Source: Candidatus Methanophagales archaeon
GTDB lineage: Archaea; Halobacteriota; Syntropharchaeia; Alkanophagales; Methanospirareceae
Direction of reading: 5' to 3'
Assembly (NCBI GenBank): GCA_025435355.1
Contig: JANJFQ010000002.1
Span: 1 to 52,764 of the forward strand
DNA: 52,764 bases
This document shows positions 1 to 52,764 of this stretch, in pieces (positions within the stretch are counted from its first letter, which is position 1; every line of letters starts with the position of its first letter). The position numbers and the translations under genes were made by a program. The notes under the pieces are model-generated. The model worked only from the letters and a program-made list of their open reading frames with translations. It had not been told where the DNA came from and did no database searches.

Positions 1-156
1 AGTCGAGTTCAACGCTAAAAAATCCCTCGATACCGTTATAATTGCTTCTTTAGAGTTCATACTTCTCCATAAGAAGAACAGGGTATTTAAAGTATATCGT
101 GGGAGTTGATAGACTGTAAGTGTGAAGGTGTGAAATCTATCTCCTAAATTCCTGAG

Positions 157-582
157 TTAAAAACGGAAATGAATTTTGTCTGGGGTTTTTAGGTTTGAAA
201 CAATTGATGCTTCCCCCTTTTCAATCCTAAGAAGAAGTCTATAATGTGTCCAGCTCAATTCGTGACGCAGTGCGTCACAATTTGGGAAAGTTTGATAAAA
301 GGATCTCATATTTCTTAGGTTCGACTCATCAAAACCTCTGCCATAGTCTTTTGTTAATCTTATAGATAACTCTTTTATAAGCCCTTTTCCATATTCTGCC
401 CTCTCTTCTCCTTTTTGTTCTTCCTCAACGATGATTCTGCCTACCTCCCAATAAGCCTGAACCATAGCAAAATTAACAGCGCGGTAGGCAGTGTTGCGTG
501 CTTTTTCTACTATTACTTTTATGTTCTGGTATGTGGTATCTATGGATGACTGCTCCTTTAACGCTACGTTTTCTTCACTCAT
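157..582 (-). pseudogene. DUF1016/YhcG-like protein, N-terminal fragment only (PD-(D/E)xK nuclease half missing)
   Basis: The 141-aa ORF has the N-terminal helical region typical of DUF1016 genes found inside type I R-M operons (AVNFAMVQAYWEVGRIIVEEEQ, LSWTHYRLLL). It stops far short of the usual length. Its start overlaps the hsdM stop by 8 nt. Confidence 0.5.
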
Positions 583-2128
583 TTCTGCTCCCCTCCAGTA
601 TCTTTACCACATTCTCGGCAATCTTCTCTTCAAACTCATGCGCTTCGGCGTTCAGCCGTTCCAGTTCTTCGTTTAGCTCATGCAATCTCTCGTTGAAATC
701 AAAATCCTCTTCTTCCTTTTCCGCAACACCCACATACCTGCCGGGGTTCAACGAATATCCCTGGTCTATGATTTCTTCTATAGTCGCCACATTGCAAAGT
801 CCGGGAATATCACGATATTCACTCTCTGGAAAATATTGTTCCATAAGTTTCTGGCTTCCTTTATCCGTTTCTACGCGCTCTTCACGGTAACGTCTCACGA
901 TATTGGCAATAAATTCTATCTGCTCAGGTGTAAATTCCCTGTGCGCACGGTCTATCTGCCGGTAAATACTGCGGGCGTCTATAAACAAAACATTGTCCTT
1001 GCGATTGGTATGCTTCTTTCCTGTATCAAAAAACCAGAGCGTGCAGGGCAATGTCACGGTATAAAAGAAATTCGGACCTATGGTAATCACTACACTCACC
1101 GCTCTATCTTCTACCAGTTTCTTTCGGATTTCCAGTTCTGACTGACGGGCATCGCTGGCTGAATTCGCCATCACAAAACCTGCTCTGCCGTTTTCATTCA
1201 ATGCATGCCAGAAAATCTGTATCCAGAGGTAATTGGCATTGTCCACTTTTGGAACGCCATAACCAAACCGCTTATCCGCTCTGGCTTTCTCCTTATCCAC
1301 GCCATTAACATTGAAAGGCGGATTTGCCATCACGAAGTCGAACTTACCGATGCTGTTGTGGAAATCTTCATAGTAAGTGTTGCCCTGCCGAATATCGCCT
1401 GATAGACCATGAACTGTGAGGTTCATCTTGCAAAGTCGCACTGTCTCTGCCGTCTTTTCCTGTCCGTAAATAGAGATTTCCGCACTGGGATTCTTTTTGT
1501 GTCTTTCTACAAATTTCGCACTCTGCACGAACATACCGCCAGAACCACAGGCGGGGTCATGGATTCTGCCGTGGTACGGTTCAATCACTTCCACGATGAG
1601 TTTTACCAGCGAGGTTGGAGTAAAAAACTCACCGCCTCTTTGCCCTTCAGCCATGGCGAACTTCCCTAGGAAATATTCATATATCTTCCCAAAGACATCG
1701 CCTTCAAGTGTCATGGGGATACTGGAGAATATTTTGAGCAGTGCGACAAGAACATCATTTTCCAGCCTGTTATAAGTTTTTGGAAGAACATCTTTCAGGT
1801 CTTCATTTTCTATTTCAATTGCTTTCATGGCATCGTTAATCGCTTTGCCTATGTTTTCTCCTTCCGGGAGATTCAAGAGATATGAAAAACGAGCATTCTC
1901 CGGAAGATAAAGAATACCTTTCGCCTGATAATCGGCTTTTGTGATTCCACGACGGCTACTCATCCGTTGTTTTTCTATTTCGTTTTTAGCAAGTGTGAAC
2001 TTATAGTCTGCGAAACGTAAGAAAATTAAACCCAGAACAGGGACGGAGTATTCAGAAGATTTAAGCCTCGAATTAGCCCTGAGTTGGTCCGCGGCATTCC
2101 ATAACCTTTTTTCTATTTCGTTTATCAC
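575..2128 (-). CDS. hsdM: Type I restriction-modification N6-adenine DNA methyltransferase subunit (HsdM)
   Basis: 517 aa. It has the HsdM N-terminal helix (LWNAADQLR), SAM-binding motif I ([10 protein letters not shown]) and catalytic motif IV NPPF (MANPPFN). Confidence 0.9.
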
Positions 2129-2388
2129 ATCAATCCCTCTTCTTTTAAACTTGTAAACCCATTTTTACCTATTATAATATGGTCAAGGATGTCAATGCCC
2201 ATAACCTTTCCGGTTTCGACCATTCTTTTTGTAATCTCTAAAACACCTTCCTTTTTTGTCCCTCTCCCTAAAATTATGGCTAATAATTCTGAGTTTTTCA
2301 ATGTACTGGGACCGTATTTCTTGAGTTTTTCCCCCGGTCTTTCCTCAAGGGGCAATTCTGTGATTTTTGGTTTGTATTCGATGTTCAT
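2125..2388 (-). pseudogene. RadC-like remnant (JAB/MPN core deleted)
   Basis: In this 87-aa ORF a RadC N-terminal segment ([19 protein letters not shown]) is joined directly to the extreme RadC C-terminus ([23 protein letters not shown]). There is a 4-nt overlap with the hsdM start. Confidence 0.5.
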
Positions 2389-2434
2389 TCTCGTTTGGTT
2401 ATTGAAACACTTCAGTTCTTTATTACTACCGGGA

Positions 2435-2923
2435 TTAACTTATTTGTTTCTGAGCGTGAACATCTGCCTTTTTTTCTTTAATTTGGCTAAGAAAATCTTC
2501 TAGTTCTTTGAGATTCCTTGCAATTCTATACTTTAGAACCCCCGTAATCAGAGGGTTATCTACGTCTGACATGAGTGTTCTTGAATCAGTTTTCAGACCA
2601 AGACATTCTTTCCCTAGAGCATAAGCATATCCAATCTCAACACATGCCCCTTCATCTGGGACTCTACCATCCATAACAAAAATCACAATATCCGATTTTT
2701 GAAGCTCATCAATGTCTCGCTTAAAAATTTTCTCCATAGCGAAGGATTTAGCTGTACCATTTGCTAATAGCTCCGATAGCTTATGGCCATCACGTTGTGG
2801 CAGAAATGTCTCAAAGCCTAGATTCTCAAGATATTCACTTAAATATTCGTTATACCGCATCTCGGCTTTCGAGAATAACGGGCCTGCCACATATATCCGT
2901 GTCATGCGTATCAAGCCCTCCAT
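2435..2923 (-). CDS. Nucleoside 2-deoxyribosyltransferase-family (NDT/DNPH1-like) protein
   Basis: Contains [12 protein letters not shown] near the N-terminus and [21 protein letters not shown] (the conserved Glu region of PF05014-type proteins). The likely true start is the ATG at 2905. Confidence 0.7.
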
Positions 2924-2984
2924 TGACCCCTCTTTTTATAACATTTGAGAGGGGCAGTGAAAGAACTAGTTTTTATTTTTATTT

Positions 2985-4229
2985 TTATGTTCCCATTATA
3001 AAAGATTGTCGATTTGGCTGCACTCCACACTGGGAGCAGAAACCCTCGCGAAATGTTGCAATTCTTTTTGGGAGCATAATTTCTTTGAACCTACTTTCAA
3101 AGTATCTATCCGTCATACCCGCTATATAATCCCTCACTTTTTCTTCAGAAGTAGAACTAGCAAGGTATTCTTTACTAATCCAATCGAGATCCATAAAATG
3201 TTCATATATTTTACTTTTATTTTCGTTTTCAAGGTCCTCTAAAAATTTTCGACAAAGTACCTTGTACATTTCTTCAATTTTTCCGGGTTCTGCTAATATC
3301 TTCTTATTATCGTAGATATTCTCTGTGTTAAAATCTTTATATTCCTCTACGCTTTTTGAAATTTCTGTCGAATACGAAATGTGATTTTTGCTATAACTAT
3401 TTTCGACTATATCAATAATAAGTGAGTTTATTATTCCGTCATTTTTTGTTCCAATATTTTCTATACAACGCTGTGGGACTTCCGAATCGTCATTTAGGAG
3501 GCCTATTTCTATTGCATCTTGAAGATCTCTACCTAAATATGCTATTGTATCGGCGAATCTTACAACACATCCTTCTAAAGTCATAGGAACACAATCTTTT
3601 TTATTTTTACCTTTGAATTTTATATCCTCTATTTCCTTATCAAATTTTTCCCAGTTCTTATCTGTATTGGGCTTTAATGATTTATTGTGGATTTCACCAT
3701 TATGACACAAAATTCCATCAAGTACTTGAAGCGTTAAATTACAATCTTCAATCTTATCAAGAAATTGAACACTTTGAACATTATGCAAGAATCTACCGAG
3801 TCCATGTTCTTCACACAATTCAGACAGAATTTTCTCACCTGGATGACCAAAGGGAACATGACCAATATCATGTCCTATTGAAATTGCCTCAATTAAATCT
3901 TCGTTTAATTTAAGGGCCCTTCCTATAGTTCGGGCAATCTTCGAAACCAGTTGGACATGAAGAACACGATGTGTAATATGATCGTTATCCACTAAAAAAA
4001 ATACTTGAGTTTTATCAATATATCTTGAATAAGCATGTGTATGCAAAATCCGATCAGCGTCTCTTGAGTATTTAGCCCGGAAATCCTCTGTATCTTTTTT
4101 CTTCCTTCTTAATCCCTCAGCACTTTTGGAAGCAAATTTTGATAAATACTCCTTTTCCCTCGTCGCAATATAAGACTTTATTTTTTTTTCTAAATCCTCT
4201 TTTAGTTTTTTCTCGTACTTATCCTTCAT
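2985..4229 (-). CDS. dGTPase-like dNTP triphosphohydrolase (HD domain)
   Basis: 414 aa. Motifs seen: RDADRILHTHAYSRYIDKTQVF, HITHRVLHVQLVS, IGHDIGHVPFGHPGE and C-terminal DYIAGMTDRYF. All are characteristic of the Dgt/dGTPase family. Confidence 0.85.
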   Translation of the reverse strand: MKDKYEKKLKEDLEKKIKSYIATREKEYLSKFASKSAEGLRRKKKDTEDFRAKYSRDADRILHTHAYSRYIDKTQVFFLVDNDHITHRVLHVQLVSKIARTIGRALKLNEDLIEAISIGHDIGHVPFGHPGEKILSELCEEHGLGRFLHNVQSVQFLDKIEDCNLTLQVLDGILCHNGEIHNKSLKPNTDKNWEKFDKEIEDIKFKGKNKKDCVPMTLEGCVVRFADTIAYLGRDLQDAIEIGLLNDDSEVPQRCIENIGTKNDGIINSLIIDIVENSYSKNHISYSTEISKSVEEYKDFNTENIYDNKKILAEPGKIEEMYKVLCRKFLEDLENENKSKIYEHFMDLDWISKEYLASSTSEEKVRDYIAGMTDRYFESRFKEIMLPKRIATFREGFCSQCGVQPNRQSFIMGT

Positions 4230-4333
4230 CAGATTGCCTCCCTAGTGAAGGGAATTATTTTCCCCCTCCTTTGAAACCTCGTAAACCCCGTAAATTCATC
4301 CTTCGGAATACTTTTGGTGATTTGGATACTCAT
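4229..4333 (-). pseudogene. 34-codon remnant of a type IIG R-M gene N-terminus, now an upstream ORF overlapping the dGTPase start
   Basis: The minus strand reads MSIQITKSIPKDEFTGFTRFQRRGKIIPFTREAI*. This is homologous to the start of the 1327-aa gene (MSHTNSNYSIIPKDKFTEFVEFQRAT). Its TGA overlaps the ATG of the dGTPase-like gene (TGATG). Confidence 0.6.
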
Positions 4334-4815
4334 ATTAATTTTGATATACAAAGTATGGATAAAAACCTTCTGATAAATCGAATTTTTTAATCAAAGGTTT
4401 CCAATTTTGTTAAGATATATTTGCTAATTTATTAACGAATATTTTAAAAAATTTTAAAAGGTACTAATTCACAAAATACCTTCGCTTTCCGCAACAGCCT
4501 TTAAAAGTAGCTAACCAAATGCGAAGATTTCAGATATGTGACGAGGGAAAGAACTGATATAAGCATGACACACTGGCTTTAACATGCCAGAAAGAGTCAC
4601 TGGGATGAATTACATGATTATTATACGCCACCTTCCCGCAGCAACCTTACCAGGCACAGTTCCAATTAACGAGGTTGTAAAGTTATCGTGTGTTCTCACT
4701 TGAAAAATAGTTACCCCATTTCGCGAAATAGCCATTTATGGTACAAGCACAGAATTGCGTGGCATCCCAGCCCTTTTATTTCGAGTTTACATCTGATCGC
4801 TTTTTACTGTAAACT
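4268..4815. repeat. R1 direct repeat, copy 1 (~550 bp; partner 20030-20597)
   Basis: Aligned by eye to 20030-20597 in the same orientation. There are long identical runs, including a 65-nt identical block (4607-4671 = 20383-20447). The homology is cut at 4815 by an IS fragment. Confidence 0.9.
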
Positions 4816-5037
4816 CTGGAAAGGCTCAATACATCGTGAACCATTTCATTTAACAAATAAAGGCTCAATACATCGCGAACTCTTTTTGATATAGACTCCA
4901 TAAAAGCATCCTTAGTGATGCTTTATGGATTTTGAGGAACAAGAGCGGATTGATTCCGTAAATAGGTATATTAGGGGCGATAAACCGGCGAATATTTGTA
5001 GAGACGTGGGTAGGTCAAAAACATGGCTCTTTACATG
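4816..5037 (+). mobile_element. Truncated copy (terminal ~220 bp) of the IS found intact at 14469-15912
   Basis: Contains the terminal repeat ctggaaaggctcaatacatcg, a second subterminal aaaggctcaatacatcgcgaac, and the first ~37 codons of the transposase (MDFEEQERIDSVNRYIRGDKPANICRDVGRSKTWLFT). Similarity ends near 5037. Orientation is opposite to the full copy. Confidence 0.85.
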
Positions 5038-5120
5038 CAAGTTGTGTCGGTAATTTTCTAACACTAGAAACCAATTTCAACAAACTCCCCTGAGTTCTTT
5101 ATATCCTAAGTTTCAGAGTT

Positions 5121-6172
5121 GTATGGGCTACACCCCTAAAAAAGCGCATCCGCAAACTCCAATTTTTCAATAATCTCCTTTTGCTCTTTAGTGAGAACAG
5201 AAATTTTATCACATTTTTCTCCTCCAAAATCAAGCGTAGTTTTTCTTATTCTACCCAGTTCATCCAGACTATCTTCAACACCTTCCCAACCCGCAACGCC
5301 TAAATGATGCTTATACAGTGCCAGAACCAAATATGCAAGATAGCAGATAAAAATATAAACGTCAATATTACCTTCCTCAAAATGCCTGACCGGCTGCAGA
5401 TCTAACCAGTTTTTGAAGCAATCGAATATCTTTTCAATGACATCTTTACCAAAATACGTAGAAATAATCTTAGATGCACTCTTCTCAAAATTCGTTGTGA
5501 AAAGCAAGCATTTACCATCTCGAAGCCTTGCATTTTTTCGATTTTCTGCGTGAGGATTTACTGTTATTTTTTTCCCGTCGTTGTTTATCTCGAAATTATT
5601 AAATTATTCCTTGAAGCCATCCCACGATCCATGATTATTGCATCAATGCTGAGATCTACCCGTTTGACATCTGCAATAAGTTGTTCTATCGTCCTTACAT
5701 CTGTTATATTACCCTCATACGTCCTGAAAAGGACGGGCAAACCTTTGTTCTTTGTTGCGACCAATCCCATGTTTATCTGAGGTAAGCTGTTATCATCCTG
5801 ATTGTATCCGGGTCGCGCTTTAGGCAATTTTGTCGAATAAAAATAAATCGTAAAGAACTGTTATGTCACCATATCTTACCGACTTTGTAATCTCAAACTC
5901 TTTAAAGCGTTTTTTCGGAGGGATTATCTGCTTTTCGCCATTTATTGTCACTTCTATACCTAAATAGCGGGTATTACGATGTTTTACTTTGCCTGAACTA
6001 TCCCTGTAGTTCTCCCGCTCATACACATATACGCGCGACCCGCGCCTTATTCTTGTTTTTGCCATGTAGTCTGTATATGGGCTACAAGTGTATATAGCTT
6101 TTGACGGGTTATGATTGAGTAATGCTCCTTAGATTATGATTTAGTACAGATACGTGATATTGTAGCCTATAA
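5121..6172 (-). mobile_element. Degenerate IS (IS1634/IS4-like) with candidate terminal inverted repeats
   Basis: tatgggctaca (5122-5132) and tgtagcctata (6161-6171) form a 10/11 inverted repeat. The interior holds three transposase fragments in different frames. Confidence 0.5.
5136..6065 (-). pseudogene. Fragmented DDE transposase (IS1634/IS4-like), three ORF pieces
   Basis: The pieces are 6065-5820 (RVYVYERENYRDSSGKVKHRNTRYLG, an N-terminus typical of IS1634-type transposases), 5827-5585 (a DDE-region piece, IIMDRGMAS) and 5507-5136 (a C-terminal piece). Their summed length is far below a full transposase. Confidence 0.55.
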
Positions 6173-6321
6173 AACCCATAATGTCAGGTTTTAACCCTCC
6201 TGTTGATTAGTTTACGAGGCACGCCGCCACACCCGAATGAATCGGGTGCATCCTTGATGGTGGGACTTACCTTTTTTTCATGCCTCTTTTGTTTTTCTTT
6301 CAAGTGCTTTTGCATATGGTG

Positions 6322-7806
6322 TTAACCACAAACAGACACTGGCTTGCAACTACCCTTGTTACAAGAAATCTTTCCATGAAGTGTAGTGCATCTGATCCCA
6401 CAAACAATAAAACAACATCGTTTTCTTTTTTCTAAAGGTTCGCTTAACCAGTTCATTTCACTTTCTATGCCTGTTTTTCTAATATTGGCAGGATAATAGT
6501 TGTCTATTTCTTTTAAAACGTCACCTAACTGATATTTCCATACACCACAATGTTTACTTTTTGGTTCTAACAGATTACGGTAAACACAATTTCCATAACA
6601 AAGCGGTAATACCTCACATTCTCGGCACTCTGGATCATCTAGTGGAGAATAGCCAATCCATTTGTTTAATGTGCCAGAAGTCATAACACCGTCTCTTAAA
6701 TTTCCAACCCTCTCCTTTTCATCTCCAATCGGCACCCAGCATTTTTGTAAGTTACCATTAGGTTCTACAACAAAGGCGTTATCCATTTCAGCGGCGCATA
6801 ATCCAAAAGTAGTGGCTGGGACCAAATAAGGTTCGGGATCCCATCCCTTTTGAATGGCCGTTTTATTAAAATTAACATAAGTTTCAGCAAAGAAATCATC
6901 TACTATACATTTTGTTGTAATATCATTACATGAGCGTATAGCCCCTATAGGTTCAATTTGACCGACATAAACCTGTACTTTATTTTTCAATCCTTCAGAT
7001 GCCAGATAATCTAAAAGCTTATCCAAACATGGCACATTATCTTTGTTAAGGTTTATTCTAAGGTATATCGATGGCAAAATGTCTAGTGCATTCTTAATGT
7101 TTTCGATAATGGTATCGAATGTACCCTTGTTGCCTTTGCTATATCTAGTTTTATTATGTATTTCCCTTGTACCATCCAGCGAAATTTGAACAAAGGTGAC
7201 GTTACTGTCTCTTAATTTCTTTGCATTTTCCTCAGTAAGCAGAACTCCATTAGTTATAATCCCCGAAGAGTATTCACAATTATGTTGAGAGCACAACTTT
7301 AAAAATCTATCGGTTAACTCAACAATGGTATCGACAGCTAATAGTGGCTCTCCTCCATACCATGACACACCAAAGTATTTAACATTCTCTAAATGTTTTT
7401 CAACAAATGTTACCAGTTCGTCCTGTACGGATTTGTCCATATGTTCCCTATTCTTCGCTTCATAACAATAAGGACAGTGTAAATTACAATCTGAAGTTGG
7501 CATAATTGTTAACCCAAAACTTGACGAATCAAACTTTCTCCTATTTACCAGAATCTCTATATTTTTTAACTCATCAAAATCATCATCTAAAATAAAACCT
7601 CCTTTCTTCATATCATCGACCGTAGTAATAAGCCTAATTACCTCTCTACTTTCTATTGTTATCTTTCCTTTGGTCAGTGAAGTTAGCGATTCGTATATCT
7701 CATAACCCGATTGGGATAATATGCCTAATGCGCCAGTAGCCGCATTAAATGCCACCCAGCTTCCATCTTCTCTTTTTTCAAAAAAGTTGAACTTAGATTT
7801 TTTCAT
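6322..7806 (-). CDS. Radical SAM / SPASM-domain enzyme (peptide-maturase-like) with a Cys-rich C-terminal extension
   Basis: Has the CxxxCxxC radical SAM motif (CNLHCPYC) and SPASM cysteines (CAAEMDNAFVVEPNGNLQKC, CRECEVLPLCYGNC, HCG). A ~55-aa tail follows, ending KRKRCCFIVCGIRCTTLHGKISCNKGSCKPVSVCG. The best start is the ATG at 7806, preceded by aggagg; the ORF track starts at a TTG at 7824. Confidence 0.85.
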   Translation of the reverse strand: MKKSKFNFFEKREDGSWVAFNAATGALGILSQSGYEIYESLTSLTKGKITIESREVIRLITTVDDMKKGGFILDDDFDELKNIEILVNRRKFDSSSFGLTIMPTSDCNLHCPYCYEAKNREHMDKSVQDELVTFVEKHLENVKYFGVSWYGGEPLLAVDTIVELTDRFLKLCSQHNCEYSSGIITNGVLLTEENAKKLRDSNVTFVQISLDGTREIHNKTRYSKGNKGTFDTIIENIKNALDILPSIYLRINLNKDNVPCLDKLLDYLASEGLKNKVQVYVGQIEPIGAIRSCNDITTKCIVDDFFAETYVNFNKTAIQKGWDPEPYLVPATTFGLCAAEMDNAFVVEPNGNLQKCWVPIGDEKERVGNLRDGVMTSGTLNKWIGYSPLDDPECRECEVLPLCYGNCVYRNLLEPKSKHCGVWKYQLGDVLKEIDNYYPANIRKTGIESEMNWLSEPLEKRKRCCFIVCGIRCTTLHGKISCNKGSCKPVSVCG

Positions 7807-7847
7807 CTTTCTCCTCCTTTTCAAAATTTGCCGAAGTCACTATACCC

Positions 7848-7930
7848 CGTACTTAAGTACGAAGCCTGTAATTAAGCAAGGGGTCTGTTTCAATATACGT
7901 TCATCATAGGGTATATATAAGCTTTTCGGT
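7848..7930 (-). promoter_or_regulatory. Promoter/5'-leader element P, copy A (upstream of the rSAM gene)
   Basis: On the minus strand ccgaaaagcttatatata looks like an archaeal BRE+TATA. A 27-nt block (7852-7878) is nearly identical to 23765-23791 and sits 46 nt from the start codon in both copies. It includes a perfect 14-bp palindrome, cgtacttaagtacg (7848-7861). Confidence 0.5.
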
Positions 7931-7994
7931 CACGTCATGTGGTCATGTGAAAAAATATTTGATACTACAACGCCATGTGAACCATTTTTCTATC

Positions 7995-8156
7995 GAACCT
8001 GGATAAATAAGCATGGTAACACAAACCAACTGAGAGAATGAACAGCTCATTCACAGGGGTTATTTCATGTTCGCTTTTTTCGAGTGAAAGCAGTGAAAGA
8101 TAAACCATTAAACCAAAGGAGATAGCATGGCTAAAAAGAAGGCGTTAATGGTTGGG
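7995..8156. repeat. R2 repeat, copy A
   Basis: Aligned by eye to 13770-13922 (copy C), including aaaggnga tagc ATGgctaa(a/g)aagaagg(c/a)gttaatggttggg. Confidence 0.7.
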
Positions 8157-8242
8157 CTTGCTTTTGTGATTCTATTTTTTGTTGGGTTTTTGAATTGTGA
8201 GACAACTGCTATAACCTGCATAAAAAGCTTCAATATTTCCTC

Positions 8243-8356
8243 TTACGCTCCGCACACACATACTCTGACATGCTTTATCGCTTCGTTCACATCTAATCTT
8301 TTTGAAATGAGATATGTTGCTACAATCATACTACTTCTACTTCCGATGCCAATCGT
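8243..8356 (-). pseudogene. 3' remnant of a second tyrosine/dual-specificity phosphatase gene
   Basis: The minus strand reads TIGIGSRSSMIVATYLISKRLDVNEAIKHVRVCVCGA*. This parallels GGIGRNGMVTAAYLISNGFNADDAMKHVRACCA of the 9488-9880 gene. It is out of frame with, and overlapped by, the 3' end of the 336-aa ORF. Confidence 0.6.
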
Positions 8357-9336
8357 TCATTTATAAAAAATCGTATTCTGCTAATGTTAGTTAAACGTCC
8401 CAAATAACCAGTAAAAGCAGCCGTTTCATCCGCAAGAAGTGACTTTCCTAATTCAATATCTCCAAAGTACCAAGTACCTTCCGATGTCCTGCTTATTATA
8501 TTATACTCGCCAATTTTGTTCACTTTAAAACACATAGGCATAGCAAATGTCCAATCAGAAGTTAATGGACTTCTCGATCTAACTTCTTCATAGTCATTTG
8601 GGTGGATTGAATTTTGTGACGCAGGATTTGGAATGACAATGAAAGAATTTTTCTTAGGGAATTCGTTAACAAGTAACAATACGCCGTCTAAGGCTATGTT
8701 TTTCATTTTTAACCATTTTTTAATTCCTTTCGTTAGATACTCTAAGCCAAAAGAAACATCACGCATATCTAATATCACAACCTTTCTATATCCAGAGTTT
8801 CTTTCTTTTTTCAAAATTTGACTTTTTGCGTGTTTTATCCCTTCTTGTGCTTTTCTTAAGAGATTCTTATGATACGGGATTGTAGATACAAGTATCTCAC
8901 TGGCATTATTTAAGATAATATTAGAATTTTGTTGCTGAGTGTAAGGAAATTGAATGACTGTTGGGCGATCCCCATATATTACCTGAGTGAAGGTATTTTG
9001 TGTAGCGTATTTTTCGGTTAGAAAAAGAAGTGTAGAGTTCAATCTTTTAATTTCGTCAAGTTCCCATGTAAGTGTTTTAACTTCGTATATAATTTTATCC
9101 TTCACAAAAGTGTGATCGCCCTTTCCTTCGTATTTGTGGTTATTTTCAAATTTGTAGGTTCTCCCGAGTAATTCGAGCGAATCTATTTCCGAGTGTTTGG
9201 ATAATAATTTATGAGCAATCTGATTTGTTTTTAATTCACCTATTAGATTTTTTATATCTGCTCCTTTCTTCCCTAAAGAGAGCGCTTTTTTCCTTAAGTT
9301 TCTTATAAATTCCGCTTTTTCTATGATGGTTATCAT
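8326..9336 (-). CDS. Hypothetical protein, 336 aa (no recognisable motif)
   Basis: A long uninterrupted ORF in AT-rich DNA, co-directional with the ATPase and phosphatase genes. An aggaaag lies upstream of the ATG. Confidence 0.6.
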   Translation of the reverse strand: MITIIEKAEFIRNLRKKALSLGKKGADIKNLIGELKTNQIAHKLLSKHSEIDSLELLGRTYKFENNHKYEGKGDHTFVKDKIIYEVKTLTWELDEIKRLNSTLLFLTEKYATQNTFTQVIYGDRPTVIQFPYTQQQNSNIILNNASEILVSTIPYHKNLLRKAQEGIKHAKSQILKKERNSGYRKVVILDMRDVSFGLEYLTKGIKKWLKMKNIALDGVLLLVNEFPKKNSFIVIPNPASQNSIHPNDYEEVRSRSPLTSDWTFAMPMCFKVNKIGEYNIISRTSEGTWYFGDIELGKSLLADETAAFTGYLGRLTNISRIRFFINERLASEVEVV

Positions 9337-9444
9337 CTTTCCTATTTAACATTCTTGTTTTTTATATAAATATCTTGCTATCCCTATCCCCCTGCAGTAA
9401 ACCTCCAACGATAAAGGGTATGTCAAATGTATATTCACCTCAAT

Positions 9445-9880
9445 TTATCCCGGTTCCCGAACAAAAATGCTCAATAGTTCTTCTTGCTCACGAGTTTCTA
9501 GTACTCTGGGCACAACATGCTCTGACATGCTTCATCGCATCATCTGCGTTGAATCCGTTTGAAATCAGGTATGCTGCTGTGACCATACCATTTCTTCCTA
9601 TACCGCCCGAACAATGCACTAACACAGCTTTTCCATCTTCAATTTCGCTGTTTATCCATTCTACAACATCGTGCAGCTCATCTAAACTCGGCGTTCCAAA
9701 ATCTAGAATGGGTAAGTGTTTCACTTTTGCACCGAATTCAGCCCACAGTTCCGGGGCATAATCAAATTCCCAGTTTTCTACAAGTATCGCAACGGCTTTG
9801 AATGTCCTGGACAAATCCTTTATTTGCTATTCTGATGGCATCGGAGCCATTGCAAGTTTTTCTGCTATCCATGAGACCAT
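9445..9880 (-). pseudogene. Archaeal PTP/dual-specificity phosphatase gene with an in-frame TAG and a probable 3' frameshift
   Basis: Has the HCxxGxxR P-loop (HCSGGIGRNG). The ATG at 9880 gives MVSWIAEKLAMAPMPSE-TAG(9829-9827)-QIKDLSRTFKAVAILVENWEF in one frame. After HVRACCAQST the family-like tail ETREQEELLSIFVREPG* appears in another frame, ending at 9445. Confidence 0.75.
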
Positions 9881-9897
9881 TTTTTCGGATTTGTGTC

Positions 9898-11973
9898 TTA
9901 CCTCTCATAAAAAGGAACGGCATCAAATCTTATTGCATCCCTGTTACTTGAGAACTTCACATAAGCTGAGAACTTAGAGGATAGGTCATTCTTTACATTC
10001 TGCCATGTAACTTTACCGCCAAGATGCTCAGCAATGCTTTTAGCGTATTTCGGATCGGTCAGTTGCAATGACATAATTCCGCCTATGTTATTGTAAACGA
10101 CATCGGTAAAGTCCACAGGGTCTTGCGTTGCAAGGAGCATTCCAACACCATACTTCCTCGCTTCTTTAAGTAATTGCCCTGCTGATGCCTCCCTTTCGTA
10201 TTTAAGGCGATGTGCCTCGTCAATGGTGACGTATAACCTTGGCTCTCGGGATTCTCCAAGTTTATCGAGGTAATATCTCAGTTTTCGCATAAAGAACTCA
10301 CAAACCACTGATTTAAGCTTCTCATTGGGTAAAATTCCTAGATTCACAACTGTTTGACCTTTCGTAATTTTCTCAAAAGGCATCACAGTTTTAGCAGAAA
10401 ATATCCTATAGTCAAAAATAGGGTCTAATCTGGCAAATATGCCTTCAATTGAAGACCTTGTCCCGCTATCTCCTCCCTCAAATATCCTATTTAAGTTATT
10501 TTGGATATCATCAAACGTTGGCGGGACATTGTTCCAGCTATCCTCCTCCTCTTCGTTGATACTCTTGTCTTCATAGCTATGTTTGATAGCACTTCGGATG
10601 TATCCTATTTGCCTTTCACCAATATTATAAACCAAGTCAATGATGTCTGAAATCTGGTATTTCTGATCTTTTGGAGTGTTATCGCCATCAAGTTCAAGTG
10701 GATTGATTGATATTGTGCTCAAATCTAATATTTGACCAAATTCTGATTCTTTTTCTTTTGAAATATAATCGTTCCGGAAGTCAAAAATTATATATGGGAG
10801 CTTAAATTTCGCAAATTCGGAAAGAATAGCTTTTACTGTTTGTGTCTTTCCAGTTCCCGCACTTCCAACGATAACAAAACTCCAGTTAATCTCCTTTTTT
10901 GGCTCCCAAAAAATCTCTTTGTTGTTTTTATCACTACCTAAAAGTATTTTCAGATCAGAAGGAGATGGGATTGGAGGCTTAATCTCTTCCTTTACGTCAG
11001 TTATAACCTTAACGACCTCTTTTTCTTCTTCTTTGCCTTTTCCTTCAATTCTCTCTGACGAAGTTTCAAAAATGGGCTCCAACAGATTCTTTTCAAGCCA
11101 ATCTTCGTATCTACGTCTGTTTTTAATCGAAAACGGAGCTTGTGAACCCTGAAAACCCCGATACTTGCTTGTTATCCCCATTTCCGCCATTTTATTTACG
11201 GTTTCTTTAATTTTTTCCTCGTCAAGCTCAGCGCTTATCAGTTGTTCCCACAAAAAATCCCTAAACGCATCTGAGGAATAAGGATGAGCAAAATAAGAGT
11301 AAGATAATACACCATATATCCTAATTTTGTCGTGTTCTTCGGGTGTAGTTGTAAAGGCTTCTTTTGGGCAAAGTTCCATCAAAACCTCGAAAACTTCTGG
11401 AGCGATAACATAATTTTCTTCACGAAGACCCTTCGCAACATAGTGCTTTGTTCTGATACACAATCCAAATCCCTCTAGCTTCATTAATACAGAAGTCCAA
11501 GCTCTGTGGATTTTGTTGCTCTTTCTAAGGCGGTCCTTCCAGTTAAAACCAACTATGTCACCTGCATCAACTGGATAAATAAATTCTCTATACTCCTTTT
11601 TTAGATAATGCTCCTGGATAATAAAATTTAAGATCTTTTGTGGTTGTTCATTCAAAAATCTCTCTATATCTTCTTTATTTTCGTCAATTAGGTTAGTTAC
11701 CGCCAGTTCACCAATTTTTAATCCCTTTTCCGTAGTGCAATAGAGATGATTAGAGTAATATTTACCCTCCTCAATGTAGTTGTGCTTCAACAACAATGCA
11801 ATGAGTTTAGTATCAAATTTATAGCAATCCTGCTGTAATATACCATATCCATTCCCAACATTTTGCCCGATATAAATATCCCTTATGATTTCGATGCATT
11901 GAGATATCTCATCATCGTTCAAATCTTCTTCCTTCAATTCTTCTTTAAGATCTGCCAAATTGGAATCATCCAT
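9898..11973 (-). CDS. HerA/FtsK-superfamily (DUF87/AAA_10-like) P-loop ATPase with a ~340-aa uncharacterised N-terminal region
   Basis: Walker A is VIVGSAGTGKTQT and Walker B is LYVTIDEAHRL, followed by ARKYGVGMLLATQDPVDF, which is typical of HerA/VirB4-like ATPases. The N-terminal 340 aa show no motif I recognise. Confidence 0.8.
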   Translation of the reverse strand: MDDSNLADLKEELKEEDLNDDEISQCIEIIRDIYIGQNVGNGYGILQQDCYKFDTKLIALLLKHNYIEEGKYYSNHLYCTTEKGLKIGELAVTNLIDENKEDIERFLNEQPQKILNFIIQEHYLKKEYREFIYPVDAGDIVGFNWKDRLRKSNKIHRAWTSVLMKLEGFGLCIRTKHYVAKGLREENYVIAPEVFEVLMELCPKEAFTTTPEEHDKIRIYGVLSYSYFAHPYSSDAFRDFLWEQLISAELDEEKIKETVNKMAEMGITSKYRGFQGSQAPFSIKNRRRYEDWLEKNLLEPIFETSSERIEGKGKEEEKEVVKVITDVKEEIKPPIPSPSDLKILLGSDKNNKEIFWEPKKEINWSFVIVGSAGTGKTQTVKAILSEFAKFKLPYIIFDFRNDYISKEKESEFGQILDLSTISINPLELDGDNTPKDQKYQISDIIDLVYNIGERQIGYIRSAIKHSYEDKSINEEEEDSWNNVPPTFDDIQNNLNRIFEGGDSGTRSSIEGIFARLDPIFDYRIFSAKTVMPFEKITKGQTVVNLGILPNEKLKSVVCEFFMRKLRYYLDKLGESREPRLYVTIDEAHRLKYEREASAGQLLKEARKYGVGMLLATQDPVDFTDVVYNNIGGIMSLQLTDPKYAKSIAEHLGGKVTWQNVKNDLSSKFSAYVKFSSNRDAIRFDAVPFYER

Positions 11974-12112
11974 AATATCAAAATGTTGTGCGGTACTTAA
12001 ATATATGACTTTCGAAATATATAACCCAGAATGAACAAGGGGCCGTCACGCGAAAATGCTTTTTTAGTGCGGTAACATTTCCACACTCGTTTCTCGCAAC
12101 TTCTTGTTGAGT

Positions 12113-12310
12113 AGAGTTCATATCCCACATCACCCTAGTGTCATCACTGCATGTTACCCGACTGGATGCAATGTTCAGTTCTGAGGTGGTGGCACCTTTC
12201 CTCAGGTTGAATTTCCACCAACTGGATAATACGAATTTTGCTCGGCACACACATGTAGCTTCGGTTTCGGGTTCAGCGTTTTTCCGGTAAGCGGTTGGCG
12301 ACTGAAAGAA
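12113..12310. repeat. R2 repeat, copy B
   Basis: Aligned by eye to 13686-13860 (catcac.gc.tgttacc..gactggatg.aa.gttcagtt...caccaactggata...tttgctcggca.ac). It carries an extra hairpin-forming insert, ctgaggtggtggcacctttcctcag. Confidence 0.7.
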
Positions 12311-12525
12311 GTTCGCCGATAAGCTAATTTGTGCTGAACGAAGCGAGCTATATAGCTCATGATAAGTGGGTGCGACGGAGTAACAAAACTAATTTCATAT
12401 ATTTTTTAAAAATCAATAAAACGAATGCTCTTTTTTGTTCAAAAATCGCTATTTGATTTCATATAATTCACCAACCGTGATTTTCCACTCTATTCATGCC
12501 CAAAGTAGTTACATTTCCCCAAATC

Positions 12526-12975
12526 TCAAAATTCTAACTCAAACTCATCTTCAACTTCTTCTTTTAACGCACCCTCATGGATTGTCCGTTTGATTCTTTT
12601 CATCGTAATTCGGTTTAAGTTGTATCTCTTGCTTACATACCTTTTTTCTTTTGATTTTTCCTTGAGATAATTATAAAGCTGCAATGTAACCCAGCCATAA
12701 GCTACAATATCCATCACTTCTCTAATCCCTGTCAATAATATGGTGATATCAACACAATCCTCAGTTGAAATAGACTCTATTACTATCGGCAATCTCTTTG
12801 GTATCTTTTTATTGGGGATAATGTCCCTATCCTCCCATTGTAGTCGAAATTCTATAACTCCTCGATTAATTATAGAGAATATCCAGTTCAGATCACTACT
12901 TTTCAAAAACTTGTAGTCAATATGAATTCCGATACTATATCCAACTTGATCAATATCTCGTATCAACTCTTTCAT
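12526..12975 (-). CDS. Hypothetical protein, 149 aa
   Basis: The ORF lies immediately downstream of, and co-directional with, the membrane-protein gene. It has an acidic C-terminus and no recognisable motif. Confidence 0.45.
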   Translation of the reverse strand: MKELIRDIDQVGYSIGIHIDYKFLKSSDLNWIFSIINRGVIEFRLQWEDRDIIPNKKIPKRLPIVIESISTEDCVDITILLTGIREVMDIVAYGWVTLQLYNYLKEKSKEKRYVSKRYNLNRITMKRIKRTIHEGALKEEVEDEFELEF

Positions 12976-13118
12976 GTTTCCACCTCTTTATTTGACAGGA
13001 ATATATGGAGCTTGCACTTACATAAAGTTTACTGGATTCAAATATGCACATAAATATCCATGATTTTAGCAACAATGAACAAAAAACACTCAATTGGAAT
13101 TGCATTTGTGATTCTATT

Positions 13119-13502
13119 TCAAAGAATAGCGAATATCGCGGTATCTCCCAATATTACTGCTCTGTAAATTTCAGAAATTATCACAGCAATTATTATTCCG
13201 GTCCCAGTAAGACCAAGATAATCCTCAATGACACCATAATGAAAAATCTGTTTCCAAAAATTGCGTATAGTCTTTATTTTGGATTTTGAACTGTGCTTGG
13301 CTGCTTTATTGACTAACCATGTTTTTGTGAAAATTTTATCAAGAGAGATTAAAAGAATACCACCCAGCATTGCAACCTCAGAATAATTTTGAGAAATCAT
13401 AATTAAAACAAAAGTGAAAACTATTATCAACAACAAAATAAGAATCCGCGGACGCACATTGTTTGGGTCATGTGTATCACCCATCCCTCCTTTAATTCTC
13501 AT
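13119..13502 (-). CDS. Hypothetical small membrane protein (about 3 predicted TM helices)
   Basis: Hydrophobic stretches are ILILLLIIVFTFVLIMI, AMLGGILLISL and GTGIIIAVIISEIYRAVIL. The gene sits directly downstream of R2 copy C. Confidence 0.5.
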   Translation of the reverse strand: MRIKGGMGDTHDPNNVRPRILILLLIIVFTFVLIMISQNYSEVAMLGGILLISLDKIFTKTWLVNKAAKHSSKSKIKTIRNFWKQIFHYGVIEDYLGLTGTGIIIAVIISEIYRAVILGDTAIFAIL

Positions 13503-13685
13503 TTTTTATTTCCTCCAAGAACGCTATTTCCCAGCATTAATTTTTTCCATTTTTCATCCTTAAGATTGCGCATAACTTCGGTATATCCGACATCAATGTC
13601 GTATATCCCTCCTTGTCGCAATCATAGCATAGGATATATATAAACATTTCTATACGCGAAATAATTATTAATTATTATCGAGTAG

Positions 13686-13922
13686 ATCTCATATACCACA
13701 TCTCCTTGGCTTCATCACAGCCTGTTACCAGCCAGACTGGATGTAAGGTTCAGTTCAGAAGGTTGGATTTTCACCAACTGGATAGATAGTATGAACTTTG
13801 CTCGGCATACTCATATTTGCTTTGGTTTTCAGCTTTATCGCTTTTTCAGGTGAAAGTAGGGGAGAATAAAACGTTAAATCAAAGGTGATAGCATGGCTAA
13901 GAAGAAGGAGTTAATGGTTGGG
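13686..13922. repeat. R2 repeat, copy C (longest; shares its left half with B and its right half with A)
   Basis: See copies A and B. It ends with a truncated MAKKKELMVGKLS* start. Confidence 0.7.
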
Positions 13923-13991
13923 AAACTATCTTAAGCTTAGTTTTAAGGATATATGGGTATGAAAAGGTAAGAACTAACCTCTTATATTATC

Positions 13992-14468
13992 TTAAATCTC
14001 CGGGTCTATACCTATGCTTTTTAGTTTACAAAAAAGTTTGGCAAGAATATCATCAATCGTTTTAATATCTTGTTTCTTAAATGAAGAGAGTTTTTTATAA
14101 TTTTCTTTCTTGTCATACAGTGATTTCTTATAATCCTGCCAAGTAAGAGGAATCGGATATCTCCCCCATATAACCGCAAAAATTGACAATCTCTTTAACA
14201 GGTCTTTCTCAGTTTTTGTGAAGCTTTCTAAAATATTAGCATCTTTGAATAATTCTATCAGATTATGTTTTTGTATTTTTCCGTTGAGTTTTCCATTATT
14301 GACATGGGTATCAGGTTCTTCATGTATAAGGATGCACTTGATTAGGTTCTCAAAGGCAAATGAATTTAGCATCATGTAGGTGTTAATATAATGGTATATT
14401 GGCAAGTCATCATTATCCTCGATTAAGAGTTTTTTTGCGGCGGATAGTAAACCCGTTGCCTTATTAAG
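13992..14468 (-). pseudogene. HEPN-like protein gene, 3' portion, interrupted by IS insertion
   Basis: Motifs are AFENLIKCILI, KIQKHNLIELF and WGRYPIP (HEPN-like helices and an RYP signature). The frame stays open upstream (LNKATGLLSAAKKLLIEDNDDL) right up to the IS boundary. Confidence 0.5.
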
Positions 14469-15912
14469 CTAGCTGGAAAGGGTCATTACATAGCTTACCG
14501 AAAAGGCTCAATACATAGGTTACTCCTATTTGTCAAGTTAGGTTCATTACATCGCGTACCATTTTAGGATTTCAGAGTATCGTCTTTAAGAGGTTTGACC
14601 TCTTCACTTAGCTCGTATTCAAATTTTTTTATCAATGCAGCAGTATCCTGGTCTTTTGCTCGGTAAAATATCCCTATCGTCTGTTTTCTCAAGCAGATAG
14701 TAGCCCAAACGTATTCGCTGATGAACTCCTCACCAACTTTAAAGGCTTCATTCAGGACATTGATCCTCCCTTCATTATCAACCTTTCTGATGAAGTGTAT
14801 CTTCCCATCAGTAAGTGGCTGTTTTCCCAAATCGATTTTTATGGTATCTTTCAGCATTTTAGCAGTTTTAAACTCTGTTAATTCTTCATTTTTCTTCTTC
14901 CATGCACTAAGAGCGTTATATTGCTCAACAAAATGCGTTGATTTAACACGCATGTCTTCCAGACTTGTGAATGTTTCTTTAGCCCAGAACTTCTCCTCAA
15001 ACCATCCATTGAAGTTCTCGATGCTCCCGTTCATCCAGGGGGTCTTAGGATTAATGAAAACCACTTCAACACCTGCGTATAAGCAGGATCTTATAAAACG
15101 GCTGAATCTACGCGGGTATTTAAAGTCCCCGATGAAGTACATCCCGTTATCGACCTGTAAATATCTAGGAATTGGATTATTACGCCAATACTGGATAAGA
15201 AAGCCGATTATATTATCCATGCTTTTGGTATCGTACTGCTCAATGTGAACGCGATTGCAGACCACATCGATGAGATTAAGGGAAGAAACGGCACCATATC
15301 CTTTAATAAATCTTGGACCAACGAAGTCCATCTGGTGCATTTCGTCGATCTGTGTAGGATTTAAAATCGTGTATCTTTTTTTGGATTTTACTCGTTTATA
15401 GCGCTCCCGCTTATTCACTTTCAGACCATGCTTCTTCACAATCCGCTTTATCGTTGATACAGAGGGTATCTCATCCTTCGAAAAACTGAGCTTCTCCATT
15501 CTATATTGAATTGCATCAGCACCTACGCCGAGATATTTTGATTCATGCTCGTTACCCTCCATTAGCGCTTTTCTGATGTTTACAATCGTGCTTTCGATCT
15601 CAGTGCCTGTTTTTCTTCCATGGTTTTTAGGTGCCTTTGACTGGGATTTGTACCACTTTTCCTCCCCAGTTTCGAACCTACTCACCCATGTAAATAGCCA
15701 TGTCTTTGACCTACCTACGTCTCTACAAATATTCGCCGGCTTATCGCCCTTAATATACCGATTTATGGCATCAATCCTCTCTTGTTCCTCAACATCCATA
15801 ACGCATCACTAAGGATGCTTTAATGGAGTCTATATCAAAAAGAGTTCGCGATGTATTGAGCCTTTATTTGTCAAATGAAATGGTTCACGATGTATTGAGC
15901 CTTTACAGCTAG
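14469..15912 (-). mobile_element. Intact IS element with an rve-type DDE transposase (IS481/IS3-like; family uncertain)
   Basis: The imperfect terminal inverted repeats are ctggaaagggtcattacat (14473-) and the reverse complement of cctttacag (-15908). Several subterminal aaagg(c/g)tca(a/t)tacat repeats occur at both ends. CTAG flanks both ends (14469-14472 and 15909-15912), a possible 4-bp target duplication. Confidence 0.85.
14564..15799 (-). CDS. Transposase, N-terminal HTH plus integrase-core (rve) DDE domain
   Basis: 411 aa. Candidate catalytic residues lie in HQMDFVGP, LQVDNGMYF and NGSIENFNGWF (a D, D, E pattern as in IS481/IS3 transposases). Confidence 0.85.
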   Translation of the reverse strand: MDVEEQERIDAINRYIKGDKPANICRDVGRSKTWLFTWVSRFETGEEKWYKSQSKAPKNHGRKTGTEIESTIVNIRKALMEGNEHESKYLGVGADAIQYRMEKLSFSKDEIPSVSTIKRIVKKHGLKVNKRERYKRVKSKKRYTILNPTQIDEMHQMDFVGPRFIKGYGAVSSLNLIDVVCNRVHIEQYDTKSMDNIIGFLIQYWRNNPIPRYLQVDNGMYFIGDFKYPRRFSRFIRSCLYAGVEVVFINPKTPWMNGSIENFNGWFEEKFWAKETFTSLEDMRVKSTHFVEQYNALSAWKKKNEELTEFKTAKMLKDTIKIDLGKQPLTDGKIHFIRKVDNEGRINVLNEAFKVGEEFISEYVWATICLRKQTIGIFYRAKDQDTAALIKKFEYELSEEVKPLKDDTLKS

Positions 15913-16028
15913 CTATATGGATTCTTGACTATGTCTTCGTACATATTAATCCATTCATCTTCGGTAATTTTACTCAAATCCCTTTCTTTTAAACGGATGT
16001 CTTTTAACTTAATGTTGATTTTGACCAT
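15909..16028 (-). pseudogene. 39-codon ORF: probable 5' part (or upstream partner) of the IS-interrupted HEPN-like gene
   Basis: aggag is followed by ATG at 16028: MVKINIKLKDIRLKERDLSKITEDEWINMYEDIVKNPYS. It ends in the TAG formed by the CTAG at the IS junction. Confidence 0.4.
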
Positions 16029-16117
16029 ATACACACTCCTATATTCTTGTAAGAGGCGGGATTTCTGGATTTCAACAGCGAGAAACTAAGTTGGAGTTTG
16101 GTGCAATAGCAGGTTTG

Positions 16118-19100
16118 TTATCCAGCCGCACTCTCATCATTCCTGTTTTCGTTGCTATCTTTTGAAAGTGAAGATTCAACGATTTTAATCTCCTCATCAG
16201 TGAGTCCATAAAGCTTGTAAACGATCTGGTTAATGAGCTTATCTGTGGCTCCGATTTTGTTTCTTAGCGGAGATAGTACTACTTTACTCTTCTCAAATTC
16301 TTTCTTCAGATTGTCTCGAAATTCCCAGTTTGACACAGTGATAGATATTTTCTTCTTATTCTTCTTAAGGATTTTTAGTAGTTCATCGAATTCGAGTTCG
16401 TAATATGCTTTTAATTTTGTGCGGTTGGTCAGTTTGTCTATTTCTGTCTTTATTTCTCTTTCTAACCACTCCAAAAATCCTTTTGTCTCTTCCTTCTTCT
16501 CTTTATTCATCCCGATCATCCGTTCAGCCAAAAATGCTAAAAGATCATGGATGACATCGGATTTTTCTTTTTCAGTGATGAAGTTACCATCTTCATCTTT
16601 TGGGAGACATTCTTCAACAATTTTAAGGATTTTATCGGACTCATTGTCGCGGTATTTGGATTTTAAGGATTCAAGAATAGTGGTTCGTTCTTCGAGCGGG
16701 GTCGTAAAAGATATTCGTCTGAGAGGAAGTGCTTCAATTTCATATCCATTTACATGGTTGTTCGTACTTGTTAGTCTAAAACGGAACTCTAGTAAATTCG
16801 AATTAAGTATCGCAAGTAAGAAAAATTTCTCTTCGTCTTCGGGGATCAAATAACTAATACTGTCAAACAAATGCTTTTTAGGCGGAATAATAGTAGATAT
16901 TATTCTACGATAGTTATCTAATGCAGCATTTCTCTGGTATCCAATCCTCCAAGAATCCACATGAGCCTTCCTAGATTTATCAGATACTTCAGTATAATAC
17001 TTATCAATATTTAAATACCATTTCTCTCCTTGTTTTGGAATATTAAGCAGTTCATATCTTTGCACAATACCACCTCTAAGAATTTCGGGTCCAATCGGTT
17101 CCTTTATTAGAAACTGTTTCATTGATGTTTCATTAATCTCTCCTTGATACGAATGATATTGATCACCAATTCTTTTTACCCATGATGAGAGGAATATTCT
17201 TTCACATAATATACATTCTTCCGCATTCATTAGTGGAATTGAAAATGAGTGTGCATCAAGTGATTTAATTTTGTTTTGGTCCAATTTATAACATTTTGAC
17301 ACTTCTTTAAATAATCGGCCAGGATGTGTGGTAACAGTCACATTCCGAGTTGGTTTATCTTTTGTAACTACAACTATTGCGGTAGGCAATTTTGCCTCAA
17401 AGAATACCCTCTTATATGGGTCATCTTTTTGAGGAAAAGCCTCAATTTGCTCTATTTGAAAATTATTTAGCATCCATTTTCTAGTTCGAGTTGCTTGGTC
17501 ATCACCTAAAATCGCCATTGGGATGATAAATGATAATCTCATTCCTTCTTTTGTAAGAGCTAATCCTTTGGCAATAAAGAGGCGATAGAGGTTTAGTTTC
17601 TTGTCTTTTGCCGGATAAAATTCAACTTTGGATTTGAAAAAAAGTTTCTCTTGCTCTACAGAATATCCTAATTCTTTTTCAGCAAGAACGTCATAAGGTG
17701 GGTTCCCCACTACACAATCCCATCCCTGATTCTCTTTAACCTCGCCCTCCTCAAAGAACACCTCTGGAAACTCAAGCTCCCAGTGGAAGAAGCTCTTTTC
17801 CTTGGCTATATCGATCGCACTCTTAAACCAATATCTTTGCTTAAATTCGTCCCATTCGTCATTTGAGGAGCTGATAGATTGTAGCATCTCTCTATATTCA
17901 TCGGAAGGCACATCATTTTCAAAGTATATGCTGACGTAAACATCTGCTACTTCTTTGAATCTCTGTATCATCTTTATTATATTTTCATGTATTCTCTCCT
18001 TCTGCTTGATCCGTTCAATGGTATTCGATGGCATTTGCTCTATTTTAGCGAACTTGGATAGAACAGATTTCATGGTCTCTTTGAGTTCTCTGTCCCAGAT
18101 TGTTTGCTGCACCCGCATTCTATTTTCCTCTTTCTTTTTGCTTCTTATTTTCGCATTTGGCAAAACGCCACCCACATCATCGATTTTTGCACCTATAAGA
18201 GAGTTACCACAGCGTAAATGGTGATCCAAGAAAGCGAGTGGTTCGTCCTTTGATATGGTATGTAACCAGAGAGATACCTTGGCAAGCTCTACTGCCAGTA
18301 GATTTAGATCCACGCCGTAGATGCAACGCTCCACAACCTGTCTTTTAGCCCACGTAATTTCATCTTCTTCTCCTCCGGTATCTACTTTTCCTTGTTTTTC
18401 CAATGCTTCTACAATTTCTCTAGCCAAGAAAGAGACGGCCTCAAGTAAAAAATGACCAGATCCCATCGCAGGATCCAAAATTTTGATTGAAAGCAGTTCT
18501 TCTATGAGATTTCCACCGTTCTTACCTACATCTCTCTTCATCGCTTCAACGAGAGGTCCAAGCGTATTCTCCACGATATATTTAACAATATAGTCTGGCG
18601 TGTAATAGGATCCTGTTGCCTTTCTCTCACCCTTATCGGTAACGAGATACAAATCACCTGCGTTAACAACCTTATTCTTGTCTATCTTCTTTCCGCTCTC
18701 TTTTGCCTTCTTTACTGACTGGTAACCCTTTTTTCCTTTTTCCTTTGTAATGATAAAGTCTTCTTCCGCTATCCTAAGCTTGCATTCCAACAATCCTTCA
18801 TAGATAGAGCCGAGCTGTCGGATTCCAAGCGTTTGGTAGTCAATAAAGGCGTTATTTCTTCGTGTAAGAAGATTAATCGCCTCTGCAAGATACTTATCCC
18901 CAACCTTATTGTCTTTTAGAAATGGGTATTTATCCGGATCGAAGAGACGACCATTATATGGTGGTACAAATAGTTCATCTTTCTGTATCTTTCTTGCATT
19001 TAGAAGGTCAAAGAGGTATTCGAGATGTGCCCAATATACAGAGCTTCCTGAATGAAGACTAACCCCATTGTCGATTTTTTCAGCAATTTCTTTCTTCAAA

Positions 19101-20101
19101 AACTCTAAACTGATTGATTTATAGACCTCATTCTCAGTTGGAAGAAGGTCACGCGCTTCGGCATAGAGGATGAACAATATTCTATAAAGGAGTATCAGGG
19201 TGTTAGCATGAATTTTCTTAATGTCCTCCTCATACCAACTCAAATTATTATCTTGATACTTTAAAAAACCTTTTACAAGTAATTTTAGTGCATCATAAAC
19301 ATTTTTTTTTATATCCTCTTCCAATTCCTTTGCAAATCTTACGTTTTTCTCAAATATATCATCCAAGAAGCACTTGCCTTGACCATGGGGAACAAAAGCA
19401 TCCCTCCTGAAAAGAAGATAGAAATATTTAAAATCATTGGTATCACCATGTTCAATTAAATTTACTAAATCAATCTCGTAATAACTATCCAAATTAAAGC
19501 TTGTTTCTTTACAATACAACCTCCAAAGTCTTCCATTTGTGAGAATTCCCCATCTCACATCAGATACTCGTAAATAGATATTTATCTGTGAACTTGGGCT
19601 TGGCTTTCCAATCTCTCTCTTGTCAAGATTCGTACCCCAGGGCTTTGCCTCGCCAATTCCAATTACGCTCCTAAAGTAATCTGTCTCTTTGTCTTCTTTG
19701 ATTTCGTTTTTGTTCTCATCATTCGCAAAAAAGGCATAGTCGGGTCTACCGAAAGTCCCAGACACAGAGCGAATAGATGGTTGAACATCATATATATGCC
19801 CTAAAATTTTTAATATAGGTCTAATAAAATCTTCCTCAAGTTGCGACTCATTTAATCCACCCAACAACTTCTTTTTTTCGAGATATAACTTCTTGATCTC
19901 CTCAAAAGTTTTTCTGTCTTTATGCTCGTCTTTTTTCCAATTCGGGGCATGTATAAGGATATCTTTAAAATAATGCTGTGAGAAAAGGTTCTTAGTTTTA
20001 AAAGGAATAGCATGTGTAGCTAAAGTAGCCCTTTGAAACTCCACAAACTCCGTAAATTTATCCTTCGGAATAATAGAATAATTGCTATTTGTATGGCTCA
20101 T
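16118..20101 (-). CDS. Type IIG (MmeI/Eco57I-like) single-polypeptide restriction endonuclease / N6-adenine methyltransferase
   Basis: 1327 aa. It has an N-terminal PD-ExK nuclease signature (GRPDYAFF ... IGIGEAKPW), GSYYTPDYIV, SAM motif I ILDPAMGSGHFL, catalytic VVGNPPY, and a long C-terminal specificity/helical region. Confidence 0.85.
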   Translation of the reverse strand: MSHTNSNYSIIPKDKFTEFVEFQRATLATHAIPFKTKNLFSQHYFKDILIHAPNWKKDEHKDRKTFEEIKKLYLEKKKLLGGLNESQLEEDFIRPILKILGHIYDVQPSIRSVSGTFGRPDYAFFANDENKNEIKEDKETDYFRSVIGIGEAKPWGTNLDKREIGKPSPSSQINIYLRVSDVRWGILTNGRLWRLYCKETSFNLDSYYEIDLVNLIEHGDTNDFKYFYLLFRRDAFVPHGQGKCFLDDIFEKNVRFAKELEEDIKKNVYDALKLLVKGFLKYQDNNLSWYEEDIKKIHANTLILLYRILFILYAEARDLLPTENEVYKSISLEFLKKEIAEKIDNGVSLHSGSSVYWAHLEYLFDLLNARKIQKDELFVPPYNGRLFDPDKYPFLKDNKVGDKYLAEAINLLTRRNNAFIDYQTLGIRQLGSIYEGLLECKLRIAEEDFIITKEKGKKGYQSVKKAKESGKKIDKNKVVNAGDLYLVTDKGERKATGSYYTPDYIVKYIVENTLGPLVEAMKRDVGKNGGNLIEELLSIKILDPAMGSGHFLLEAVSFLAREIVEALEKQGKVDTGGEEDEITWAKRQVVERCIYGVDLNLLAVELAKVSLWLHTISKDEPLAFLDHHLRCGNSLIGAKIDDVGGVLPNAKIRSKKKEENRMRVQQTIWDRELKETMKSVLSKFAKIEQMPSNTIERIKQKERIHENIIKMIQRFKEVADVYVSIYFENDVPSDEYREMLQSISSSNDEWDEFKQRYWFKSAIDIAKEKSFFHWELEFPEVFFEEGEVKENQGWDCVVGNPPYDVLAEKELGYSVEQEKLFFKSKVEFYPAKDKKLNLYRLFIAKGLALTKEGMRLSFIIPMAILGDDQATRTRKWMLNNFQIEQIEAFPQKDDPYKRVFFEAKLPTAIVVVTKDKPTRNVTVTTHPGRLFKEVSKCYKLDQNKIKSLDAHSFSIPLMNAEECILCERIFLSSWVKRIGDQYHSYQGEINETSMKQFLIKEPIGPEILRGGIVQRYELLNIPKQGEKWYLNIDKYYTEVSDKSRKAHVDSWRIGYQRNAALDNYRRIISTIIPPKKHLFDSISYLIPEDEEKFFLLAILNSNLLEFRFRLTSTNNHVNGYEIEALPLRRISFTTPLEERTTILESLKSKYRDNESDKILKIVEECLPKDEDGNFITEKEKSDVIHDLLAFLAERMIGMNKEKKEETKGFLEWLEREIKTEIDKLTNRTKLKAYYELEFDELLKILKKNKKKISITVSNWEFRDNLKKEFEKSKVVLSPLRNKIGATDKLINQIVYKLYGLTDEEIKIVESSLSKDSNENRNDESAAG

Positions 20102-20597
20102 ATTAATTCCGATATCCCGAGTATGGATAAAAACCTTCTGATAAGTCGAATTTTTTAATCAAATTTTTCCAATTTTGTTAACATATACTTGTTAATTTAT
20201 TAGCGAATATTTTAAAAAAATTTTAAAAGATATTGATTTACAAAATACCTTCGCTTTTCGCAACAGCCTTTAAAAGTAGCTAACCAAATGCGAAGATTTC
20301 AGATATGTGACGAGTGAGGAGTTGAAAAACTGGTATACGCATCACACTGACTTTAACCAGCCAGAAAGAGACATTGAGCTGAGAATTACATGATTATTAT
20401 ACGCCACCTTCCCGCAGCAACCTTACCAGGCACAGTTCCAATTAACGTGGTTGTAAAGTTATCGTGTGTTCTCTCTCTCACTTGAAAAATGGGTATCCCA
20501 TTTCGCGAAATAGCTATTTATGGTACAAGCACCGAATTGCGTGGCATCCCAGCCCTTTTATTTCGAGTTTACATCGGATCGCTTTTTACTGTAAACT
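20030..20597. repeat. R1 direct repeat, copy 2 (first ~24 codons of the type IIG gene plus ~500 bp upstream)
   Basis: See copy 1. It contains the overlapping palindromes atttcgcgaaat (20500-20511) and aaatagctattt (20508-20519). Confidence 0.9.
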
Positions 20598-20706
20598 ATT
20601 TAGTTCTATTTATCTTTCTGTATCTTCACCAGTGCACTTTTTGCAGCTTCTCGAACATATTTATAACGGTATAATAAACCTTGAATATAGAGAAGAATGA
20701 AAATAG

Positions 20707-20973
20707 TTGAGCGAATGTGGTACTATGAGAAAAGAAGCTGAACAATGGTGGATGCAAGCATTAAAAGAGTTGATCTTTCTTGGTAAGAAAGTCAACATCC
20801 CTGATGAGTATTACAACACGTTAAGAAGATTATCTCCAGATTTTGTGATTACGAGATACCCAACTGCTGCTCATGCGATTCCATATGAGTTATACGATGA
20901 AAAAATTGCAGAAGAACGATTAAAACTATCAAAAGAGGTGGTAGAATGGGTACGAGAGGAATTGAAGAAATAA
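20707..20973 (+). CDS. HEPN-domain protein, apparently internally deleted (partner of MNT)
   Basis: The N-terminal helix (EAEQWWMQALKEL) runs straight into the C-terminal RYP region (LSPDFVITRYP ... EEAERLKLSKEVVEWV). I did not see the Rx4H catalytic region. The likely start is the ATG at 20725. Confidence 0.55.
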   Translation: MSECGTMRKEAEQWWMQALKELIFLGKKVNIPDEYYNTLRRLSPDFVITRYPTAAHAIPYELYDEKIAEERLKLSKEVVEWVREELKK

Positions 20974-21284
20974 ATGCGTTTTTAAAGAGGGTTGATAAGA
21001 ACTTTAAACCTGAGCGAGTTGTTCTATTTGGAAGCAGAGCGAGAGGGGATTATTTAAAGCACAGTGATTATGACATTATTGTTGTCAGTAGCTCATTTGA
21101 AGGCATCCATTTTCTCGATAGATTGACGATGCTATTTAATTTATGGGATTATGACTTTGATCTGGATATATTGGCATACACGCCAAAGGAGTTTGAAGCA
21201 AAGAAAAGAGAGATTGGAGTTGTGAACGAGGCTGTGAAAGAGGGGATAGAATTAACAGTAGTGTCCACCGACACGTTGCAGTAA
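20946..21284 (+). CDS. Minimal nucleotidyltransferase (MNT) of a HEPN/MNT toxin-antitoxin pair
   Basis: Has the GSxxRG..(D)xD motif: VVLFGSRARGDYLKHSDYDIIVVS. It overlaps the preceding HEPN ORF. Confidence 0.8.
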   Translation: MGTRGIEEINAFLKRVDKNFKPERVVLFGSRARGDYLKHSDYDIIVVSSSFEGIHFLDRLTMLFNLWDYDFDLDILAYTPKEFEAKKREIGVVNEAVKEGIELTVVSTDTLQ

Positions 21285-21616
21285 GTTTTATATTATATCC
21301 CAACTAAACACAGGATATAAATAAATGAAAAATCGTTTACCTCAAATTCGGATTATAAACTCTGACGGCACTAATCCTCGATGTATACTCGATCCGGAGG
21401 AAGGCGGTATTCCCACCGCTATTTATGATGACCCTGTTTGGGATAATACAGGCACTAAAATAGCAGTCACTAAAGTAAGAACAAGTGACGACACATGGCA
21501 AATCGCTACCTTTTACTATGAAGAATAACTACGGTGATGAATGGCATTTTCGAGTCGAATTGGAAGAGATCCAGACAAAGGGTCCTAAACCCCACAAGCT
21601 AATTGTTGGACCTCCT

Positions 21617-23719
21617 CTAAAGGATCAAAAAATAAATTGAAATTATCATCACAGCGACTATTGCTATTACTATTACGAACATTCGTATCTGTGGAAATGG
21701 TGGTGTAGGCGTTGGTGTTGGTGTTGGTGTTGGTGTTGGCGTAGGTGCTGACGACGTCGGCGAAGGTGTTGGAATTAGCATAGGCGTTACTTCGGACGCT
21801 GATGCTGCCGCTACTTCTGCAAATAATGCGAATACAGTGAAATGACGTATCATCGTGCTCGCCGTGTGTGTTGTCACATTAACCGTTGTTTCGAGCTCCA
21901 TCCATGTATCGTTCTCATACACCTTAATTACAAGCTCTGATTCGGTCGTTCCTTCTGGTATCTTCGCGGGATCATAGTTTATGCTAAATTCTACTGCCGG
22001 CTCAAATTTTACACCATTGGGTCTCAGGTCATATGCGGCTACCGCTCCTTCGAACGGCGGTGATAAAATGTTAATTGGGCTGGTTAATGGATTTCCTTGC
22101 GCATCCAGAACGGTTGTTCCTTTGGGAATCTTCAAGAACGCACTTTCATCACGCGAAGTTAAAGTAACAGTGTATCTTACAACGCCTTTTGAATCTATGG
22201 GAACATTAGGAACCGGACGTGCTTCGCCGCCACCACCACCGCTACTGCTGGCGGTGGCATCACTTTTTTCTTCCTTTGATGATGCTTTTTTAGTCTTCGT
22301 TGTCTGATTTACCCACGTTTCATTGACGTTTCCGGTTGTATCCGCGGTATGAGTTCCAATTTCGTAGCTTGTGTTCTCGATAAGTCCCGTGGCATTGTGA
22401 TAGGTGCCGGAGGTGTTTGTTTCCCATTCGCCGTTCATATACACCATTGTGTGATTGAAATCCGCATCTATGGGGTTTGTCCACGTCCAGTTAATCCACG
22501 TGGTGCCCGTGTCGCTCTGTACATTAGAGATGCTTCCGGGTGGTGTTTCATCAGGTGCAGCTTCCGTCTTCGTTGTCTGATTTACCCACGTGCTATTGAC
22601 GTTTCCGGTTGTATCCGCGGTACGAGTTCCAATTTCGTAGCTTGTGTTCTCGATAAGTCCAGTGGCATTGTGATAGGTGCCGGAGGTGTTTGTTTCCCAT
22701 TCGCCGTTCATACATACCATTGTGTGATTGAAATCCGCATCGGATGGATTTGTCCACGTCCAGTTAATCCACGTGGTGCCCGTATTGTTCTGTACATTAT
22801 AGATGCTTGCAGGTGGTATCGTATCAGGTGCAACTTCCGTCTTCGTTGTTTGGTTCATCCACGTGGTATTGACGTTTCCGTTTGTATCCACCGTACGCGT
22901 TCCTATCTCATAGCTCGTGTCGAGACTAAGCCCTGTGGCATTGTAATACGCATCAGAAGTGTTTGTTTGCCATGTGCCGTTCAAATACACCAGCGTGTGA
23001 CTGAAATCGTAATCTGTGGGATTAGTCCACGTCCAGTTAATCCACGTGGTGCCTGTGTTGTTCTGTAAATTATAGATGCTTGTGGGTGGTGTTTCATCAG
23101 GTGCAACTTCCGTCTTCGCTGTTTGGTTCATCCACGTGGTATTGACGTTTCCGTTTGTATCCACCGTATGCGTTCCGATTTCATAGCTCGTGTTAGCGAT
23201 AAGTCCAGTGGCATTGTAATACGCATCAGAAGTGTTTGTTTGCCATGTGCCGTTCAAATACACCATTGTGTGACTGAAATCGGCATCTGTGGGATTTGTC
23301 CACGTCCAGTTGATCCATGTTGTTCCGGTTGTGCTTGTTAAGTTAGTGATATTTGGAGGCGGTGTTGTGTCAGGCACACGAACTGTTATTTCTTTGCTCG
23401 TTGAATTTTCCGTTCTATTATCATCTCTTACTGTTAAGTTCACTGTGTAGTTTCCTACTGAAGAATAAATGTGGGTTATTGTTTCTTCTTTTTTTGCGAT
23501 GTTTCCAGCGCCAAAATTCCATTTATATTTCGTGATGTTTCCACCATCGGGATCATAAGAACCAGAAGCGTTGAAGGTTATTGTTTGATCGACAACGGGA
23601 TTTTTTGGTGAATATGTAAAGGATGCAACAGGAGGTGTATTGGCGGATGTCATTCCTACGGAGACACAAATCAACAAAAGAGCAACAACACTTAACAACG
23701 TTCCATTTTTTGTATTCAT
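21617..23719 (-). CDS. Secreted/cell-surface glycoprotein: signal peptide, PKD-like domain, four FN3-like repeats, PGF-pre-PGF-like domain, PT-rich linker and C-terminal TM anchor
   Basis: The N-terminal signal is LLSVVALLLICVSVGMTSA and the PKD-like region is FTYSPKNPVVDQTITFNASGSYDPDG. Four ~91-aa repeats are dense in N-x-S/T sequons. The C-terminus is (PT)n followed by a hydrophobic segment. Confidence 0.8.
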   Translation of the reverse strand: MNTKNGTLLSVVALLLICVSVGMTSANTPPVASFTYSPKNPVVDQTITFNASGSYDPDGGNITKYKWNFGAGNIAKKEETITHIYSSVGNYTVNLTVRDDNRTENSTSKEITVRVPDTTPPPNITNLTSTTGTTWINWTWTNPTDADFSHTMVYLNGTWQTNTSDAYYNATGLIANTSYEIGTHTVDTNGNVNTTWMNQTAKTEVAPDETPPTSIYNLQNNTGTTWINWTWTNPTDYDFSHTLVYLNGTWQTNTSDAYYNATGLSLDTSYEIGTRTVDTNGNVNTTWMNQTTKTEVAPDTIPPASIYNVQNNTGTTWINWTWTNPSDADFNHTMVCMNGEWETNTSGTYHNATGLIENTSYEIGTRTADTTGNVNSTWVNQTTKTEAAPDETPPGSISNVQSDTGTTWINWTWTNPIDADFNHTMVYMNGEWETNTSGTYHNATGLIENTSYEIGTHTADTTGNVNETWVNQTTKTKKASSKEEKSDATASSSGGGGGEARPVPNVPIDSKGVVRYTVTLTSRDESAFLKIPKGTTVLDAQGNPLTSPINILSPPFEGAVAAYDLRPNGVKFEPAVEFSINYDPAKIPEGTTESELVIKVYENDTWMELETTVNVTTHTASTMIRHFTVFALFAEVAAASASEVTPMLIPTPSPTSSAPTPTPTPTPTPTPTPPFPQIRMFVIVIAIVAVMIISIYFLIL
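22280..23375. repeat. Four tandem ~273-bp coding repeats inside the surface protein gene
   Basis: The repeated unit is TPP.SI.N.Q..TGTTWINWTWTNP.D.DF.HT.VY.NG.W.TNTS..Y.NATGL...TSYEIGT.T.DT.GNVN.TW.NQT.KTE.APD. Confidence 0.85.
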
Positions 23720-23764
23720 TTTCCCTCTCCGTGATTTCTGTTTTTATATAGATAGAAACCTCGA

Positions 23765-23852
23765 ATTAAGTACGGAGCCTGTAAATAAGCACAGAGCATG
23801 TAACCCCTGCTATAATACGACATTTAACCTACTGTACTAAAAGCTTTTCGGT
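23765..23852 (-). promoter_or_regulatory. Promoter/5'-leader element P, copy B (upstream of the surface-protein gene)
   Basis: It shares aagcttttcggt (23841-23852) and the 27-nt block attaagtacggagcctgtaaataagca (23765-23791) with 7852-7930. The block lies 46 nt from the start codon, as in copy A. Confidence 0.5.
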
Positions 23853-23910
23853 TTTTTCTCAATTTCTTAATCCATCAGTTTAAAACCAGAAAAACTGGAG
23901 GAGATTTATA

Positions 23911-24918
23911 TTGAATCTCGTCGTTATTGATAGTTATTTAAGTGATGAAAAAGAAAACAGTAATGTGCAGGTGCCTCTGAGGGCATTGGATGATTCTGCT
24001 GTCGTTGACAACGTGGTTTTCACTACGGACTCACATACGGTGAGACCTCTATTTTTCCCTGGTGGGGATATCGGGACACTGGCAATCGCAGGCACAGTCA
24101 ACGACATAGCGGTTATGGGTGCAGAACCGCTTTGCTTATCCGCGGCATTTGTAATAGAGGAGGGGTTTCCGTTCAACGATTTGGAACGGATTTTAGATAG
24201 TATGAGGAAGACTTGTGAAGAAGCGGAGGTTCCAGCAGTCACTGGCGATACGAAGGTCGTTGAGAGCGGTGCAGTGGAGAAAATAGTGGTGAATACGTCA
24301 GCAATGGGAAAGCGAACGGAGGCTCTGGAAAAGAATATGAAGGAAGTGAGAAAACACCGGGAATTGGATGGGAATTGGTTACAGGACTCTAATCTCAGGG
24401 ATGGTGATAAAATAATCGTTTCTGGTTACATCGGTGACCACGGTGTAGCCTTGCTCTCGTTCAGGGAAGGATTCGGGTTTGATACAGAATTAAAATCCGA
24501 TATAACACCATTATACAGGCTGATTCATGAAGTATTAGAGGTTGGTGGCGCGGTAGCGATGAAAGACCCTACGAGAGGTGGACTGGCAAATTCACTCAAC
24601 GAATTCAGTGAGAAATCGAAAGTTGGCATCCTGATAGAAGAGGAAAGAATTCCCGTAAGAGAATCGGTTAGAAATGCTTGCGAGATGTTAGGGATAGACC
24701 CTTTGGAAGTAGGAAATGAAGGAAAGGTGGTTATGGGCGTGGTGAAAGAAAAAGCAGAAGATGTGCTTGACGCGCTGAGGGGAACAGAAAAGGGAAAAGA
24801 TGCGGAGATCATTGGTTCTGTGACGGAAGAGCTAAAAGGAGTGGTGATGAAGACACGGGTTGGCGGCATGAGGATTGTGGAGGCTCCAATAGACGACCCG
24901 GTGCCGAGGATATGTTAA
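23911..24918 (+). CDS. hypE: Hydrogenase maturation protein HypE
   Basis: Motifs are FTTDSHTVRPLFFPGGDIG, GTVNDIAVMGAEP, VTGDTKVV and the C-terminal PRIC. The start is a TTG preceded by ggaggag. Confidence 0.9.
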   Translation: MNLVVIDSYLSDEKENSNVQVPLRALDDSAVVDNVVFTTDSHTVRPLFFPGGDIGTLAIAGTVNDIAVMGAEPLCLSAAFVIEEGFPFNDLERILDSMRKTCEEAEVPAVTGDTKVVESGAVEKIVVNTSAMGKRTEALEKNMKEVRKHRELDGNWLQDSNLRDGDKIIVSGYIGDHGVALLSFREGFGFDTELKSDITPLYRLIHEVLEVGGAVAMKDPTRGGLANSLNEFSEKSKVGILIEEERIPVRESVRNACEMLGIDPLEVGNEGKVVMGVVKEKAEDVLDALRGTEKGKDAEIIGSVTEELKGVVMKTRVGGMRIVEAPIDDPVPRIC

Positions 24919-25000
24919 CTGCGTAATTGCAAAGTGCAAAGTGCAAAATGCAAATCGAAAAATGTAAAATGAAGAAGGATATTACATAAAATTCCATAAT

Positions 25001-25646
25001 TTATGTCTTCAGATCAAATCCCGAACTTTTCAAAACAATTTCCTTCATTTTCACTGCAAAATCGCTTTCTAATAATTTTTTTACATCGCCTATCGAATCC
25101 TCAATTTTTATATCGAACCCTACCTCACCCAAAATAGGCACGTCGAATTCTTTTAAATCGTGTTTAACCAACTTCGAATCCCCCCCCTTTTCATATTCTC
25201 GTCCATCTTATTACATCCATCATCGCGTCTCCTACGCCGGGTGGCATATCAACAATCAGAAAATCCAATGCCCCCCATCTCGTAACCACGAGCAATTCCA
25301 GCATCGCATTCGAAATATCAATACCTCTGAGCGGAGCGGGATTATCACCCGTGAAATAAACAATGCTCATAAATTTTACGTGGTGAACCTCAGACGGAAC
25401 GATTCCTTTCTCTTCCTCTGGATACAGACCTTCTATTCCCAATATCACGTGCGTAGATGGTGCAGATAAATCCAAATCCAACAGCCCAACCTCGTAACCC
25501 AACCTCGACAAAGTCAATGCGAGCACAGAAGCGGTTAAACTCTTACCAATCCCTCCTTTTCCACCAGATACTGCAATTAATTTCTTTATTCCATCCAATC
25601 TTTTGTCAATAATGTTTAATCTCGGATCCATCGCCATCTCCATCAC
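25001..25646 (-). pseudogene. Mrp/MinD-family ATPase (candidate Mrp/MinD-type HypB), split by a frameshift
   Basis: The 151-aa N-terminal ORF has the P-loop SGGKGGIGKS and DMPPGVGD. The C-terminal continuation, EYEKGGDSKLVKHDLKEFDVPILGEVGFDIKIEDSIGD...*, is in another frame and ends at 25001. The frame change must lie at about 25190-25215. Confidence 0.6.
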
Positions 25647-25666
25647 GATTTAAGGTTTTTCTCTCT

Positions 25667-26083
25667 TTATTCAGTGATCCTCTTTACATTCAATCTGTCA
25701 AAATCATGATCAAAGGAATACACCTCATTTATCCCATTCTTCTTCATAATTACATAGGCGATGGCATCGCTCAAACCGACCTTTGTATCCTTTGCCACCT
25801 CCAGAGCACTAACGCAATCCCTTTTCACAACATCGTGTACCCCCATGTTTCTTGCTGTAAGTAGGAATGATTCAATCAATAAAGCATCGTCTACGTGCAT
25901 ATAACGCTCTAATAAATTTGCTATTTCGGCAACGTGAACAGTAGAAATTGCCACTTTTTCGCCTTCGTTTATTCTCTTTACGATATTCTTAGCTGCTTCT
26001 TTTATCTTGATTTCGTGCTCTCGCAGTTCTCTTCTCGGCTTTATGAAGGCATGAACAAATACGCTTGCGTCAACGAATTTCAT
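25667..26083 (-). CDS. vapC: PIN-domain toxin (VapC)
   Basis: Has the N-terminal MKFVDASVF and the C-terminal SDAIAYVIM...YSFDHDFDRL PIN acidic signature. Confidence 0.8.
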   Translation of the reverse strand: MKFVDASVFVHAFIKPRRELREHEIKIKEAAKNIVKRINEGEKVAISTVHVAEIANLLERYMHVDDALLIESFLLTARNMGVHDVVKRDCVSALEVAKDTKVGLSDAIAYVIMKKNGINEVYSFDHDFDRLNVKRITE

Positions 26084-26315
26084 ATAGCTCCCTTTTTACC
26101 GACTTCCAATCTGATAAATCCGACTTTATATCAGCCTCAACCGAATCGAAGTACTTTGTCAGGTCAATCTTCTCATAAGGCACTATTTCTATTATCTCGC
26201 CTTTAAGGCGCATCATGACCTCTCCGCCTCTAAGGTACATCTCCCTCCATTCTTTTGGTAACGTCAATTTTCCCTCTTTATCCACTTCTTTTTTTATTTC
26301 TATTTGATTTTGCAT
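26070..26315 (-). CDS. vapB: AbrB/SpoVT-type antitoxin (VapB)
   Basis: 81 aa with LTLPKEWREMYL (an AbrB-like swapped-hairpin motif). It overlaps the vapC start by 14 nt. Confidence 0.7.
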   Translation of the reverse strand: MQNQIEIKKEVDKEGKLTLPKEWREMYLRGGEVMMRLKGEIIEIVPYEKIDLTKYFDSVEADIKSDLSDWKSVKRELYEIR

Positions 26316-26479
26316 GGTAGTAGATTGTTTAAGGTAATATTTTAATTGTATTGTATTGTATATAAAATAAATAAATAAATATTTGCGGGGAACTTGACTG
26401 TGAAGTTGAAACGCTCGGATTGCTCATCAATGGTGTAAGAATGGGGATTTGGGATTTTTCCCTTCTTTATTAATCTCAT

Positions 26480-26899
26480 TTATTTGCCTGTACCTATCCC
26501 TTTTATATGATCTATCAAAACTCCTCTTCCCCGGGCCATCTCAAAGTCAGGGCTCTTACAGGATGGGCATCTGATATAAACGTGGGCGACCTCAGGTGCG
26601 AAGTGTATCGCTTCATACTCCCCCTCACCTAACCCCGTCTCACTAAAAGCCCATTCGTTTCCACAAACACGGCATTTAAAAATAGCTCTTTCTCTATCCT
26701 TTTCTATCTTCATATTTGTTAACAACGATGCATCTTGAACTTTTGCAATTTCGTTCAACGCAAATTCAAATATCTCGCTGTCCATTTGCTGTAATTCTCC
26801 TATTTTTATCTTAATTTTTGTAACCTCTTCCAGCCCTTCTTTTTTCGATTCCGCTATTACCGTTGCGATTACCGCTTCCGCCAATGACCATTCGTGCAT
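26480..26899 (-). CDS. hypA: Hydrogenase nickel-incorporation protein HypA
   Basis: Has the N-terminal MHEWSLA, plus CRVCGNEW and CPSCKS zinc-site cysteines. Confidence 0.9.
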   Translation of the reverse strand: MHEWSLAEAVIATVIAESKKEGLEEVTKIKIKIGELQQMDSEIFEFALNEIAKVQDASLLTNMKIEKDRERAIFKCRVCGNEWAFSETGLGEGEYEAIHFAPEVAHVYIRCPSCKSPDFEMARGRGVLIDHIKGIGTGK

Positions 26900-26941
26900 G
26901 CTTCTTTGTCTCTTTTGATTTTATGTATTTGTTTGCCCCCT

Positions 26942-27259
26942 TTAAGCATAACCACAGCCATGCTGTTTTTCACCTTTCATAGGCCACTTCAATTTGTTAT
27001 TGATCATTTCTTTCATTTTAACAATACCAGGGTATTGTGGATTTGGGTCTTCTGGGTCCCAAACACCATCATGGTCAGTATCAACATCAAACGGATTAGT
27101 ATGTGCTTCACGCTCTTGGATATCAGTCCAACCATCAAAGTCAGAATCTTTTTGTATCGTCTTTTCAGGCGCTTCACCAGAATAATTAATATATCCTGCG
27201 AGTGCAATACCAATAAAAATGCATAGGATACCAGCAACGGCTATTTCTATTTTCTTCAT
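26942..27259 (-). CDS. Small signal-anchored protein with a thrombospondin-type-3-like acidic (Ca-binding-like) repeat
   Basis: The N-terminal TM is IAVAGILCIFIGIALAG, followed by DSDFDGWTDIQE...DVDTDHDGVWDPEDPNP. Confidence 0.45.
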   Translation of the reverse strand: MKKIEIAVAGILCIFIGIALAGYINYSGEAPEKTIQKDSDFDGWTDIQEREAHTNPFDVDTDHDGVWDPEDPNPQYPGIVKMKEMINNKLKWPMKGEKQHGCGYA

Positions 27260-27343
27260 GATTGTCCCTTCTCCTTAGAAGAAATGTATTTGCATAGCTA
27301 TATATCCCACCTTTTTAAAATTTTTCGGCGTTTAATATAATAG

Positions 27344-27565
27344 ATGCATAATATCAAGCATTTAGGTGTAGAGCAGATGATAATACTTCTTTACGGATCT
27401 GGTTTGATAAACGGTAATACTTATAGTAAAATGATGGAAATTAAGAAAAAAAGAAATAAACTTGTTCACGATTCATGGACACAACAAATAGAACTGGATC
27501 CACAAGATGCAGAAAAGCTCATTAAAAAGGCAATTGAATGTCTCGAAATTCTTACCGCTACATAA
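27344..27565 (+). CDS. Small HEPN-like protein (Rx4H motif)
   Basis: 73 aa with KKRNKLVHDSW (an R-x4-H signature) followed by a helical C-terminus. No cognate MNT was seen. Confidence 0.4.
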   Translation: MHNIKHLGVEQMIILLYGSGLINGNTYSKMMEIKKKRNKLVHDSWTQQIELDPQDAEKLIKKAIECLEILTAT

Positions 27566-27737
27566 AAAGGAGAATAGAGGTTCCTTTGCCAAGTTATATT
27601 TATATGATGAATACAGGATATTGTCGGTGATAAGGGAGGAAAGAATTAAGGGGGATGATCCTTTTTTATATATGGACTGAAAGGCGTGAAGGTAATGAAG
27701 AAGAAGTCTCTGAGAAGCATGATAGGTATATCTATAA

Positions 27738-27903
27738 ATGAAAGTGTTCATTGACACGAGTGCGTTTTATATTTTGCAAGTATAGGGACAAGGAACTCAG
27801 CTTCACGGATTGCACGAGTTTTGCTCTTATGGAAAAGTTTGGGATAAAAAATGTATTTGCCTTTGACGAGGATTTTGTGAGGATGGGATACATGGTGCTA
27901 TAA
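27738..27903 (+). pseudogene. PIN-domain (VapC) remnant with an internal deletion
   Basis: MKVFIDTSAFYILQV* is followed in another frame by KELSFTDCTSFALMEKFGIKNVFAFDEDFVRMGYMVL*. These are the N- and C-terminal PIN signatures without the middle of the domain. Confidence 0.65.
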
Positions 27904-27942
27904 AAATAGCATTTTGCATCTTTAAATTTGCACTTTTCATTT

Positions 27943-29016
27943 TTATCTCTCACCATACCTGAACGTTATATTACAACTACCCTCCCTTGAGACCATGCAG
28001 GCTCCAACGGGATGCTGAGGCGTGCAAACCTTACCGAACAAGGGGCATTCATCTGGATAAACAAGCCCTCTCAGGATTTTTCCGCATCTACACCCCTCTG
28101 GCTCTTTATAATCAATATCCACGGTGCTTAACTCATCCTCGTATCGTTTCCTCGCATCATATTCCTCGAATTCTCCTCTTAATTTAAGTCCACTGTCGGA
28201 TATAGCAGGAAAACCTCTCCAACTACATTCAGTAGGTTCAAAAACTTCTCCCAGTGTATGCTGTGCTTTCTCATTTCCCTCTGGCTTCACAACCCTTTTA
28301 TATTCATTCTCTACCCTCGTCTCACCGCGGATTATCTGCATTGCAAGCATGTAAACACCGATTAGCACATCCAGTGGTTCGAAACCTGCAATAACCTGCG
28401 GGATTTTATATCGCTTTGATATAAATTCATAAGCCCTTTCTCCTATTATTGTTGATACGTGACCCGGATTTATGAACCCGTCTATTTTCATCTCGCCCAT
28501 TTTTATCAATGCTTCCATCGCCGGCGGGATTAGCCTGTGAGCACTCAGTATAGAAAAATTTTTGGGACGAGTTAAAATTACAGATGCAGTCGTTGGTGCT
28601 GTTGTTTCAAACCCGATGGAAAAGAAGACTACTTCCTTATTTGTTTTTTCCGCTATGGAAATGCAGTCGGTTATGCTGTAAACCATCCTTACGTCAAACC
28701 CTTCTGCCCTTACGTCTGCCAATGAGAGTCTTTCGCCTGGAACCCTGAACATGTCACCAAACGTAGCAACCACTTTTCCCTTCCGCGCTAAAATAATCGC
28801 TTCTTCTATTTCCTTTGCGGTTGTCACACAAACCGGACACCCCGGTCCTGGTCTCACCTCTATCCCCGCCTCTTTTAACATCGAATTCAACCCGAACTTT
28901 ACCAACGTATCTTGATGCGTGCCGCAAACATGCATTAATCGCAAATTGAGATTCAAGTCTTTCAATTTTTCCAGTCTTTCTTTTGCTAACACCTCGTTTC
29001 GGTATCTGAACATCAT
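27943..29016 (-). CDS. hypD: Hydrogenase maturation protein HypD
   Basis: Motifs are HVCGTHQD, GPGCPVCV and GFETT, plus the C-terminal CTPQHPVGACMVSREGSC. Confidence 0.9.
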   Translation of the reverse strand: MMFRYRNEVLAKERLEKLKDLNLNLRLMHVCGTHQDTLVKFGLNSMLKEAGIEVRPGPGCPVCVTTAKEIEEAIILARKGKVVATFGDMFRVPGERLSLADVRAEGFDVRMVYSITDCISIAEKTNKEVVFFSIGFETTAPTTASVILTRPKNFSILSAHRLIPPAMEALIKMGEMKIDGFINPGHVSTIIGERAYEFISKRYKIPQVIAGFEPLDVLIGVYMLAMQIIRGETRVENEYKRVVKPEGNEKAQHTLGEVFEPTECSWRGFPAISDSGLKLRGEFEEYDARKRYEDELSTVDIDYKEPEGCRCGKILRGLVYPDECPLFGKVCTPQHPVGACMVSREGSCNITFRYGER

Positions 29017-29240
29017 TCAAGCAGCTCCCTCCACAACTCAAGCGTCTCTTTCGCCTCGTGCTCATCCATTATCTCAATCGCAAAACCTGCGTGAACAATT
29101 ACGTAATCGTCTATTTTAGCATCTACCAGTGATATATCACTCTCACGAGAAACGCCGCCGAAATCAGCTTTTGCCTTTGCTCTTGTGCCTTCTTTGCCTT
29201 TGCTGATTTCCACCACTTTCGCGGGTATTGCTAAACACAT
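29013..29240 (-). CDS. hypC: Hydrogenase maturation protein HypC
   Basis: 75 aa starting MCLAIPAKVVEI. There is a 4-nt overlap with hypD. Confidence 0.9.
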   Translation of the reverse strand: MCLAIPAKVVEISKGKEGTRAKAKADFGGVSRESDISLVDAKIDDYVIVHAGFAIEIMDEHEAKETLELWRELLE

Positions 29241-29246
29241 CTTATC

Positions 29247-30385
29247 CTAACCTTTATTCCCGTTTCTTAAATGCCCCACGATAACATTTTGCCCGATAGA
29301 AATCCCTTCATCACCATTCGGTATCTTATCGTGAGTTAAAAACCTTAATCCCTTTTCTTTTACTAACGCTTCCGCCATTCTAACAATTGGCACGTCATAC
29401 GAGACACCACCCGTTATCCCGATACAGGATATATCATTACTAACACAAGCATCCGCTGCAATCTCCACCATTTCCTTAACCAATGCAAAAACAAAAGAAT
29501 ATGCGAGGTCTGCTTTCTTTTTTTCCGTGCTTACATCCCCATAATCTGCCAATTGGTCAAACAACGGCAATGTCCTGACAATTTCACGATTTTTGTTTTC
29601 AATGTTCGTATTGAATTCGTAATTTAGCTCTCTGCGTGTCAAATATTTCTCCAGTTTCATTGCCGGCTCACCATCATAAGTCATCCTTTCACAGATGCCC
29701 AGATAGCGTGACAATGCATCTAATACCCTGCCGAAGCTGCTTGTTTTCGGTGCTTTCTTCATCAGCTTTTCCATAACTTCCGCTTCCTTTTCATCCACAA
29801 AATATGTCGTAACTGTATCTCTACCTAAAGTCGAGAAAATTGCAAATACTATCCTTCGTGTGTCTTTTATTGCCGCATCGCCACCAATTAGCGGTATTTC
29901 CTCCAATGACCCCACACGTTCAAAAGAATAGTAACTCGAATGCAGGATTTCCCCGCCCCATGCTTTCCCATCTGTTCCATAACCTGTGCCGTCCAGAGTC
30001 AAAGCAACTGCTTCAGCCACTCCCGCATCGAGCATCAATGAAGCAGCGTGAGCCCAATGATGCTGCACCTCCATCAAATCAACTGAAAATTCTTCCGACA
30101 ATTTTTTACCATACCTCCTTGTCGAGTATCGTGGATGCATATCTACCCCGATGGCATCAATATTATCCATACTTAAACCTAACAGCTCCATCAGTTGCTC
30201 TTTGCTTGATTCTAAAAATTCTAACGTTGGATAGTGAGATGTATTCCCGATGTATTGACTCGGATAAAGATTACCATCCTTTGAAATGCCGAATGAAACA
30301 TTCTCTCCCGCACCTAAGGACAGAATCTTGTCTCTATACGGAATTTTTATATTCAGCGAGGCATTCTCGGCACGTCTAAAAAATA
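29247..30385 (-). pseudogene. hypF: hypF, C-terminal (Kae1-like) half only; N-terminal acylphosphatase/Zn-finger/YrdC half absent
   Basis: Has VQHHWAHAAS (the HypF QHHxAH motif). Upstream of the first ATG (30191), HypF-like sequence continues without any ATG/GTG/TTG (FFRRAENASLNIKIPYRDKILSLGAGENVSFGISKDGNLYPSQYIGN). Homology stops where the TorD-like gene ends. Confidence 0.8.
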
Positions 30386-30388
30386 TCT

Positions 30389-31060
30389 TTATTTCTGTGC
30401 CGTTTCCAACAATTCCACGATCACCGCGTCCTCCAACAGGAGAAATCCTTTTGTGAGTTTCACAACGCCTTTATAGAAATCCGATAGCTCACATTCGTAT
30501 AACTCATCGCAGAAATCCGGCACCCACCTCAATAAATGGTCGTTCAGAAAATCTCGTTGCAGGTTTAAGCATTCCACAAACCTTTCCTTTTCTAAAGAAG
30601 CCGACAATTCCTCCTCGCATAGATGGTGCATAAACTTGAGTTCAAATGCGATATGGTCTTCTGGTTCTGCATAATCGCGTGATTTAACGACACCCGCTTT
30701 CCTGCAATCCCGCTTCACCTTTAACAGCGATTCCCCCATCAACTTACCATCCACCCACCACGACTCGTATGGCTGCACCGGAAGTCTATGAGGACCGATG
30801 AAGAGGCGCGTGTACTCATCTACCAGGTCTTCATGCAATTCATCAATGATTTTGCCTTTGCGCTTCTCCATGAACTCTTTTAATATACGAAATCCCGCGG
30901 ATAGCTCTTCGTCTAACGTTAAGCGAGGGAAATAGAACCTTCCGTTCACCAACGTATCTACAAACTCTCTCGCCGGCTCCTCAACATACATTCGATACAA
31001 AAATGCGTAGAAGTTTCTTCTTGTCTCAAGTGCTTCTTTGAGTTCTGTCATCTTTAGCAA
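30389..31060 (-). CDS. TorD/DmsD-family redox-enzyme maturation chaperone-like protein
   Basis: 223 aa with LFIGPHRLPVQPYESWW and EPEDHIAFELKFMHHL, typical of the TorD/NarJ family. Confidence 0.75.
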   Translation of the reverse strand: MLKMTELKEALETRRNFYAFLYRMYVEEPAREFVDTLVNGRFYFPRLTLDEELSAGFRILKEFMEKRKGKIIDELHEDLVDEYTRLFIGPHRLPVQPYESWWVDGKLMGESLLKVKRDCRKAGVVKSRDYAEPEDHIAFELKFMHHLCEEELSASLEKERFVECLNLQRDFLNDHLLRWVPDFCDELYECELSDFYKGVVKLTKGFLLLEDAVIVELLETAQK

Positions 31061-31098
31061 ATCTTTACTTCATAATTAATTAACATTACTACACATGC

Positions 31099-33147
31099 CT
31101 ATTTAAATGTAATCACCTTCTCAACCGCTTTTGTGGCTCTGCAGTCTTCGCAATATATGAGCAGTTCTAATTGCTCCTCTATGCTGAGTTCTCCTTTTCC
31201 TTCTCTTACCTTTAATAGCTCAGATATCCGCTCAAACGCCGCCCGACTCATAAACAATTTCCCACATCCCGCACATGCAATGAGCTCAGATTCAACCACT
31301 TTTCTTCCTTCCTTCTCAACCAGCCTCGAAAAATCAAGCTCCCGCTTCAAATCAATCGCTTCTTCCGGGCATGCTCGCTCGCACAAGCCACATGCAATAC
31401 AGCGCCCATATACAAAATTGATTTTATTCTCTGCCTTGCTCAATGCATTTGTCGGACACATATTCACGCAAGCATTGCACATCGTGCATTTAGAAGCGTC
31501 AATAAGCACATCTGCGAATGGAAATTGCGTGTTCACCTCTATTAAAGTCGGATGCACTTTTGTTCTCGAGGCAAAGCTTTGTATCAGGTCCAATAAGACT
31601 TCCCTTTTTGGCTCATCAAAATCAATCTCCCCCACGGTTTTCACGTTTTTAAGCGGAGATGGGCTTAGCTTCTCTACAAAATCAGCGCTTATCTTGGCGT
31701 AGTTATCCAGGAGCTGACCATCGCTTATCAAGAGCACCCTTTCTCCGGAAGCGAAATCGAATGCTGATAAGGTCATATTTGCGAATTTTATCGTTTCACG
31801 GTGGCAGTTTTCACCGCCCAATATAATAACGCCATCAGCTCCAAACGCAAACGCACTGAGTATATGTGTTTCGGAGAGCAAACCAATACGAGGCACGAAG
31901 AGGGGTAGCAACGCAGGATATTTTATTTTTTTCCTCCCAACGGCATTTAAAGTTTCAACATGTTCTGGACCGACAACTAAAAGGATTTTTTTAGCTAAAT
32001 CGCTCGATAATAGGTTTTCTATTTGAGAATACATTAAATAGTTTGGATATTCTTGTAACTGCGGAACGGATAAAGGGCATAGCGAAGTGCATATCCCACA
32101 TCCTTGACATCTCACATCGCTGAACGCTATTTCTTCCCCATCCCTCCTTATCGCCTCGTAGGGACAGGGTAAACAGAACTCACACCCAATTAATCCACTC
32201 CTTCCACTTGCACATCTTCCCGAATCCAGCTCCAAAAACTTATTCTTCTCTATTTCACCTAAATTCGATACGAGTTCAATCGCTTTGCCCAGTGCATCTT
32301 CGTCATCCGCCGCCTCCGTATAAATCCCGAATTGTGTTCCCCACTTCCATTCCTTGCCCTTATCTTTGGTTACCACTAAAATCTGCCCTGCATGAATGAC
32401 CTCGCAATTATGGAACTCAATGGCACCCGTTGGACATACCTCAATACAGTCGCCGCATTCATCACACCCCTCTTCAATTGTGTACACCGCATCATATCGT
32501 ATCGCATTCTTCGGACACGCATCAGCGCAAAGACCACAGGATATGCACCTCTCTACGTTTATATTCCTCTCTATTTCCACCTCAAATTCGCCGATATTTC
32601 CCCTTAAGCCTTTAACTTCACCAACGTGTATCACAATGTCATCACACCGTTCTTGCACGTTCTTTGTCAAGAGATGCACGTGAGCCAGATTAGAAAGACT
32701 TTTTGCAACTTCTATTGCTCCTCCATCCCCTATCACCAACACGTCGTATCCAACGTCCACTGCGATTTTTTTAGGTTCAGGAATTGAGCTTTTTATCGCA
32801 ACATAACGGATAGCAGCTTTTAGCATGCTTTTCGCCTTTTCTGTCGCTTCTTTTCTTTCATGCACCCAGCCACAGTGTTCGCGGACGTTTAAGAAGAAAG
32901 TATCACAGCCAAATCCCGACGTCACGCGTTCAAAGATGCCTTTTTTTTCTGTACACCCAACTATTATTACGCCATCAAGCTCCAATCTTCTGATGTCGTC
33001 TATGATATAATCTAACCCATCCTGGCACAGTTTGTCATGGAGTTCAACGACCTCAACTTCTTTCTCTTTCCCCAAGCCCTTTTTGACGTTTTTAAAATCT
33101 ATATTTATGGTATTGTTGCAAGTGCAAAGGAAGATGCCCAGTCGCAT
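31099..33147 (-). CDS. Polyferredoxin fused to MvhD/FlpD-like domains (HdrA/Qmo-associated type electron-transfer protein)
   Basis: Has multiple CxxCxxCxxxCP 4Fe-4S motifs (CISCGLCADACP, CDECGDCIEVCP, CQGCGICTSLCP, CTMCNACVNMCP, CIACGLCERACP). There are also FlpD-like segments (LELDGVIIVGCTEK, AFAFGADGVIILGGENCH). Confidence 0.65.
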   Translation of the reverse strand: MRLGIFLCTCNNTINIDFKNVKKGLGKEKEVEVVELHDKLCQDGLDYIIDDIRRLELDGVIIVGCTEKKGIFERVTSGFGCDTFFLNVREHCGWVHERKEATEKAKSMLKAAIRYVAIKSSIPEPKKIAVDVGYDVLVIGDGGAIEVAKSLSNLAHVHLLTKNVQERCDDIVIHVGEVKGLRGNIGEFEVEIERNINVERCISCGLCADACPKNAIRYDAVYTIEEGCDECGDCIEVCPTGAIEFHNCEVIHAGQILVVTKDKGKEWKWGTQFGIYTEAADDEDALGKAIELVSNLGEIEKNKFLELDSGRCASGRSGLIGCEFCLPCPYEAIRRDGEEIAFSDVRCQGCGICTSLCPLSVPQLQEYPNYLMYSQIENLLSSDLAKKILLVVGPEHVETLNAVGRKKIKYPALLPLFVPRIGLLSETHILSAFAFGADGVIILGGENCHRETIKFANMTLSAFDFASGERVLLISDGQLLDNYAKISADFVEKLSPSPLKNVKTVGEIDFDEPKREVLLDLIQSFASRTKVHPTLIEVNTQFPFADVLIDASKCTMCNACVNMCPTNALSKAENKINFVYGRCIACGLCERACPEEAIDLKRELDFSRLVEKEGRKVVESELIACAGCGKLFMSRAAFERISELLKVREGKGELSIEEQLELLIYCEDCRATKAVEKVITFK

Positions 33148-33256
33148 GAATGCTACTTTTCTATTGATGCAATAAATAACTTTGTATTGTTTTTTTTATT
33201 TCAAGTTTATATTTTCAAAATAGAGAGGTATTTTATAAAGAGATTTTATATATTGA

Positions 33257-34276
33257 ATGGAAATGAAAGAAGGGATACTTCAAGAGGAAGTGTTGTATTT
33301 CAACCGCAAGTTATCCGAGGTTATTGAGCAAAAGATGCGGGGATGCTCAAATAAAATCCTATACGATGCGCTAAACTATATACGGGATACGGGTGGAAAG
33401 CGACTTCGCCCTATCATCTGCCTTCTATCGGCGGAGGCGGTTGGTGGCTCCAGGGACAAGGCTTTATTCCCCGCCGTAGCTATTGAACTCCTCCATAATG
33501 CTTCTCTGGTTCATGATGATATTATAGATGAGAATTACATACGCAGGAAAAACCCTTCCAACCCCGCAAGGTATGGCGAAAAAAAGGCGATAGTCATAGG
33601 GGATTTTTTGTTTGGGCTTTCTTGCGAGATGCTGGCGAGATGCGGAGTGCCGGAAGTCGTGGGTTTGGTTTCGAGTGCTGTTTCCGACATTGCTATGGGG
33701 CAGTACCTGGAGTTCACGGTAAGGTTACGGAACTTACAAGAGGTGACAGAGCAATCTTACATGGAAGTAGCAGCGCTGAAAACTGCTTCTATATTTATGG
33801 CGAGCACAGCTTCAGGTGCCATACTTGGTTGTGGAAGCGAATCAGAAATAGAGAATCTTCGCAATTATGGTAAAAATTTGGGCTTGGCATTCCAGATTCA
33901 GGATGATGTTTTAGATATCTGCGGTGACCCTGCGAAAACAGGAAAGCCCGTGGGGTTGGACATCAAAAATGGTGAAAGAACCATTCTTCTCATTCATGCA
34001 TTAAATCATTTACATTCGTCGGAAAAAGAGTATTTAATAGAGATTCTCTCAAGGGAAAGTATTGGCAGTTCTGATATTGACCGGGTCAGGGGAATTTTCA
34101 TAAATTCCGGCTCGATTAACTATGCAATCCAGCTATCTAACGACCTCGTGAGGGGTGCGAAAAAATGTATTGAGGGACTCGAAGATTCTAAAGCAAGGGG
34201 GAAACTAAAATTCATTGCGGATTTTGCCGCAGAGCGAATAGAAAATCAAACTTTGGCTGCTTTTATACAGCAATGA
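33257..34276 (+). CDS. Polyprenyl (geranylgeranyl-type) diphosphate synthase
   Basis: The first Asp-rich motif is LVHDDIID and the second is FQIQDDVLD. Confidence 0.85.
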   Translation: MEMKEGILQEEVLYFNRKLSEVIEQKMRGCSNKILYDALNYIRDTGGKRLRPIICLLSAEAVGGSRDKALFPAVAIELLHNASLVHDDIIDENYIRRKNPSNPARYGEKKAIVIGDFLFGLSCEMLARCGVPEVVGLVSSAVSDIAMGQYLEFTVRLRNLQEVTEQSYMEVAALKTASIFMASTASGAILGCGSESEIENLRNYGKNLGLAFQIQDDVLDICGDPAKTGKPVGLDIKNGERTILLIHALNHLHSSEKEYLIEILSRESIGSSDIDRVRGIFINSGSINYAIQLSNDLVRGAKKCIEGLEDSKARGKLKFIADFAAERIENQTLAAFIQQ

Positions 34277-34303
34277 ATAACTTTGGAAGACCAAAAGTAG
34301 TCT

Positions 34304-35293
34304 ATGTCAGTAAAGCAAAAAGGAGCCCATGCGGAGAGGGGAAGAGAAAGATATGACTATGACGTAATAGCCATAGGCGACGTGTTCTATGATATAGCCA
34401 CGCTGCCAGTCCGGGATTATCCGGAGCGCGACAAGCAGATAGGCTGTGAATTTATGCTCAGCATAGGAGGACAGGCGGGGAACTGCGCCGCCGCATGTGC
34501 TTCCCTGGAATTGAAAACTGCTCTCATTTGCAAAACAGGAAACGATATGCTTTCGAGATGGATAACGTCAGAGTTGCAAAAATCTTGTGTCCGCTGCTTC
34601 GCCACGACCTCCGAAAAAGAAGAGCTTCAGCATCCGGGGATAACGGTAAGCATATCCTTTGAAGACGGCAGCAGGTCTATGCTGTCCGATAGGGGAGCGA
34701 ATTTGGACTTGAAGGAAGAAGATATAGACTTTGAACTTCTGAGGAAAACAAGATTCTTGATGCGTGCCGGTCACTGGAACACAGCAGGTCTTTTTACATC
34801 AAACAAAAAAACACTCAGTTTTGCTAAATCCGCAGGTGTATATACCGGCGTAGATATCGGATGGAGCGCTTACCTTGGCTGGACAGCATCAGCAAGACAA
34901 ACCGTTTTTGATTTCCTTCCTTCTACTGATTTCCTTTTTGTTAACGAAGCGGAGATAAATGGGTTGAGGGGGGAGGGGAGAGAGGGGGGAAGAGAGTATG
35001 AATTATTAGAAAAAGGATGCAAAAACGTGATTGTTCATAGAGGTGCAAAGGGTTCATCGTGGATAACCAAAGATTTTGATATAAACTGTCCTGCGTTTAA
35101 CGTGAAGCCGATAAGCCCAACAGGTGTGGGGGATGTGTTCAACGCAGGTTTTATATTCGCCTTCTTGAGAGGAATGGAAGCAGAAGCATGTCTTAGATTT
35201 GCTAATGCCTGTGCTGCAATGCATATAAGTAAAAGAAGATTGGGAAACGTATTTCCTACAATGAAGGAAGTGGAGGTGTTATATAGGCAATAG
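34304..35293 (+). CDS. PfkB-family carbohydrate/nucleoside kinase
   Basis: Has GGQAGNCA near the N-terminus and the C-terminal PTGVGDVFNAGF PfkB signature. Confidence 0.8.
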   Translation: MSVKQKGAHAERGRERYDYDVIAIGDVFYDIATLPVRDYPERDKQIGCEFMLSIGGQAGNCAAACASLELKTALICKTGNDMLSRWITSELQKSCVRCFATTSEKEELQHPGITVSISFEDGSRSMLSDRGANLDLKEEDIDFELLRKTRFLMRAGHWNTAGLFTSNKKTLSFAKSAGVYTGVDIGWSAYLGWTASARQTVFDFLPSTDFLFVNEAEINGLRGEGREGGREYELLEKGCKNVIVHRGAKGSSWITKDFDINCPAFNVKPISPTGVGDVFNAGFIFAFLRGMEAEACLRFANACAAMHISKRRLGNVFPTMKEVEVLYRQ

Positions 35294-35327
35294 CCGGTAG
35301 GCAAATAGGCAATGGTGGGAGTCAGAA

Positions 35328-35822
35328 ATGGAGAAAGAGAAATTGATACCAAGGGCATTTTTTGTCACTTCCGGTGTTGGCATGGACTTCGAGCAGGCTA
35401 TCGCTTTTGACCTCGCTCTAAGGGATGCAGGCATAAGCGAATGCAATCTGGTAGAGGTTTCATCCATACTTCCTGCGAAAGCGGAGGAAATAGAGCGAAG
35501 CGCAGTGATGCTAACACCCGGAGAAATAACGTTCTGCGTGATGTCAAGAGCAGATGGTAACTCGGGCGAGGTTATTGGCGCTGGTATAGGATACGGCAGG
35601 ATAGGGAGAGAAAATGAGAATGGATTCGGTATCATCTGCGAGCATCATGGGCATTATTCACGGGAATTTCTGGTGGCGAAGATAAGCGAGAAGTTATATA
35701 AGATGGCTGAGACGCGGATTCATGATATGAAAATAGAGGGAAAGAAGTTAGAAGTAAAATCAGTAGAGGTAGAAGTGGGTAAATTCGGCTCGGCAGTAGT
35801 AGCACTGGTGTTTGTATTTTGA
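35328..35822 (+). CDS. pdaD: Pyruvoyl-dependent arginine decarboxylase
   Basis: 164 aa with FFVTSGVG and NLVEVSSILP (the self-cleavage Ser region). Size and pattern match archaeal PdaD. Confidence 0.85.
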   Translation: MEKEKLIPRAFFVTSGVGMDFEQAIAFDLALRDAGISECNLVEVSSILPAKAEEIERSAVMLTPGEITFCVMSRADGNSGEVIGAGIGYGRIGRENENGFGIICEHHGHYSREFLVAKISEKLYKMAETRIHDMKIEGKKLEVKSVEVEVGKFGSAVVALVFVF

Positions 35823-35902
35823 TTTGAGTGAAGGTTTAAATATCAATTAAGATATTTGACGTATAATTGTTTCTATTAACTGATAAGAGGTGAAGAGAGG
35901 AA

Positions 35903-36850
35903 GTGGACATAGAGGACTTACCAGGTGTTGGACCAGCAATAGCGGAGAAATTACGTGAAGCAGGTTTAAATTCGTTAGAAACGATAGCAGTGTCGTCTCC
36001 AGCGGAGTTGGTAGCAACCGCAGAGATAGGAGAAGCAACAGCAGCAAAGATAATAAATTCCGCGAGGGAAGCCGCGGACATTGGCGGATTTGAGACTGGT
36101 GATAAGATATTAGAAAGGAGACTGGGCGTAGGCAAGCTAACTACGGGTTCTAAATCTTTCGATGATTTATTTGGTGGTGGTCTTGAGACGCAAGCAATGA
36201 CCGAGTTTTATGGTGAATTCGGCAGTGGGAAGACGCAAATAGCACACCAACTCGCAGTAAATGTTCAGTTACCATCGGAGAAGGGTGGCTTAAACGGGTC
36301 TGCCGTAATGGTGGATACTGAGAATACGTTTAGACCAGAGAGAATAAAGGATATGGCAGAAGGTGCAGAACTTGATTACGAAGACGTTCTTAAAAATATA
36401 CACGTTGCGCGTGCATATAACTCAAATCACCAGATATTGCTGGTGGAGAAGGCGAAAGAGATGGCAGAGGACTTGAAGGGTACCGAAAAGCCGGTGCGGT
36501 TAATGATAATAGATTCGGCAACCGCGCATTTCAGAAGTGAATATGTAGGAAGGGGGACGCTGTCAGACAGGCAGCAAAAGATAAACAGGCATCTACACGA
36601 CGCTCTTAGGTTTTCAGACCTCAATAATGCGGTGGTAATGATAACTAACCAGGTGATGGTGAGACCGGACGCATTCTTCGGCGACCCTACAAGACCCATA
36701 GGTGGTCATATAGTTGGACATACCGCTACTTTCAGAATATACCTGCGTAAGTCGAAAGGAGAGAAGAGAATAGCAAGATTAGTCGACTCACCAAACCTGC
36801 CAGAAGCAGAGGCGGTATTCTCGGTGTCAAAGATAGGAATCAGAGATTAG
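35903..36850 (+). CDS. radA: DNA repair and recombination protein RadA
   Basis: Has the HhH N-terminus [18 protein letters not shown] and Walker [10 protein letters not shown]. It uses a GTG start and a TAG stop. Confidence 0.95.
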
Positions 36851-36855
36851 CAAGC

Positions 36856-37428
36856 TTATTCACTTTCCGTTCCCGTTTCTTCTTTGCAAGTCTCGCACAT
36901 CATCACCCCTTCATTCATTTCCAGGTAATGTGAGAAGCTTCCGCATTTTTCGCATATACCCTGCCCCCCTCCTTCTCCTTCACTCCCTGCTCCCATTATA
37001 TCTCTCTCCACGTGCATCTCTATTAATTCCGCCAGTATCGAGTTCATCTGCGACGAGACAGAGAGTATATCCACATCAGCTACTATGCCCACCAACTTGC
37101 CATCCTCTATGATTGGCAGCTTTCTTATCTTCTTCGCCGCCATTTTCTTCACTGTATCCGAGAGGCGATCGTCCGGAGACGCTGCTATCAAGGGTGACGT
37201 CATTACGTCCTTCAGTTTCACAGTGCTTGGCGTTGTGTCCTTGCTTACCAACTCGCTAATTATATCCCCCTGTGTAACTATTCCTACTGGCTCCCCATTG
37301 TTAAGCACAACAATGCTGTCCACATCGTGTTTCATCATTATCCTCGCCGCTTCCTTCACGTTTAAGTCCATATCTCCTTTCACTACCTCTTGCACCATTA
37401 TATCCCTCAGCGGTATATCTGTCTCCAT
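36856..37428 (-). CDS. CBS-domain pair protein with a C-terminal zinc ribbon
   Basis: Has two CBS repeats (IMVQEVVKG..., VMTSPLIAASPDD...) and the C-terminal CEKCGS...CETCKEE. Confidence 0.8.
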   Translation of the reverse strand: METDIPLRDIMVQEVVKGDMDLNVKEAARIMMKHDVDSIVVLNNGEPVGIVTQGDIISELVSKDTTPSTVKLKDVMTSPLIAASPDDRLSDTVKKMAAKKIRKLPIIEDGKLVGIVADVDILSVSSQMNSILAELIEMHVERDIMGAGSEGEGGGQGICEKCGSFSHYLEMNEGVMMCETCKEETGTESE

Positions 37429-37478
37429 TTTTTATCTCCCACTAATTATAATATTTGTAGTATGATTTAAATATTATT

Positions 37479-38732
37479 GTGGGTATGGGAATGAAATACG
37501 TGATTTTAATAGGGGATGGGATGGCGGATTATCCGATTCCTGAGCGAGGCAACAAGACGGCTTTACAGATTGCAAATACGTCGAATCTCGATTTCATCGC
37601 TACTGCTGGCATGTGTGGCGTGGTAAAGACAATACCCGGGGGGATGGACGCTGGAAGTGATATTGCCGCACTATCCATTCTTGGATACGACCCCGCGAGA
37701 TATTATACGGGCAGGGGTCCGTTGGAAGCAATGGGAATGCGCATACCCCTCGATGAGGGCGATATCGCGTTCCGGTGCAATCTCATAACAGAGAAAGGAG
37801 GGAGAATGGGGGATTACAGTGGCGGGCATATAACAACCGAGGAGGCGAGGTGGTTAATAGAAGCACTTAATGAAGAATTTAATGGAGAAGGAATTGAGTT
37901 TTATCCCGGCATTAGCTATCGAAATGTTCTGGTTCTCAAATCAAAATCTATAAGTTTTGGAGAGGGAGAAATAGAGATGGGTGGCACACCCCCGCATGAC
38001 ATAATTGGTGCGCAAGTGGAAGAGGAGCTACCAGAGGATGAATTATTAAGGCATATTATCCTTACATCGAAGAAGATCCTGGATGCCCACGAGATAAATG
38101 TGAGAAGGGTGGCGAATAACCAAAGGAAGGCGAATATGGTATGGCTGTGGAGCGGTGGCAGGAAGCCCGTAATGCCCGCGTTCCGCGAGCTGTATGGAGT
38201 AAGTGGTTCGGTGATTTCGGGTGTTTATCTCGTAAAAGGAGTTGGAAGGTGCATGGGTTTAGATGTGATAGATGTGCCGGGCGCTACCGGGTATATTGAC
38301 ACGAATTATGAGGGAAAAGCGGAATATGCAATTAAGAGTTTAAAGGATAAGGATTTTGTTCTGGTTCACGTAGAAGCGCCGGATGAGGCAGCGCATCTCG
38401 GTGATATAGACATGAAAGTGAAAACGATAGAGGATTTCGATGCGCTGGTGGTGGGTAAGGTGTTGAGAGGGTTAGAAGATGAATTTACGGATACTGATGA
38501 GGGCTATAAAGTATTAGCCTTGCCTGACCACTACACGCCTGTGTCGTTGAAGGTGCATACAAAAGAGGCAGTGCCTTTTGCAATTTATCATTCGCACCAC
38601 AGGAGGAGCAGCAAAGAGAGAAGTGATAAAAAGACGGTCGAATTTGACGAAATATCAGCGAAGGATGGTCGTCAGTTGGAAGCACGGGATTTGATGCCTC
38701 TTTTCTTTAGCAAGCACTTTTCTTTCTCTTAA
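37479..38732 (+). CDS. apgM: Cofactor-independent phosphoglycerate mutase, archaeal type (ApgM)
   Basis: Motifs are KYVILIGDGMADYP, VEAPDEAAH and LALPDHYTP. Confidence 0.9.
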   Translation: MGMGMKYVILIGDGMADYPIPERGNKTALQIANTSNLDFIATAGMCGVVKTIPGGMDAGSDIAALSILGYDPARYYTGRGPLEAMGMRIPLDEGDIAFRCNLITEKGGRMGDYSGGHITTEEARWLIEALNEEFNGEGIEFYPGISYRNVLVLKSKSISFGEGEIEMGGTPPHDIIGAQVEEELPEDELLRHIILTSKKILDAHEINVRRVANNQRKANMVWLWSGGRKPVMPAFRELYGVSGSVISGVYLVKGVGRCMGLDVIDVPGATGYIDTNYEGKAEYAIKSLKDKDFVLVHVEAPDEAAHLGDIDMKVKTIEDFDALVVGKVLRGLEDEFTDTDEGYKVLALPDHYTPVSLKVHTKEAVPFAIYHSHHRRSSKERSDKKTVEFDEISAKDGRQLEARDLMPLFFSKHFSFS

Positions 38733-38781
38733 GGAAAAGGGTTTAATTTAATAAAATGCGATGCATGACATTAATTAAGTC

Positions 38782-39786
38782 ATGGAGAAATCCGGCAATC
38801 GCAACCTGAACCAGGGCACGGATAGCTATGTAAATATTTTTGAAGATGCGTATAAGAGGAAGTTAGATGGAAGAGAGCCCGATACGCTTTATAAGCCCAT
38901 AATTGATCTGTTAGGAAGAGGGGGGAAGAGGTTAAGACCTTCGTTATGCCTCATGGCTTGCGAGTTGGTAGGAGGCGATATAAAAAAGGCGATACCAACA
39001 GCGATATGTATCGAGTTCTTCCATAATTTCTCTCTGGTCCACGATGACATAGAGGACGGGAGCGAGCTAAGACGTGGAGAACCGGCTTTGCATATAAAAT
39101 ATGGGGTTTCTATTGCGGTGAATGCGGGAGATGGACTATACGCTTTGTGTTACGGAGCGTTGAGGGAGAGCGAGAGATTGCTGGGCGTGCAGAGGGCGTG
39201 GAGGATATTCGAAGAGATTGCAGAGCTTAGTGTTGTGCTTGTAGAGGGGCAAGCGATGGACCTTGAGTTCAAGGATAGAAGGGAGATGAGCGAGTCTGAA
39301 GTAATAGAGATGCTGAGGAAAAAGACCGCGAGACTATTTGCGGTTTCCGCTAAATGCGGTGCTATTGCCGGTGGCGCATCGAACAAAGTAGCGGAGAAAT
39401 TAGGCAGTGCCTGGGAAGATATTGGAATTGCATTCCAGATAAGAGACGATATTCTTAACGTGGTAGGGGAAGAGGAGAAATATGGGAAGAGGATAGGAGG
39501 GGATATTGCAGAAGGGAAACCCACTTTGCTTCTCATTAACTGCTTAGAGCAGTGTGAATTGGACGAAAAGGAAAAGATATATTCCTGTTTTCATAATTAC
39601 GATAAACAAAAAATAGAAGAAGTAGTTAATTTGTTCAGGGAGTATGGTTCGATAGATTATTCAGAGGAGATAGCGATGCGATACTTGCGCGTGGGAACAG
39701 ATAAGATAAGAGAAATAGAAGGTAAAGAAGAGATAAAGGAGCGTATGGTGAGTTTGGCGAAATATTTTGTGGAAAGAGAGAAGTGA
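38782..39786 (+). CDS. Second polyprenyl diphosphate synthase paralog
   Basis: Motifs are LVHDDIEDGSELRRG and FQIRDDILN. Confidence 0.85.
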   Translation: MEKSGNRNLNQGTDSYVNIFEDAYKRKLDGREPDTLYKPIIDLLGRGGKRLRPSLCLMACELVGGDIKKAIPTAICIEFFHNFSLVHDDIEDGSELRRGEPALHIKYGVSIAVNAGDGLYALCYGALRESERLLGVQRAWRIFEEIAELSVVLVEGQAMDLEFKDRREMSESEVIEMLRKKTARLFAVSAKCGAIAGGASNKVAEKLGSAWEDIGIAFQIRDDILNVVGEEEKYGKRIGGDIAEGKPTLLLINCLEQCELDEKEKIYSCFHNYDKQKIEEVVNLFREYGSIDYSEEIAMRYLRVGTDKIREIEGKEEIKERMVSLAKYFVEREK

Positions 39787-39825
39787 AGATAAGGATGAAA
39801 GAGAATAGAGGCGAGGAGAGAGGAA

Positions 39826-39981
39826 ATGGAGAGAAATAAGGATAAGCGATTCGGAAGAGGTGCAAACGCTTGTAGGCGATGCGGTAGGAGACGGGGACTG
39901 GTCCGTAGATACGGGATTTATCTGTGCAGGCAGTGCTTCAGGGAGATAGCGAGGGAGATAGGATTTAAGAAGTATAATTAG
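39826..39981 (+). CDS. rps14: 30S ribosomal protein uS14 (zinc-ribbon type); not in the ORF track (<60 aa)
   Basis: The 51-aa product is [51 protein letters not shown]. It has the CxxC...CxxC pattern, a purine-rich SD upstream and a TAG stop. Confidence 0.85.
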
Positions 39982-40074
39982 CAAACCTTCTTGGAAAAGA
40001 AAGTTTGAATAATGAAACAAGTTTTATATTATTGAGATTCTTTTATGACCTAAAAAGATATAAGGAGAAAAAGA

Positions 40075-40467
40075 ATGTCGTTAAACGATCCGCTTGCAGA
40101 TGCTTTTTCGCACATAAAGAATACGGAAAGAGTCGGGAAGATGGAATGCACGATAAAACCCGCTTCAAAGCTGATAGGGAACGTGCTGGGAGTAATGCAA
40201 GAAGGCGGCTACATAGAGGAATTTGAATTCGTAGAAGATGGAAAAGCGGGTCTCTTTAAGGTGAAGCTTTGTGGTAAGATAAACAATTGCAATGCGATAA
40301 AGCCGAGGTTTTACGTTCGTGTGAAGGAATACGAGAAATGGGAGAAGCGGTTTTTACCTGCGAGGGATTTTGGTCTGTTGATAGTTACGACTCCAAAGGG
40401 TGTAATGTCGCATGAAAAAGCGATTGAAGTAGGGTCAGGGGGGCAATTGCTGGCTTTTGTATATTAA
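40075..40467 (+). CDS. rps8: 30S ribosomal protein uS8
   Basis: Begins [18 protein letters not shown] and ends GGQLLAFVY. Confidence 0.95.
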
Positions 40468-40469
40468 AT

Positions 40470-40492
40470 CAAACCTTTTAGAAAAAGGTTTG
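40470..40492 (+). terminator. Perfect 10-bp-stem hairpin immediately after the rps8 stop
   Basis: The sequence is caaacctttt-aga-aaaaggtttg, with a T-rich stretch following. Function as a terminator is inferred only. Confidence 0.35.
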
Positions 40493-40646
40493 ATGGTAAA
40501 GCTTTTCTTTATAAGAAAAAAAGTGCAACGAGTTTTTCTATTATTTCCGTTACTCATCCAGAATCACCACAACAGGCATCAAATTTTCATCGTAAAAAGC
40601 GATTTCATGCGACCTCGTTATACTGCTCCACGTAATCCTGTATCCA

Positions 40647-41567
40647 TCATACCTCATACCTTCCATAATTCAACGTAATCATACCAGAGATTCCGAACTC
40701 AGCGAGCAGCGCTAAGTCTTCTTTTTCAAGTGCTTTTTCCTTAACAGGCGGAACTGGCTTCGTCCTTCTGCAAATTATCCTTCCTTCAGCCATTTTAGCA
40801 CCTACAAAACCCTTACATTTACCCTTCACGAACACAACACCTTTTCTCATCTCCACACCCAAAAATTCATCTACATCGCCCAATATTACAACTTTACCGC
40901 CATTAAGCAAAGCAGCAGCGTTCAGCCCGGCATTACCCTCTATTAATACGAATCCTTTCCGCATCAATATGCCGGCGCTTATCCCAACATCTCCTTTTAC
41001 ATGGACGCATATCTCTTCTCTACAATTGCAACGAGCAGCAAGCGTGCTTCTCAAAATTCTGTCAGTAAGAAGCAGCTTCCCTTCTTTAAACTCGTTAGGC
41101 TCAAGTATGCTCTTCATTTCCTTCTCTTCGGGATGATGCAAGAGCCACGTTATCGAAACAAATTTCTTATATCCTTCCAAATCGGTTTTTACTTGCACCA
41201 CGTTGCCAAGAGGTTCTTTAACTTCGCCCGTAACGTAAATAGCACCTGAAAGCATACTCATCCCAAGATAAGAGCCTGCAGTTCCGTCCACTATTATTGA
41301 CCCTGCTTCGGGTAGCTCCTTTCCACAGCCACCGAAAAAAACGAGGTCAACACCCAAACTTGAACCAAGCCTCTTGCCCACATCTCCCTTAATATGCACG
41401 TCTTCACCGTTTTTCAACGCATCCACTACATCTTCATACGAATAACTCGTGCCGAGTTGAGAAGGGATTGCATCGGTAGGATTGAGCTTTGCTCCCCTGT
41501 GCTGCCAGAAGAAATCATAAGTGAAGTCACCGATACAGTCTTGAGGCGAACTCAGTTTTAGTTCCAT
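40647..41567 (-). CDS. GXGXG-motif protein (FwdC/FmdC / GltB C-terminal domain family)
   Basis: Has repeated beta-helix motifs GDVGKRLGSSLG, GTAGSYLGMSMLSGAIYVTG, GDVGISAGILMRKGFVLIEG and GDVDEFLGVEMRKGVVFVKG. No fwdA/B/D lies adjacent. Confidence 0.6.
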   Translation of the reverse strand: MELKLSSPQDCIGDFTYDFFWQHRGAKLNPTDAIPSQLGTSYSYEDVVDALKNGEDVHIKGDVGKRLGSSLGVDLVFFGGCGKELPEAGSIIVDGTAGSYLGMSMLSGAIYVTGEVKEPLGNVVQVKTDLEGYKKFVSITWLLHHPEEKEMKSILEPNEFKEGKLLLTDRILRSTLAARCNCREEICVHVKGDVGISAGILMRKGFVLIEGNAGLNAAALLNGGKVVILGDVDEFLGVEMRKGVVFVKGKCKGFVGAKMAEGRIICRRTKPVPPVKEKALEKEDLALLAEFGISGMITLNYGRYEV

Positions 41568-41584
41568 TTCTATTACTTGAATTT

Positions 41585-42496
41585 ATGTTCTACTTTACTA
41601 AAGGTAGTGTTATGAGTAGGAAAGCCCAAGTGAAAAAAATGACTTTTTCGGAAGAAGGAGAAGAGGGTGATCGCAAGAAATTCGAAGCGGAGTATATTTC
41701 GTGGATGGAGCTTGCAGCAAGGGAAATTGCAGAAACGTTAAAGAAGCTCGACGTGAATGAAATAACTAAAATTGTCGAATTTTACGAAAAAAGTCTCGAG
41801 CATCCAGCTTCGATGCACCTGCCACTTGAAAAGGGCGAGGAAGAAGCAATTGAAAAATCCGTTGGCAAAAGTCGTGTCAAGAATACCATTTTGCTAAAAA
41901 CAAAAGCCCTTATTTTCGCACCCTCTATTTTAGCACCTTCCACAAGTTCCTTAGATTATGGCACTGCAATGCATCGCAGGTTTTTCCTCCGGGGGTTGTG
42001 GTTTTCCATCATAGCGTTGAACGAAGCTTACATTAAATCGGCGACTGAGTCCATGCTTAGATACATGCTCGAACACGAACTCGCTCAGGGCGAGATATAC
42101 AAAGAATTAGCTGCGCAGCACGTTAAAATCCTCAACTCGGAGATGAAAGGCGTGGTCCATGAAGAAGCGAGGGTAAAAGCGATACAACGGTCTGCCATTT
42201 CTGCGGATGAACTCGAACGAGAAAAGCAGTTGATTCTTGACCTTTCTGCTCAATTTCCACTGGTTCCCGTGCATTTCGCATCCGCATCGCTTTTCAAATA
42301 TTTGGAGGAGCATTGGGAAGAAGTAAAGCGGTTTGGACTTGCCAGCCAGAACGAGATAGAAAAAGAATTGGAGCTTTCGGCAGAAAAATTCGCCGATTGG
42401 GCTGATTCTTCCCGTGATTTTTTTAAAGCGTTTCTAAAAGAGTTGCGAAGAGAAATAACCATGACGGGAGCGGAATATGGCATCGAAATCGTGTAG
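41585..42496 (+). CDS. Hypothetical protein, 303 aa
   Basis: A long ORF that is helical and charged, with no motif I recognise. Confidence 0.5.
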   Translation: MFYFTKGSVMSRKAQVKKMTFSEEGEEGDRKKFEAEYISWMELAAREIAETLKKLDVNEITKIVEFYEKSLEHPASMHLPLEKGEEEAIEKSVGKSRVKNTILLKTKALIFAPSILAPSTSSLDYGTAMHRRFFLRGLWFSIIALNEAYIKSATESMLRYMLEHELAQGEIYKELAAQHVKILNSEMKGVVHEEARVKAIQRSAISADELEREKQLILDLSAQFPLVPVHFASASLFKYLEEHWEEVKRFGLASQNEIEKELELSAEKFADWADSSRDFFKAFLKELRREITMTGAEYGIEIV

Positions 42497-42602
42497 CAAT
42501 ACTTTTTCTTTTCATTTCCGCTAAACAACAAAAAACAATTACTTTTATATACTCTTTCAAATATACTTCACTTCGACGTGATATAAAAAGGATTAAAAAG
42601 AG

Positions 42603-42947
42603 GTGATAGAAGAAGATATGAAATCGAAATACGTGTTTGCATTTACGCTTTGCTTGCTCTTGTTCTTCACAGGAGTAGGAGTTGCGTCTGCAGCAGAAGA
42701 GGACACAGCGGCAGCAGCGACTGGAGGAGTCACCGATAGCGCGTGGATAGCAATATCAGCAGGTATTGCAATGGCCGGGGCTGCACTTGGTGCAGGCTGG
42801 GCAATATCAGCTACCGGAGTAGCAGCAGCTGGAGCTACGGCGGAGAAGCCCGAAGTGTTTGGTCGTGTGCTGATTTTCGTTGCGCTCGCAGAAGCGATTG
42901 CTATATATGGGCTTTTGATTGCGTTCATGCTCTGGACGAAGATATAA
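42603..42947 (+). CDS. A/V-type ATPase proteolipid (subunit K/c)-like protein with a signal-peptide-like N-terminal extension
   Basis: Has a Gly/Ala-rich helical hairpin ([23 protein letters not shown] ... [21 protein letters not shown]) with the conserved carboxylate in LAEAIAIYG. It is preceded by [22 protein letters not shown]. Confidence 0.7.
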
Positions 42948-42977
42948 TAACGATAAAAGTAGAATGTAAAGAGTACA

Positions 42978-43219
42978 TGCAAAATGAGAATGATGAAGGG
43001 CTGCTTGAGACGGTAAGGGGGAAGTTTAGGACTAATATTCTCTTGCAGGCTCTCCCATATGCCTTTCTTATTTCTGCTCTTACTATACTCGGCTTGTTTG
43101 GTGGTTTTGCGCTTGGTAAAGGATTAGGAAGCAGTATAGCAGGCTTCGTCTTCTCTCTCTCTTTCTCTTTTCTCGGCTTCTTCCTCGGGTTACTTATTTC
43201 CTACTTCATCGTGAAGTAG
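42978..43219 (+). CDS. Small two-TM membrane protein (80 aa) downstream of the c-subunit-like gene
   Basis: The ATG at 42978 gives MQNENDEGLLETVRGKFRTNILLQALPYAFLISALTILGLFGGFALGKGLGSSIAGFVFSLSFSFLGFFLGLLISYFIVK. Confidence 0.35.
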
Positions 43220-43259
43220 GTGCGCTATTGGTCAATGAAAACTGTAGAATGCAAAGTAA

Positions 43260-44474
43260 TCACCTGTTCAACCGCACATGCGCTTCTGCCAGATGCCTTG
43301 CACCTAAAGCTCCTATTAGTGATATTTCCCCTGCGAGTACCGCAGCACCAACTATCTCTGCGAATTTTGTGGCATTTGAACCGGGAGGCTCGCCAGCGCC
43401 ATAAACACCGATTATCTCCAATGCTTCTCTTTGCGTGCCTAAAGCGGTTCCACCACCCACGGTGCCCACTTGCAACGAAGGTATAGTAACAGAGAAGATA
43501 AGGTCGCCTTCTTCGGTAAGCTCCGCGGTAGTGAAGCCTTGCGAGCCCTCAACCACGTGAGCGGCATCCTGTCCGGTTGCAATGTATATGGCTGCAATAA
43601 CATTAGCGAACTGAGCATTGAACCCATAAGAAGCAGCTAAGGCACTACCTATCAAACATTTTCGATAGACGATGTCAGCCATTGCCTCCGGTGAAGTCTT
43701 CAGCACTTCTTTTATCACGTCACGAGTCAAAACGACTTCAGAAATCACTGTTTTTCCTCTACCCATGATGAGATTCAACGCGGACGACTTCTTATCCACG
43801 CACATATTCCCGCTAAGTGCGACATGCTTTAGCCCTGATTCGATTTCTAAAAACTTGATAGCCTCGTCAGTGGCAATAGTAGCCATGTTCATGCCCATTG
43901 CATCACCTGTTTTATAAACGAATCTTACAAACAGATTTCGACCCACAATCCAGGTTTGGATCCCCTCTAATTTTAAAAACTTCGATGTAGATTCTGCTAT
44001 TTCCTTTAGTTTATCCTTGCTGCGATTTATAAAGTTCAAAGCTTCTCTTGCATGACCGGCATTTCGCGCCTTTAAAACAGGTGCTCTCGCCATTCCATCC
44101 TGTATAACGAATGAAATTGCTCCTCCCGATTTATTTATCGTAGTGCATCCTCTGCTGATGGATGCAACAAGAGCGCCTTCTGTCGTTGCAAGTGGGATGT
44201 AATACAATCCATCAGCGAAGCCACCTTTCACCTGAACAGGTCCTGCAACACCCATTGGAACCTGCGCAACGCCGATAAAATTCTCTATGTTCGCTTTCAT
44301 CGCTCTTTCTGCATCTATGGAGAAAACCCCTGTATTTTTCAACTTTTTTACAGTCAGAACTTCCAAAGCTCGCCTTCTCAGCTCAGTAGCTTTCCTTGCG
44401 TCTACATGCTTTTCCACCTCGTGAAACTTCACTTCACGCTTAACGATTTTATCTATTAGTCCGGGGTCTTCCAT
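43260..44474 (-). CDS. hmgA: Class I HMG-CoA reductase
   Basis: Motifs are TTEGALVASISRGC, GDAMGMNM, KKSSALN and GTVGGGT. Confidence 0.95.
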   Translation of the reverse strand: MEDPGLIDKIVKREVKFHEVEKHVDARKATELRRRALEVLTVKKLKNTGVFSIDAERAMKANIENFIGVAQVPMGVAGPVQVKGGFADGLYYIPLATTEGALVASISRGCTTINKSGGAISFVIQDGMARAPVLKARNAGHAREALNFINRSKDKLKEIAESTSKFLKLEGIQTWIVGRNLFVRFVYKTGDAMGMNMATIATDEAIKFLEIESGLKHVALSGNMCVDKKSSALNLIMGRGKTVISEVVLTRDVIKEVLKTSPEAMADIVYRKCLIGSALAASYGFNAQFANVIAAIYIATGQDAAHVVEGSQGFTTAELTEEGDLIFSVTIPSLQVGTVGGGTALGTQREALEIIGVYGAGEPPGSNATKFAEIVGAAVLAGEISLIGALGARHLAEAHVRLNR

Positions 44475-44656
44475 TTTTTGACACCTGATTATTTTTAGGG
44501 AGCGATTTATTTAAAGAAGAACGGTTTATTTATCGATATCGGTTATATTTGGTTTGAACCGATATAATGGATTGAAAAAAAAAATCCGTATCCATTCTGG
44601 TAAAAACAACTAGTTTTTTATACTTCTTCTCGCATACACATAAAGCGTGATCGCAG

Positions 44657-45490
44657 ATGGAAGTAGTAAAAATAGGATTTGTAAAATTGGGAAACATAGG
44701 GACTTCGAGAATAGTGGATTTGTTGCTGGACGAGAGAGCTGACAGAGAGGATATAGACGTTCGTGTGTTGGGTACGGGAGCGAAGATGACGCCGGAAAAT
44801 GCGGCAGACACTGCCCGCTTAATGGACTGGGACCCGGATGTGGTGGTGATAATCAGCCCTAACGCTGCTCTTCCAGGTCCTAAGCGTGCACGTGAGCTGG
44901 TAAAAGAGAAGGGCAAGCCTTGCATCGTTATCTCGGACGCACCTGCGAAAAAAGCGGTGGATAAGTTAAAGGAAGGAGGGTTTGGATACATTATAATACC
45001 CGGAGACCCGATGATAGGAGCGAGAAGAGAGTTTTTAGACCCCGTGGAGATGAGCCTGTTTAATGCTGACGTCCTTTCTGTTCTGTCCGTAACAGGAGTA
45101 GCAAAATTAGTGCAAGAGGAAATTGACGCCGTTATAGAAGCGATAAAGAAAGGTGGAGAAGTGAAATTACCACAGATAATAGCAACTGCGGAGAAGGCAG
45201 TAGAGAGGGCGCGGTTTTCAAATCCGTATGCGAAGGCAAAAGCTATTGCGGCTTATAACATGGTGGAGTGCGTAGCGGATATGGATGTAAAAGGGTGTTT
45301 CATGATGAAGAACCCTGAGGAGTATGTGCCAATGGTGGCGGCAGCGCATGAACTGTTAAGAGAAGCGGCAAAGCTTGCCTACGAAGCGAGGGAAATGGAA
45401 AAGCAGTCTGACAGCTTAGTTCGTGAGCCTCATTCCAGAACAGGGGAGATAATGAAGAAGGTGAAATTAATGGAGAAGCCGAGTGCGTGA
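44657..45490 (+). CDS. mtd: F420-dependent methylenetetrahydromethanopterin dehydrogenase
   Basis: Motifs are KIGFVKLGNIGTS..DLLLDERADRED, GARREFLDPVEM and NPYAKAKA. The pattern matches Mtd along its whole length. Confidence 0.95.
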   Translation: MEVVKIGFVKLGNIGTSRIVDLLLDERADREDIDVRVLGTGAKMTPENAADTARLMDWDPDVVVIISPNAALPGPKRARELVKEKGKPCIVISDAPAKKAVDKLKEGGFGYIIIPGDPMIGARREFLDPVEMSLFNADVLSVLSVTGVAKLVQEEIDAVIEAIKKGGEVKLPQIIATAEKAVERARFSNPYAKAKAIAAYNMVECVADMDVKGCFMMKNPEEYVPMVAAAHELLREAAKLAYEAREMEKQSDSLVREPHSRTGEIMKKVKLMEKPSA

Positions 45491-45557
45491 TTCCTCACGT
45501 CTCCCTCTTTTTTTATTCTTCGCGTAAACGCTTTTCTAAAAGAAAAAGGTTTAGAGA

Positions 45558-45630
45558 TGGGCCCGATGCGATTCGAACGCATGACCTTCGCCTCGTAAAG
45601 GCGACGTCATTCCAACTAGACCACGGGCCC
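45558..45630 (-). tRNA. tRNA-Val (anticodon TAC)
   Basis: The minus strand reads GGGCCCGTGGTCTAGTTGGAATGACGTCGCCTTTACGAGGCGAAGGTCATGCGTTCGAATCGCATCGGGCCCA. The cloverleaf folds with anticodon stem TCGCC/GGCGA and loop TTTACGA. Confidence 0.9.
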
Positions 45631-45744
45631 TCTTCTTCCCCTCGCGTGCTCTCACATTAACGCTACAACAGATGTAAATATTTTATATTATACCATATCT
45701 CTTATTAGATTGAAAAGTTACAAGGTTAGAGGTTACAAAGAAAA

Positions 45745-46116
45745 ATGCGAGGGGGATTTAGAAAGGGAATAAGCATGAGCCCTAAGAAATTAAACCAGAT
45801 GATGAAGCAAGTGGGTATAAGTGTAGAAGAGATAAGTGATGTAGAGGAAGTAGTGATAAAAACTGCGGATGCTGAGCTCGTTTTTGAGGATGCCGTCGTC
45901 ACGATTATGGATGCACAGGGCTCGAAGATGTATCAGATAACGGGCACGCCGGTGAAACGCCCTAAGCCAGAATCTGAGCTTGAGGTGAGTATTTCGCCAG
46001 AAGATGTGGAAATAGTAATGGAAAAGGCAGGGTGCAGCGAAGCAGAAGCGAAAGTTGCGTTAACCGACACAAAAGGAGATTTAGCAGAGGCGATATCCCG
46101 GCTTTGTGAGGAATGA
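45745..46116 (+). CDS. nac: Nascent polypeptide-associated complex protein (archaeal NAC) with a C-terminal UBA domain
   Basis: Has the NAC domain ([23 protein letters not shown]) and a UBA-like tail ([31 protein letters not shown]). The likely start is the ATG at 45775. Confidence 0.85.
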
Positions 46117-46949
46117 ATTTGGTTCAGCCGAAACGCATTGGGATGGTATGCAGGGGCGAGGATGAGGATGTATTAGTGTTAAAGAGGCTGATTGAGTGCC
46201 TGGATAAAAGAGTTGAGGTTATACTGGACGAAGAGATAGCATATAAGCTCAAAAAGCCGGGTATGAAAATAGAAGAGATGGATGTGGATTTTTTAATCTG
46301 CATAGGTGGTGACGGCACAATTTTAAGGGTGCTTCATTCTTTAAAGAGCCCTATACCCGTGTTAGGAATAAACATGGGTGCTATCGGTTTTTTAGCAGAG
46401 GTGCAGCCGGAAAATGCCGTTTCTACACTCTCGGGGCTATTAGGGGGGTTTGAGATGGAGAGGAGAGAGAGGCTTTCTGTGGAAGTAAAAGGGGAAATGG
46501 AGAAGATGCCTTATGCGATGAATGAAGTAGTGGTAATAACGCCTAAGCCCGGGAAAATGCTACATCTCGCCATCTTTGTGGACGATGATGAGTTAGAGCG
46601 GTTAAGAGCCGATGGTGTTATTTTTGCAACACCTACCGGGAGCACTGCGTATGCAATGTCCGCTGGCGGACCCATAGTAGACCCAGAGGTGAATGCAGCC
46701 ATAATAGTGCCAATTGCACCTTTTAAACTCTCCGCAAGACCCACAGTCGTAGATATAAGCAGAGAGATAAGTTTGGACCTCATGGGGATGAAGGATGCTG
46801 AGTTGGTCATAGATGGGCAGTTTTACAGGGAGATAGGGAAAGAAGATAGGATTAGCATTACGAGAGGCGAGCCTGCTTTTTTTGTGAAAATACGTGACAA
46901 ACATTTTTTGAAACTCCAGGACAAATTGCGAAGTGAGGAAGAAAAATAA
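46113..46949 (+). CDS. nadK: NAD kinase
   Basis: Motifs are GGDGTILR and [18 protein letters not shown]. Confidence 0.9.
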
Positions 46950-47000
46950 TGAAAAAATTAATATACATAGAAATTGAAAGTGTAAGAAAGTAAAGGGGGA

Positions 47001-47264
47001 ATGAAGATGGAAAAGATATCAGCACAGAAGTTGAATGATAAAAGGATTGTGGACTCAGAGGGTAGTGAAATGGGCGTGTTGCATAACATAGTAGCAGATG
47101 CAGGGACTGGTATGCTGACAGATCTCGTGGTTAGACCTGCGGCGGATCTTGACAGAAGCAAGTTCAGAAAGGAGGACGATTACATCATTATACCGTTTGA
47201 TGCAGTGAAAGCAATAAAGGACGTCATAGTAGTGGATAGTGTAAAGATGCGAGTACGGGCGTGA
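47001..47264 (+). CDS. PRC-barrel domain protein
   Basis: 87 aa with VDSEGSEMGVLHNIVADAGTGMLTDLVVRP ... IIIPFDAVKAI, a PRC-barrel pattern. Confidence 0.55.
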   Translation: MKMEKISAQKLNDKRIVDSEGSEMGVLHNIVADAGTGMLTDLVVRPAADLDRSKFRKEDDYIIIPFDAVKAIKDVIVVDSVKMRVRA

Positions 47265-47361
47265 CGGGATTTGAACCCGTGATTTGCAGCTTTCTCCCAT
47301 TTTGATCAATCTAACAGTTTGTTAGGAGGCTGCCGCCATGTCCTAACTAGGCCACACGCCC
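47256..47361 (-). tRNA. tRNA-Arg (anticodon CCT) with a 31-nt intron at the canonical 37/38 position
   Basis: The acceptor is GGGCGTG/CACGCCC, the T-arm is ACGGG-TTCAAAT-CCCGT, and the anticodon stem GCAGC/GCTGC encloses CTCCTA[31 nt]A. The intron maps to 47292-47322. Confidence 0.8.
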
Positions 47362-47470
47362 AAAACTTTTATTTTTAGAAAAGGTTTATTAAAGAAAAAC
47401 TTCTTCTTTTGACATGCAATAGGATAGATATTACTCTTACCTTTTAGCATTTCTCATGACATGACATGAC

Positions 47471-48889
47471 ATGACAACATTGCAAAAGAGCGTGGAAAAG
47501 GCAGCGGAAATAATAAGAGAACACGAATACGCAAAGGTAATCTCGCATTACGATGCAGATGGGATAACTTCTGCGGGAATTATCTGTAATGCCTTGCTTC
47601 GAAGAGGAATACAGTTCCATACGACGATTGTAAGCAAACTTGAGCGTTCTTTTATTCAAGGATTAAATGAGGAGCTCATTATATTTTGCGACATGGGCAC
47701 TGCGCAATCCGATTTGATCTCGGAGTATCTTAAAGAGAAGGATGTGATAATCATAGACCATCATGCTCCTTTAACTTCTGCATCAACATCAACATCAACA
47801 TCAACATCCCCGACATCATCCTTTGTCCTCATAAATCCTTATTGCTTTAGCGCAGAAGGGAAAAAGGAGAGCGAGATTTGTGCCGCAGGTATCTCTTATC
47901 TCGTGGCGAGGTGCTTGTCAGGTGACGGCGAAAGCGGTGAGGATAACATAGACCTCGCAGGACTTGCGGTGACGGGGACATTAGGCGATAAACTGGAGAT
48001 GGATAGTGGAATAAACAAAATGATTTTGGATGAGGCAATAAAAGAAGGTGTTATTTCGGTTAAAAAAGGGTTGAAGCTCGGCGATGGAAAAATTCGTGAT
48101 TTGATTCTTTTCTCTACTGACCCATATATTCCGCTTGTGGGTAAGGTGGAGTGGGTGGATGCTTTTTTGAATAAGGTGAGTATAGAAGGCGATAAGAAAT
48201 TGAGCGATTTAGAAGAGGAAGAGGAAAAGCGATTGACAACTGCTTTGTTATCACTATTAAGAGAATCTAAAGCAGACGTCAGTGAGGATACTCTGGTTGG
48301 AACCACGCACGTTCTACATTCTGAGGTGGTGAGAAATGGGCTAGATTTTATGAGGATGGTGGATGCCTGTGGTCGGTTTGGAAAAGCGGGTATTGGAATA
48401 GGACTGTGCCTGCGGGAGGAGAAAAGGATAGAAGAAGCAGCTTCGCTATACATAAAGTTTCAAAGCAAACTTGTTTCTGAGTTGAATAGGATAGAAAGCG
48501 GCGAGGGTATTATAAAAGAGCTCGCGAATATTTTCTATTTTTACGTGCATGAGCGAGGTATAACAGGCGTTTTAGCAGGAATAGTAGCGGAATATTTATA
48601 CACGGGAAAGCCTGTAATTGCGTTAAACAAGAAAGGTGGAGCAGAAGAAGGGAAGAGAGCGGAAACGAAAATATCTGCGAGGTGTGATAAGAAATTGCTA
48701 TCCGCGGGAGAATGCGTGGGAGAGGGGATAGACCTCGCGAAGGCAATGGAAAAAGCATCAAAAGAAGTAGGTGGTTATGGTGGTGGTCATCCTGTTGCAT
48801 CGGGGGCGTCTATTCCCGAGGGGTCCGAGGAGAAATTCGTAGCAACCCTCGATAAGATAATAGGCGAGCAAAAGGGAAAAAATTCGTGA
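47471..48889 (+). CDS. RecJ/GAN-like DHH-DHHA1 phosphoesterase
   Basis: Motifs are SHYDADGITSAGI, IIIDHH and GGGHPVASGA. An in-frame (TCAACA)4 microsatellite (47782-47805) encodes STSTSTST. Confidence 0.8.
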   Translation: MTTLQKSVEKAAEIIREHEYAKVISHYDADGITSAGIICNALLRRGIQFHTTIVSKLERSFIQGLNEELIIFCDMGTAQSDLISEYLKEKDVIIIDHHAPLTSASTSTSTSTSPTSSFVLINPYCFSAEGKKESEICAAGISYLVARCLSGDGESGEDNIDLAGLAVTGTLGDKLEMDSGINKMILDEAIKEGVISVKKGLKLGDGKIRDLILFSTDPYIPLVGKVEWVDAFLNKVSIEGDKKLSDLEEEEEKRLTTALLSLLRESKADVSEDTLVGTTHVLHSEVVRNGLDFMRMVDACGRFGKAGIGIGLCLREEKRIEEAASLYIKFQSKLVSELNRIESGEGIIKELANIFYFYVHERGITGVLAGIVAEYLYTGKPVIALNKKGGAEEGKRAETKISARCDKKLLSAGECVGEGIDLAKAMEKASKEVGGYGGGHPVASGASIPEGSEEKFVATLDKIIGEQKGKNS

Positions 48890-48907
48890 AGCGTTGGTAA
48901 AAATACG

Positions 48908-49096
48908 GTGGTTTTTATGCGATTCTCAGGGTTTCTGAGCGGGATACCAGCATTGGTGTTTCTGTTGCTTATCATCCTCATTCTTTTAGGCATATTATGG
49001 CTGATAGTTAAGTTATTGCCTTATATCATCATAGCAGTTGTAATTTTGATTTTGGTTCTTGTTTTGATGTATTTTTTGTGGAAGATTTTTAGCTGA
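48908..49096 (+). CDS. Small hydrophobic two-TM protein
   Basis: A 62-aa ORF that is almost entirely hydrophobic (IPALVFLLLIILILLGILWLIV..IIIAVVILILVLVLMYFLW). Coding status is uncertain. Confidence 0.3.
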   Translation: MVFMRFSGFLSGIPALVFLLLIILILLGILWLIVKLLPYIIIAVVILILVLVLMYFLWKIFS

Positions 49097-49190
49097 GAGA
49101 TTATGCTGTCAAATGCATAAAATACAGAATTCCGACTTCTTGCACCTTCACAATTTCTCGTGGAAATCTGTGTAATCTTGTGGTTATAAA

Positions 49191-50882
49191 CTAATGTGTG
49201 AAATACGCCACAACTTCTTTTCCCGCAACTGAATCAATCCTGACGAATCCGTATCGTTCGAACTGCACCACGTTCCCGAGTTCTGAAGCAATCAAAGGCT
49301 CGCCTATGCCTTCATCTATTCCATCGGGTCTCTTTACCGTAACTTTTATACCATCCGCGGGAGCCCATTGGATAACGGGCATGTCTGTTGTTGGTTGTGT
49401 ATCTATATCCCTTGCCACGAATGGCTCAGTGCTCTCTATTTCCACCGGGCCGAGATATTTTAATCTATATTTTTGACCCACCTTCATTTTTGCGAAATCC
49501 GCACCACTTATGTTACAGGCGTCACCAGTTCTTATCTCCCTGTAATCCTCACGTGAAGGATGCCTCAATGCCTTTGCCACAAAATATTTCGTCTCCTCTC
49601 GTTTCATTTCTGTTGGATTAAGCGTAAAAAAGTATCTCGATGCCGTCGCATCCACCATCTTCCTGTTCTCCGCATACAAATTCTTCATGCTCACCGCGAT
49701 GTCTGTTTGAGTAATGCCGATAGAGATAAAGAACTTACGAATCGCTTCTGGCTGAAAACCTCTTCTATGAAGTGCCTTTAGCGTTGGAAGTCTCGGGTCG
49801 TCCCATCCTTCGTATTCACCGCTTTCTATCCTCTTTCTTAGCTCAGAAGTGCTAAATTTACCGAACTCTTCCATTTTTATCTTCCCCCAATGCATAGTTT
49901 CAGGATATTTCCAGCCGAGATGGTCGTATAAAAACCGCTGTCTCTTTTCCGACTTCATCAGGTCTTTTCCCCTTATTATGTGCGTTATGCCGAGCAAGTG
50001 GTCTTCTATTGCTGATTCAAAGTCCAGTGTTGGCCATATCTCGTATTTTTTGCCTATCCTCGGATGCTCTCTTTTTAAAACTCTGAATGCGACCCAATCG
50101 CGTAAAGCCGGGTCTTCACTTGCCATGTCCGTTTTTATCCTCAGCACCGCTTCTTTTTCTTCGTAAACGCCTTTTAACATCTTTTCCCAACATTCTATAT
50201 TCGCTTCGACGCTAACAGCCCGATGAGGGCATGGTAGTTTTCGCTCTTTATACGTTTTGAAAACATCAGCAGGACAAAAACAGACATACGCTGCACCCTT
50301 TTTTATCAGCTCCTCCGCATATTTGTAATACAAATCCACACGTTCCGATGCCACTATTACTTCATCGGGTTCGGCATCCAGCCAGGTGCAATCCTCAAGA
50401 TACCAGTCATAAGCTTCTAATAAAGGTCTCTTCAATACTGGGTCTGTGTCATCAAACCTCAGAATGAACTTGCCGTTATATCTATTCGCATACTCCGAAT
50501 TTACGATTATGCCACGAGCACTGCCAAGTGTCGCAGCACCATTAGGATTGGGAGCGAATCGCATCACAACTTTTTCGCCTTCCGCAAGATGCAGTTCGCG
50601 TAGTCCAATTCCACGTTTTTCTTTCTCTTTTTCTTTCTCTTTTAGCTCTGCCATTAATTCCGGAGCTATCTTATTCAATTCTTCTACTCGCTCTTCCTTG
50701 CTCATTGACTCTATACTATTTATCTCCTCTTTCACCAATGTTGCGACCTGTTTCGCATCCTTTCTCAACTCTGGATGTTCACCGAGAATTTTTTTCAGCA
50801 CTGCATCCTCCTTAGGCGCTTTCTCATACCTGACAGCGTTTTGTAATGCATATTCCTTTATCTTTTTCCTTAGCTCTTCCAT
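49191..50882 (-). CDS. gltX: Glutamyl-tRNA synthetase, archaeal type
   Basis: Has RFAPNPNGAATLGSARG (the HIGH region), RFDDTDP and KFSTS (KMSKS-like). Confidence 0.95.
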   Translation of the reverse strand: MEELRKKIKEYALQNAVRYEKAPKEDAVLKKILGEHPELRKDAKQVATLVKEEINSIESMSKEERVEELNKIAPELMAELKEKEKEKEKRGIGLRELHLAEGEKVVMRFAPNPNGAATLGSARGIIVNSEYANRYNGKFILRFDDTDPVLKRPLLEAYDWYLEDCTWLDAEPDEVIVASERVDLYYKYAEELIKKGAAYVCFCPADVFKTYKERKLPCPHRAVSVEANIECWEKMLKGVYEEKEAVLRIKTDMASEDPALRDWVAFRVLKREHPRIGKKYEIWPTLDFESAIEDHLLGITHIIRGKDLMKSEKRQRFLYDHLGWKYPETMHWGKIKMEEFGKFSTSELRKRIESGEYEGWDDPRLPTLKALHRRGFQPEAIRKFFISIGITQTDIAVSMKNLYAENRKMVDATASRYFFTLNPTEMKREETKYFVAKALRHPSREDYREIRTGDACNISGADFAKMKVGQKYRLKYLGPVEIESTEPFVARDIDTQPTTDMPVIQWAPADGIKVTVKRPDGIDEGIGEPLIASELGNVVQFERYGFVRIDSVAGKEVVAYFTH

Positions 50883-50906
50883 TTTCGTTGTTCTTTCTTA
50901 TACAGT

Positions 50907-52379
50907 TTAAAAATATCTTCTTGCACTTTTAACAAAATTTTCAGCAAACCCTGTATAAGAAGCAGCATGCAGATGTGCAAAAGATGCAAGGCAGTTCTTT
51001 GAAATGATACCGTCCATTCCATCTTTTATACCCTCCCCTCTCAGTATATTATAAGCAAAATCAACGTTTGCCATATTTTCGAGCAGTATTTTAGAATGAT
51101 GGAATTCATGCCCCTTAAACCTGTCCCCTTTTTTCCCTAAGATGCAATCTTTCTGAAATTCACCCACCACATAGTTTACCACTCTCTTTTCACCGTTCAT
51201 CCTCGCTAAACCTTTTATCACACCGCACATCTCAAAACTACTGCCCTTATATTCGATCTGTTTCAGCAAATATATCAACCCACCACATTCCGCATATATA
51301 ACTCCATATCCCTCGTAAAAGTCTTTAAGGCTATTGCGCATTGCGCTATTCGAGGAAAGCTCATCTCCGTAAATCTCTGGAAAGCCGCCACCAATATAAA
51401 TGGCATCTACACCGCTAGGAAGCTTTTTATCCCGTATCGGGCTGAAATATACAAGTTCCGCACCTTCTAAAGCGAGTAAATCCAGTGTGTCGTGATAGTA
51501 AAAATTGAAAGCCTCGTCAAAAGCCACGGCAATTCTGACTTTAACCTCTTCACTTCTACCGGTCTTCGCATGAAAAATCCGTGATCCCGGCGTTTTCAGA
51601 GCACGTGCGGACTTTGCAACATCAAAAAGCACTTTTATATCAACATTCTCCTCTACCGACCTTTTTATCTTATCCAAAACACTGTTAAAATCATCCCATC
51701 TATTTTTACATTCCGTTGCGGTAACCAAGCCAAGATGTCGCATGGAGATTTCCAGATCGCTCTTACGAGGAATCTTACCGATAACTTTTACACCACAATA
51801 CCTCTCCACTGCCTTCTCCGCCTTCTCTCCATGTCTTTCGCTTCCAATATTGTTTAAAATAACACCAGAAATCAGTACTTCAGGATCAAAACTTTTATAA
51901 CCGCTAACCACTGCGGCAACACTCCTCGTGATGCTGCCCGCATCAATCACAAGTATAACCGGGCAGTCTAAAATCTTTGCTATCTGTGCAGTGCTTCCTA
52001 CGTCATCGAAATAGTTCAACCCTTCATAAAGTCCCCGCACACCTTCTATCACCGCAATATCCGCTCCCGTACAGCCCCTTATATATATCTCCTTCACCAC
52101 CTCGGGAGACATCAAAAAACCGTCCAGATTCCTCGAAGGTCTGCCAGAAACTAATGTATGAAACCCAGGGTCTATATAGTCAAGTCCAACCTTGAACCCC
52201 TGAACCACAAGCCCCCTCTCTCGCAAAGCGCCCAATAGTCCTATACACACAGTGGTCTTACCTACAGAGCTTCTGTCTCCTGCAATCACCACCCTTGGTA
52301 TTTCAAATACTTTTTCCTTCCCCATTGCCTCATTTTTCATATATGTTATTCTTCCGGTCCTTATATCTATTACATTCAA
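50907..52379 (-). CDS. cfbB: Cobyrinate/Ni-sirohydrochlorin a,c-diamide synthase (CbiA/CfbB family)
   Basis: Has the N-terminal ATPase P-loop VIAGDRSSVGKTTV and a C-terminal glutamine amidotransferase-like domain (AECGGLIYL). The cfbB versus cbiA assignment rests on methanogen context only. Confidence 0.8.
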   Translation of the reverse strand: MNVIDIRTGRITYMKNEAMGKEKVFEIPRVVIAGDRSSVGKTTVCIGLLGALRERGLVVQGFKVGLDYIDPGFHTLVSGRPSRNLDGFLMSPEVVKEIYIRGCTGADIAVIEGVRGLYEGLNYFDDVGSTAQIAKILDCPVILVIDAGSITRSVAAVVSGYKSFDPEVLISGVILNNIGSERHGEKAEKAVERYCGVKVIGKIPRKSDLEISMRHLGLVTATECKNRWDDFNSVLDKIKRSVEENVDIKVLFDVAKSARALKTPGSRIFHAKTGRSEEVKVRIAVAFDEAFNFYYHDTLDLLALEGAELVYFSPIRDKKLPSGVDAIYIGGGFPEIYGDELSSNSAMRNSLKDFYEGYGVIYAECGGLIYLLKQIEYKGSSFEMCGVIKGLARMNGEKRVVNYVVGEFQKDCILGKKGDRFKGHEFHHSKILLENMANVDFAYNILRGEGIKDGMDGIISKNCLASFAHLHAASYTGFAENFVKSARRYF

Positions 52380-52475
52380 AAGCTATTGTTCCCCTCATCG
52401 AAAAAAATCGCAAATTATTTAAGTGAGTTAAGTTGGTTTAATGACAGGAGCAGTTAATAAGAGAAAATAAATGGG

Positions 52476-52764
52476 GTGAGGAAATTGACAAAAGAGGAAG
52501 ATAGAGCAGTAGGAGAAAGCGAAGAAGACGTTGCTATCGTCTTAATAGGACACGGGAGCAAGTTGCCTTATGGAAAGGAAGTGCTGGAAGAGTTAAGATG
52601 GAAAATAGAAATGCGGGGGCTATTTAAAGCGGTAAGAGTTGCATTTATGCAATTGAATTCGCCAAGCATTGAAGAAACATTGAGAACCCTTGCTAAGGAC
52701 GGAATGAAGAACATAGTGGCACTGCCAGTTTTTTTAGCAGACGGGGCGCATACAACAGAGGACA
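52476..52764 (+). CDS. cfbA: Small CbiX-type sirohydrochlorin chelatase (CbiX-S/CfbA-like), 3' end beyond the window
   Basis: Contains VAIVLIGHGSKLPYGKE and ALPVFLADGAHTTED. The start is GTG 52476 or TTG 52485. It is divergent from the cfbB-like gene. Confidence 0.75.
   Translation, partial: MRKLTKEEDRAVGESEEDVAIVLIGHGSKLPYGKEVLEELRWKIEMRGLFKAVRVAFMQLNSPSIEETLRTLAKDGMKNIVALPVFLADGAHTTED

Follow-up and report, generated by a model that had tools for sequence, protein, structure and literature searches.

A gene for a predicted HD-domain dNTP triphosphohydrolase (HD) and a gene for a predicted nucleoside 2'-deoxyribosyltransferase (NDT) appear to constitute a single functional cassette that is accessory, horizontally mobile and found in anaerobic archaea; an antiviral dNTP-restriction role is plausible for it, and we put the probability of this reading at roughly 0.43. 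The pair was examined in a 52,764-nucleotide stretch of DNA from a Candidatus Methanophagales archaeon (contig JANJFQ010000002.1; hereafter the window), and the features discussed here are collected in Table 1. The horizontally mobile dNTPase-NDT cassette itself is real and apparently undescribed. Our literature search found no description joining a triphosphohydrolase and a deoxyribosyltransferase in an operon, or of a dGTPase in ANME-1. The initial annotation of this DNA had likewise known of no described system with this coupling, which still holds for the cassette but must be qualified by a precedent, the occurrence of DatZ with an NDT in dZ-genome phages (see below).

Table 1. Features of the window discussed in the text (positions in the window).
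Feature	Position	Strand	Description
Type I HsdM	2128..575	minus	near the pair
RadC remnant	2388..2125	minus	internally deleted; near the pair
NDT gene	2435..2923	minus	162 aa, nucleoside 2'-deoxyribosyltransferase (predicted)
Intergenic spacer	2924..2984	minus	exactly 61 nt
dNTPase gene (HD)	2985..4229	minus	414 aa, Dgt-family HD-domain dNTP triphosphohydrolase (predicted), TT1383-like short type
Leader ORF remnant	4229..4333	minus	34 codons, ATG at 4333
R1 copy 1	4268..4815	minus	5' region immediately upstream of the HD-NDT cassette
Transposase fragments	5136-6065		near the pair
HerA-like ATPase	11973..9898	minus	near the pair
Eco57I-like type IIG RM gene	20101..16118	minus	1327 aa
R1 copy 2	20030..20597	minus	spans the start of the type IIG RM gene and the region before it

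The two genes are co-directional and separated by exactly 61 nt, as first described. A DUF1016_N fragment and an rve transposase also lie close to them, and the GC content of the first part of the window (1-21 kb) is 0.372 versus 0.432 in the remainder. The pair thus occupies an RM- and IS-rich, low-GC region, and with HsdM, the RadC remnant, transposases, the HerA-like ATPase and the type IIG RM gene around it the label 'defence island' given in the initial annotation is reasonable. In the searched window we found neither nrdDG, YcaO nor the rest of the gene block that surrounds the pair in ANME-1 relatives (described below). A search for transcripts bearing on co-transcription or induction found the locus sequence in DNA metagenome runs only.

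In the spacer a TATA-like element (TTATAAAAA at 2941-2933), a putative promoter, is flanked by the arms of a 7-bp inverted repeat (CCCCTCT...AGAGGGG); the spacer can be aligned to ANME-1 relatives at ~80% DNA identity, as can the whole pair. Upstream of HD, the remnant ORF does end on the dGTPase start, its TGA (4231-4229) overlapping the HD ATG (4229-4227) as TGATG; L001, the closest relative, has this leader ORF in the reading frame of HD, and a gene of 540 aa is called there. The 'R1 leader' said to precede the pair also exists, as a direct repeat of ~550 nt with 89-98% identity between copies (direct-repeat families D2-D5 and alignment A3), one upstream of the cassette and the other upstream of the type IIG RM gene. 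Because the second copy takes in the first ~21 codons of the 1327-aa type IIG RM ORF, the leader ORF is the duplicated N-terminus of that gene. The ~550-nt 5' region common to the cassette and the RM gene may provide a shared promoter. R1 was also considered as a structured RNA or mobile element, a reading rejected with no Rfam match, a fold z-score of -1.14 (not significant) and no match to viral contigs.

The HD protein matches PF01966 (HD; 45.7 bits, cutoff 22) and PF13286 (HD_assoc; 33.4 bits, cutoff 22.2), with no further Pfam match at E values up to 0.01, and exceeds the cutoff of the TIGR01353 dGTP_triPase model (161.7 versus 152.35 bits). Its closest solved relative is the Thermus thermophilus dNTPase TT1383 (2dqb; E 7e-34). 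Residues H91, H120, D121, H124, H129, E132 and D227 align with 2dqb and are invariant in 22 orthologues; the metal-binding H...HD...D quartet and the catalytic His/Glu of the GHDxGHxPFGHxGE motif are intact. The TIGR01353 score and the intact catalytic residues support the dGTPase-family assignment made earlier, and point to a Dgt-family dNTP triphosphohydrolase predicted to convert dNTP to deoxynucleoside and triphosphate. Identity with the anti-phage dGTPases, in contrast, was not borne out: the protein scores far below the NCBIfam anti-phage cutoffs (113.6 versus 400 for NF041026, 94.6 versus 383 for NF003701) and is outside the curated anti-phage dGTPase clade, its best NCBIfam matches being generic short Dgt equivalogs. 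The PADLOC dGTPase profile, a model with no stated cutoff, matches the protein at 174.7 bits (E 9e-52, positions 19-380 of 395). This profile might match generic Dgt proteins equally well.

The NDT protein matches PF05014 (82.7 bits, cutoff 28.8) and PF15891 (54.7 bits); the start used in most homologues corresponds to M7 (ATG at 2905). Its best solved relative is the type II NDT of Desulfotalea psychrophila (DpNDT; 7O62; E 2.3e-22), with Y11, D70, D90, E96 and N123 corresponding to DpNDT Tyr16, Asp74, Asp94, Glu100 and Asn127. These catalytic residues are conserved in 118-120 of 120 homologues, and Y11 in all 120. A Tyr at the sugar-discriminating position goes with 2'-deoxy specificity, and a Phe with ribonucleoside or NMP specificity (PMC7308715); the window protein is accordingly of the Tyr type and predicted to be specific for 2'-deoxynucleosides. 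Of the NDT/DNPH1 label first applied to it, the NDT half is upheld by PF05014 and the catalytic residues. The other half, a DNPH1/Rcl-type (d)NMP N-glycosidase, was rejected because the residues are Tyr-type and the similarity to DNPH1/Rcl is insignificant (matches to DNPH1, Rcl, MilB and BlsM at E 0.19-0.99, versus 2e-22 for DpNDT).

The HD-then-NDT arrangement is not peculiar to the window. It recurs in ~20 independent genomic contexts in ANME-1, Methanoperedens, Methanosarcinales, Methanoregula, Thermoplasmata and Altiarchaeales, with the same order and orientation in every pair and spacers of -4 to ~120 nt. Of 27 species-level loci that could be assessed and have an NDT of at least 54% identity, 19 carry HD directly upstream of NDT; none of the 51 loci where the NDT is more distant does, and the adjacency is far above chance. 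The identities of the HD and NDT proteins to their window counterparts co-vary (r=0.94), and the two genes are inherited and transferred as one unit. Co-occurrence across genomes, proposed as the check on the pair, therefore came out in its favour. HD-NDT fusion proteins were absent among the best 150 representatives of the NDT family, where the only fusions seen were NDT-dNK, HAD-NDT and tandem-NDT.

The composition of the pair is foreign in almost every host. Its GC content of ~0.30-0.37 forms a sharp trough in hosts of 0.32-0.57 GC (for example 0.304 against flanks of 0.518, 0.368 against 0.569 and 0.346 against 0.537) and falls below that of the flanks at 16 of 17 loci (mean difference -0.092, Wilcoxon p=3e-5). 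NDT genes without an HD partner have the GC content of their flanks (mean difference +0.004, n=54). In ANME-1, filled sites read MTase-NDT-HD-c5, and in at least three sister lineages the site is empty, with MTase and c5 only 37-80 nt apart; at one further locus (L101) a clean deletion of ~1.6 kb at the pair has left a deletion remnant. Compared at equal dS, the flanking genes have omega values of 0.05-0.28, HD of 0.26-0.48 and NDT of 0.35-0.72, so that the dN/dS of the pair is 2-4 times that of its neighbours, nrdDG included. The HD tree places Altiarchaeales sequences nested beside those of ANME-1, which suggests horizontal transfer of the cassette. The GC troughs, the empty and decayed sites, the HD tree and the raised dN/dS together describe an accessory, patchy and horizontally transferred distribution.

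These observations bear directly on a housekeeping reading, in which a core dNTPase and a native salvage NDT stand beside defence genes by chance. This reading was initially favoured for the synteny of the pair with nrdDG in ANME-1 and for its housekeeping flanks: seven ANME-1 species-level loci share the order PNPOx-rSAM-YcaO-c10-c5-HD-NDT-MTase-NrdG-NrdD, housekeeping genes adjoin the pair in several other lineages, and an HD-only orthologue in Methanoculleus has a GC content native to its host (0.60). The seven loci, however, make up one shallow clade (dS ~0.1), within which the pair is vertically inherited under purifying selection, and more distant lineages carry the same block without it. 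Since the shared synteny is confined to this clade, and given the GC troughs in nearly every host and the empty or decayed sites, the housekeeping reading was rejected; with the raised dN/dS and the position of the Altiarchaeales in the HD tree also against it, it is largely refuted and very improbable. Synteny in core-genome contexts, which the initial annotation had named as the sign of housekeeping nucleotide salvage, was thus found only in this one clade, whose sister sites are empty.

The low GC content, kept whatever that of the host, would also fit genes for nucleotide-pool remodelling that derived from low-GC viruses or plasmids and persisted in chromosomes as a moron or remnant. Such genes might serve the element by, for example, superinfection exclusion, or by clearing out a canonical dNTP so that a modified one takes its place, as has been proposed for DatZ and NDT in dZ phages. 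An NDT 71% identical to that of the window stands alone among co-directional small ORFs with RecT, RusA and IS605 OrfB, in a region whose GC content (0.386) matches that of the cassette, and phage protein families match the two genes (phrog_21998 at 149 bits, phrog_7995 and phrog_1817). Yet single-sequence pattern scans of IMG/VR returned no close relative of either gene, and matches in INPHARED and PLSDB were distant, at most 38-49% identical. The GC troughs coincide with the two genes only, with no integrase or other element genes inside, HD is not of the YfbR/HD_3 type to which DatZ belongs, and the vertical inheritance and purifying selection seen in the ANME-1 clade sit poorly with a remnant. 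We consider a viral or plasmid origin of this kind improbable.

The neighbours of the pair are of two sorts. Of 20 independent contexts, 8 have RM-type genes within ~5 kb and 11 have an RM, Abi or TA gene of any kind: L019 has a DNA methylase inserted between HD and NDT and a Type ISP RM gene behind them; in L129 the cassette is followed directly by a type III-like Mod/Res pair; and L131 has BsoBI with a methylase nearby. A DNA-methylase motif occurs at 6 of 20 paired versus 3 of 44 unpaired NDT loci (Fisher p=0.02, from 20 loci and a crude control). Some enrichment of defence genes near the pair is thus apparent, in a sample that is small and against a control that is crude. The other 9 of the 20 contexts have housekeeping neighbours only, including POR, thermosome, HisRS, citrate synthase and Cdc6/Kae1.

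Ribonucleotide reductase (RNR) genes lie within ~6 kb in 3 of 20 contexts (p ~0.007 against an assumed background of 2%), namely nrdDG, immediately adjoining the pair, in the ANME-1 clade, a class II RNR in L001 and NrdD in L131, and dNTP homeostasis therefore fits equally well. The pair may accordingly be an accessory, non-immune module for dNTP-pool balancing or salvage, a serious possibility although we do not hold it to be probable. The dNTPase would drain excess dNTP, NDT would move the deoxyribose to other bases and a kinase encoded elsewhere would re-phosphorylate the product. By this route slow-growing anaerobes could rebalance their dNTP pools independently of RNR, or reuse deoxyribose and bases. 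Close relatives of the NDT are fused to a deoxynucleoside kinase (P0242, P0374) or a HAD phosphatase (P0253), and in Ferroplasma and other Thermoplasmata they are flanked by genes for a nucleoside hydrolase and a uridine kinase; such fusions and clusters are contexts of salvage, not destruction. In Borrelia an NDT is central to purine salvage (PMC2764106). The transferase-type NDT of the window with its full catalytic set, the resemblance of HD to a generic T. thermophilus dNTPase and the many housekeeping flanks agree with this role as well. It leaves unaccounted for, however, the foreign composition in hosts of 0.40-0.57 GC, the gain, loss and decay at a syntenic site, evolution 2-4 times faster than that of the adjoining nrdD and nrdG, and the apparent excess of RM, Abi and TA neighbours, and the cassette itself carries no kinase.

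Consecutive action of the two enzymes, from dNTP to deoxynucleoside and on to base exchange or removal, is well supported as a prediction and is part of the antiviral reading that we favour. HD would first release the deoxynucleoside and triphosphate from dNTP, and NDT would then pass the deoxyribose on, either to a different base or, at a lower rate, to water. As a clean-up or anti-salvage step after the dNTPase, NDT would remove or re-sort the deoxynucleoside so that it could not simply be re-phosphorylated to the same dNTP, and the supply of dNTP to viruses or invading DNA would be limited, in the manner of SAMHD1 or dGTPase, in very slow-growing hosts. The chemistry of the two steps fits as first suggested, a Dgt-type dNTPase being expected to yield deoxynucleosides and its partner to act specifically on them. 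The stronger suggestion, that depletion is made irreversible, is not established: NDTs are chiefly transferases, with hydrolysis a slow side reaction, and close relatives are kinase-fused or lie in salvage clusters.

Single-gene dGTPases defend by dNTP depletion (Tal et al. 2022, as summarised in PMC13276650). The window HD gene resembles them in belonging to the Dgt/HD superfamily, in its predicted chemistry and in its accessory, island-associated behaviour; unlike them it encodes a shorter, TT1383-like type, is archaeal and is followed by an NDT gene. With TT1383 (2dqb) it shares the GHDxGHxPFGHxGE and RxxD motifs, although only the N-terminal 160 residues align strongly. To our knowledge TT1383 has no NDT partner. 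The window NDT has the catalytic set and the tetramer-type short C-terminus of DpNDT (7O62; PMC12372993) and differs at Leu125, which is Met129 in DpNDT (of 120 relatives, 86 have L at this position and 34 have M).

The closest parallel to the pairing comes from dZ-genome phages, in which DatZ, an HD dATP triphosphohydrolase, co-occurs with a PF05014 NDT proposed to deplete dA and so remove the deoxynucleoside product (bioRxiv 10.1101/2025.10.22.683976). In both cases an HD-domain dNTP triphosphohydrolase, predicted as such in the window, is coupled to a PF05014 NDT. DatZ is YfbR-like/HD_3, however, whereas the window HD is Dgt-type (PF01966 and PF13286); the phage genes serve genome modification together with PurZ, MazZ and DpoZ, and they co-occur rather than forming a fixed two-gene operon. 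SAMHD1, a eukaryotic restriction factor homologous to dGTPases (PMC13276650), offers a working analogy in that it lowers dNTP pools in non-replicating cells and combines homeostasis with antiviral restriction; the homology is distant, and SAMHD1 has an allosteric architecture of its own and lacks an NDT partner. The NDT shares a PF05014-type fold with DNPH1/Rcl and with the effector of Retron-Ec86, where NDT-like domains serve in defence (PMC13276650). Unlike the retron effector it is a canonical Tyr-type NDT, and retron RT or ncRNA are absent. Members of the same NDT subfamily (41-49% identity) also lie directly behind SIR2 genes on bacterial plasmids.

Both animals (SAMHD1) and bacteria (dGTPase, dCTP deaminase) are known to combat viruses by depleting dNTP. 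We know of no description of this strategy in archaea, or anywhere as a fixed two-enzyme unit. A bolder proposal, which we offer only tentatively, is that the cassette is the first immune module of archaea to work by nucleotide depletion and the first case of a dNTPase hard-wired to an NDT. The NDT would strip or re-sort the deoxynucleosides and so keep viral or host kinases from restoring the pool, and the self-contained, AT-rich two-gene unit would spread horizontally among sediment archaea. An immune role would mean a second, 'anti-salvage' step in dNTP depletion and a testable defence gene pair for the virology of ANME, Methanoperedens and methanogens, and would explain the recurrence of NDT next to enzymes that degrade nucleotides or NAD (HD in the window, DatZ in phages and SIR2 on plasmids). 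If the cassette is metabolic, it would be an unusual, horizontally traded device for dNTP rebalancing linked to RNR. Its NDT is a member of an enzyme class used in nucleoside-analogue synthesis. In either case the persistent GC trough of a vertically retained pair is worth understanding.

The two genes of the cassette lie on one strand, separated by the 61 nt first described. The HD protein carries the Pfam HD and HD_assoc domains, passes the TIGR01353 dGTP triphosphohydrolase subfamily model (161.7 bits; cutoff 152.35) and matches the PADLOC dGTPase profile nearly end to end (174.7 bits). Among solved structures it comes nearest to the dNTPase of Thermus thermophilus (2dqb; E 7e-34). Against the NCBIfam anti-phage dGTPase families it falls short (113.6 vs 400 bits). 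In 22 orthologues the residues that bind metal and those of the catalytic motif GHDxGHxPFGHxGE (H91, H120, D121, H124, H129, E132, D227) are invariant, and the sequence places the protein in the Dgt dNTPase family.

The second protein is a PF05014 member (82.7 bits) whose nearest solved structure (E 2.3e-22) is DpNDT, a biochemically characterised type II nucleoside 2'-deoxyribosyltransferase (PDB 7O62). Its Y11, D70, D90, E96 and N123 correspond to the DpNDT catalytic residues Tyr16, Asp74, Asp94, Glu100 and Asn127 and are conserved in 118-120 of 120 close homologues. A Tyr at position 11, in place of Phe, is the published sign of 2'-deoxy as against ribo specificity (PMC7308715). The initial annotation's dGTPase and NDT assignments stood, with both active sites intact; its DNPH1/Rcl-type dNMP hydrolase option was rejected, the matches reaching only E 0.2-1. 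As a member of the deoxynucleoside-specific NDT family, the protein should act on free deoxynucleosides, the expected product of gene 1.

Features of the cassette and its surroundings, in window coordinates
Feature	Coordinates	Strand	Remarks
HD gene (predicted dNTP triphosphohydrolase)	4229..2985	-	414-aa ORF
NDT gene (predicted nucleoside 2'-deoxyribosyltransferase)	2923..2435	-	162-aa ORF
Small upstream ORF	4333..4229	-	TGA overlaps HD ATG
R1 repeat, copy 1	4268-4815		Contains part of small ORF
R1 repeat, copy 2	20030-20597		Upstream region and first ~21 codons of 1327-aa Eco57I-like type IIG RM gene
RadC remnant	2125-2388		87 aa; N-terminal domain joined to last 36 JAB-domain residues (internal deletion); downstream of cassette
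DUF1016_N-only fragment	157-582		Overlaps end of hsdM; downstream of cassette
Radical SAM/SPASM peptide maturase	6322-7824		Best match Clo7bot-type, below cutoff
81-nt repeat, two copies	8076-8156; 13842-13922		Each copy spans the start of a small ORF (MAKKKALMVG...) and sequence upstream of it; the two ORFs are 5.8 kb apart
Four tandem 273-nt repeats	22293-23411		72-91% identity; within gene for 700-aa PKD-domain protein

Scanning a single genome for each GTDB species yielded 80 NDT loci. Where the NDT was at least 54% identical, an HD gene lay directly upstream in 19 of 27 assessable loci; none of the 51 loci with a more distant NDT had one. Pairs occur in Methanophagales/ANME-1, Methanoperedens, ANME-3, other Methanosarcinales, Methanoregula and a Thermoplasmata MAG, and individual protein look-ups added others, including Altiarchaeales and several long contigs. 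Order and orientation are constant in every pair, with spacers of -4 to ~120 nt, and the identities of HD and NDT to the window copies co-vary (r=0.94). The cultured Methanoculleus sp. FWC-SCC1 has an HD-only orthologue (56% identity). Co-occurrence bears out the proposed pair, which is real beyond the window genome. The source of the window is an ANME-1-like archaeon of marine sediment, to judge from the best hits' names and the list of sequencing runs.

In seven ANME-1 species-level loci the pair belongs to a common block, PNPOx-rSAM-YcaO-c10-c5-HD-NDT-MTase-NrdG-NrdD (c5 and c10, neighbouring protein clusters; MTase, the methyltransferase adjoining NDT), and other pair loci adjoin FEN1, RNase PH, tRNA synthetases, Cdc6 or POR. 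This block and these neighbours at first favoured a plain housekeeping pair, a reading overturned by composition, presence/absence, the shallowness of the clade and the HD tree, and now very improbable. A sharp GC trough coincides with the two genes (pair vs flanks, for example, 0.344 vs 0.502, 0.304 vs 0.518, 0.305 vs 0.477, 0.368 vs 0.569 and 0.346 vs 0.537; syntenic ANME-1 loci, 0.36 vs 0.43). The pair's GC falls below that of the flanks in 16 of the 17 loci, with a mean difference of -0.092 (Wilcoxon p=3e-5). Low GC is not a property of the proteins: 54 NDT genes that lack the pairing have the same GC as their flanks (mean +0.004), and the Methanoculleus HD gene has the GC of its host (0.60).

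With the neighbouring MTase as a probe of JGI metagenomes, filled sites (MTase-NDT-HD-c5) proved restricted to the close lineage, in which the MTase is at least 84% identical. In three or more lineages further away the site is empty: the order there is MTase-c5-c10-YcaO, and the gap of 37-80 nt holds no remnant. A clean ~1.6 kb deletion (L101:1168-1440 vs L102:5898-7789) has taken out HD together with the 5' half of NDT, so that a ~70-codon C-terminal NDT fragment remains between MTase and c5; another locus (L031) has a split or truncated HD gene. The nrdD and nrdG genes are also missing from the block in the empty-site ANME-1 lineages (L103-L116, L125), so the anaerobic RNR genes there look like an insertion too. 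The seven species form one shallow ANME-1 clade (dS ~0.05-0.3 for all genes), within which the pair is inherited vertically, with dN/dS of 0.26-0.48 for HD, and 0.35-0.72 for NDT, against 0.05-0.28 for flanking genes, among them NrdD at 0.09-0.24. The HD tree is coherent within orders, with Altiarchaeales nested beside ANME-1 at 63% identity. The GC trough, the empty and decayed sites, the shallow clade and the HD tree together identify the cassette as an accessory, horizontally acquired unit. Core-context synteny, which the initial annotation had set against a defence role, is confined to those seven loci, and the sites of sister lineages are empty.

The GC trough persists under vertical inheritance in the ANME-1 clade, where cassette dS equals that of the flanks (loci cited for persistence: L004, L008, L024, L026, L033, L096, L128, L129). 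The cassette can be retained for long without amelioration of its composition; possible causes include silencing, repeated replacement and selection for low expression.

The surroundings in the window are low in GC and rich in RM genes, IS elements and pseudogenes, and include HsdM, the RadC remnant, the DUF1016 fragment, transposase fragments, a HerA-like ATPase and the type IIG RM gene, in keeping with the defence island originally proposed. The small ORFs that begin in the 81-nt repeat may encode precursor or membrane peptides. The R1 leader and the overlap of the remnant ORF with the HD start are also real, the leader as a direct repeat of ~550 nt (89-98% identity) that also heads the type IIG RM gene. 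In L001 (GCA_049643925), the closest relative, this leader likewise stands before the HD gene and is fused to it in frame. There ~170 nt of the repeat precede the HD gene, which is called at 540 aa (L001:4303-5925), including ~35 extra N-terminal residues from leader-ORF readthrough; relative to all other orthologues the protein has a ~95-residue insertion after residue ~380. The repeat is possibly a shared promoter or leader of the cassette and the type IIG RM gene; it matches neither Rfam nor viral contigs and shows no significant fold.

Across 20 independent contexts, RM-type genes occurred within ~5 kb in eight: HsdM in the window, GmrSD (L001), HsdM fragments (L027), a methylase fragment (L029), an IS element and two methylases (Methanoregula MAG L033), a type III-like Mod/Res pair directly downstream (L129), BsoBI and a methylase (L131), and an ANME-1-related Halobacteriota MAG (L019:2664-8671) in which the insertion of a 288-aa N6_N4 methylase separates HD from NDT, NDT is directly followed by a 1073-aa Type ISP RM enzyme, and ftr, a core methanogenesis gene, is just upstream. 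The inserted methylase's family (c13) adjoins the cassette twice in L033. Three further contexts have Abi/TA genes only (L011, AbiEii and DUF4411/ImmA; L039, AbiEi; L128, UPF0175/Fic), and nine have housekeeping or unassigned neighbours. In a same-method control, ORFs of 200 aa or more containing the [DNS]PP[YFW] methylase motif occurred at 6/20 paired vs 3/44 unpaired NDT loci (Fisher p=0.02). The neighbourhood evidence leans towards defence, on a small sample and not exclusively: RNR genes are also over-represented (3/20 contexts), and a non-immune, RNR-linked module for dNTP rebalancing and salvage, the main rival, is a distinct possibility.

Relatives of the NDT occur in both settings. Close relatives (35-50% identity) are fused to a deoxynucleoside kinase (P0242, P0374) or a HAD phosphatase (P0253), and proteins of ~400-570 aa in the same family have two tandem NDT domains. 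In Ferroplasma and other Thermoplasmata (L043, L047-L052, L056) a conserved nucleoside salvage cluster of three genes has the NDT in the middle, flanked by an inosine-uridine nucleoside hydrolase and a uridine kinase/PRK-family protein. On plasmids of Eleftheria terrae (L132:4286-6444) and Rhizobium (L133:4394-6507) a SIR2-family gene precedes an NDT (41-49% identical) across a 4-nt junction, with IS elements and a large P-loop NTPase nearby; this looks like a defence-type operon. One stretch (L130:1-12441; GCA_034189985), putatively a provirus or plasmid whose host is ANME-1-like, carries a 71% identical NDT without HD; the ~25 small ORFs around it run in one direction, RecT, RusA and an IS605 OrfB are present, and the GC of the stretch (0.386) resembles that of the cassette. 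Phages with dZ genomes have PF05014 NDTs alongside DatZ, an HD dATPase; one of these NDTs was shown to prefer dA, and the authors of that study proposed depletion of the dA pool (bioRxiv 10.1101/2025.10.22.683976). That link is phage-borne and involves another HD family than the cassette's Dgt type. A virus-derived, pool-remodelling origin of the cassette is unlikely. An NDT following a nucleotide-dephosphorylating or -degrading enzyme is a recurring theme, in salvage and conflict alike.

PMC13276650 presents the bacterial anti-phage dGTPase as a single gene; the archaeal cassette combines a predicted dNTPase with a predicted NDT. The literature searched held no description of a Dgt-type dNTPase-NDT operon, archaeal or other; to that extent the coupling appears undescribed, the comparable DatZ-NDT link using another HD family.

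NDTs are transferases. The HD enzyme would convert dNTP to dN and PPPi, and the NDT would then exchange the base (dN + base' -> dN' + base) or slowly hydrolyse dN to base and deoxyribose. The proposed consecutive action keeps its substrate/product fit, since dN from HD suits NDT, but would reach base and deoxyribose only by slow hydrolysis. Irreversible destruction was the weakest link of that proposal, given the transferase chemistry and the kinase fusions among relatives. It is established which genes are present, that their active sites are intact, that their arrangement is fixed and that they behave as accessory genes; the selective value of the cassette may, with a probability of roughly 0.43, lie in a SAMHD1/dGTPase-like limit on the dNTP supply of invading DNA, with the NDT as an anti-salvage or clean-up step.

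What the first reader, a model, noticed from the sequence alone, without database searches (positions are those of the whole stretch)
6322..7806. Radical SAM/SPASM enzyme carrying a Cys-rich C-terminal tail behind a KRKR motif: possible maturase fused to its own substrate peptide
Seen:
- The radical SAM CxxxCxxC motif and the SPASM cysteine motif are complete by ...SKHCGVWKY.
- About 55 further residues follow, ending LEKRKR-CCFIVCGIRCTTLHGKISCNKGSCKPVSVCG (8 Cys in 33 aa).
- No separate precursor ORF is seen nearby, and the gene stands alone between IS debris and R2.

Established: SPASM/twitch rSAM enzymes commonly install thioether or other crosslinks in Cys-rich RiPP precursors.

Inference: the tail may be a fused core peptide released at the basic site, or an extra metal/FeS-binding module.
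Basis: partly seen in the sequence, partly recalled or inferred. Interest (0 to 1): 0.65.

Follow-up and report, generated by a model that had tools for sequence, protein, structure and literature searches.

The report
Peptide-crosslinking enzyme fused to its substrate
A radical-SAM enzyme of the kind that crosslinks small cysteine-rich peptides has what looks like a complete copy of such a peptide (docking motif plus cysteine-rich core) fused to its own C-terminus, so one mobile gene may encode both enzyme and substrate, an arrangement I found no report of for this enzyme class.

Summary
The ORF is real: 6322-7806, minus strand, 494 aa, GGAGG ribosome-binding site. It has an N-terminal peptide-recognition domain (RRE), a CxxxCxxC radical-SAM core and a complete 7-Cys SPASM domain ending at C420. 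About 55 extra residues follow. The last 31 hold 7 Cys, not 8 in 33.

The tail is not a frameshift. Fifteen homologs (43-95% identical, independent assemblies) keep it in frame. It sits behind a hypervariable 20-49-aa linker.

The tail looks like a whole precursor peptide. MNWLSEP, 6 residues, then R|CCFIVC... mirrors the free precursors of the nearest untailed relatives (MKFIKEP, 7-8 residues, then G|FCVVC.../GG|WCLFI...). AlphaFold models MNWLS as a β-strand that disappears when the RRE is deleted. The Cys-rich core is modelled as disordered.

Tailed genes are always solitary, with no precursor, peptidase or exporter nearby. Untailed relatives have all three. No free-standing copy of the tail was found anywhere.

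Best reading (about 0.55): a natural maturase-precursor fusion that crosslinks its own tail, or a partner's. Release after the invariant Arg is untested. Main rival: an extra Fe-S or metal-binding tail.

The window's host is an ANME-1 archaeon. All other placed carriers are Clostridia, so the gene was probably transferred horizontally as a single-gene unit.

The parts
6322..7806 (-). Complete CDS of the tailed radical SAM/SPASM protein (494 aa plus stop codon at 6322-6324)
   Evidence: Pfam Radical_SAM 6.9e-20 and Fer4_12. Best NCBIfam matches are Cys-rich-peptide maturases, all below their cut-offs.
7813..7817 (-). GGAGG ribosome-binding site, 6 nt upstream of the ATG
   Evidence: Read directly from the sequence.
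7531..7806 (-). N-terminal RiPP recognition element (RRE, residues 1-92): three β-strands (7-11, 17-21, 26-30) and three helices (32-40, 53-68, 79-91)
   Evidence: AF2 model with pLDDT above 90 for most of the domain. Foldseek top hits are CteB 5WGG/5WHY, aligned over 448-456 columns.
6910..7530 (-). Radical SAM core (residues 93-299), with C107xxxC111xxC114 at 7465-7488
6532..6909 (-). SPASM domain (residues 300-425) with the seven-Cys motif C337, C356, C394, C397, C403, C407, C420, plus nearly invariant C300
   Evidence: Invariant columns. Cys positions. NCBIfam rSAM/SPASM maturase profiles align through this region.
6457..6531 (-). Post-SPASM helix and hypervariable linker (residues 426-450). 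Measured from the conserved ...V[LI] at residue 431 to the invariant Trp, the linker is 20-49 aa across the clade and 7-20% identical.
   Evidence: AF2 pLDDT 62 for residues 441-450.
6418..6456 (-). Leader-like segment M451-N-W-L-S-E-P-L-E-K-R-K-R463. W453 and R463 are invariant. Residues 451-455 are modelled as a β-strand.
   Evidence: strand lost and pLDDT falls from 78 to about 37 without the RRE; best match in the whole protein, rank 1 of 488, to a leader matrix built only from free-standing precursors.
6325..6417 (-). Cys-rich core-like segment C464-G494 (CCFIVCGIRCTTLHGKISCNKGSCKPVSVCG). It has 7 Cys, 5 of them at clade-conserved positions.
   Evidence: 51% mean identity, about the same as the enzyme core. 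AF2 pLDDT below 50.
6248..7835 (-). Single-gene block shared at 96% nucleotide identity with three other metagenome contigs. The flanks on both sides are unrelated.
   Evidence: blastn (L014-L016)

Best explanation
The gene encodes a CteB/Clo7bot-type radical SAM/SPASM peptide maturase that has a whole precursor peptide fused to its C-terminus through a flexible linker.

Inferred mechanism:
1. The leader-like segment (M-x-W-L-x-E-P in the window, [VIL]-x-W-[VIL]-Y-x-G in other subclades) docks as a β-strand on the enzyme's N-terminal RRE.
2. This brings the Cys-rich core, about 10 residues downstream, to the active site and the open-coordination auxiliary Fe-S cluster.
3. 5'-deoxyadenosyl-radical chemistry then installs intramolecular crosslinks, most likely Cys thioethers. 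This would happen either in the enzyme's own tail or in the tail of a partner protomer, as in borosins.

Shown here: the domain architecture, conservation of the tail, its leader and core layout, solitary genomic occurrence, and absence of any free copy.

Inferred: RRE docking (AlphaFold only), the chemistry (by family analogy), and any release of the product after the invariant Arg.

The gene behaves as a self-contained, horizontally mobile one-gene unit. In this window it sits in a defence and mobile-element island of an ANME-1 archaeon.
For: 1. The enzyme class is clear. It has the rSAM motif, a full SPASM motif and an RRE. The best family matches are all Cys-rich-peptide maturases (Clo7bot TIGR04334 at 317 bits, TIGR04463, CefB). 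The best fold matches are CteB, TigE and anSME.

2. The tail is conserved in frame in 15 proteins at 43-95% identity. W, R, four Cys, V, R, L and P are invariant. Its core is as conserved (0.51) as the rSAM core (0.56), while the linker is hypervariable (0.07-0.20) and 20-49 aa long. That pattern fits a tethered functional module.

3. The nearest untailed relatives use separately encoded Cys-rich precursors of the same size and layout. L005 has five tandem copies of MKFIKEPELQEINGG|WCLFINN...C... plus a protein with a Peptidase_C39 domain. L017 (Clo7bot) has seven copies of MKFIKEPxxKFxLG|FCVVCDTNC... plus an ABC exporter. L007 has a Cys-rich ORF overlapping the maturase stop codon. The tail reads MNWLSEP-LEKRKR|CCFIVCGIRC....

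4. With a scoring matrix built only from the 12 free leaders, the tail heptamer is the top-scoring site of the whole protein in the window's subclade (rank 1 of 488, score 15.9, against a per-protein maximum of 11.1±2.0 in 105 untailed homologs). It ranks 4-94 of about 500 in the other subclades.

5. AF2 models residues 451-455 as a β-strand (pLDDT 78) between a weaker linker and a disordered core. The strand is lost and confidence falls to about 37 when the RRE is removed. In CteB the leader binds the RRE as a β-strand at β3/α3 and a substrate Cys contacts auxiliary cluster I (PMC8326336).

6. All seven tailed loci examined (the window, L001-L004, L010, L019) are solitary. They share no conserved neighbours and have no peptidase, exporter or Cys-rich small ORF nearby.

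7. No free-standing tail-like peptide exists among 1.84 billion representative proteins, in 185,579 species genomes or in a DNA-level metagenome scan, where the only true hits were in frame with the enzyme.

8. The RRE and the leader-like segment are the two most divergent structured parts between subclades (0.32 and 0.24, against 0.46-0.55 for the catalytic domains). This fits co-divergence of binding partners.
Against: - No biochemical evidence exists.
- The profile-profile comparison of tails against free precursors is not significant (hhalign probability 0.1%). No precursor family model hits the tail, and the local Pfam copy lacks the Clo7bot peptide model even as a positive control.
- The leader resemblance was noticed by eye before it was tested, and it is weak in the most distant subclades.
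- The ΔRRE control used a shallower alignment (23 against 64 sequences). Overall confidence fell too, so the loss of the strand is not a clean result.
- Most clade members have C-x3-C-x2-C in the tail, a classic Fe-S-binding spacing.
- Genuine Clo7bot maturases with separate precursors also end in short Cys clusters. A Cys-rich C-terminus therefore need not be a substrate.
- The core is unusually conserved for an antimicrobial RiPP.
- There is no linked protease or exporter, so how or whether a product is released is unexplained.
Confidence: 0.55

Rival explanations
1. The tail is an additional Fe-S or metal-binding module. It would act as a fourth cluster site or a metallochaperone-like tail that serves electron transfer, cluster assembly or repair for the enzyme. 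The true substrate would be encoded elsewhere.
For: Five conserved Cys. Most members have C-x3-C-x2-C (CFIVCxRC). The tail is conserved at the same level as the catalytic core. Clo7bot maturases that have separate precursors also carry short Cys clusters of 3-5 Cys at their C-termini.
Against: No Fer4 or other family hit, even at E ≤ 10. AF2 models the tail as disordered (pLDDT below 50). The Cys spacing changes to C-x3-C-x3-C in the window's subclade. The module hangs on a hypervariable 20-49-aa linker and is preceded by a conserved non-Cys strand whose modelling depends on the RRE. No conserved candidate substrate gene lies next to any of the seven loci, although this enzyme class is normally clustered with its precursor.
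Confidence: 0.22
2. The tail is a tethered pseudo-substrate, an autoinhibitory or regulatory element. It would occupy the RRE and active site without being productively modified, or be modified only once. This would gate an enzyme whose real target is another protein or peptide supplied in trans.
For: It fits the same docking evidence as the best explanation. The core is highly conserved. No release or export machinery is linked.
Against: No candidate trans substrate is conserved near any copy. Retention of five Cys at fixed positions plus conserved acceptor-like residues (T/S, L, K-P-V) is more than a simple plug would need.
Confidence: 0.1
3. The tail is also, or only, made as a free peptide by internal translation initiation at M451. 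This would be a nested in-frame precursor gene, so the fusion would be partly an annotation view.
For: In the window's subclade the leader-like motif starts with an in-frame ATG preceded by a purine-rich GAAAGTGAA. Free precursors start with exactly this motif.
Against: In the other subclades the equivalent codon is GTT, GTC, ATT or ATC, with no Shine-Dalgarno-like sequence upstream, yet the tail is equally conserved. No stop codon separates enzyme and tail in any member.
Confidence: 0.06
4. Artefact. A frameshift, a lost stop codon or an assembly error joins the enzyme to non-coding or out-of-frame sequence.
For: None found.
Against: Three independent contigs at 96.6% identity have the same length with no indels, with 20 synonymous and 27 non-synonymous codon changes. 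Fifteen homologs from unrelated assemblies with 35-54% GC keep the tail in frame.
Confidence: 0.01

Closest known systems
CteB / SCIFF system (ranthipeptide thioether synthase, PDB 5WGG/5WHY)
   Same: Same three-domain build: RRE, radical SAM, and SPASM with two auxiliary clusters. It is the best structural match (E 5e-20, TM 0.62-0.71). Its substrate is a conserved Cys-rich peptide. Its leader binds the RRE as a β-strand and a substrate Cys contacts auxiliary cluster I (PMC8326336). Both occur in Clostridia.
   Different: CteA is a separate gene next to CteB, whereas here the peptide is covalently part of the enzyme. Sequence identity is only about 19%. The SCIFF maturase model TIGR03974 scores 89 bits against a cut-off of 425.
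Clo7bot system (TIGR04334 maturase with tandem Clo7bot Cys-rich peptides) and the related TIGR04463 and CefB (NF038107) maturases
   Same: These are the closest sequence families (317, 292 and 247 bits). The precursors have an MKFIKEP-type leader, a short spacer and a core of 5-8 Cys in 20-40 aa that starts aromatic-Cys-hydrophobic-hydrophobic-Cys. The tail has the same layout.
   Different: All scores are far below the family cut-offs (600, 525 and 600), so this is a separate sister clade. Clo7bot loci carry up to seven free precursors, an ABC exporter and a LytTR regulator. The tailed clade has none of these. The residue before the core is Gly or Gly-Gly in the free precursors and an invariant Arg in the tail.
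Borosins (omphalotin OphA/OphMA)
   Same: This is the established precedent for a RiPP core fused to the C-terminus of its own modifying enzyme and modified autocatalytically (PMC6514808). Both use SAM.
   Different: The enzyme there is an N-methyltransferase, not a radical SAM enzyme. The chemistry is backbone methylation. A dedicated prolyl oligopeptidase releases and cyclises the product. The borosin described is fungal. The two are not homologous.
QhpD / QhpC (quinohemoprotein amine dehydrogenase maturation)
   Same: A radical SAM/SPASM enzyme, distantly related here (TIGR03906, E 4e-21), installs Cys thioether crosslinks in a Cys-rich polypeptide that is not a secreted natural product but stays in the cell as part of a protein (PMC8326336).
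   Different: QhpC is a separate subunit of a defined enzyme complex encoded in a conserved operon. No such partner genes accompany the tailed clade.

Membership tests
Radical SAM/SPASM RiPP maturases (CteB-like) | CxxxCxxC motif binding the SAM-cleaving [4Fe-4S] cluster | tested here: met
   C107, C111 and C114 are invariant in 64 homologs. Pfam Radical_SAM 6.9e-20.
Radical SAM/SPASM RiPP maturases (CteB-like) | C-terminal SPASM seven-Cys motif (C...G...C, gap, Cx2Cx5Cx3C, gap, C) for two auxiliary clusters | tested here: met
   C337, C356, C394, C397, C403, C407 and C420 are all invariant or nearly so. The Pfam SPASM model itself did not reach E 0.1, but NCBIfam rSAM/SPASM maturase profiles align through the region.
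Radical SAM/SPASM RiPP maturases (CteB-like) | N-terminal RRE (winged helix: three strands, three helices) | tested here: met
   Shown only by the AF2 model and the Foldseek alignment to CteB over 448-456 columns. No RRE-specific HMM was run.
Radical SAM/SPASM RiPP maturases (CteB-like) | Adjacent, separately encoded precursor peptide gene | tested here: not met
   No Cys-rich small ORF within 3 kb in the window or in L001-L004. The fused tail appears to replace it.
Radical SAM/SPASM RiPP maturases (CteB-like) | SAM-dependent crosslinking of the peptide substrate | not testable with these tools
   Needs anaerobic biochemistry and mass spectrometry.
Clo7bot maturase, TIGR04334 (equivalog) | Score at or above the curated cut-off of 600 bits | tested here: not met
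   316.7 bits. TIGR04463 likewise scores 292 against 525, and CefB NF038107 scores 247 against 600.
Enzyme-core fusion RiPPs (borosin-like logic) | Modifying enzyme and core peptide in one polypeptide, conserved across homologs | tested here: met
   In frame in 15 homologs plus 2 further metagenome loci. The identity of the tail as a core is inferred.
Enzyme-core fusion RiPPs (borosin-like logic) | Borosin-type SAM-dependent N-methyltransferase domain | tested here: not met
   The domains are Radical_SAM and SPASM only. This may work like a borosin, but it is not a member of that family.
Enzyme-core fusion RiPPs (borosin-like logic) | Autocatalytic modification and proteolytic release of the core | not testable with these tools
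   No linked protease was found.
Ferredoxin-like or other Fe-S cluster domains (for the tail) | Match to a known Fe-S domain model, with fixed cluster-binding Cys spacing | tested here: not met
   No Pfam or NCBIfam hit at E ≤ 10. The spacing is CxxxCxxC in most members but CxxxCxxxC in the window's subclade. AF2 models the tail as disordered. Cluster binding as such cannot be excluded by computation.
Clo7bot-type precursor peptides (for the tail) | Sequence-profile similarity to free precursors | tested here: inconclusive
   hhalign probability 0.1% (negative). A position-specific leader matrix ranks the tail heptamer 1 of 488 in the window's subclade and 4-94 of about 500 in the others (positive). 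The Clo7bot peptide Pfam model is absent from the local library.

The most novel reading that the evidence does not exclude
This would be a complete one-gene RiPP pathway. A radical SAM/SPASM maturase carries its own leader and core in cis, crosslinks them autocatalytically or between protomers, and releases a thioether-bridged 25-31-residue peptide by cleavage after the invariant Arg using a host protease. The unit is compact enough to move between bacteria (Clostridia) and archaea (ANME-1) as a 1.6-kb cassette.
Probability: 0.3. Interest if true: 0.8.

Novelty: new variant of a known kind. Interest (0 to 1): 0.66.

Why it matters
Radical SAM/SPASM maturases are a major source of new peptide chemistry. 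Genome mining for them relies on finding a separate precursor gene next to the enzyme.

- A natural enzyme-precursor fusion would show that "orphan" maturases can hide their substrate inside their own reading frame. It would extend the borosin-type self-modifying logic to radical chemistry.
- It would offer a covalently tethered enzyme-substrate complex. According to the review read, the CteB and SkfB structures were solved without the core sequence and the modified residues were not observed in SuiB. A built-in 1:1 substrate could help solve that problem.
- The gene's presence in an ANME-1 archaeon, while all other placed carriers are Clostridia, is a neat case of inter-domain transfer of a self-sufficient biosynthetic unit.
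- The clade is rare: 5 of about 185,000 species genomes.

Tried and rejected
- Tail against NCBIfam and Pfam, including trimmed versions starting at M451: no hits at E ≤ 10. The local Pfam copy also failed to recognise genuine Clo7bot peptides, so that negative result says little.
- hhalign of the tail alignment (A2) against the free-precursor alignment (A6): not significant.
- Enzyme-based scan of metagenome contigs: pattern matches but no confirmed relatives.
- DNA-pattern scan for CFIVCxRC[TS]xL: 52 matches. Only 2 were real, and both were in frame with the enzyme.
- The only other hit in the 1.84-billion-protein profile search (P0121) is an unrelated 820-aa repeat protein.
- Internal initiation at M451 was considered and largely rejected, because the other subclades have non-start codons there.
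- Frameshift or assembly artefact: rejected.
- Literature searches for natural radical SAM-precursor fusions and for Clo7bot, CefB or TIGR04463 biochemistry found nothing relevant. Most subscription-journal papers are not in the library, so prior description cannot be ruled out.
- Sigma-70 promoter and terminator scans were uninformative for an archaeal host.
- No RNA runs hold the gene, so expression is unknown.
Full report
**1. What is there**

The minus-strand ORF 6322-7806 starts at an ATG six bases after a GGAGG and encodes 494 aa. Pfam finds Radical_SAM and Fer4_12. The best NCBIfam matches are all maturases of Cys-rich ribosomal peptides: Clo7bot TIGR04334 (317 bits), TIGR04463 (292), CefB (247), geopeptide, FlmE/OhkG, PapB and SCIFF. 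Every one is far below its curated cut-off, and each aligns only up to residue 413-442.

The rSAM motif is C107/C111/C114. The seven SPASM cysteines are C337, C356, C394, C397, C403, C407 and C420, and they are invariant across 64 homologs.

An AlphaFold2 model (mean pLDDT 86) shows an N-terminal three-strand, three-helix RRE, the TIM-barrel core and the SPASM domain. Its best PDB matches are the thioether synthase CteB, then TigE, anSME, ChlB and SuiB.

The segment after KRKR is 31 residues with 7 Cys, not 8 in 33.

**2. The tail is real and defines a small clade**

Among 941 homologs, only the top 15 (P0001-P0015, 43-95% identical) cover the whole query. All others are about 440 aa and stop soon after the SPASM domain.

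In those 15, the tail is kept in frame with invariant W453, R463, four Cys, V, R, L and P, plus a fifth nearly invariant Cys.

Region-by-region identity within the clade:

| Region | Mean pairwise identity |
|---|---|
| RRE | 0.42 |
| rSAM core | 0.56 |
| SPASM | 0.65 |
| Linker | 0.20 (0.07 between subclades; length 20-49 aa) |
| Leader-like segment | 0.41 |
| Cys-rich core | 0.51 |

Three independent contigs carry a 96.6%-identical copy of identical length, with 20 synonymous and 27 non-synonymous codon differences. Four of the non-synonymous changes fall in the loop between the fourth and fifth Cys, and none falls in the leader-like segment. A frameshift or sequencing artefact is excluded.

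**3. What the tail resembles**

The nearest untailed relatives sit in classical RiPP clusters.

- P0016 (L005) follows five tandem precursor genes, such as MKFIKEPELQEINGG|WCLFINNDGCNPHNCSCEG.... A protein with Radical_SAM and Peptidase_C39 domains is also present.
- P0017 (L007) is followed by an 82-aa, 13-Cys ORF that overlaps its stop codon, and by an ABC exporter.
- A genuine Clo7bot locus (L017) has seven precursors, MKFIKEPxxKFxLG|FCVVCDTNCDNKC..., an ABC exporter and a LytTR regulator.

The window's tail reads M451-N-W-L-S-E-P, then six residues, then R|CCFIVCGIRC.... The heptad, the spacing and the opening of the core (aromatic or Cys, then Cys, then β-branched hydrophobic residues, then Cys) are the same.

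The formal tests were mixed. hhalign of the tail alignment against the precursor alignment is not significant, and no family model hits the tail. A matrix built only from the 12 free leaders, however, picks the tail heptamer as the single best site in the 494-aa protein for the window's subclade. Its rank is 1 of 488 and its score 15.9, against a per-protein maximum of 11.1±2.0 in 105 untailed homologs. The equivalent position ranks 4-94 of about 500 in the other subclades.

I treat this as supportive, not decisive. The resemblance was first seen by eye.

**4. Structure-prediction evidence**

In the full-length model, the linker (441-450) has pLDDT 62. Residues 451-455 (MNWLS, including the invariant Trp) form a β-strand with pLDDT 78. 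The Cys-rich 462-494 is below 50, which means disordered.

When residues 1-92 (the RRE) are removed, the strand disappears and confidence at that segment falls to about 37.

This is what is expected if the segment docks on the RRE as CteA's leader does on CteB, as a β-strand at β3/α3 with a substrate Cys reaching auxiliary cluster I (PMC8326336).

Caveats: the control alignment was shallower, overall confidence dropped as well, and I could not read coordinates to see the pairing directly.

**5. Genomic behaviour**

The seven tailed loci examined share no neighbours, and none has a peptidase, an exporter or a Cys-rich small ORF.

| Locus | Neighbourhood |
|---|---|
| L001 | iscS/iscU/mnmA and TetR |
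| L002 | Central metabolism |
| L003 | Sporulation genes, a PhD/ParE pair and an AlbA_2 protein |
| L004 | Transposase |
| L010 | IstB-like ATPase |
| L019 | IS1 fragment and a type IIG restriction enzyme |
| Window | HsdM, HD protein, transposase debris, HerA-like ATPase, integrase, MmeI-like enzyme |

The block shared with the 96% relatives is just window 6248-7835. That is the gene plus 29 bp upstream and 74 bp downstream.

The clade is rare. Five of 185,579 species genomes carry it, all of them Clostridia, Peptococcaceae or Desulfoscipio MAGs.

No free-standing tail-like peptide exists among 1.84 billion representative proteins. A DNA-level metagenome scan found only two true hits, both in frame with the enzyme.

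**6. Host**

The window's housekeeping genes are archaeal: HMG-CoA reductase, ApgM, GGPP synthase, an MvhD/FlpD-Fer4 protein and HypD/E/F. The reductase is 84-93% identical to ANME-1 or 'Methanomicrobia' MAG proteins. The gene is found in cold-seep and marine-sediment metagenomes.

All the more distant carriers are Clostridia. The window's copy is therefore probably an inter-domain acquisition that landed in a defence and mobile-element island.

**7. Interpretation**

The most economical reading (about 0.55) is a natural maturase-precursor fusion. The tail is a complete leader plus core, tethered by a flexible linker. It is presented to the RRE and the active site, and it is crosslinked there, most likely by Cys thioethers, by analogy with CteB, PapB and QhpD. 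Modification could occur in cis or between protomers, as in borosins (PMC6514808).

Release after the invariant Arg is possible but unsupported. 'KRKR' itself is not conserved (SRGR, SRAR and STRR also occur), and no protease or exporter is linked.

The main rival (about 0.22) is an extra Fe-S or metal-binding tail. In its favour are the CxxxCxxC spacing in most members and the short Cys clusters at the C-termini of genuine Clo7bot maturases. Against it are the disordered prediction, the lack of any domain match, the altered spacing in the window's subclade, the hypervariable tether, the RRE-dependent strand, and the absence of any other substrate.

A pseudo-substrate or regulatory tail (about 0.1) and internal initiation at M451 (about 0.06, since the other subclades have GTT, GTC, ATT or ATC there) remain minor options.

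**8. Novelty**

The protein belongs to the rSAM/SPASM maturase superfamily but to none of its named equivalogs. I found no paper describing a natural radical SAM-precursor fusion. The library lacks many subscription papers, so this is not proof of absence.

I rate it a new variant of a known kind: borosin-like fusion logic applied to radical SAM thioether-type chemistry.

Noticed in passing
window 1-52764 (e.g. 43260-44474, 37479-38732, 31099-33147, 27943-30191): The window's host is an ANME-1 (Methanophagales) archaeon. Its HMG-CoA reductase is 84-93% identical to ANME-1 or 'Methanomicrobia' MAG proteins. ApgM, an MvhD/FlpD-Fer4 protein and HypD/E/F are present. The tailed rSAM gene is otherwise found in Clostridia, which implies inter-domain transfer.
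   Followed up: partly
window 575-20101: The gene lies in a defence and mobile-element island: type I HsdM (575-2128), HD-domain protein (2985-4229), broken transposase-like ORFs (5136-6065), HerA/DUF87 ATPase (9898-11973), rve integrase (14564-15799) and an MmeI/Eco57I-like type IIG enzyme (16118-20101). Another tailed homolog (L019) also sits next to an IS1 fragment and a type IIG restriction enzyme. L003 sits near a PhD/ParE pair and an AlbA_2 protein.
   Followed up: partly
window 8258-8338 and 9515-9595: An 81-nt direct repeat (74% identity) duplicates the 3' part of a dual-specificity phosphatase gene fragment (9488-9814). The 336-aa ORF between the copies (8326-9336) has no Pfam match.
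   Followed up: no
window 6216-6286 (minus strand): A stable RNA hairpin lies just downstream of the stop codon (whole 131-nt fold -34.2 kcal/mol, z = -3.0). It straddles the end (6248) of the block shared with the 96%-identical contigs. It could be a terminator or processing element, or a recombination boundary.
   Followed up: no
window 47256-47361 (minus strand): Rfam calls a 106-nt tRNA (53 bits) that ARAGORN misses in its bacterial default mode. This is probably an intron-containing archaeal tRNA.
   Followed up: no
P0049, P0057, P0067, P0070, P0073, P0075, P0078 (e.g. L017 3501-4853): Genuine Clo7bot-type maturases that have separate precursors end in short Cys clusters, such as ...CACTGQGCCCD and ...CEKGCCSCG (3-5 Cys in the last 10-18 residues). 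Their role is unknown. This bears on how Cys-rich C-termini in this superfamily should be read.
   Followed up: partly
P0080 / L018 3501-4967: Another rSAM/SPASM homolog carries an unrelated 74-aa post-SPASM extension with 5 Cys (...TTRLCFLVDPV...CPDYSASCGSPKLWWRL). It sits beside tRNA synthetase genes with no precursor called nearby. It may be an independent fusion.
   Followed up: no
P0019 (635 aa): A Clo7bot-like maturase has an N-terminal extension of about 200 aa that contains an HExxH motif (CYHELVHIF). It may be a leader-peptidase-maturase fusion.
   Followed up: no
L007 2942-3190: In the untailed relative P0017, the 82-aa, 13-Cys precursor ORF overlaps the maturase stop codon by 4 nt. 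Loss of a single stop codon or a frameshift there would create an enzyme-precursor fusion, which is a plausible evolutionary route to the tailed clade.
   Followed up: no

Follow-up and report, generated by a model that had tools for sequence, protein, structure and literature searches.

The window (the whole 52,764-nucleotide stretch of DNA that was analysed) probably derives from a Methanophagales (ANME-1)-like, methane-oxidising archaeon. Three genes follow one another on its minus strand, in the order 691-aa ATPase, damaged protein tyrosine phosphatase (PTP) and 336-aa ORF, which confirms the positions and shared orientation given in the initial annotation (Table 1). The PTP start codon (ATG, 9880-9878) lies 17 nt past the ATPase stop codon. 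A direct repeat of 86 nt, R2, with copies at 8071-8156 and 13838-13922, brackets a block that comprises the 336-aa gene, the PTP, the ATPase and two small ORFs. IS elements and an integrase occur close by. The methylase gene nearest to the ATPase (16118-20101) is 4 kb off, past an IS and small ORFs.

Table 1. Positions of the features at the locus, numbered along the window.
Feature	Position	Strand	Remarks
ATPase gene, 691 aa	9898..11973	-	Intact; N-domain, charged Glu/Lys-rich linker and HerA/FtsK-type motor
N-domain, aa 1-304	11062..11973	-	Unannotated conserved module; predicted array of ~3 winged helices
HerA/FtsK-type motor module, aa ~340-691	9901..10956	-	DndH/DptH C-terminal type, as judged by similarity
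PTP pseudogene	9445..9880	-	Small archaeal Tk-PTP/SsoPTP family; TAG, extra T and Ser->Asn lesions
Cassette with 336-aa ORF	8341..9384	-	Stretch common to homologous cassettes elsewhere
336-aa ORF	8326-9336	-	Lies in an apparently autonomous cassette
Second PTP 3'-end copy	8246..8338	-	Diverged and truncated; adjoins the 336-aa ORF directly
R2 repeat copy	8071..8156	+	Spans the RBS and ~10 initial codons of a small ORF on the plus strand

The C-terminal half of the ATPase carries a motor of the HerA/FtsK superfamily, as initially annotated. Pfam DUF87, HerA_C and TrwB_AAD_bind were matched within residues 360-650, and in an alignment of 40 homologs the Walker A (GSAGTGKT) and Walker B (IDEAH) motifs, R606 and Q617 fall in invariant columns. 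The invariant residues, i.e., the Walker A Lys/Thr, the Walker B Asp/Glu, Arg606 and Gln617, fit the HerA/FtsK signature given by Kaur et al. (NAR 2024, PMC10853773). The gene is intact and under purifying selection, the dN/dS values being lower in the motor (0.10-0.13) than in the N-domain (0.27-0.33). The best PADLOC matches of the motor were DndH models (1e-40 and 8e-40), the former covering model positions 1308-1637 of 1715, and the best PDB match was 7es4, labelled DptH (5.5e-26). The PADLOC mad8 model matched with E = 8e-21 over positions 2-301 of 314. Distant genome matches were ORFs of 1850-1890 aa whose C-terminal end is the motor domain, and in both length and arrangement they are in keeping with DndH. 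By these comparisons, the nearest counterparts of the motor are Mad8 and the C-terminal ATPase of DndH/DptH. PADLOC did not cover the ATPase as a system, its motor alone matching the DndH C-terminus, Mad8 and HerA models. Neither the protein itself nor any conserved neighbour showed a nuclease or other effector domain in the Pfam and PADLOC searches and at the loci surveyed.

The first ~340 aa had not been recognised in the initial annotation, and Pfam, PADLOC and NCBIfam likewise gave no curated family, with sub-threshold noise as their sole output. The N-terminal region is a conserved domain with at least 17 homologs. Its AF2 model (pLDDT 81, pTM 0.77) gave local Foldseek matches with the winged-helix proteins AF1382, SSV1 F-93, TubR and MarR-type ST1710, for which the E-values were all above 0.04 and the local probabilities alone reached 0.9-0.99. 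On the basis of this model, the domain is predicted to comprise roughly three winged helices in an array. FokI was not among the Foldseek matches listed. A DndG-like winged-helix triad was considered and set aside, as neither Pfam nor PADLOC gave a match to DndG, SspB or another curated family.

The two halves of the ATPase are combined in different ways among its relatives. The N-domain, 52-68% identical, is found on four different HerA/FtsK-type C-halves, all of which match mad8 or HerA models; against mad8, these four motor variants align over nearly the full length (8e-21, 2e-21, 6e-28 and 8e-11). The motor, 60-93% identical, is found in proteins whose N-termini are BACON_2, TPR, CarboxypepD_reg, PEGA or of unknown type. 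Compared with the L002 homolog, the two halves have unequal dS within one gene pair (1.09 against 0.25), indicating recombination where the domains join. DNA homology with other loci begins 7 nt before the ATPase ATG and reaches either to the ATPase stop codon or to a point past the PTP. This little-described family has been shuffled, with the N-domain placed on several motors and the motor on many N-termini.

We compared the ATPase with known systems that use related motors. The likeness to DndH/DptH extends over the entire motor and takes in Walker A and B as well as the Arg finger and sensor Gln. According to PMC10853773, DndH is a protein of about 1700 aa that combines a restriction nuclease, an inactive methylase and target-recognition domains with a SWI2/SNF2 C-domain, and its partners are DndF and DndG. 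However, the window ATPase has 691 aa, a winged-helix-like N-domain only and no nuclease; the eight-domain layout of ~1700 aa is absent, and neither dndF nor dndG was found in the neighbouring ORFs scanned with PADLOC or in the contexts of the other loci. Mad8 from the MADS system of Pseudomonas aeruginosa shares full-length similarity with the motor, and mad8 deletion weakens phage defence (bioRxiv 10.1101/2023.03.30.534895). However, Mad8 is a motor-only protein of 314 positions encoded in an operon of eight genes whose products include a kinase, a methylase and a specificity subunit, and no such operon is present here. The anti-phage HerA proteins (SIR2-HerA and DUF4297-HerA) and the repair HerA belong to the same ATPase superfamily, but the likeness is partial, covering only about 50-120 residues in the C-terminal part of HerA models. 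The window ATPase also differs from them in giving no evidence of a HAS-barrel and in having no SIR2, DUF4297 or NurA partner; neither SIR2 nor DUF4297 domains turned up among its neighbours in the window or at related loci. The 'HerA/FtsK capture' systems, described in the available text of Kaur et al. as an endonuclease with partners such as D5 helicase, Orc/Cdc6 or DndE, resemble the ATPase family in combining a constant partner architecture with HerA/FtsK motors of different origin (here, the N-domain and four motor types), in their wHTH association and in their place among anti-invader genes. Unlike these systems, the window ATPase has no associated endonuclease, either within the protein or conserved beside it. 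An archaeal triple-winged-helix fusion lacking a nuclease is not among the systems described in that portion of the paper.

The damaged PTP is, by its alignments, an ordinary small archaeal tyrosine phosphatase of the Tk-PTP/SsoPTP family that is here a pseudogene. The reconstructed protein aligns end to end with the engineered ShufPTP (9e9l, 1e-31), Tk-PTP (5z59, 2e-30) and SsoPTP (2i6i, 2e-15) and has the HCX5R loop and the upstream Asp. Unlike Tk-PTP and SsoPTP, it has an interrupted reading frame and lacks the conserved Ser/Thr after the loop Arg (GRNG). Its lesions agree with the decay suspected in the initial annotation: an in-frame TAG at 9827-9829 (codon 18), in a place taken by Asp or Glu in homologs; an additional T at ~9514-9515 (near codon 122) that three other copies lack and that puts the last ~20 codons out of frame; and a Ser-to-Asn change in the P-loop (HCSGGIGR-N-G), where 8/8 aligned homologs have GRSG. 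The TAG may be read through as pyrrolysine, but the frameshift and the Ser-to-Asn change hold whatever it encodes. The 108-aa ORF at 9488-9814 is merely the middle of this pseudogene.

The ATPase-phosphatase pairing noted in the initial annotation turned out to be narrow. The PTP directly follows the ATPase in three genomes (the window, the Methanophagales contig of L002/L010, and L013), i.e., in only 3 of about 10 ATPase loci, and is absent from seven other ATPase contexts. It is intact on the Methanophagales contig, 57 nt downstream of the ATPase. The two genes might form a functional unit in one sub-lineage, with the window copy decaying; for example, the phosphatase could reset a phosphorylation switch on the motor or its target. 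MADS, with its related Mad8, also encodes a predicted kinase, so phospho-control of such motors is not far-fetched, and the DNA from motor through PTP forms one block of 90.8% identity. However, all three cases go back to this one recombination block and therefore count as one evolutionary event. The PTP is also of a general type, with orthologs (58-65% identical) in unrelated contexts; the ATPase was absent from all PTP-side contexts examined, and the PTP of L007/8 is gutted with no ATPase nearby. In the window, moreover, the ATPase is intact and under purifying selection while the PTP has three lesions. We consider a functional unit of ATPase and PTP unlikely.

The 336-aa ORF, which was also unrecognised initially, is a real gene with five homologs at 79-84% identity and dN/dS values of 0.26-0.38, from a family of only 11 representatives among 1.84 billion proteins. 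The cassette that contains it has a size of about 1.05-1.2 kb and a TATA-like box (~9359-9366) in a conserved upstream stretch. Homologs were found in three other contexts, next to a VapB antitoxin gene and a deleted PTP, a 207-aa unknown gene, or an Mrr-like gene, and none of the three contains the ATPase. In the window, the gene sits between the PTP gene and the diverged second PTP 3' end, whose DNA is 74-80% identical to other copies and has a 15-nt deletion. The dead PTP on one side and the PTP remnant on the other indicate an insertion or rearrangement. The gene is, as far as these comparisons tell, an autonomous single-gene cassette of a tiny family, shuffled separately. A transposon was considered for the cassette and rejected, as its borders at four loci have no terminal inverted or direct repeats. 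AF2 on the protein with 6 close homologs gave a pLDDT of 42, too low for a usable model, and a PDB profile search with 13 family members gave noise alone. A PD-(D/E)xK-like 'D...ExK' motif was not conserved across the family. Nothing supports the effector role suggested for this protein earlier; the cassette might carry a stand-alone gene of a new kind, for defence or for a toxin.

These results bear on the initial proposal that the three genes form one defence cassette, with the HerA-like ATPase as scaffold, the PTP as regulator and the 336-aa protein as effector. The co-directional genes and the tight ATPase-PTP spacing are in keeping with such a system, and the 336-aa protein has no known function, so the role is biochemically possible. 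However, all three genes occur together at no other locus, an outcome that the initial annotation had itself named as refuting its proposal, and both partners are missing in seven ATPase contexts. The 336-aa gene has its own TATA-containing upstream region and ATPase-free contexts elsewhere, and in the window a dead PTP stands between it and the ATPase, with a PTP remnant on its far side. A three-gene system is already largely refuted, and we regard it as highly improbable. The ATPase, the PTP and the 336-aa gene appear instead to be three units with separate histories. The locus illustrates well why genes that neighbour each other in a defence island should not be taken for an operon.

The surroundings of the ATPase were surveyed at about 10 loci, representing ~8 distinct contexts. 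Its neighbours include DarT and Macro, type I HsdR and HsdM, a Type ISP fragment and OLD-like AAA_15/DUF3226, as well as Fic, EVE/NOV_C, DUF499 with SNF2, and an HD/dGTPase-like gene. Restriction-modification genes, DarTG and similar genes adjoin the ATPase loci, in line with the defence-island setting expected initially. MmeI/Eco57I-type enzymes are encoded in the vicinity of the ATPase at three loci (the window, L002 and L006), but only their methylase core is alike (25-30% identity over 120-180 aa). We therefore dropped them as conserved partners and treated them as independent neighbours because of their distant mutual similarity. The argument from the island is guilt by association drawn from about 8 distinct contexts, and it suggests a role in defence.

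HerA-like helicases of arCOG00280 are common in archaeal dark-matter islands and have been read as viral pumping ATPases, and the HerA-like ATPases of archaeal variable islands have also been read as mobile-element relics (PMC4158269). By the same interpretation, the ATPase might be a relic or a working part of a mobile element, serving conjugation, Ced-like DNA import or virus packaging. It matches Pfam TrwB_AAD_bind (1e-8), its best NCBIfam matches are CedB (1.6e-17), CedD and VirB4-type models, the source of one homolog calls it a 'type IV secretion system DNA-binding domain-containing protein', and the IS elements and integrase mentioned above lie nearby. However, the bit scores are far under the curated cut-offs (CedB 63/700, VirB4_CagE 36/643 and TraD 20/521), which sets the ATPase apart from type IV coupling proteins, VirB4 and CedB. 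Its N-domain is predicted to be a helical and beta-hairpin winged-helix array, for which Foldseek matched soluble DNA-binding proteins; by contrast, a long hydrophobic stretch forms the N-terminus of a Desulfurococcales relative (L022). None of the 8 distinct contexts contains T4SS, pilus, relaxase or capsid genes or Ced partner genes, and an IMG/VR scan found no relative of the ATPase. The conjugation or secretion context named in the initial annotation as evidence against a defence role was thus absent from the surveyed loci. We consider an origin in a mobile element quite unlikely.

We favour, with a probability of roughly 0.6, the reading that the ATPase is a single-gene conflict ATPase of the 'HerA/FtsK capture' type that lies beside two independent units; the region as a whole is probably a patch of a defence island that rearranges fast and holds three independent units. 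For this ATPase we infer DNA binding, translocation and a defence role. The winged-helix array would bind nucleic acid, most likely invader or unmodified DNA, and the motor would assemble as a ring and pump double-stranded DNA using ATP. The pumped DNA could be fed to restriction enzymes encoded nearby, or the replication or packaging of the invader could be obstructed. By analogy, this logic would be that of 'HerA/FtsK capture' as proposed for DndH-like systems in PMC10853773. Such a mechanism is incomplete because no nuclease or effector domain was found in the ATPase or conserved beside it. It also counts against this reading that several members of the family are pseudogenes (L011 and L013). 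The PTP probably became linked to one motor sub-lineage before turning into a pseudogene, and the 336-aa cassette now sits between the PTP gene and what is left of a PTP 3' end.

If the ATPase is a defence protein, the recently proposed 'HerA/FtsK capture' theme reaches uncultured archaea (ANME-1 and Asgard) in a minimal, nuclease-free architecture of DNA-binding array and motor, and one must ask how a cell could be protected by a DNA pump on its own. In a possible though doubtful reading, the triple-winged-helix/HerA-FtsK fusion would itself be a self-sufficient, nuclease-free anti-invader protein, i.e., an undescribed single-gene type of defence. Choice of the target DNA would fall to the interchangeable N-domain, and the interchangeable motor would inactivate this DNA by mechanical means, perhaps by stripping, stalling or expelling the genome of the invader. 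If so, this type would be spread among ANME-1, Asgard and sulfate-reducing bacterial genomes.

The initial annotation had read an ATPase gene, a tyrosine phosphatase (PTP) gene and a 336-aa ORF as one candidate defence system. All three ORFs are present on the minus strand (see table), and the ATPase is the notable member. It was described as having a HerA-like C-terminal half and an unrecognised N-terminal region of about 340 aa, and this description holds: DUF87, HerA_C and TrwB_AAD_bind all fall within residues 360-650 in Pfam, with no credible Pfam match in the first 340 residues. In PADLOC, the best match of the motor (aa ~340-691) was the DndH C-terminal ATPase (1e-40), followed by mad8 (8e-21) and then by HerA models, which cover the motor only partially. 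The top solved structure was 7es4, an entry labelled DptH (5.5e-26), and the CedB, VirB4 and TraD models scored far under their cut-offs. Across 40 homologs, Walker A, Walker B, Arg606 and Gln617 do not vary, which fits the HerA/FtsK signature as given in PMC10853773. The remoter genome matches are ORFs of 1850-1890 aa with a motor-type domain at the C-terminal end, a layout that fits DndH. Proteins of ANME-1, Asgard archaea and Thermodesulfobacteriota share the motor at 60-93% identity, and the N-termini attached to it vary (BACON_2, TPR, CarboxypepD_reg, PEGA or unknown).

Four different motors, each of them mad8- or HerA-like, carry the N-domain (aa 1-304) at 52-68% identity. Within one ATPase gene pair, dS was 1.09 for the N-domain versus 0.25 for the motor, so the ATPase is a recombinant mosaic. 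The dN/dS values of the same pair (about 0.3 and about 0.1, respectively) place both halves under purifying selection. DNA homology of the window ATPase to other loci starts 7 nt before the ATG. A Foldseek search with the AF2 model of the N-domain, which is of good quality (pLDDT 81, pTM 0.77), revealed no global match; local matches with probabilities of 0.9-0.99 were found to AF1382, SSV1 F-93, TubR and the MarR-type ST1710, which are winged-helix DNA-binding proteins. The predicted secondary structure is compatible with about three winged helices. Such an array would bind nucleic acid and would be linked to a motor acting as a pump for double-stranded DNA.

The ATPase lies in an island context. 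Around the three genes, the window holds type I methylase, nucleoside-deoxyribosyltransferase-like and HD/dGTPase-like genes, IS copies, a radical SAM/SPASM maturase-like gene, for which no obvious precursor peptide gene was identified, and a 1327-aa MmeI/Eco57I-type enzyme. Upstream of the ATPase are three small ORFs with neither Pfam matches nor DNA homology to other ATPase loci; those of 149 and 137 aa gave no match in PADLOC or NCBIfam either. Neighbours at other ATPase-family loci are MmeI-type enzymes, which are not mutually orthologous between loci, DarT with Macro, Fic, a Type ISP fragment, OLD-like AAA_15 with DUF3226, HsdR, EVE and NOV_C, and DUF499 with SNF2. The best reading is of a conflict ATPase that stands alone, as understood for the 'HerA/FtsK capture' systems of PMC10853773. 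The analysis shows its domain make-up, intact catalytic residues, purifying selection, swapping of modules and island setting, and from these DNA binding, translocation and a defence role are inferred. The main gap in this reading is that there is no nuclease. A mobile-element origin or role of the ATPase (PMC4158269) is a live rival. Neither conjugation nor virion genes were seen in the window block or at the other family loci, and no relative was found in IMG/VR.

Features of the window
Feature	Position	Strand	Remark
Type I HsdM gene	575-2128	-	defence-type
Nucleoside 2-deoxyribosyltransferase-like gene	2435-2923	-	defence-type
HD + HD_assoc dGTPase-like gene	2985-4229	-	defence-type
550-nt direct repeat	4268-4815; 20030-20597		
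Inverted IS-end copies	4816-5037; 15687-15908		
Radical SAM/SPASM peptide maturase-like gene	6322-7824	-	best NCBIfam model rSAM_Clo7bot, 2e-94, under cut-off
86-nt direct repeat	8071-8156; 13838-13922		
Second PTP 3'-end copy	8246-8338		
336-aa ORF	8326-9336	-	336 aa
PTP pseudogene	9445-9880	-	
PTP remainder ORF	9488-9814	-	108-aa fragment
ATPase ORF	9898-11973	-	691 aa
Small ORFs upstream of ATPase	12526-12975; 13119-13502; 13992-14405	-	149, 127, 137 aa
IS	14564-15799		rve/HTH transposase
MmeI/Eco57I-type gene	16118-20101		
PKD-domain protein gene	21617-23719		700 aa
273-nt tandem repeats	22293-23411		
tRNA	47256-47361	-	106 nt

As previously noted, the PTP gene is damaged; its start lies 17 nt downstream of the ATPase stop. 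Compared with the intact PTP neighbour on the Methanophagales contig L002 (L numbers denote loci in other genomes with relatives of the three genes) and eight other homologs, it carries three lesions: codon 18 is an in-frame TAG (Asp or Glu in homologs), one extra T close to codon 122 causes a frameshift, and the Ser that invariably follows the catalytic Arg is replaced by Asn. The reconstructed protein matches Tk-PTP (5z59, 2e-30) and SsoPTP end to end; it is of the ordinary small archaeal type, dead in the window. ATPase followed by PTP was found in three places, namely the window, L002/L010 with an intact PTP, and L013 (350-1024), where both genes are only fragments. All three have in common one DNA block, from motor through PTP, that is 90.8% identical. 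The PTP is absent from seven other ATPase contexts (L001, L053, L054, L011, L003/4, L005, L006). Its orthologs, 58-65% identical to the reconstructed PTP, lie between ClpP-like protease and XPB-type helicase genes or after a NERD gene, at loci that lack the ATPase. The pairing of ATPase and PTP is narrow. That the PTP was a regulator in one sub-lineage is unlikely; a bystander is the simpler reading.

An intact PTP ortholog (L057 5001-5450) is flanked by ClpP-like SDH_protease and XPB/ERCC3-type helicase genes (L057-L059). With a 1065-aa PLD-SNF2 helicase gene nearby, this setting is possibly another defence-related context for the PTP. Relatives of the ATPase and PTP genes are broken repeatedly (L007/L008, L011, L013), including a clean internal deletion in the PTP of L007/L008 (L007:803-1003) and a frameshift that splits the ATPase (L011:1991-4103).

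The 336-aa ORF is a real gene, judging from five homologs with 79-84% identity and a dN/dS of 0.26-0.38. Its product has no match in Pfam, PADLOC, NCBIfam or PDB, the family comprises 11 representatives among 1.84 billion proteins, and the structure model reached a pLDDT of only 42. Homologs occur in three other settings, each without the ATPase: adjoining the internally deleted PTP of L007/L008, with a VapB antitoxin gene further upstream; adjoining a 207-aa unknown gene (L055); and adjoining an Mrr-like gene on the opposite strand (L056). The gene does not belong to a cassette. A system of all three genes is essentially excluded; what the initial annotation observed is confirmed, and its interpretation is supported in part.

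The DNA common to the 336-aa loci starts 36-47 nt upstream of the ATG (L055, L056), just before a TATA-like box, and therefore the gene brings its own promoter region. This DNA extends about 85-140 nt beyond the stop, and no transposon-like ends were found. In the window, the gene has the PTP pseudogene on one side and, on the other, a second copy of the PTP 3' end that has diverged. L007 shows this layout too, with another deletion, so the rearrangement is an older one whose decay proceeds separately in each lineage. The 336-aa gene remains unexplained, an orphan that moves independently.

The ATPase, PTP and 336-aa genes all lie within a 15.8-kb stretch enclosed by a pair of roughly 550-nt direct repeats that are 86-98% identical. 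The right copy takes in the 5' end of the MmeI/Eco57I-type gene, so the left copy, upstream of the HD gene, is a leftover start of such a gene. A 222-nt inverted partial copy of the IS end (94%) abuts the left repeat, and the end of that IS also occurs at L010:1-143. The 86-nt repeat (84% identical) consists of a ribosome-binding site plus about 10 codons from the start of a small ORF on the plus strand (MAKKK.LMVG...); each copy is a truncated gene start, and the two enclose the 336-aa gene, PTP, ATPase and two small ORFs. The PKD-domain protein gene contains four tandem 273-nt repeats (72-91% identical). The tRNA, called by Rfam and not reported by ARAGORN, probably contains an intron.
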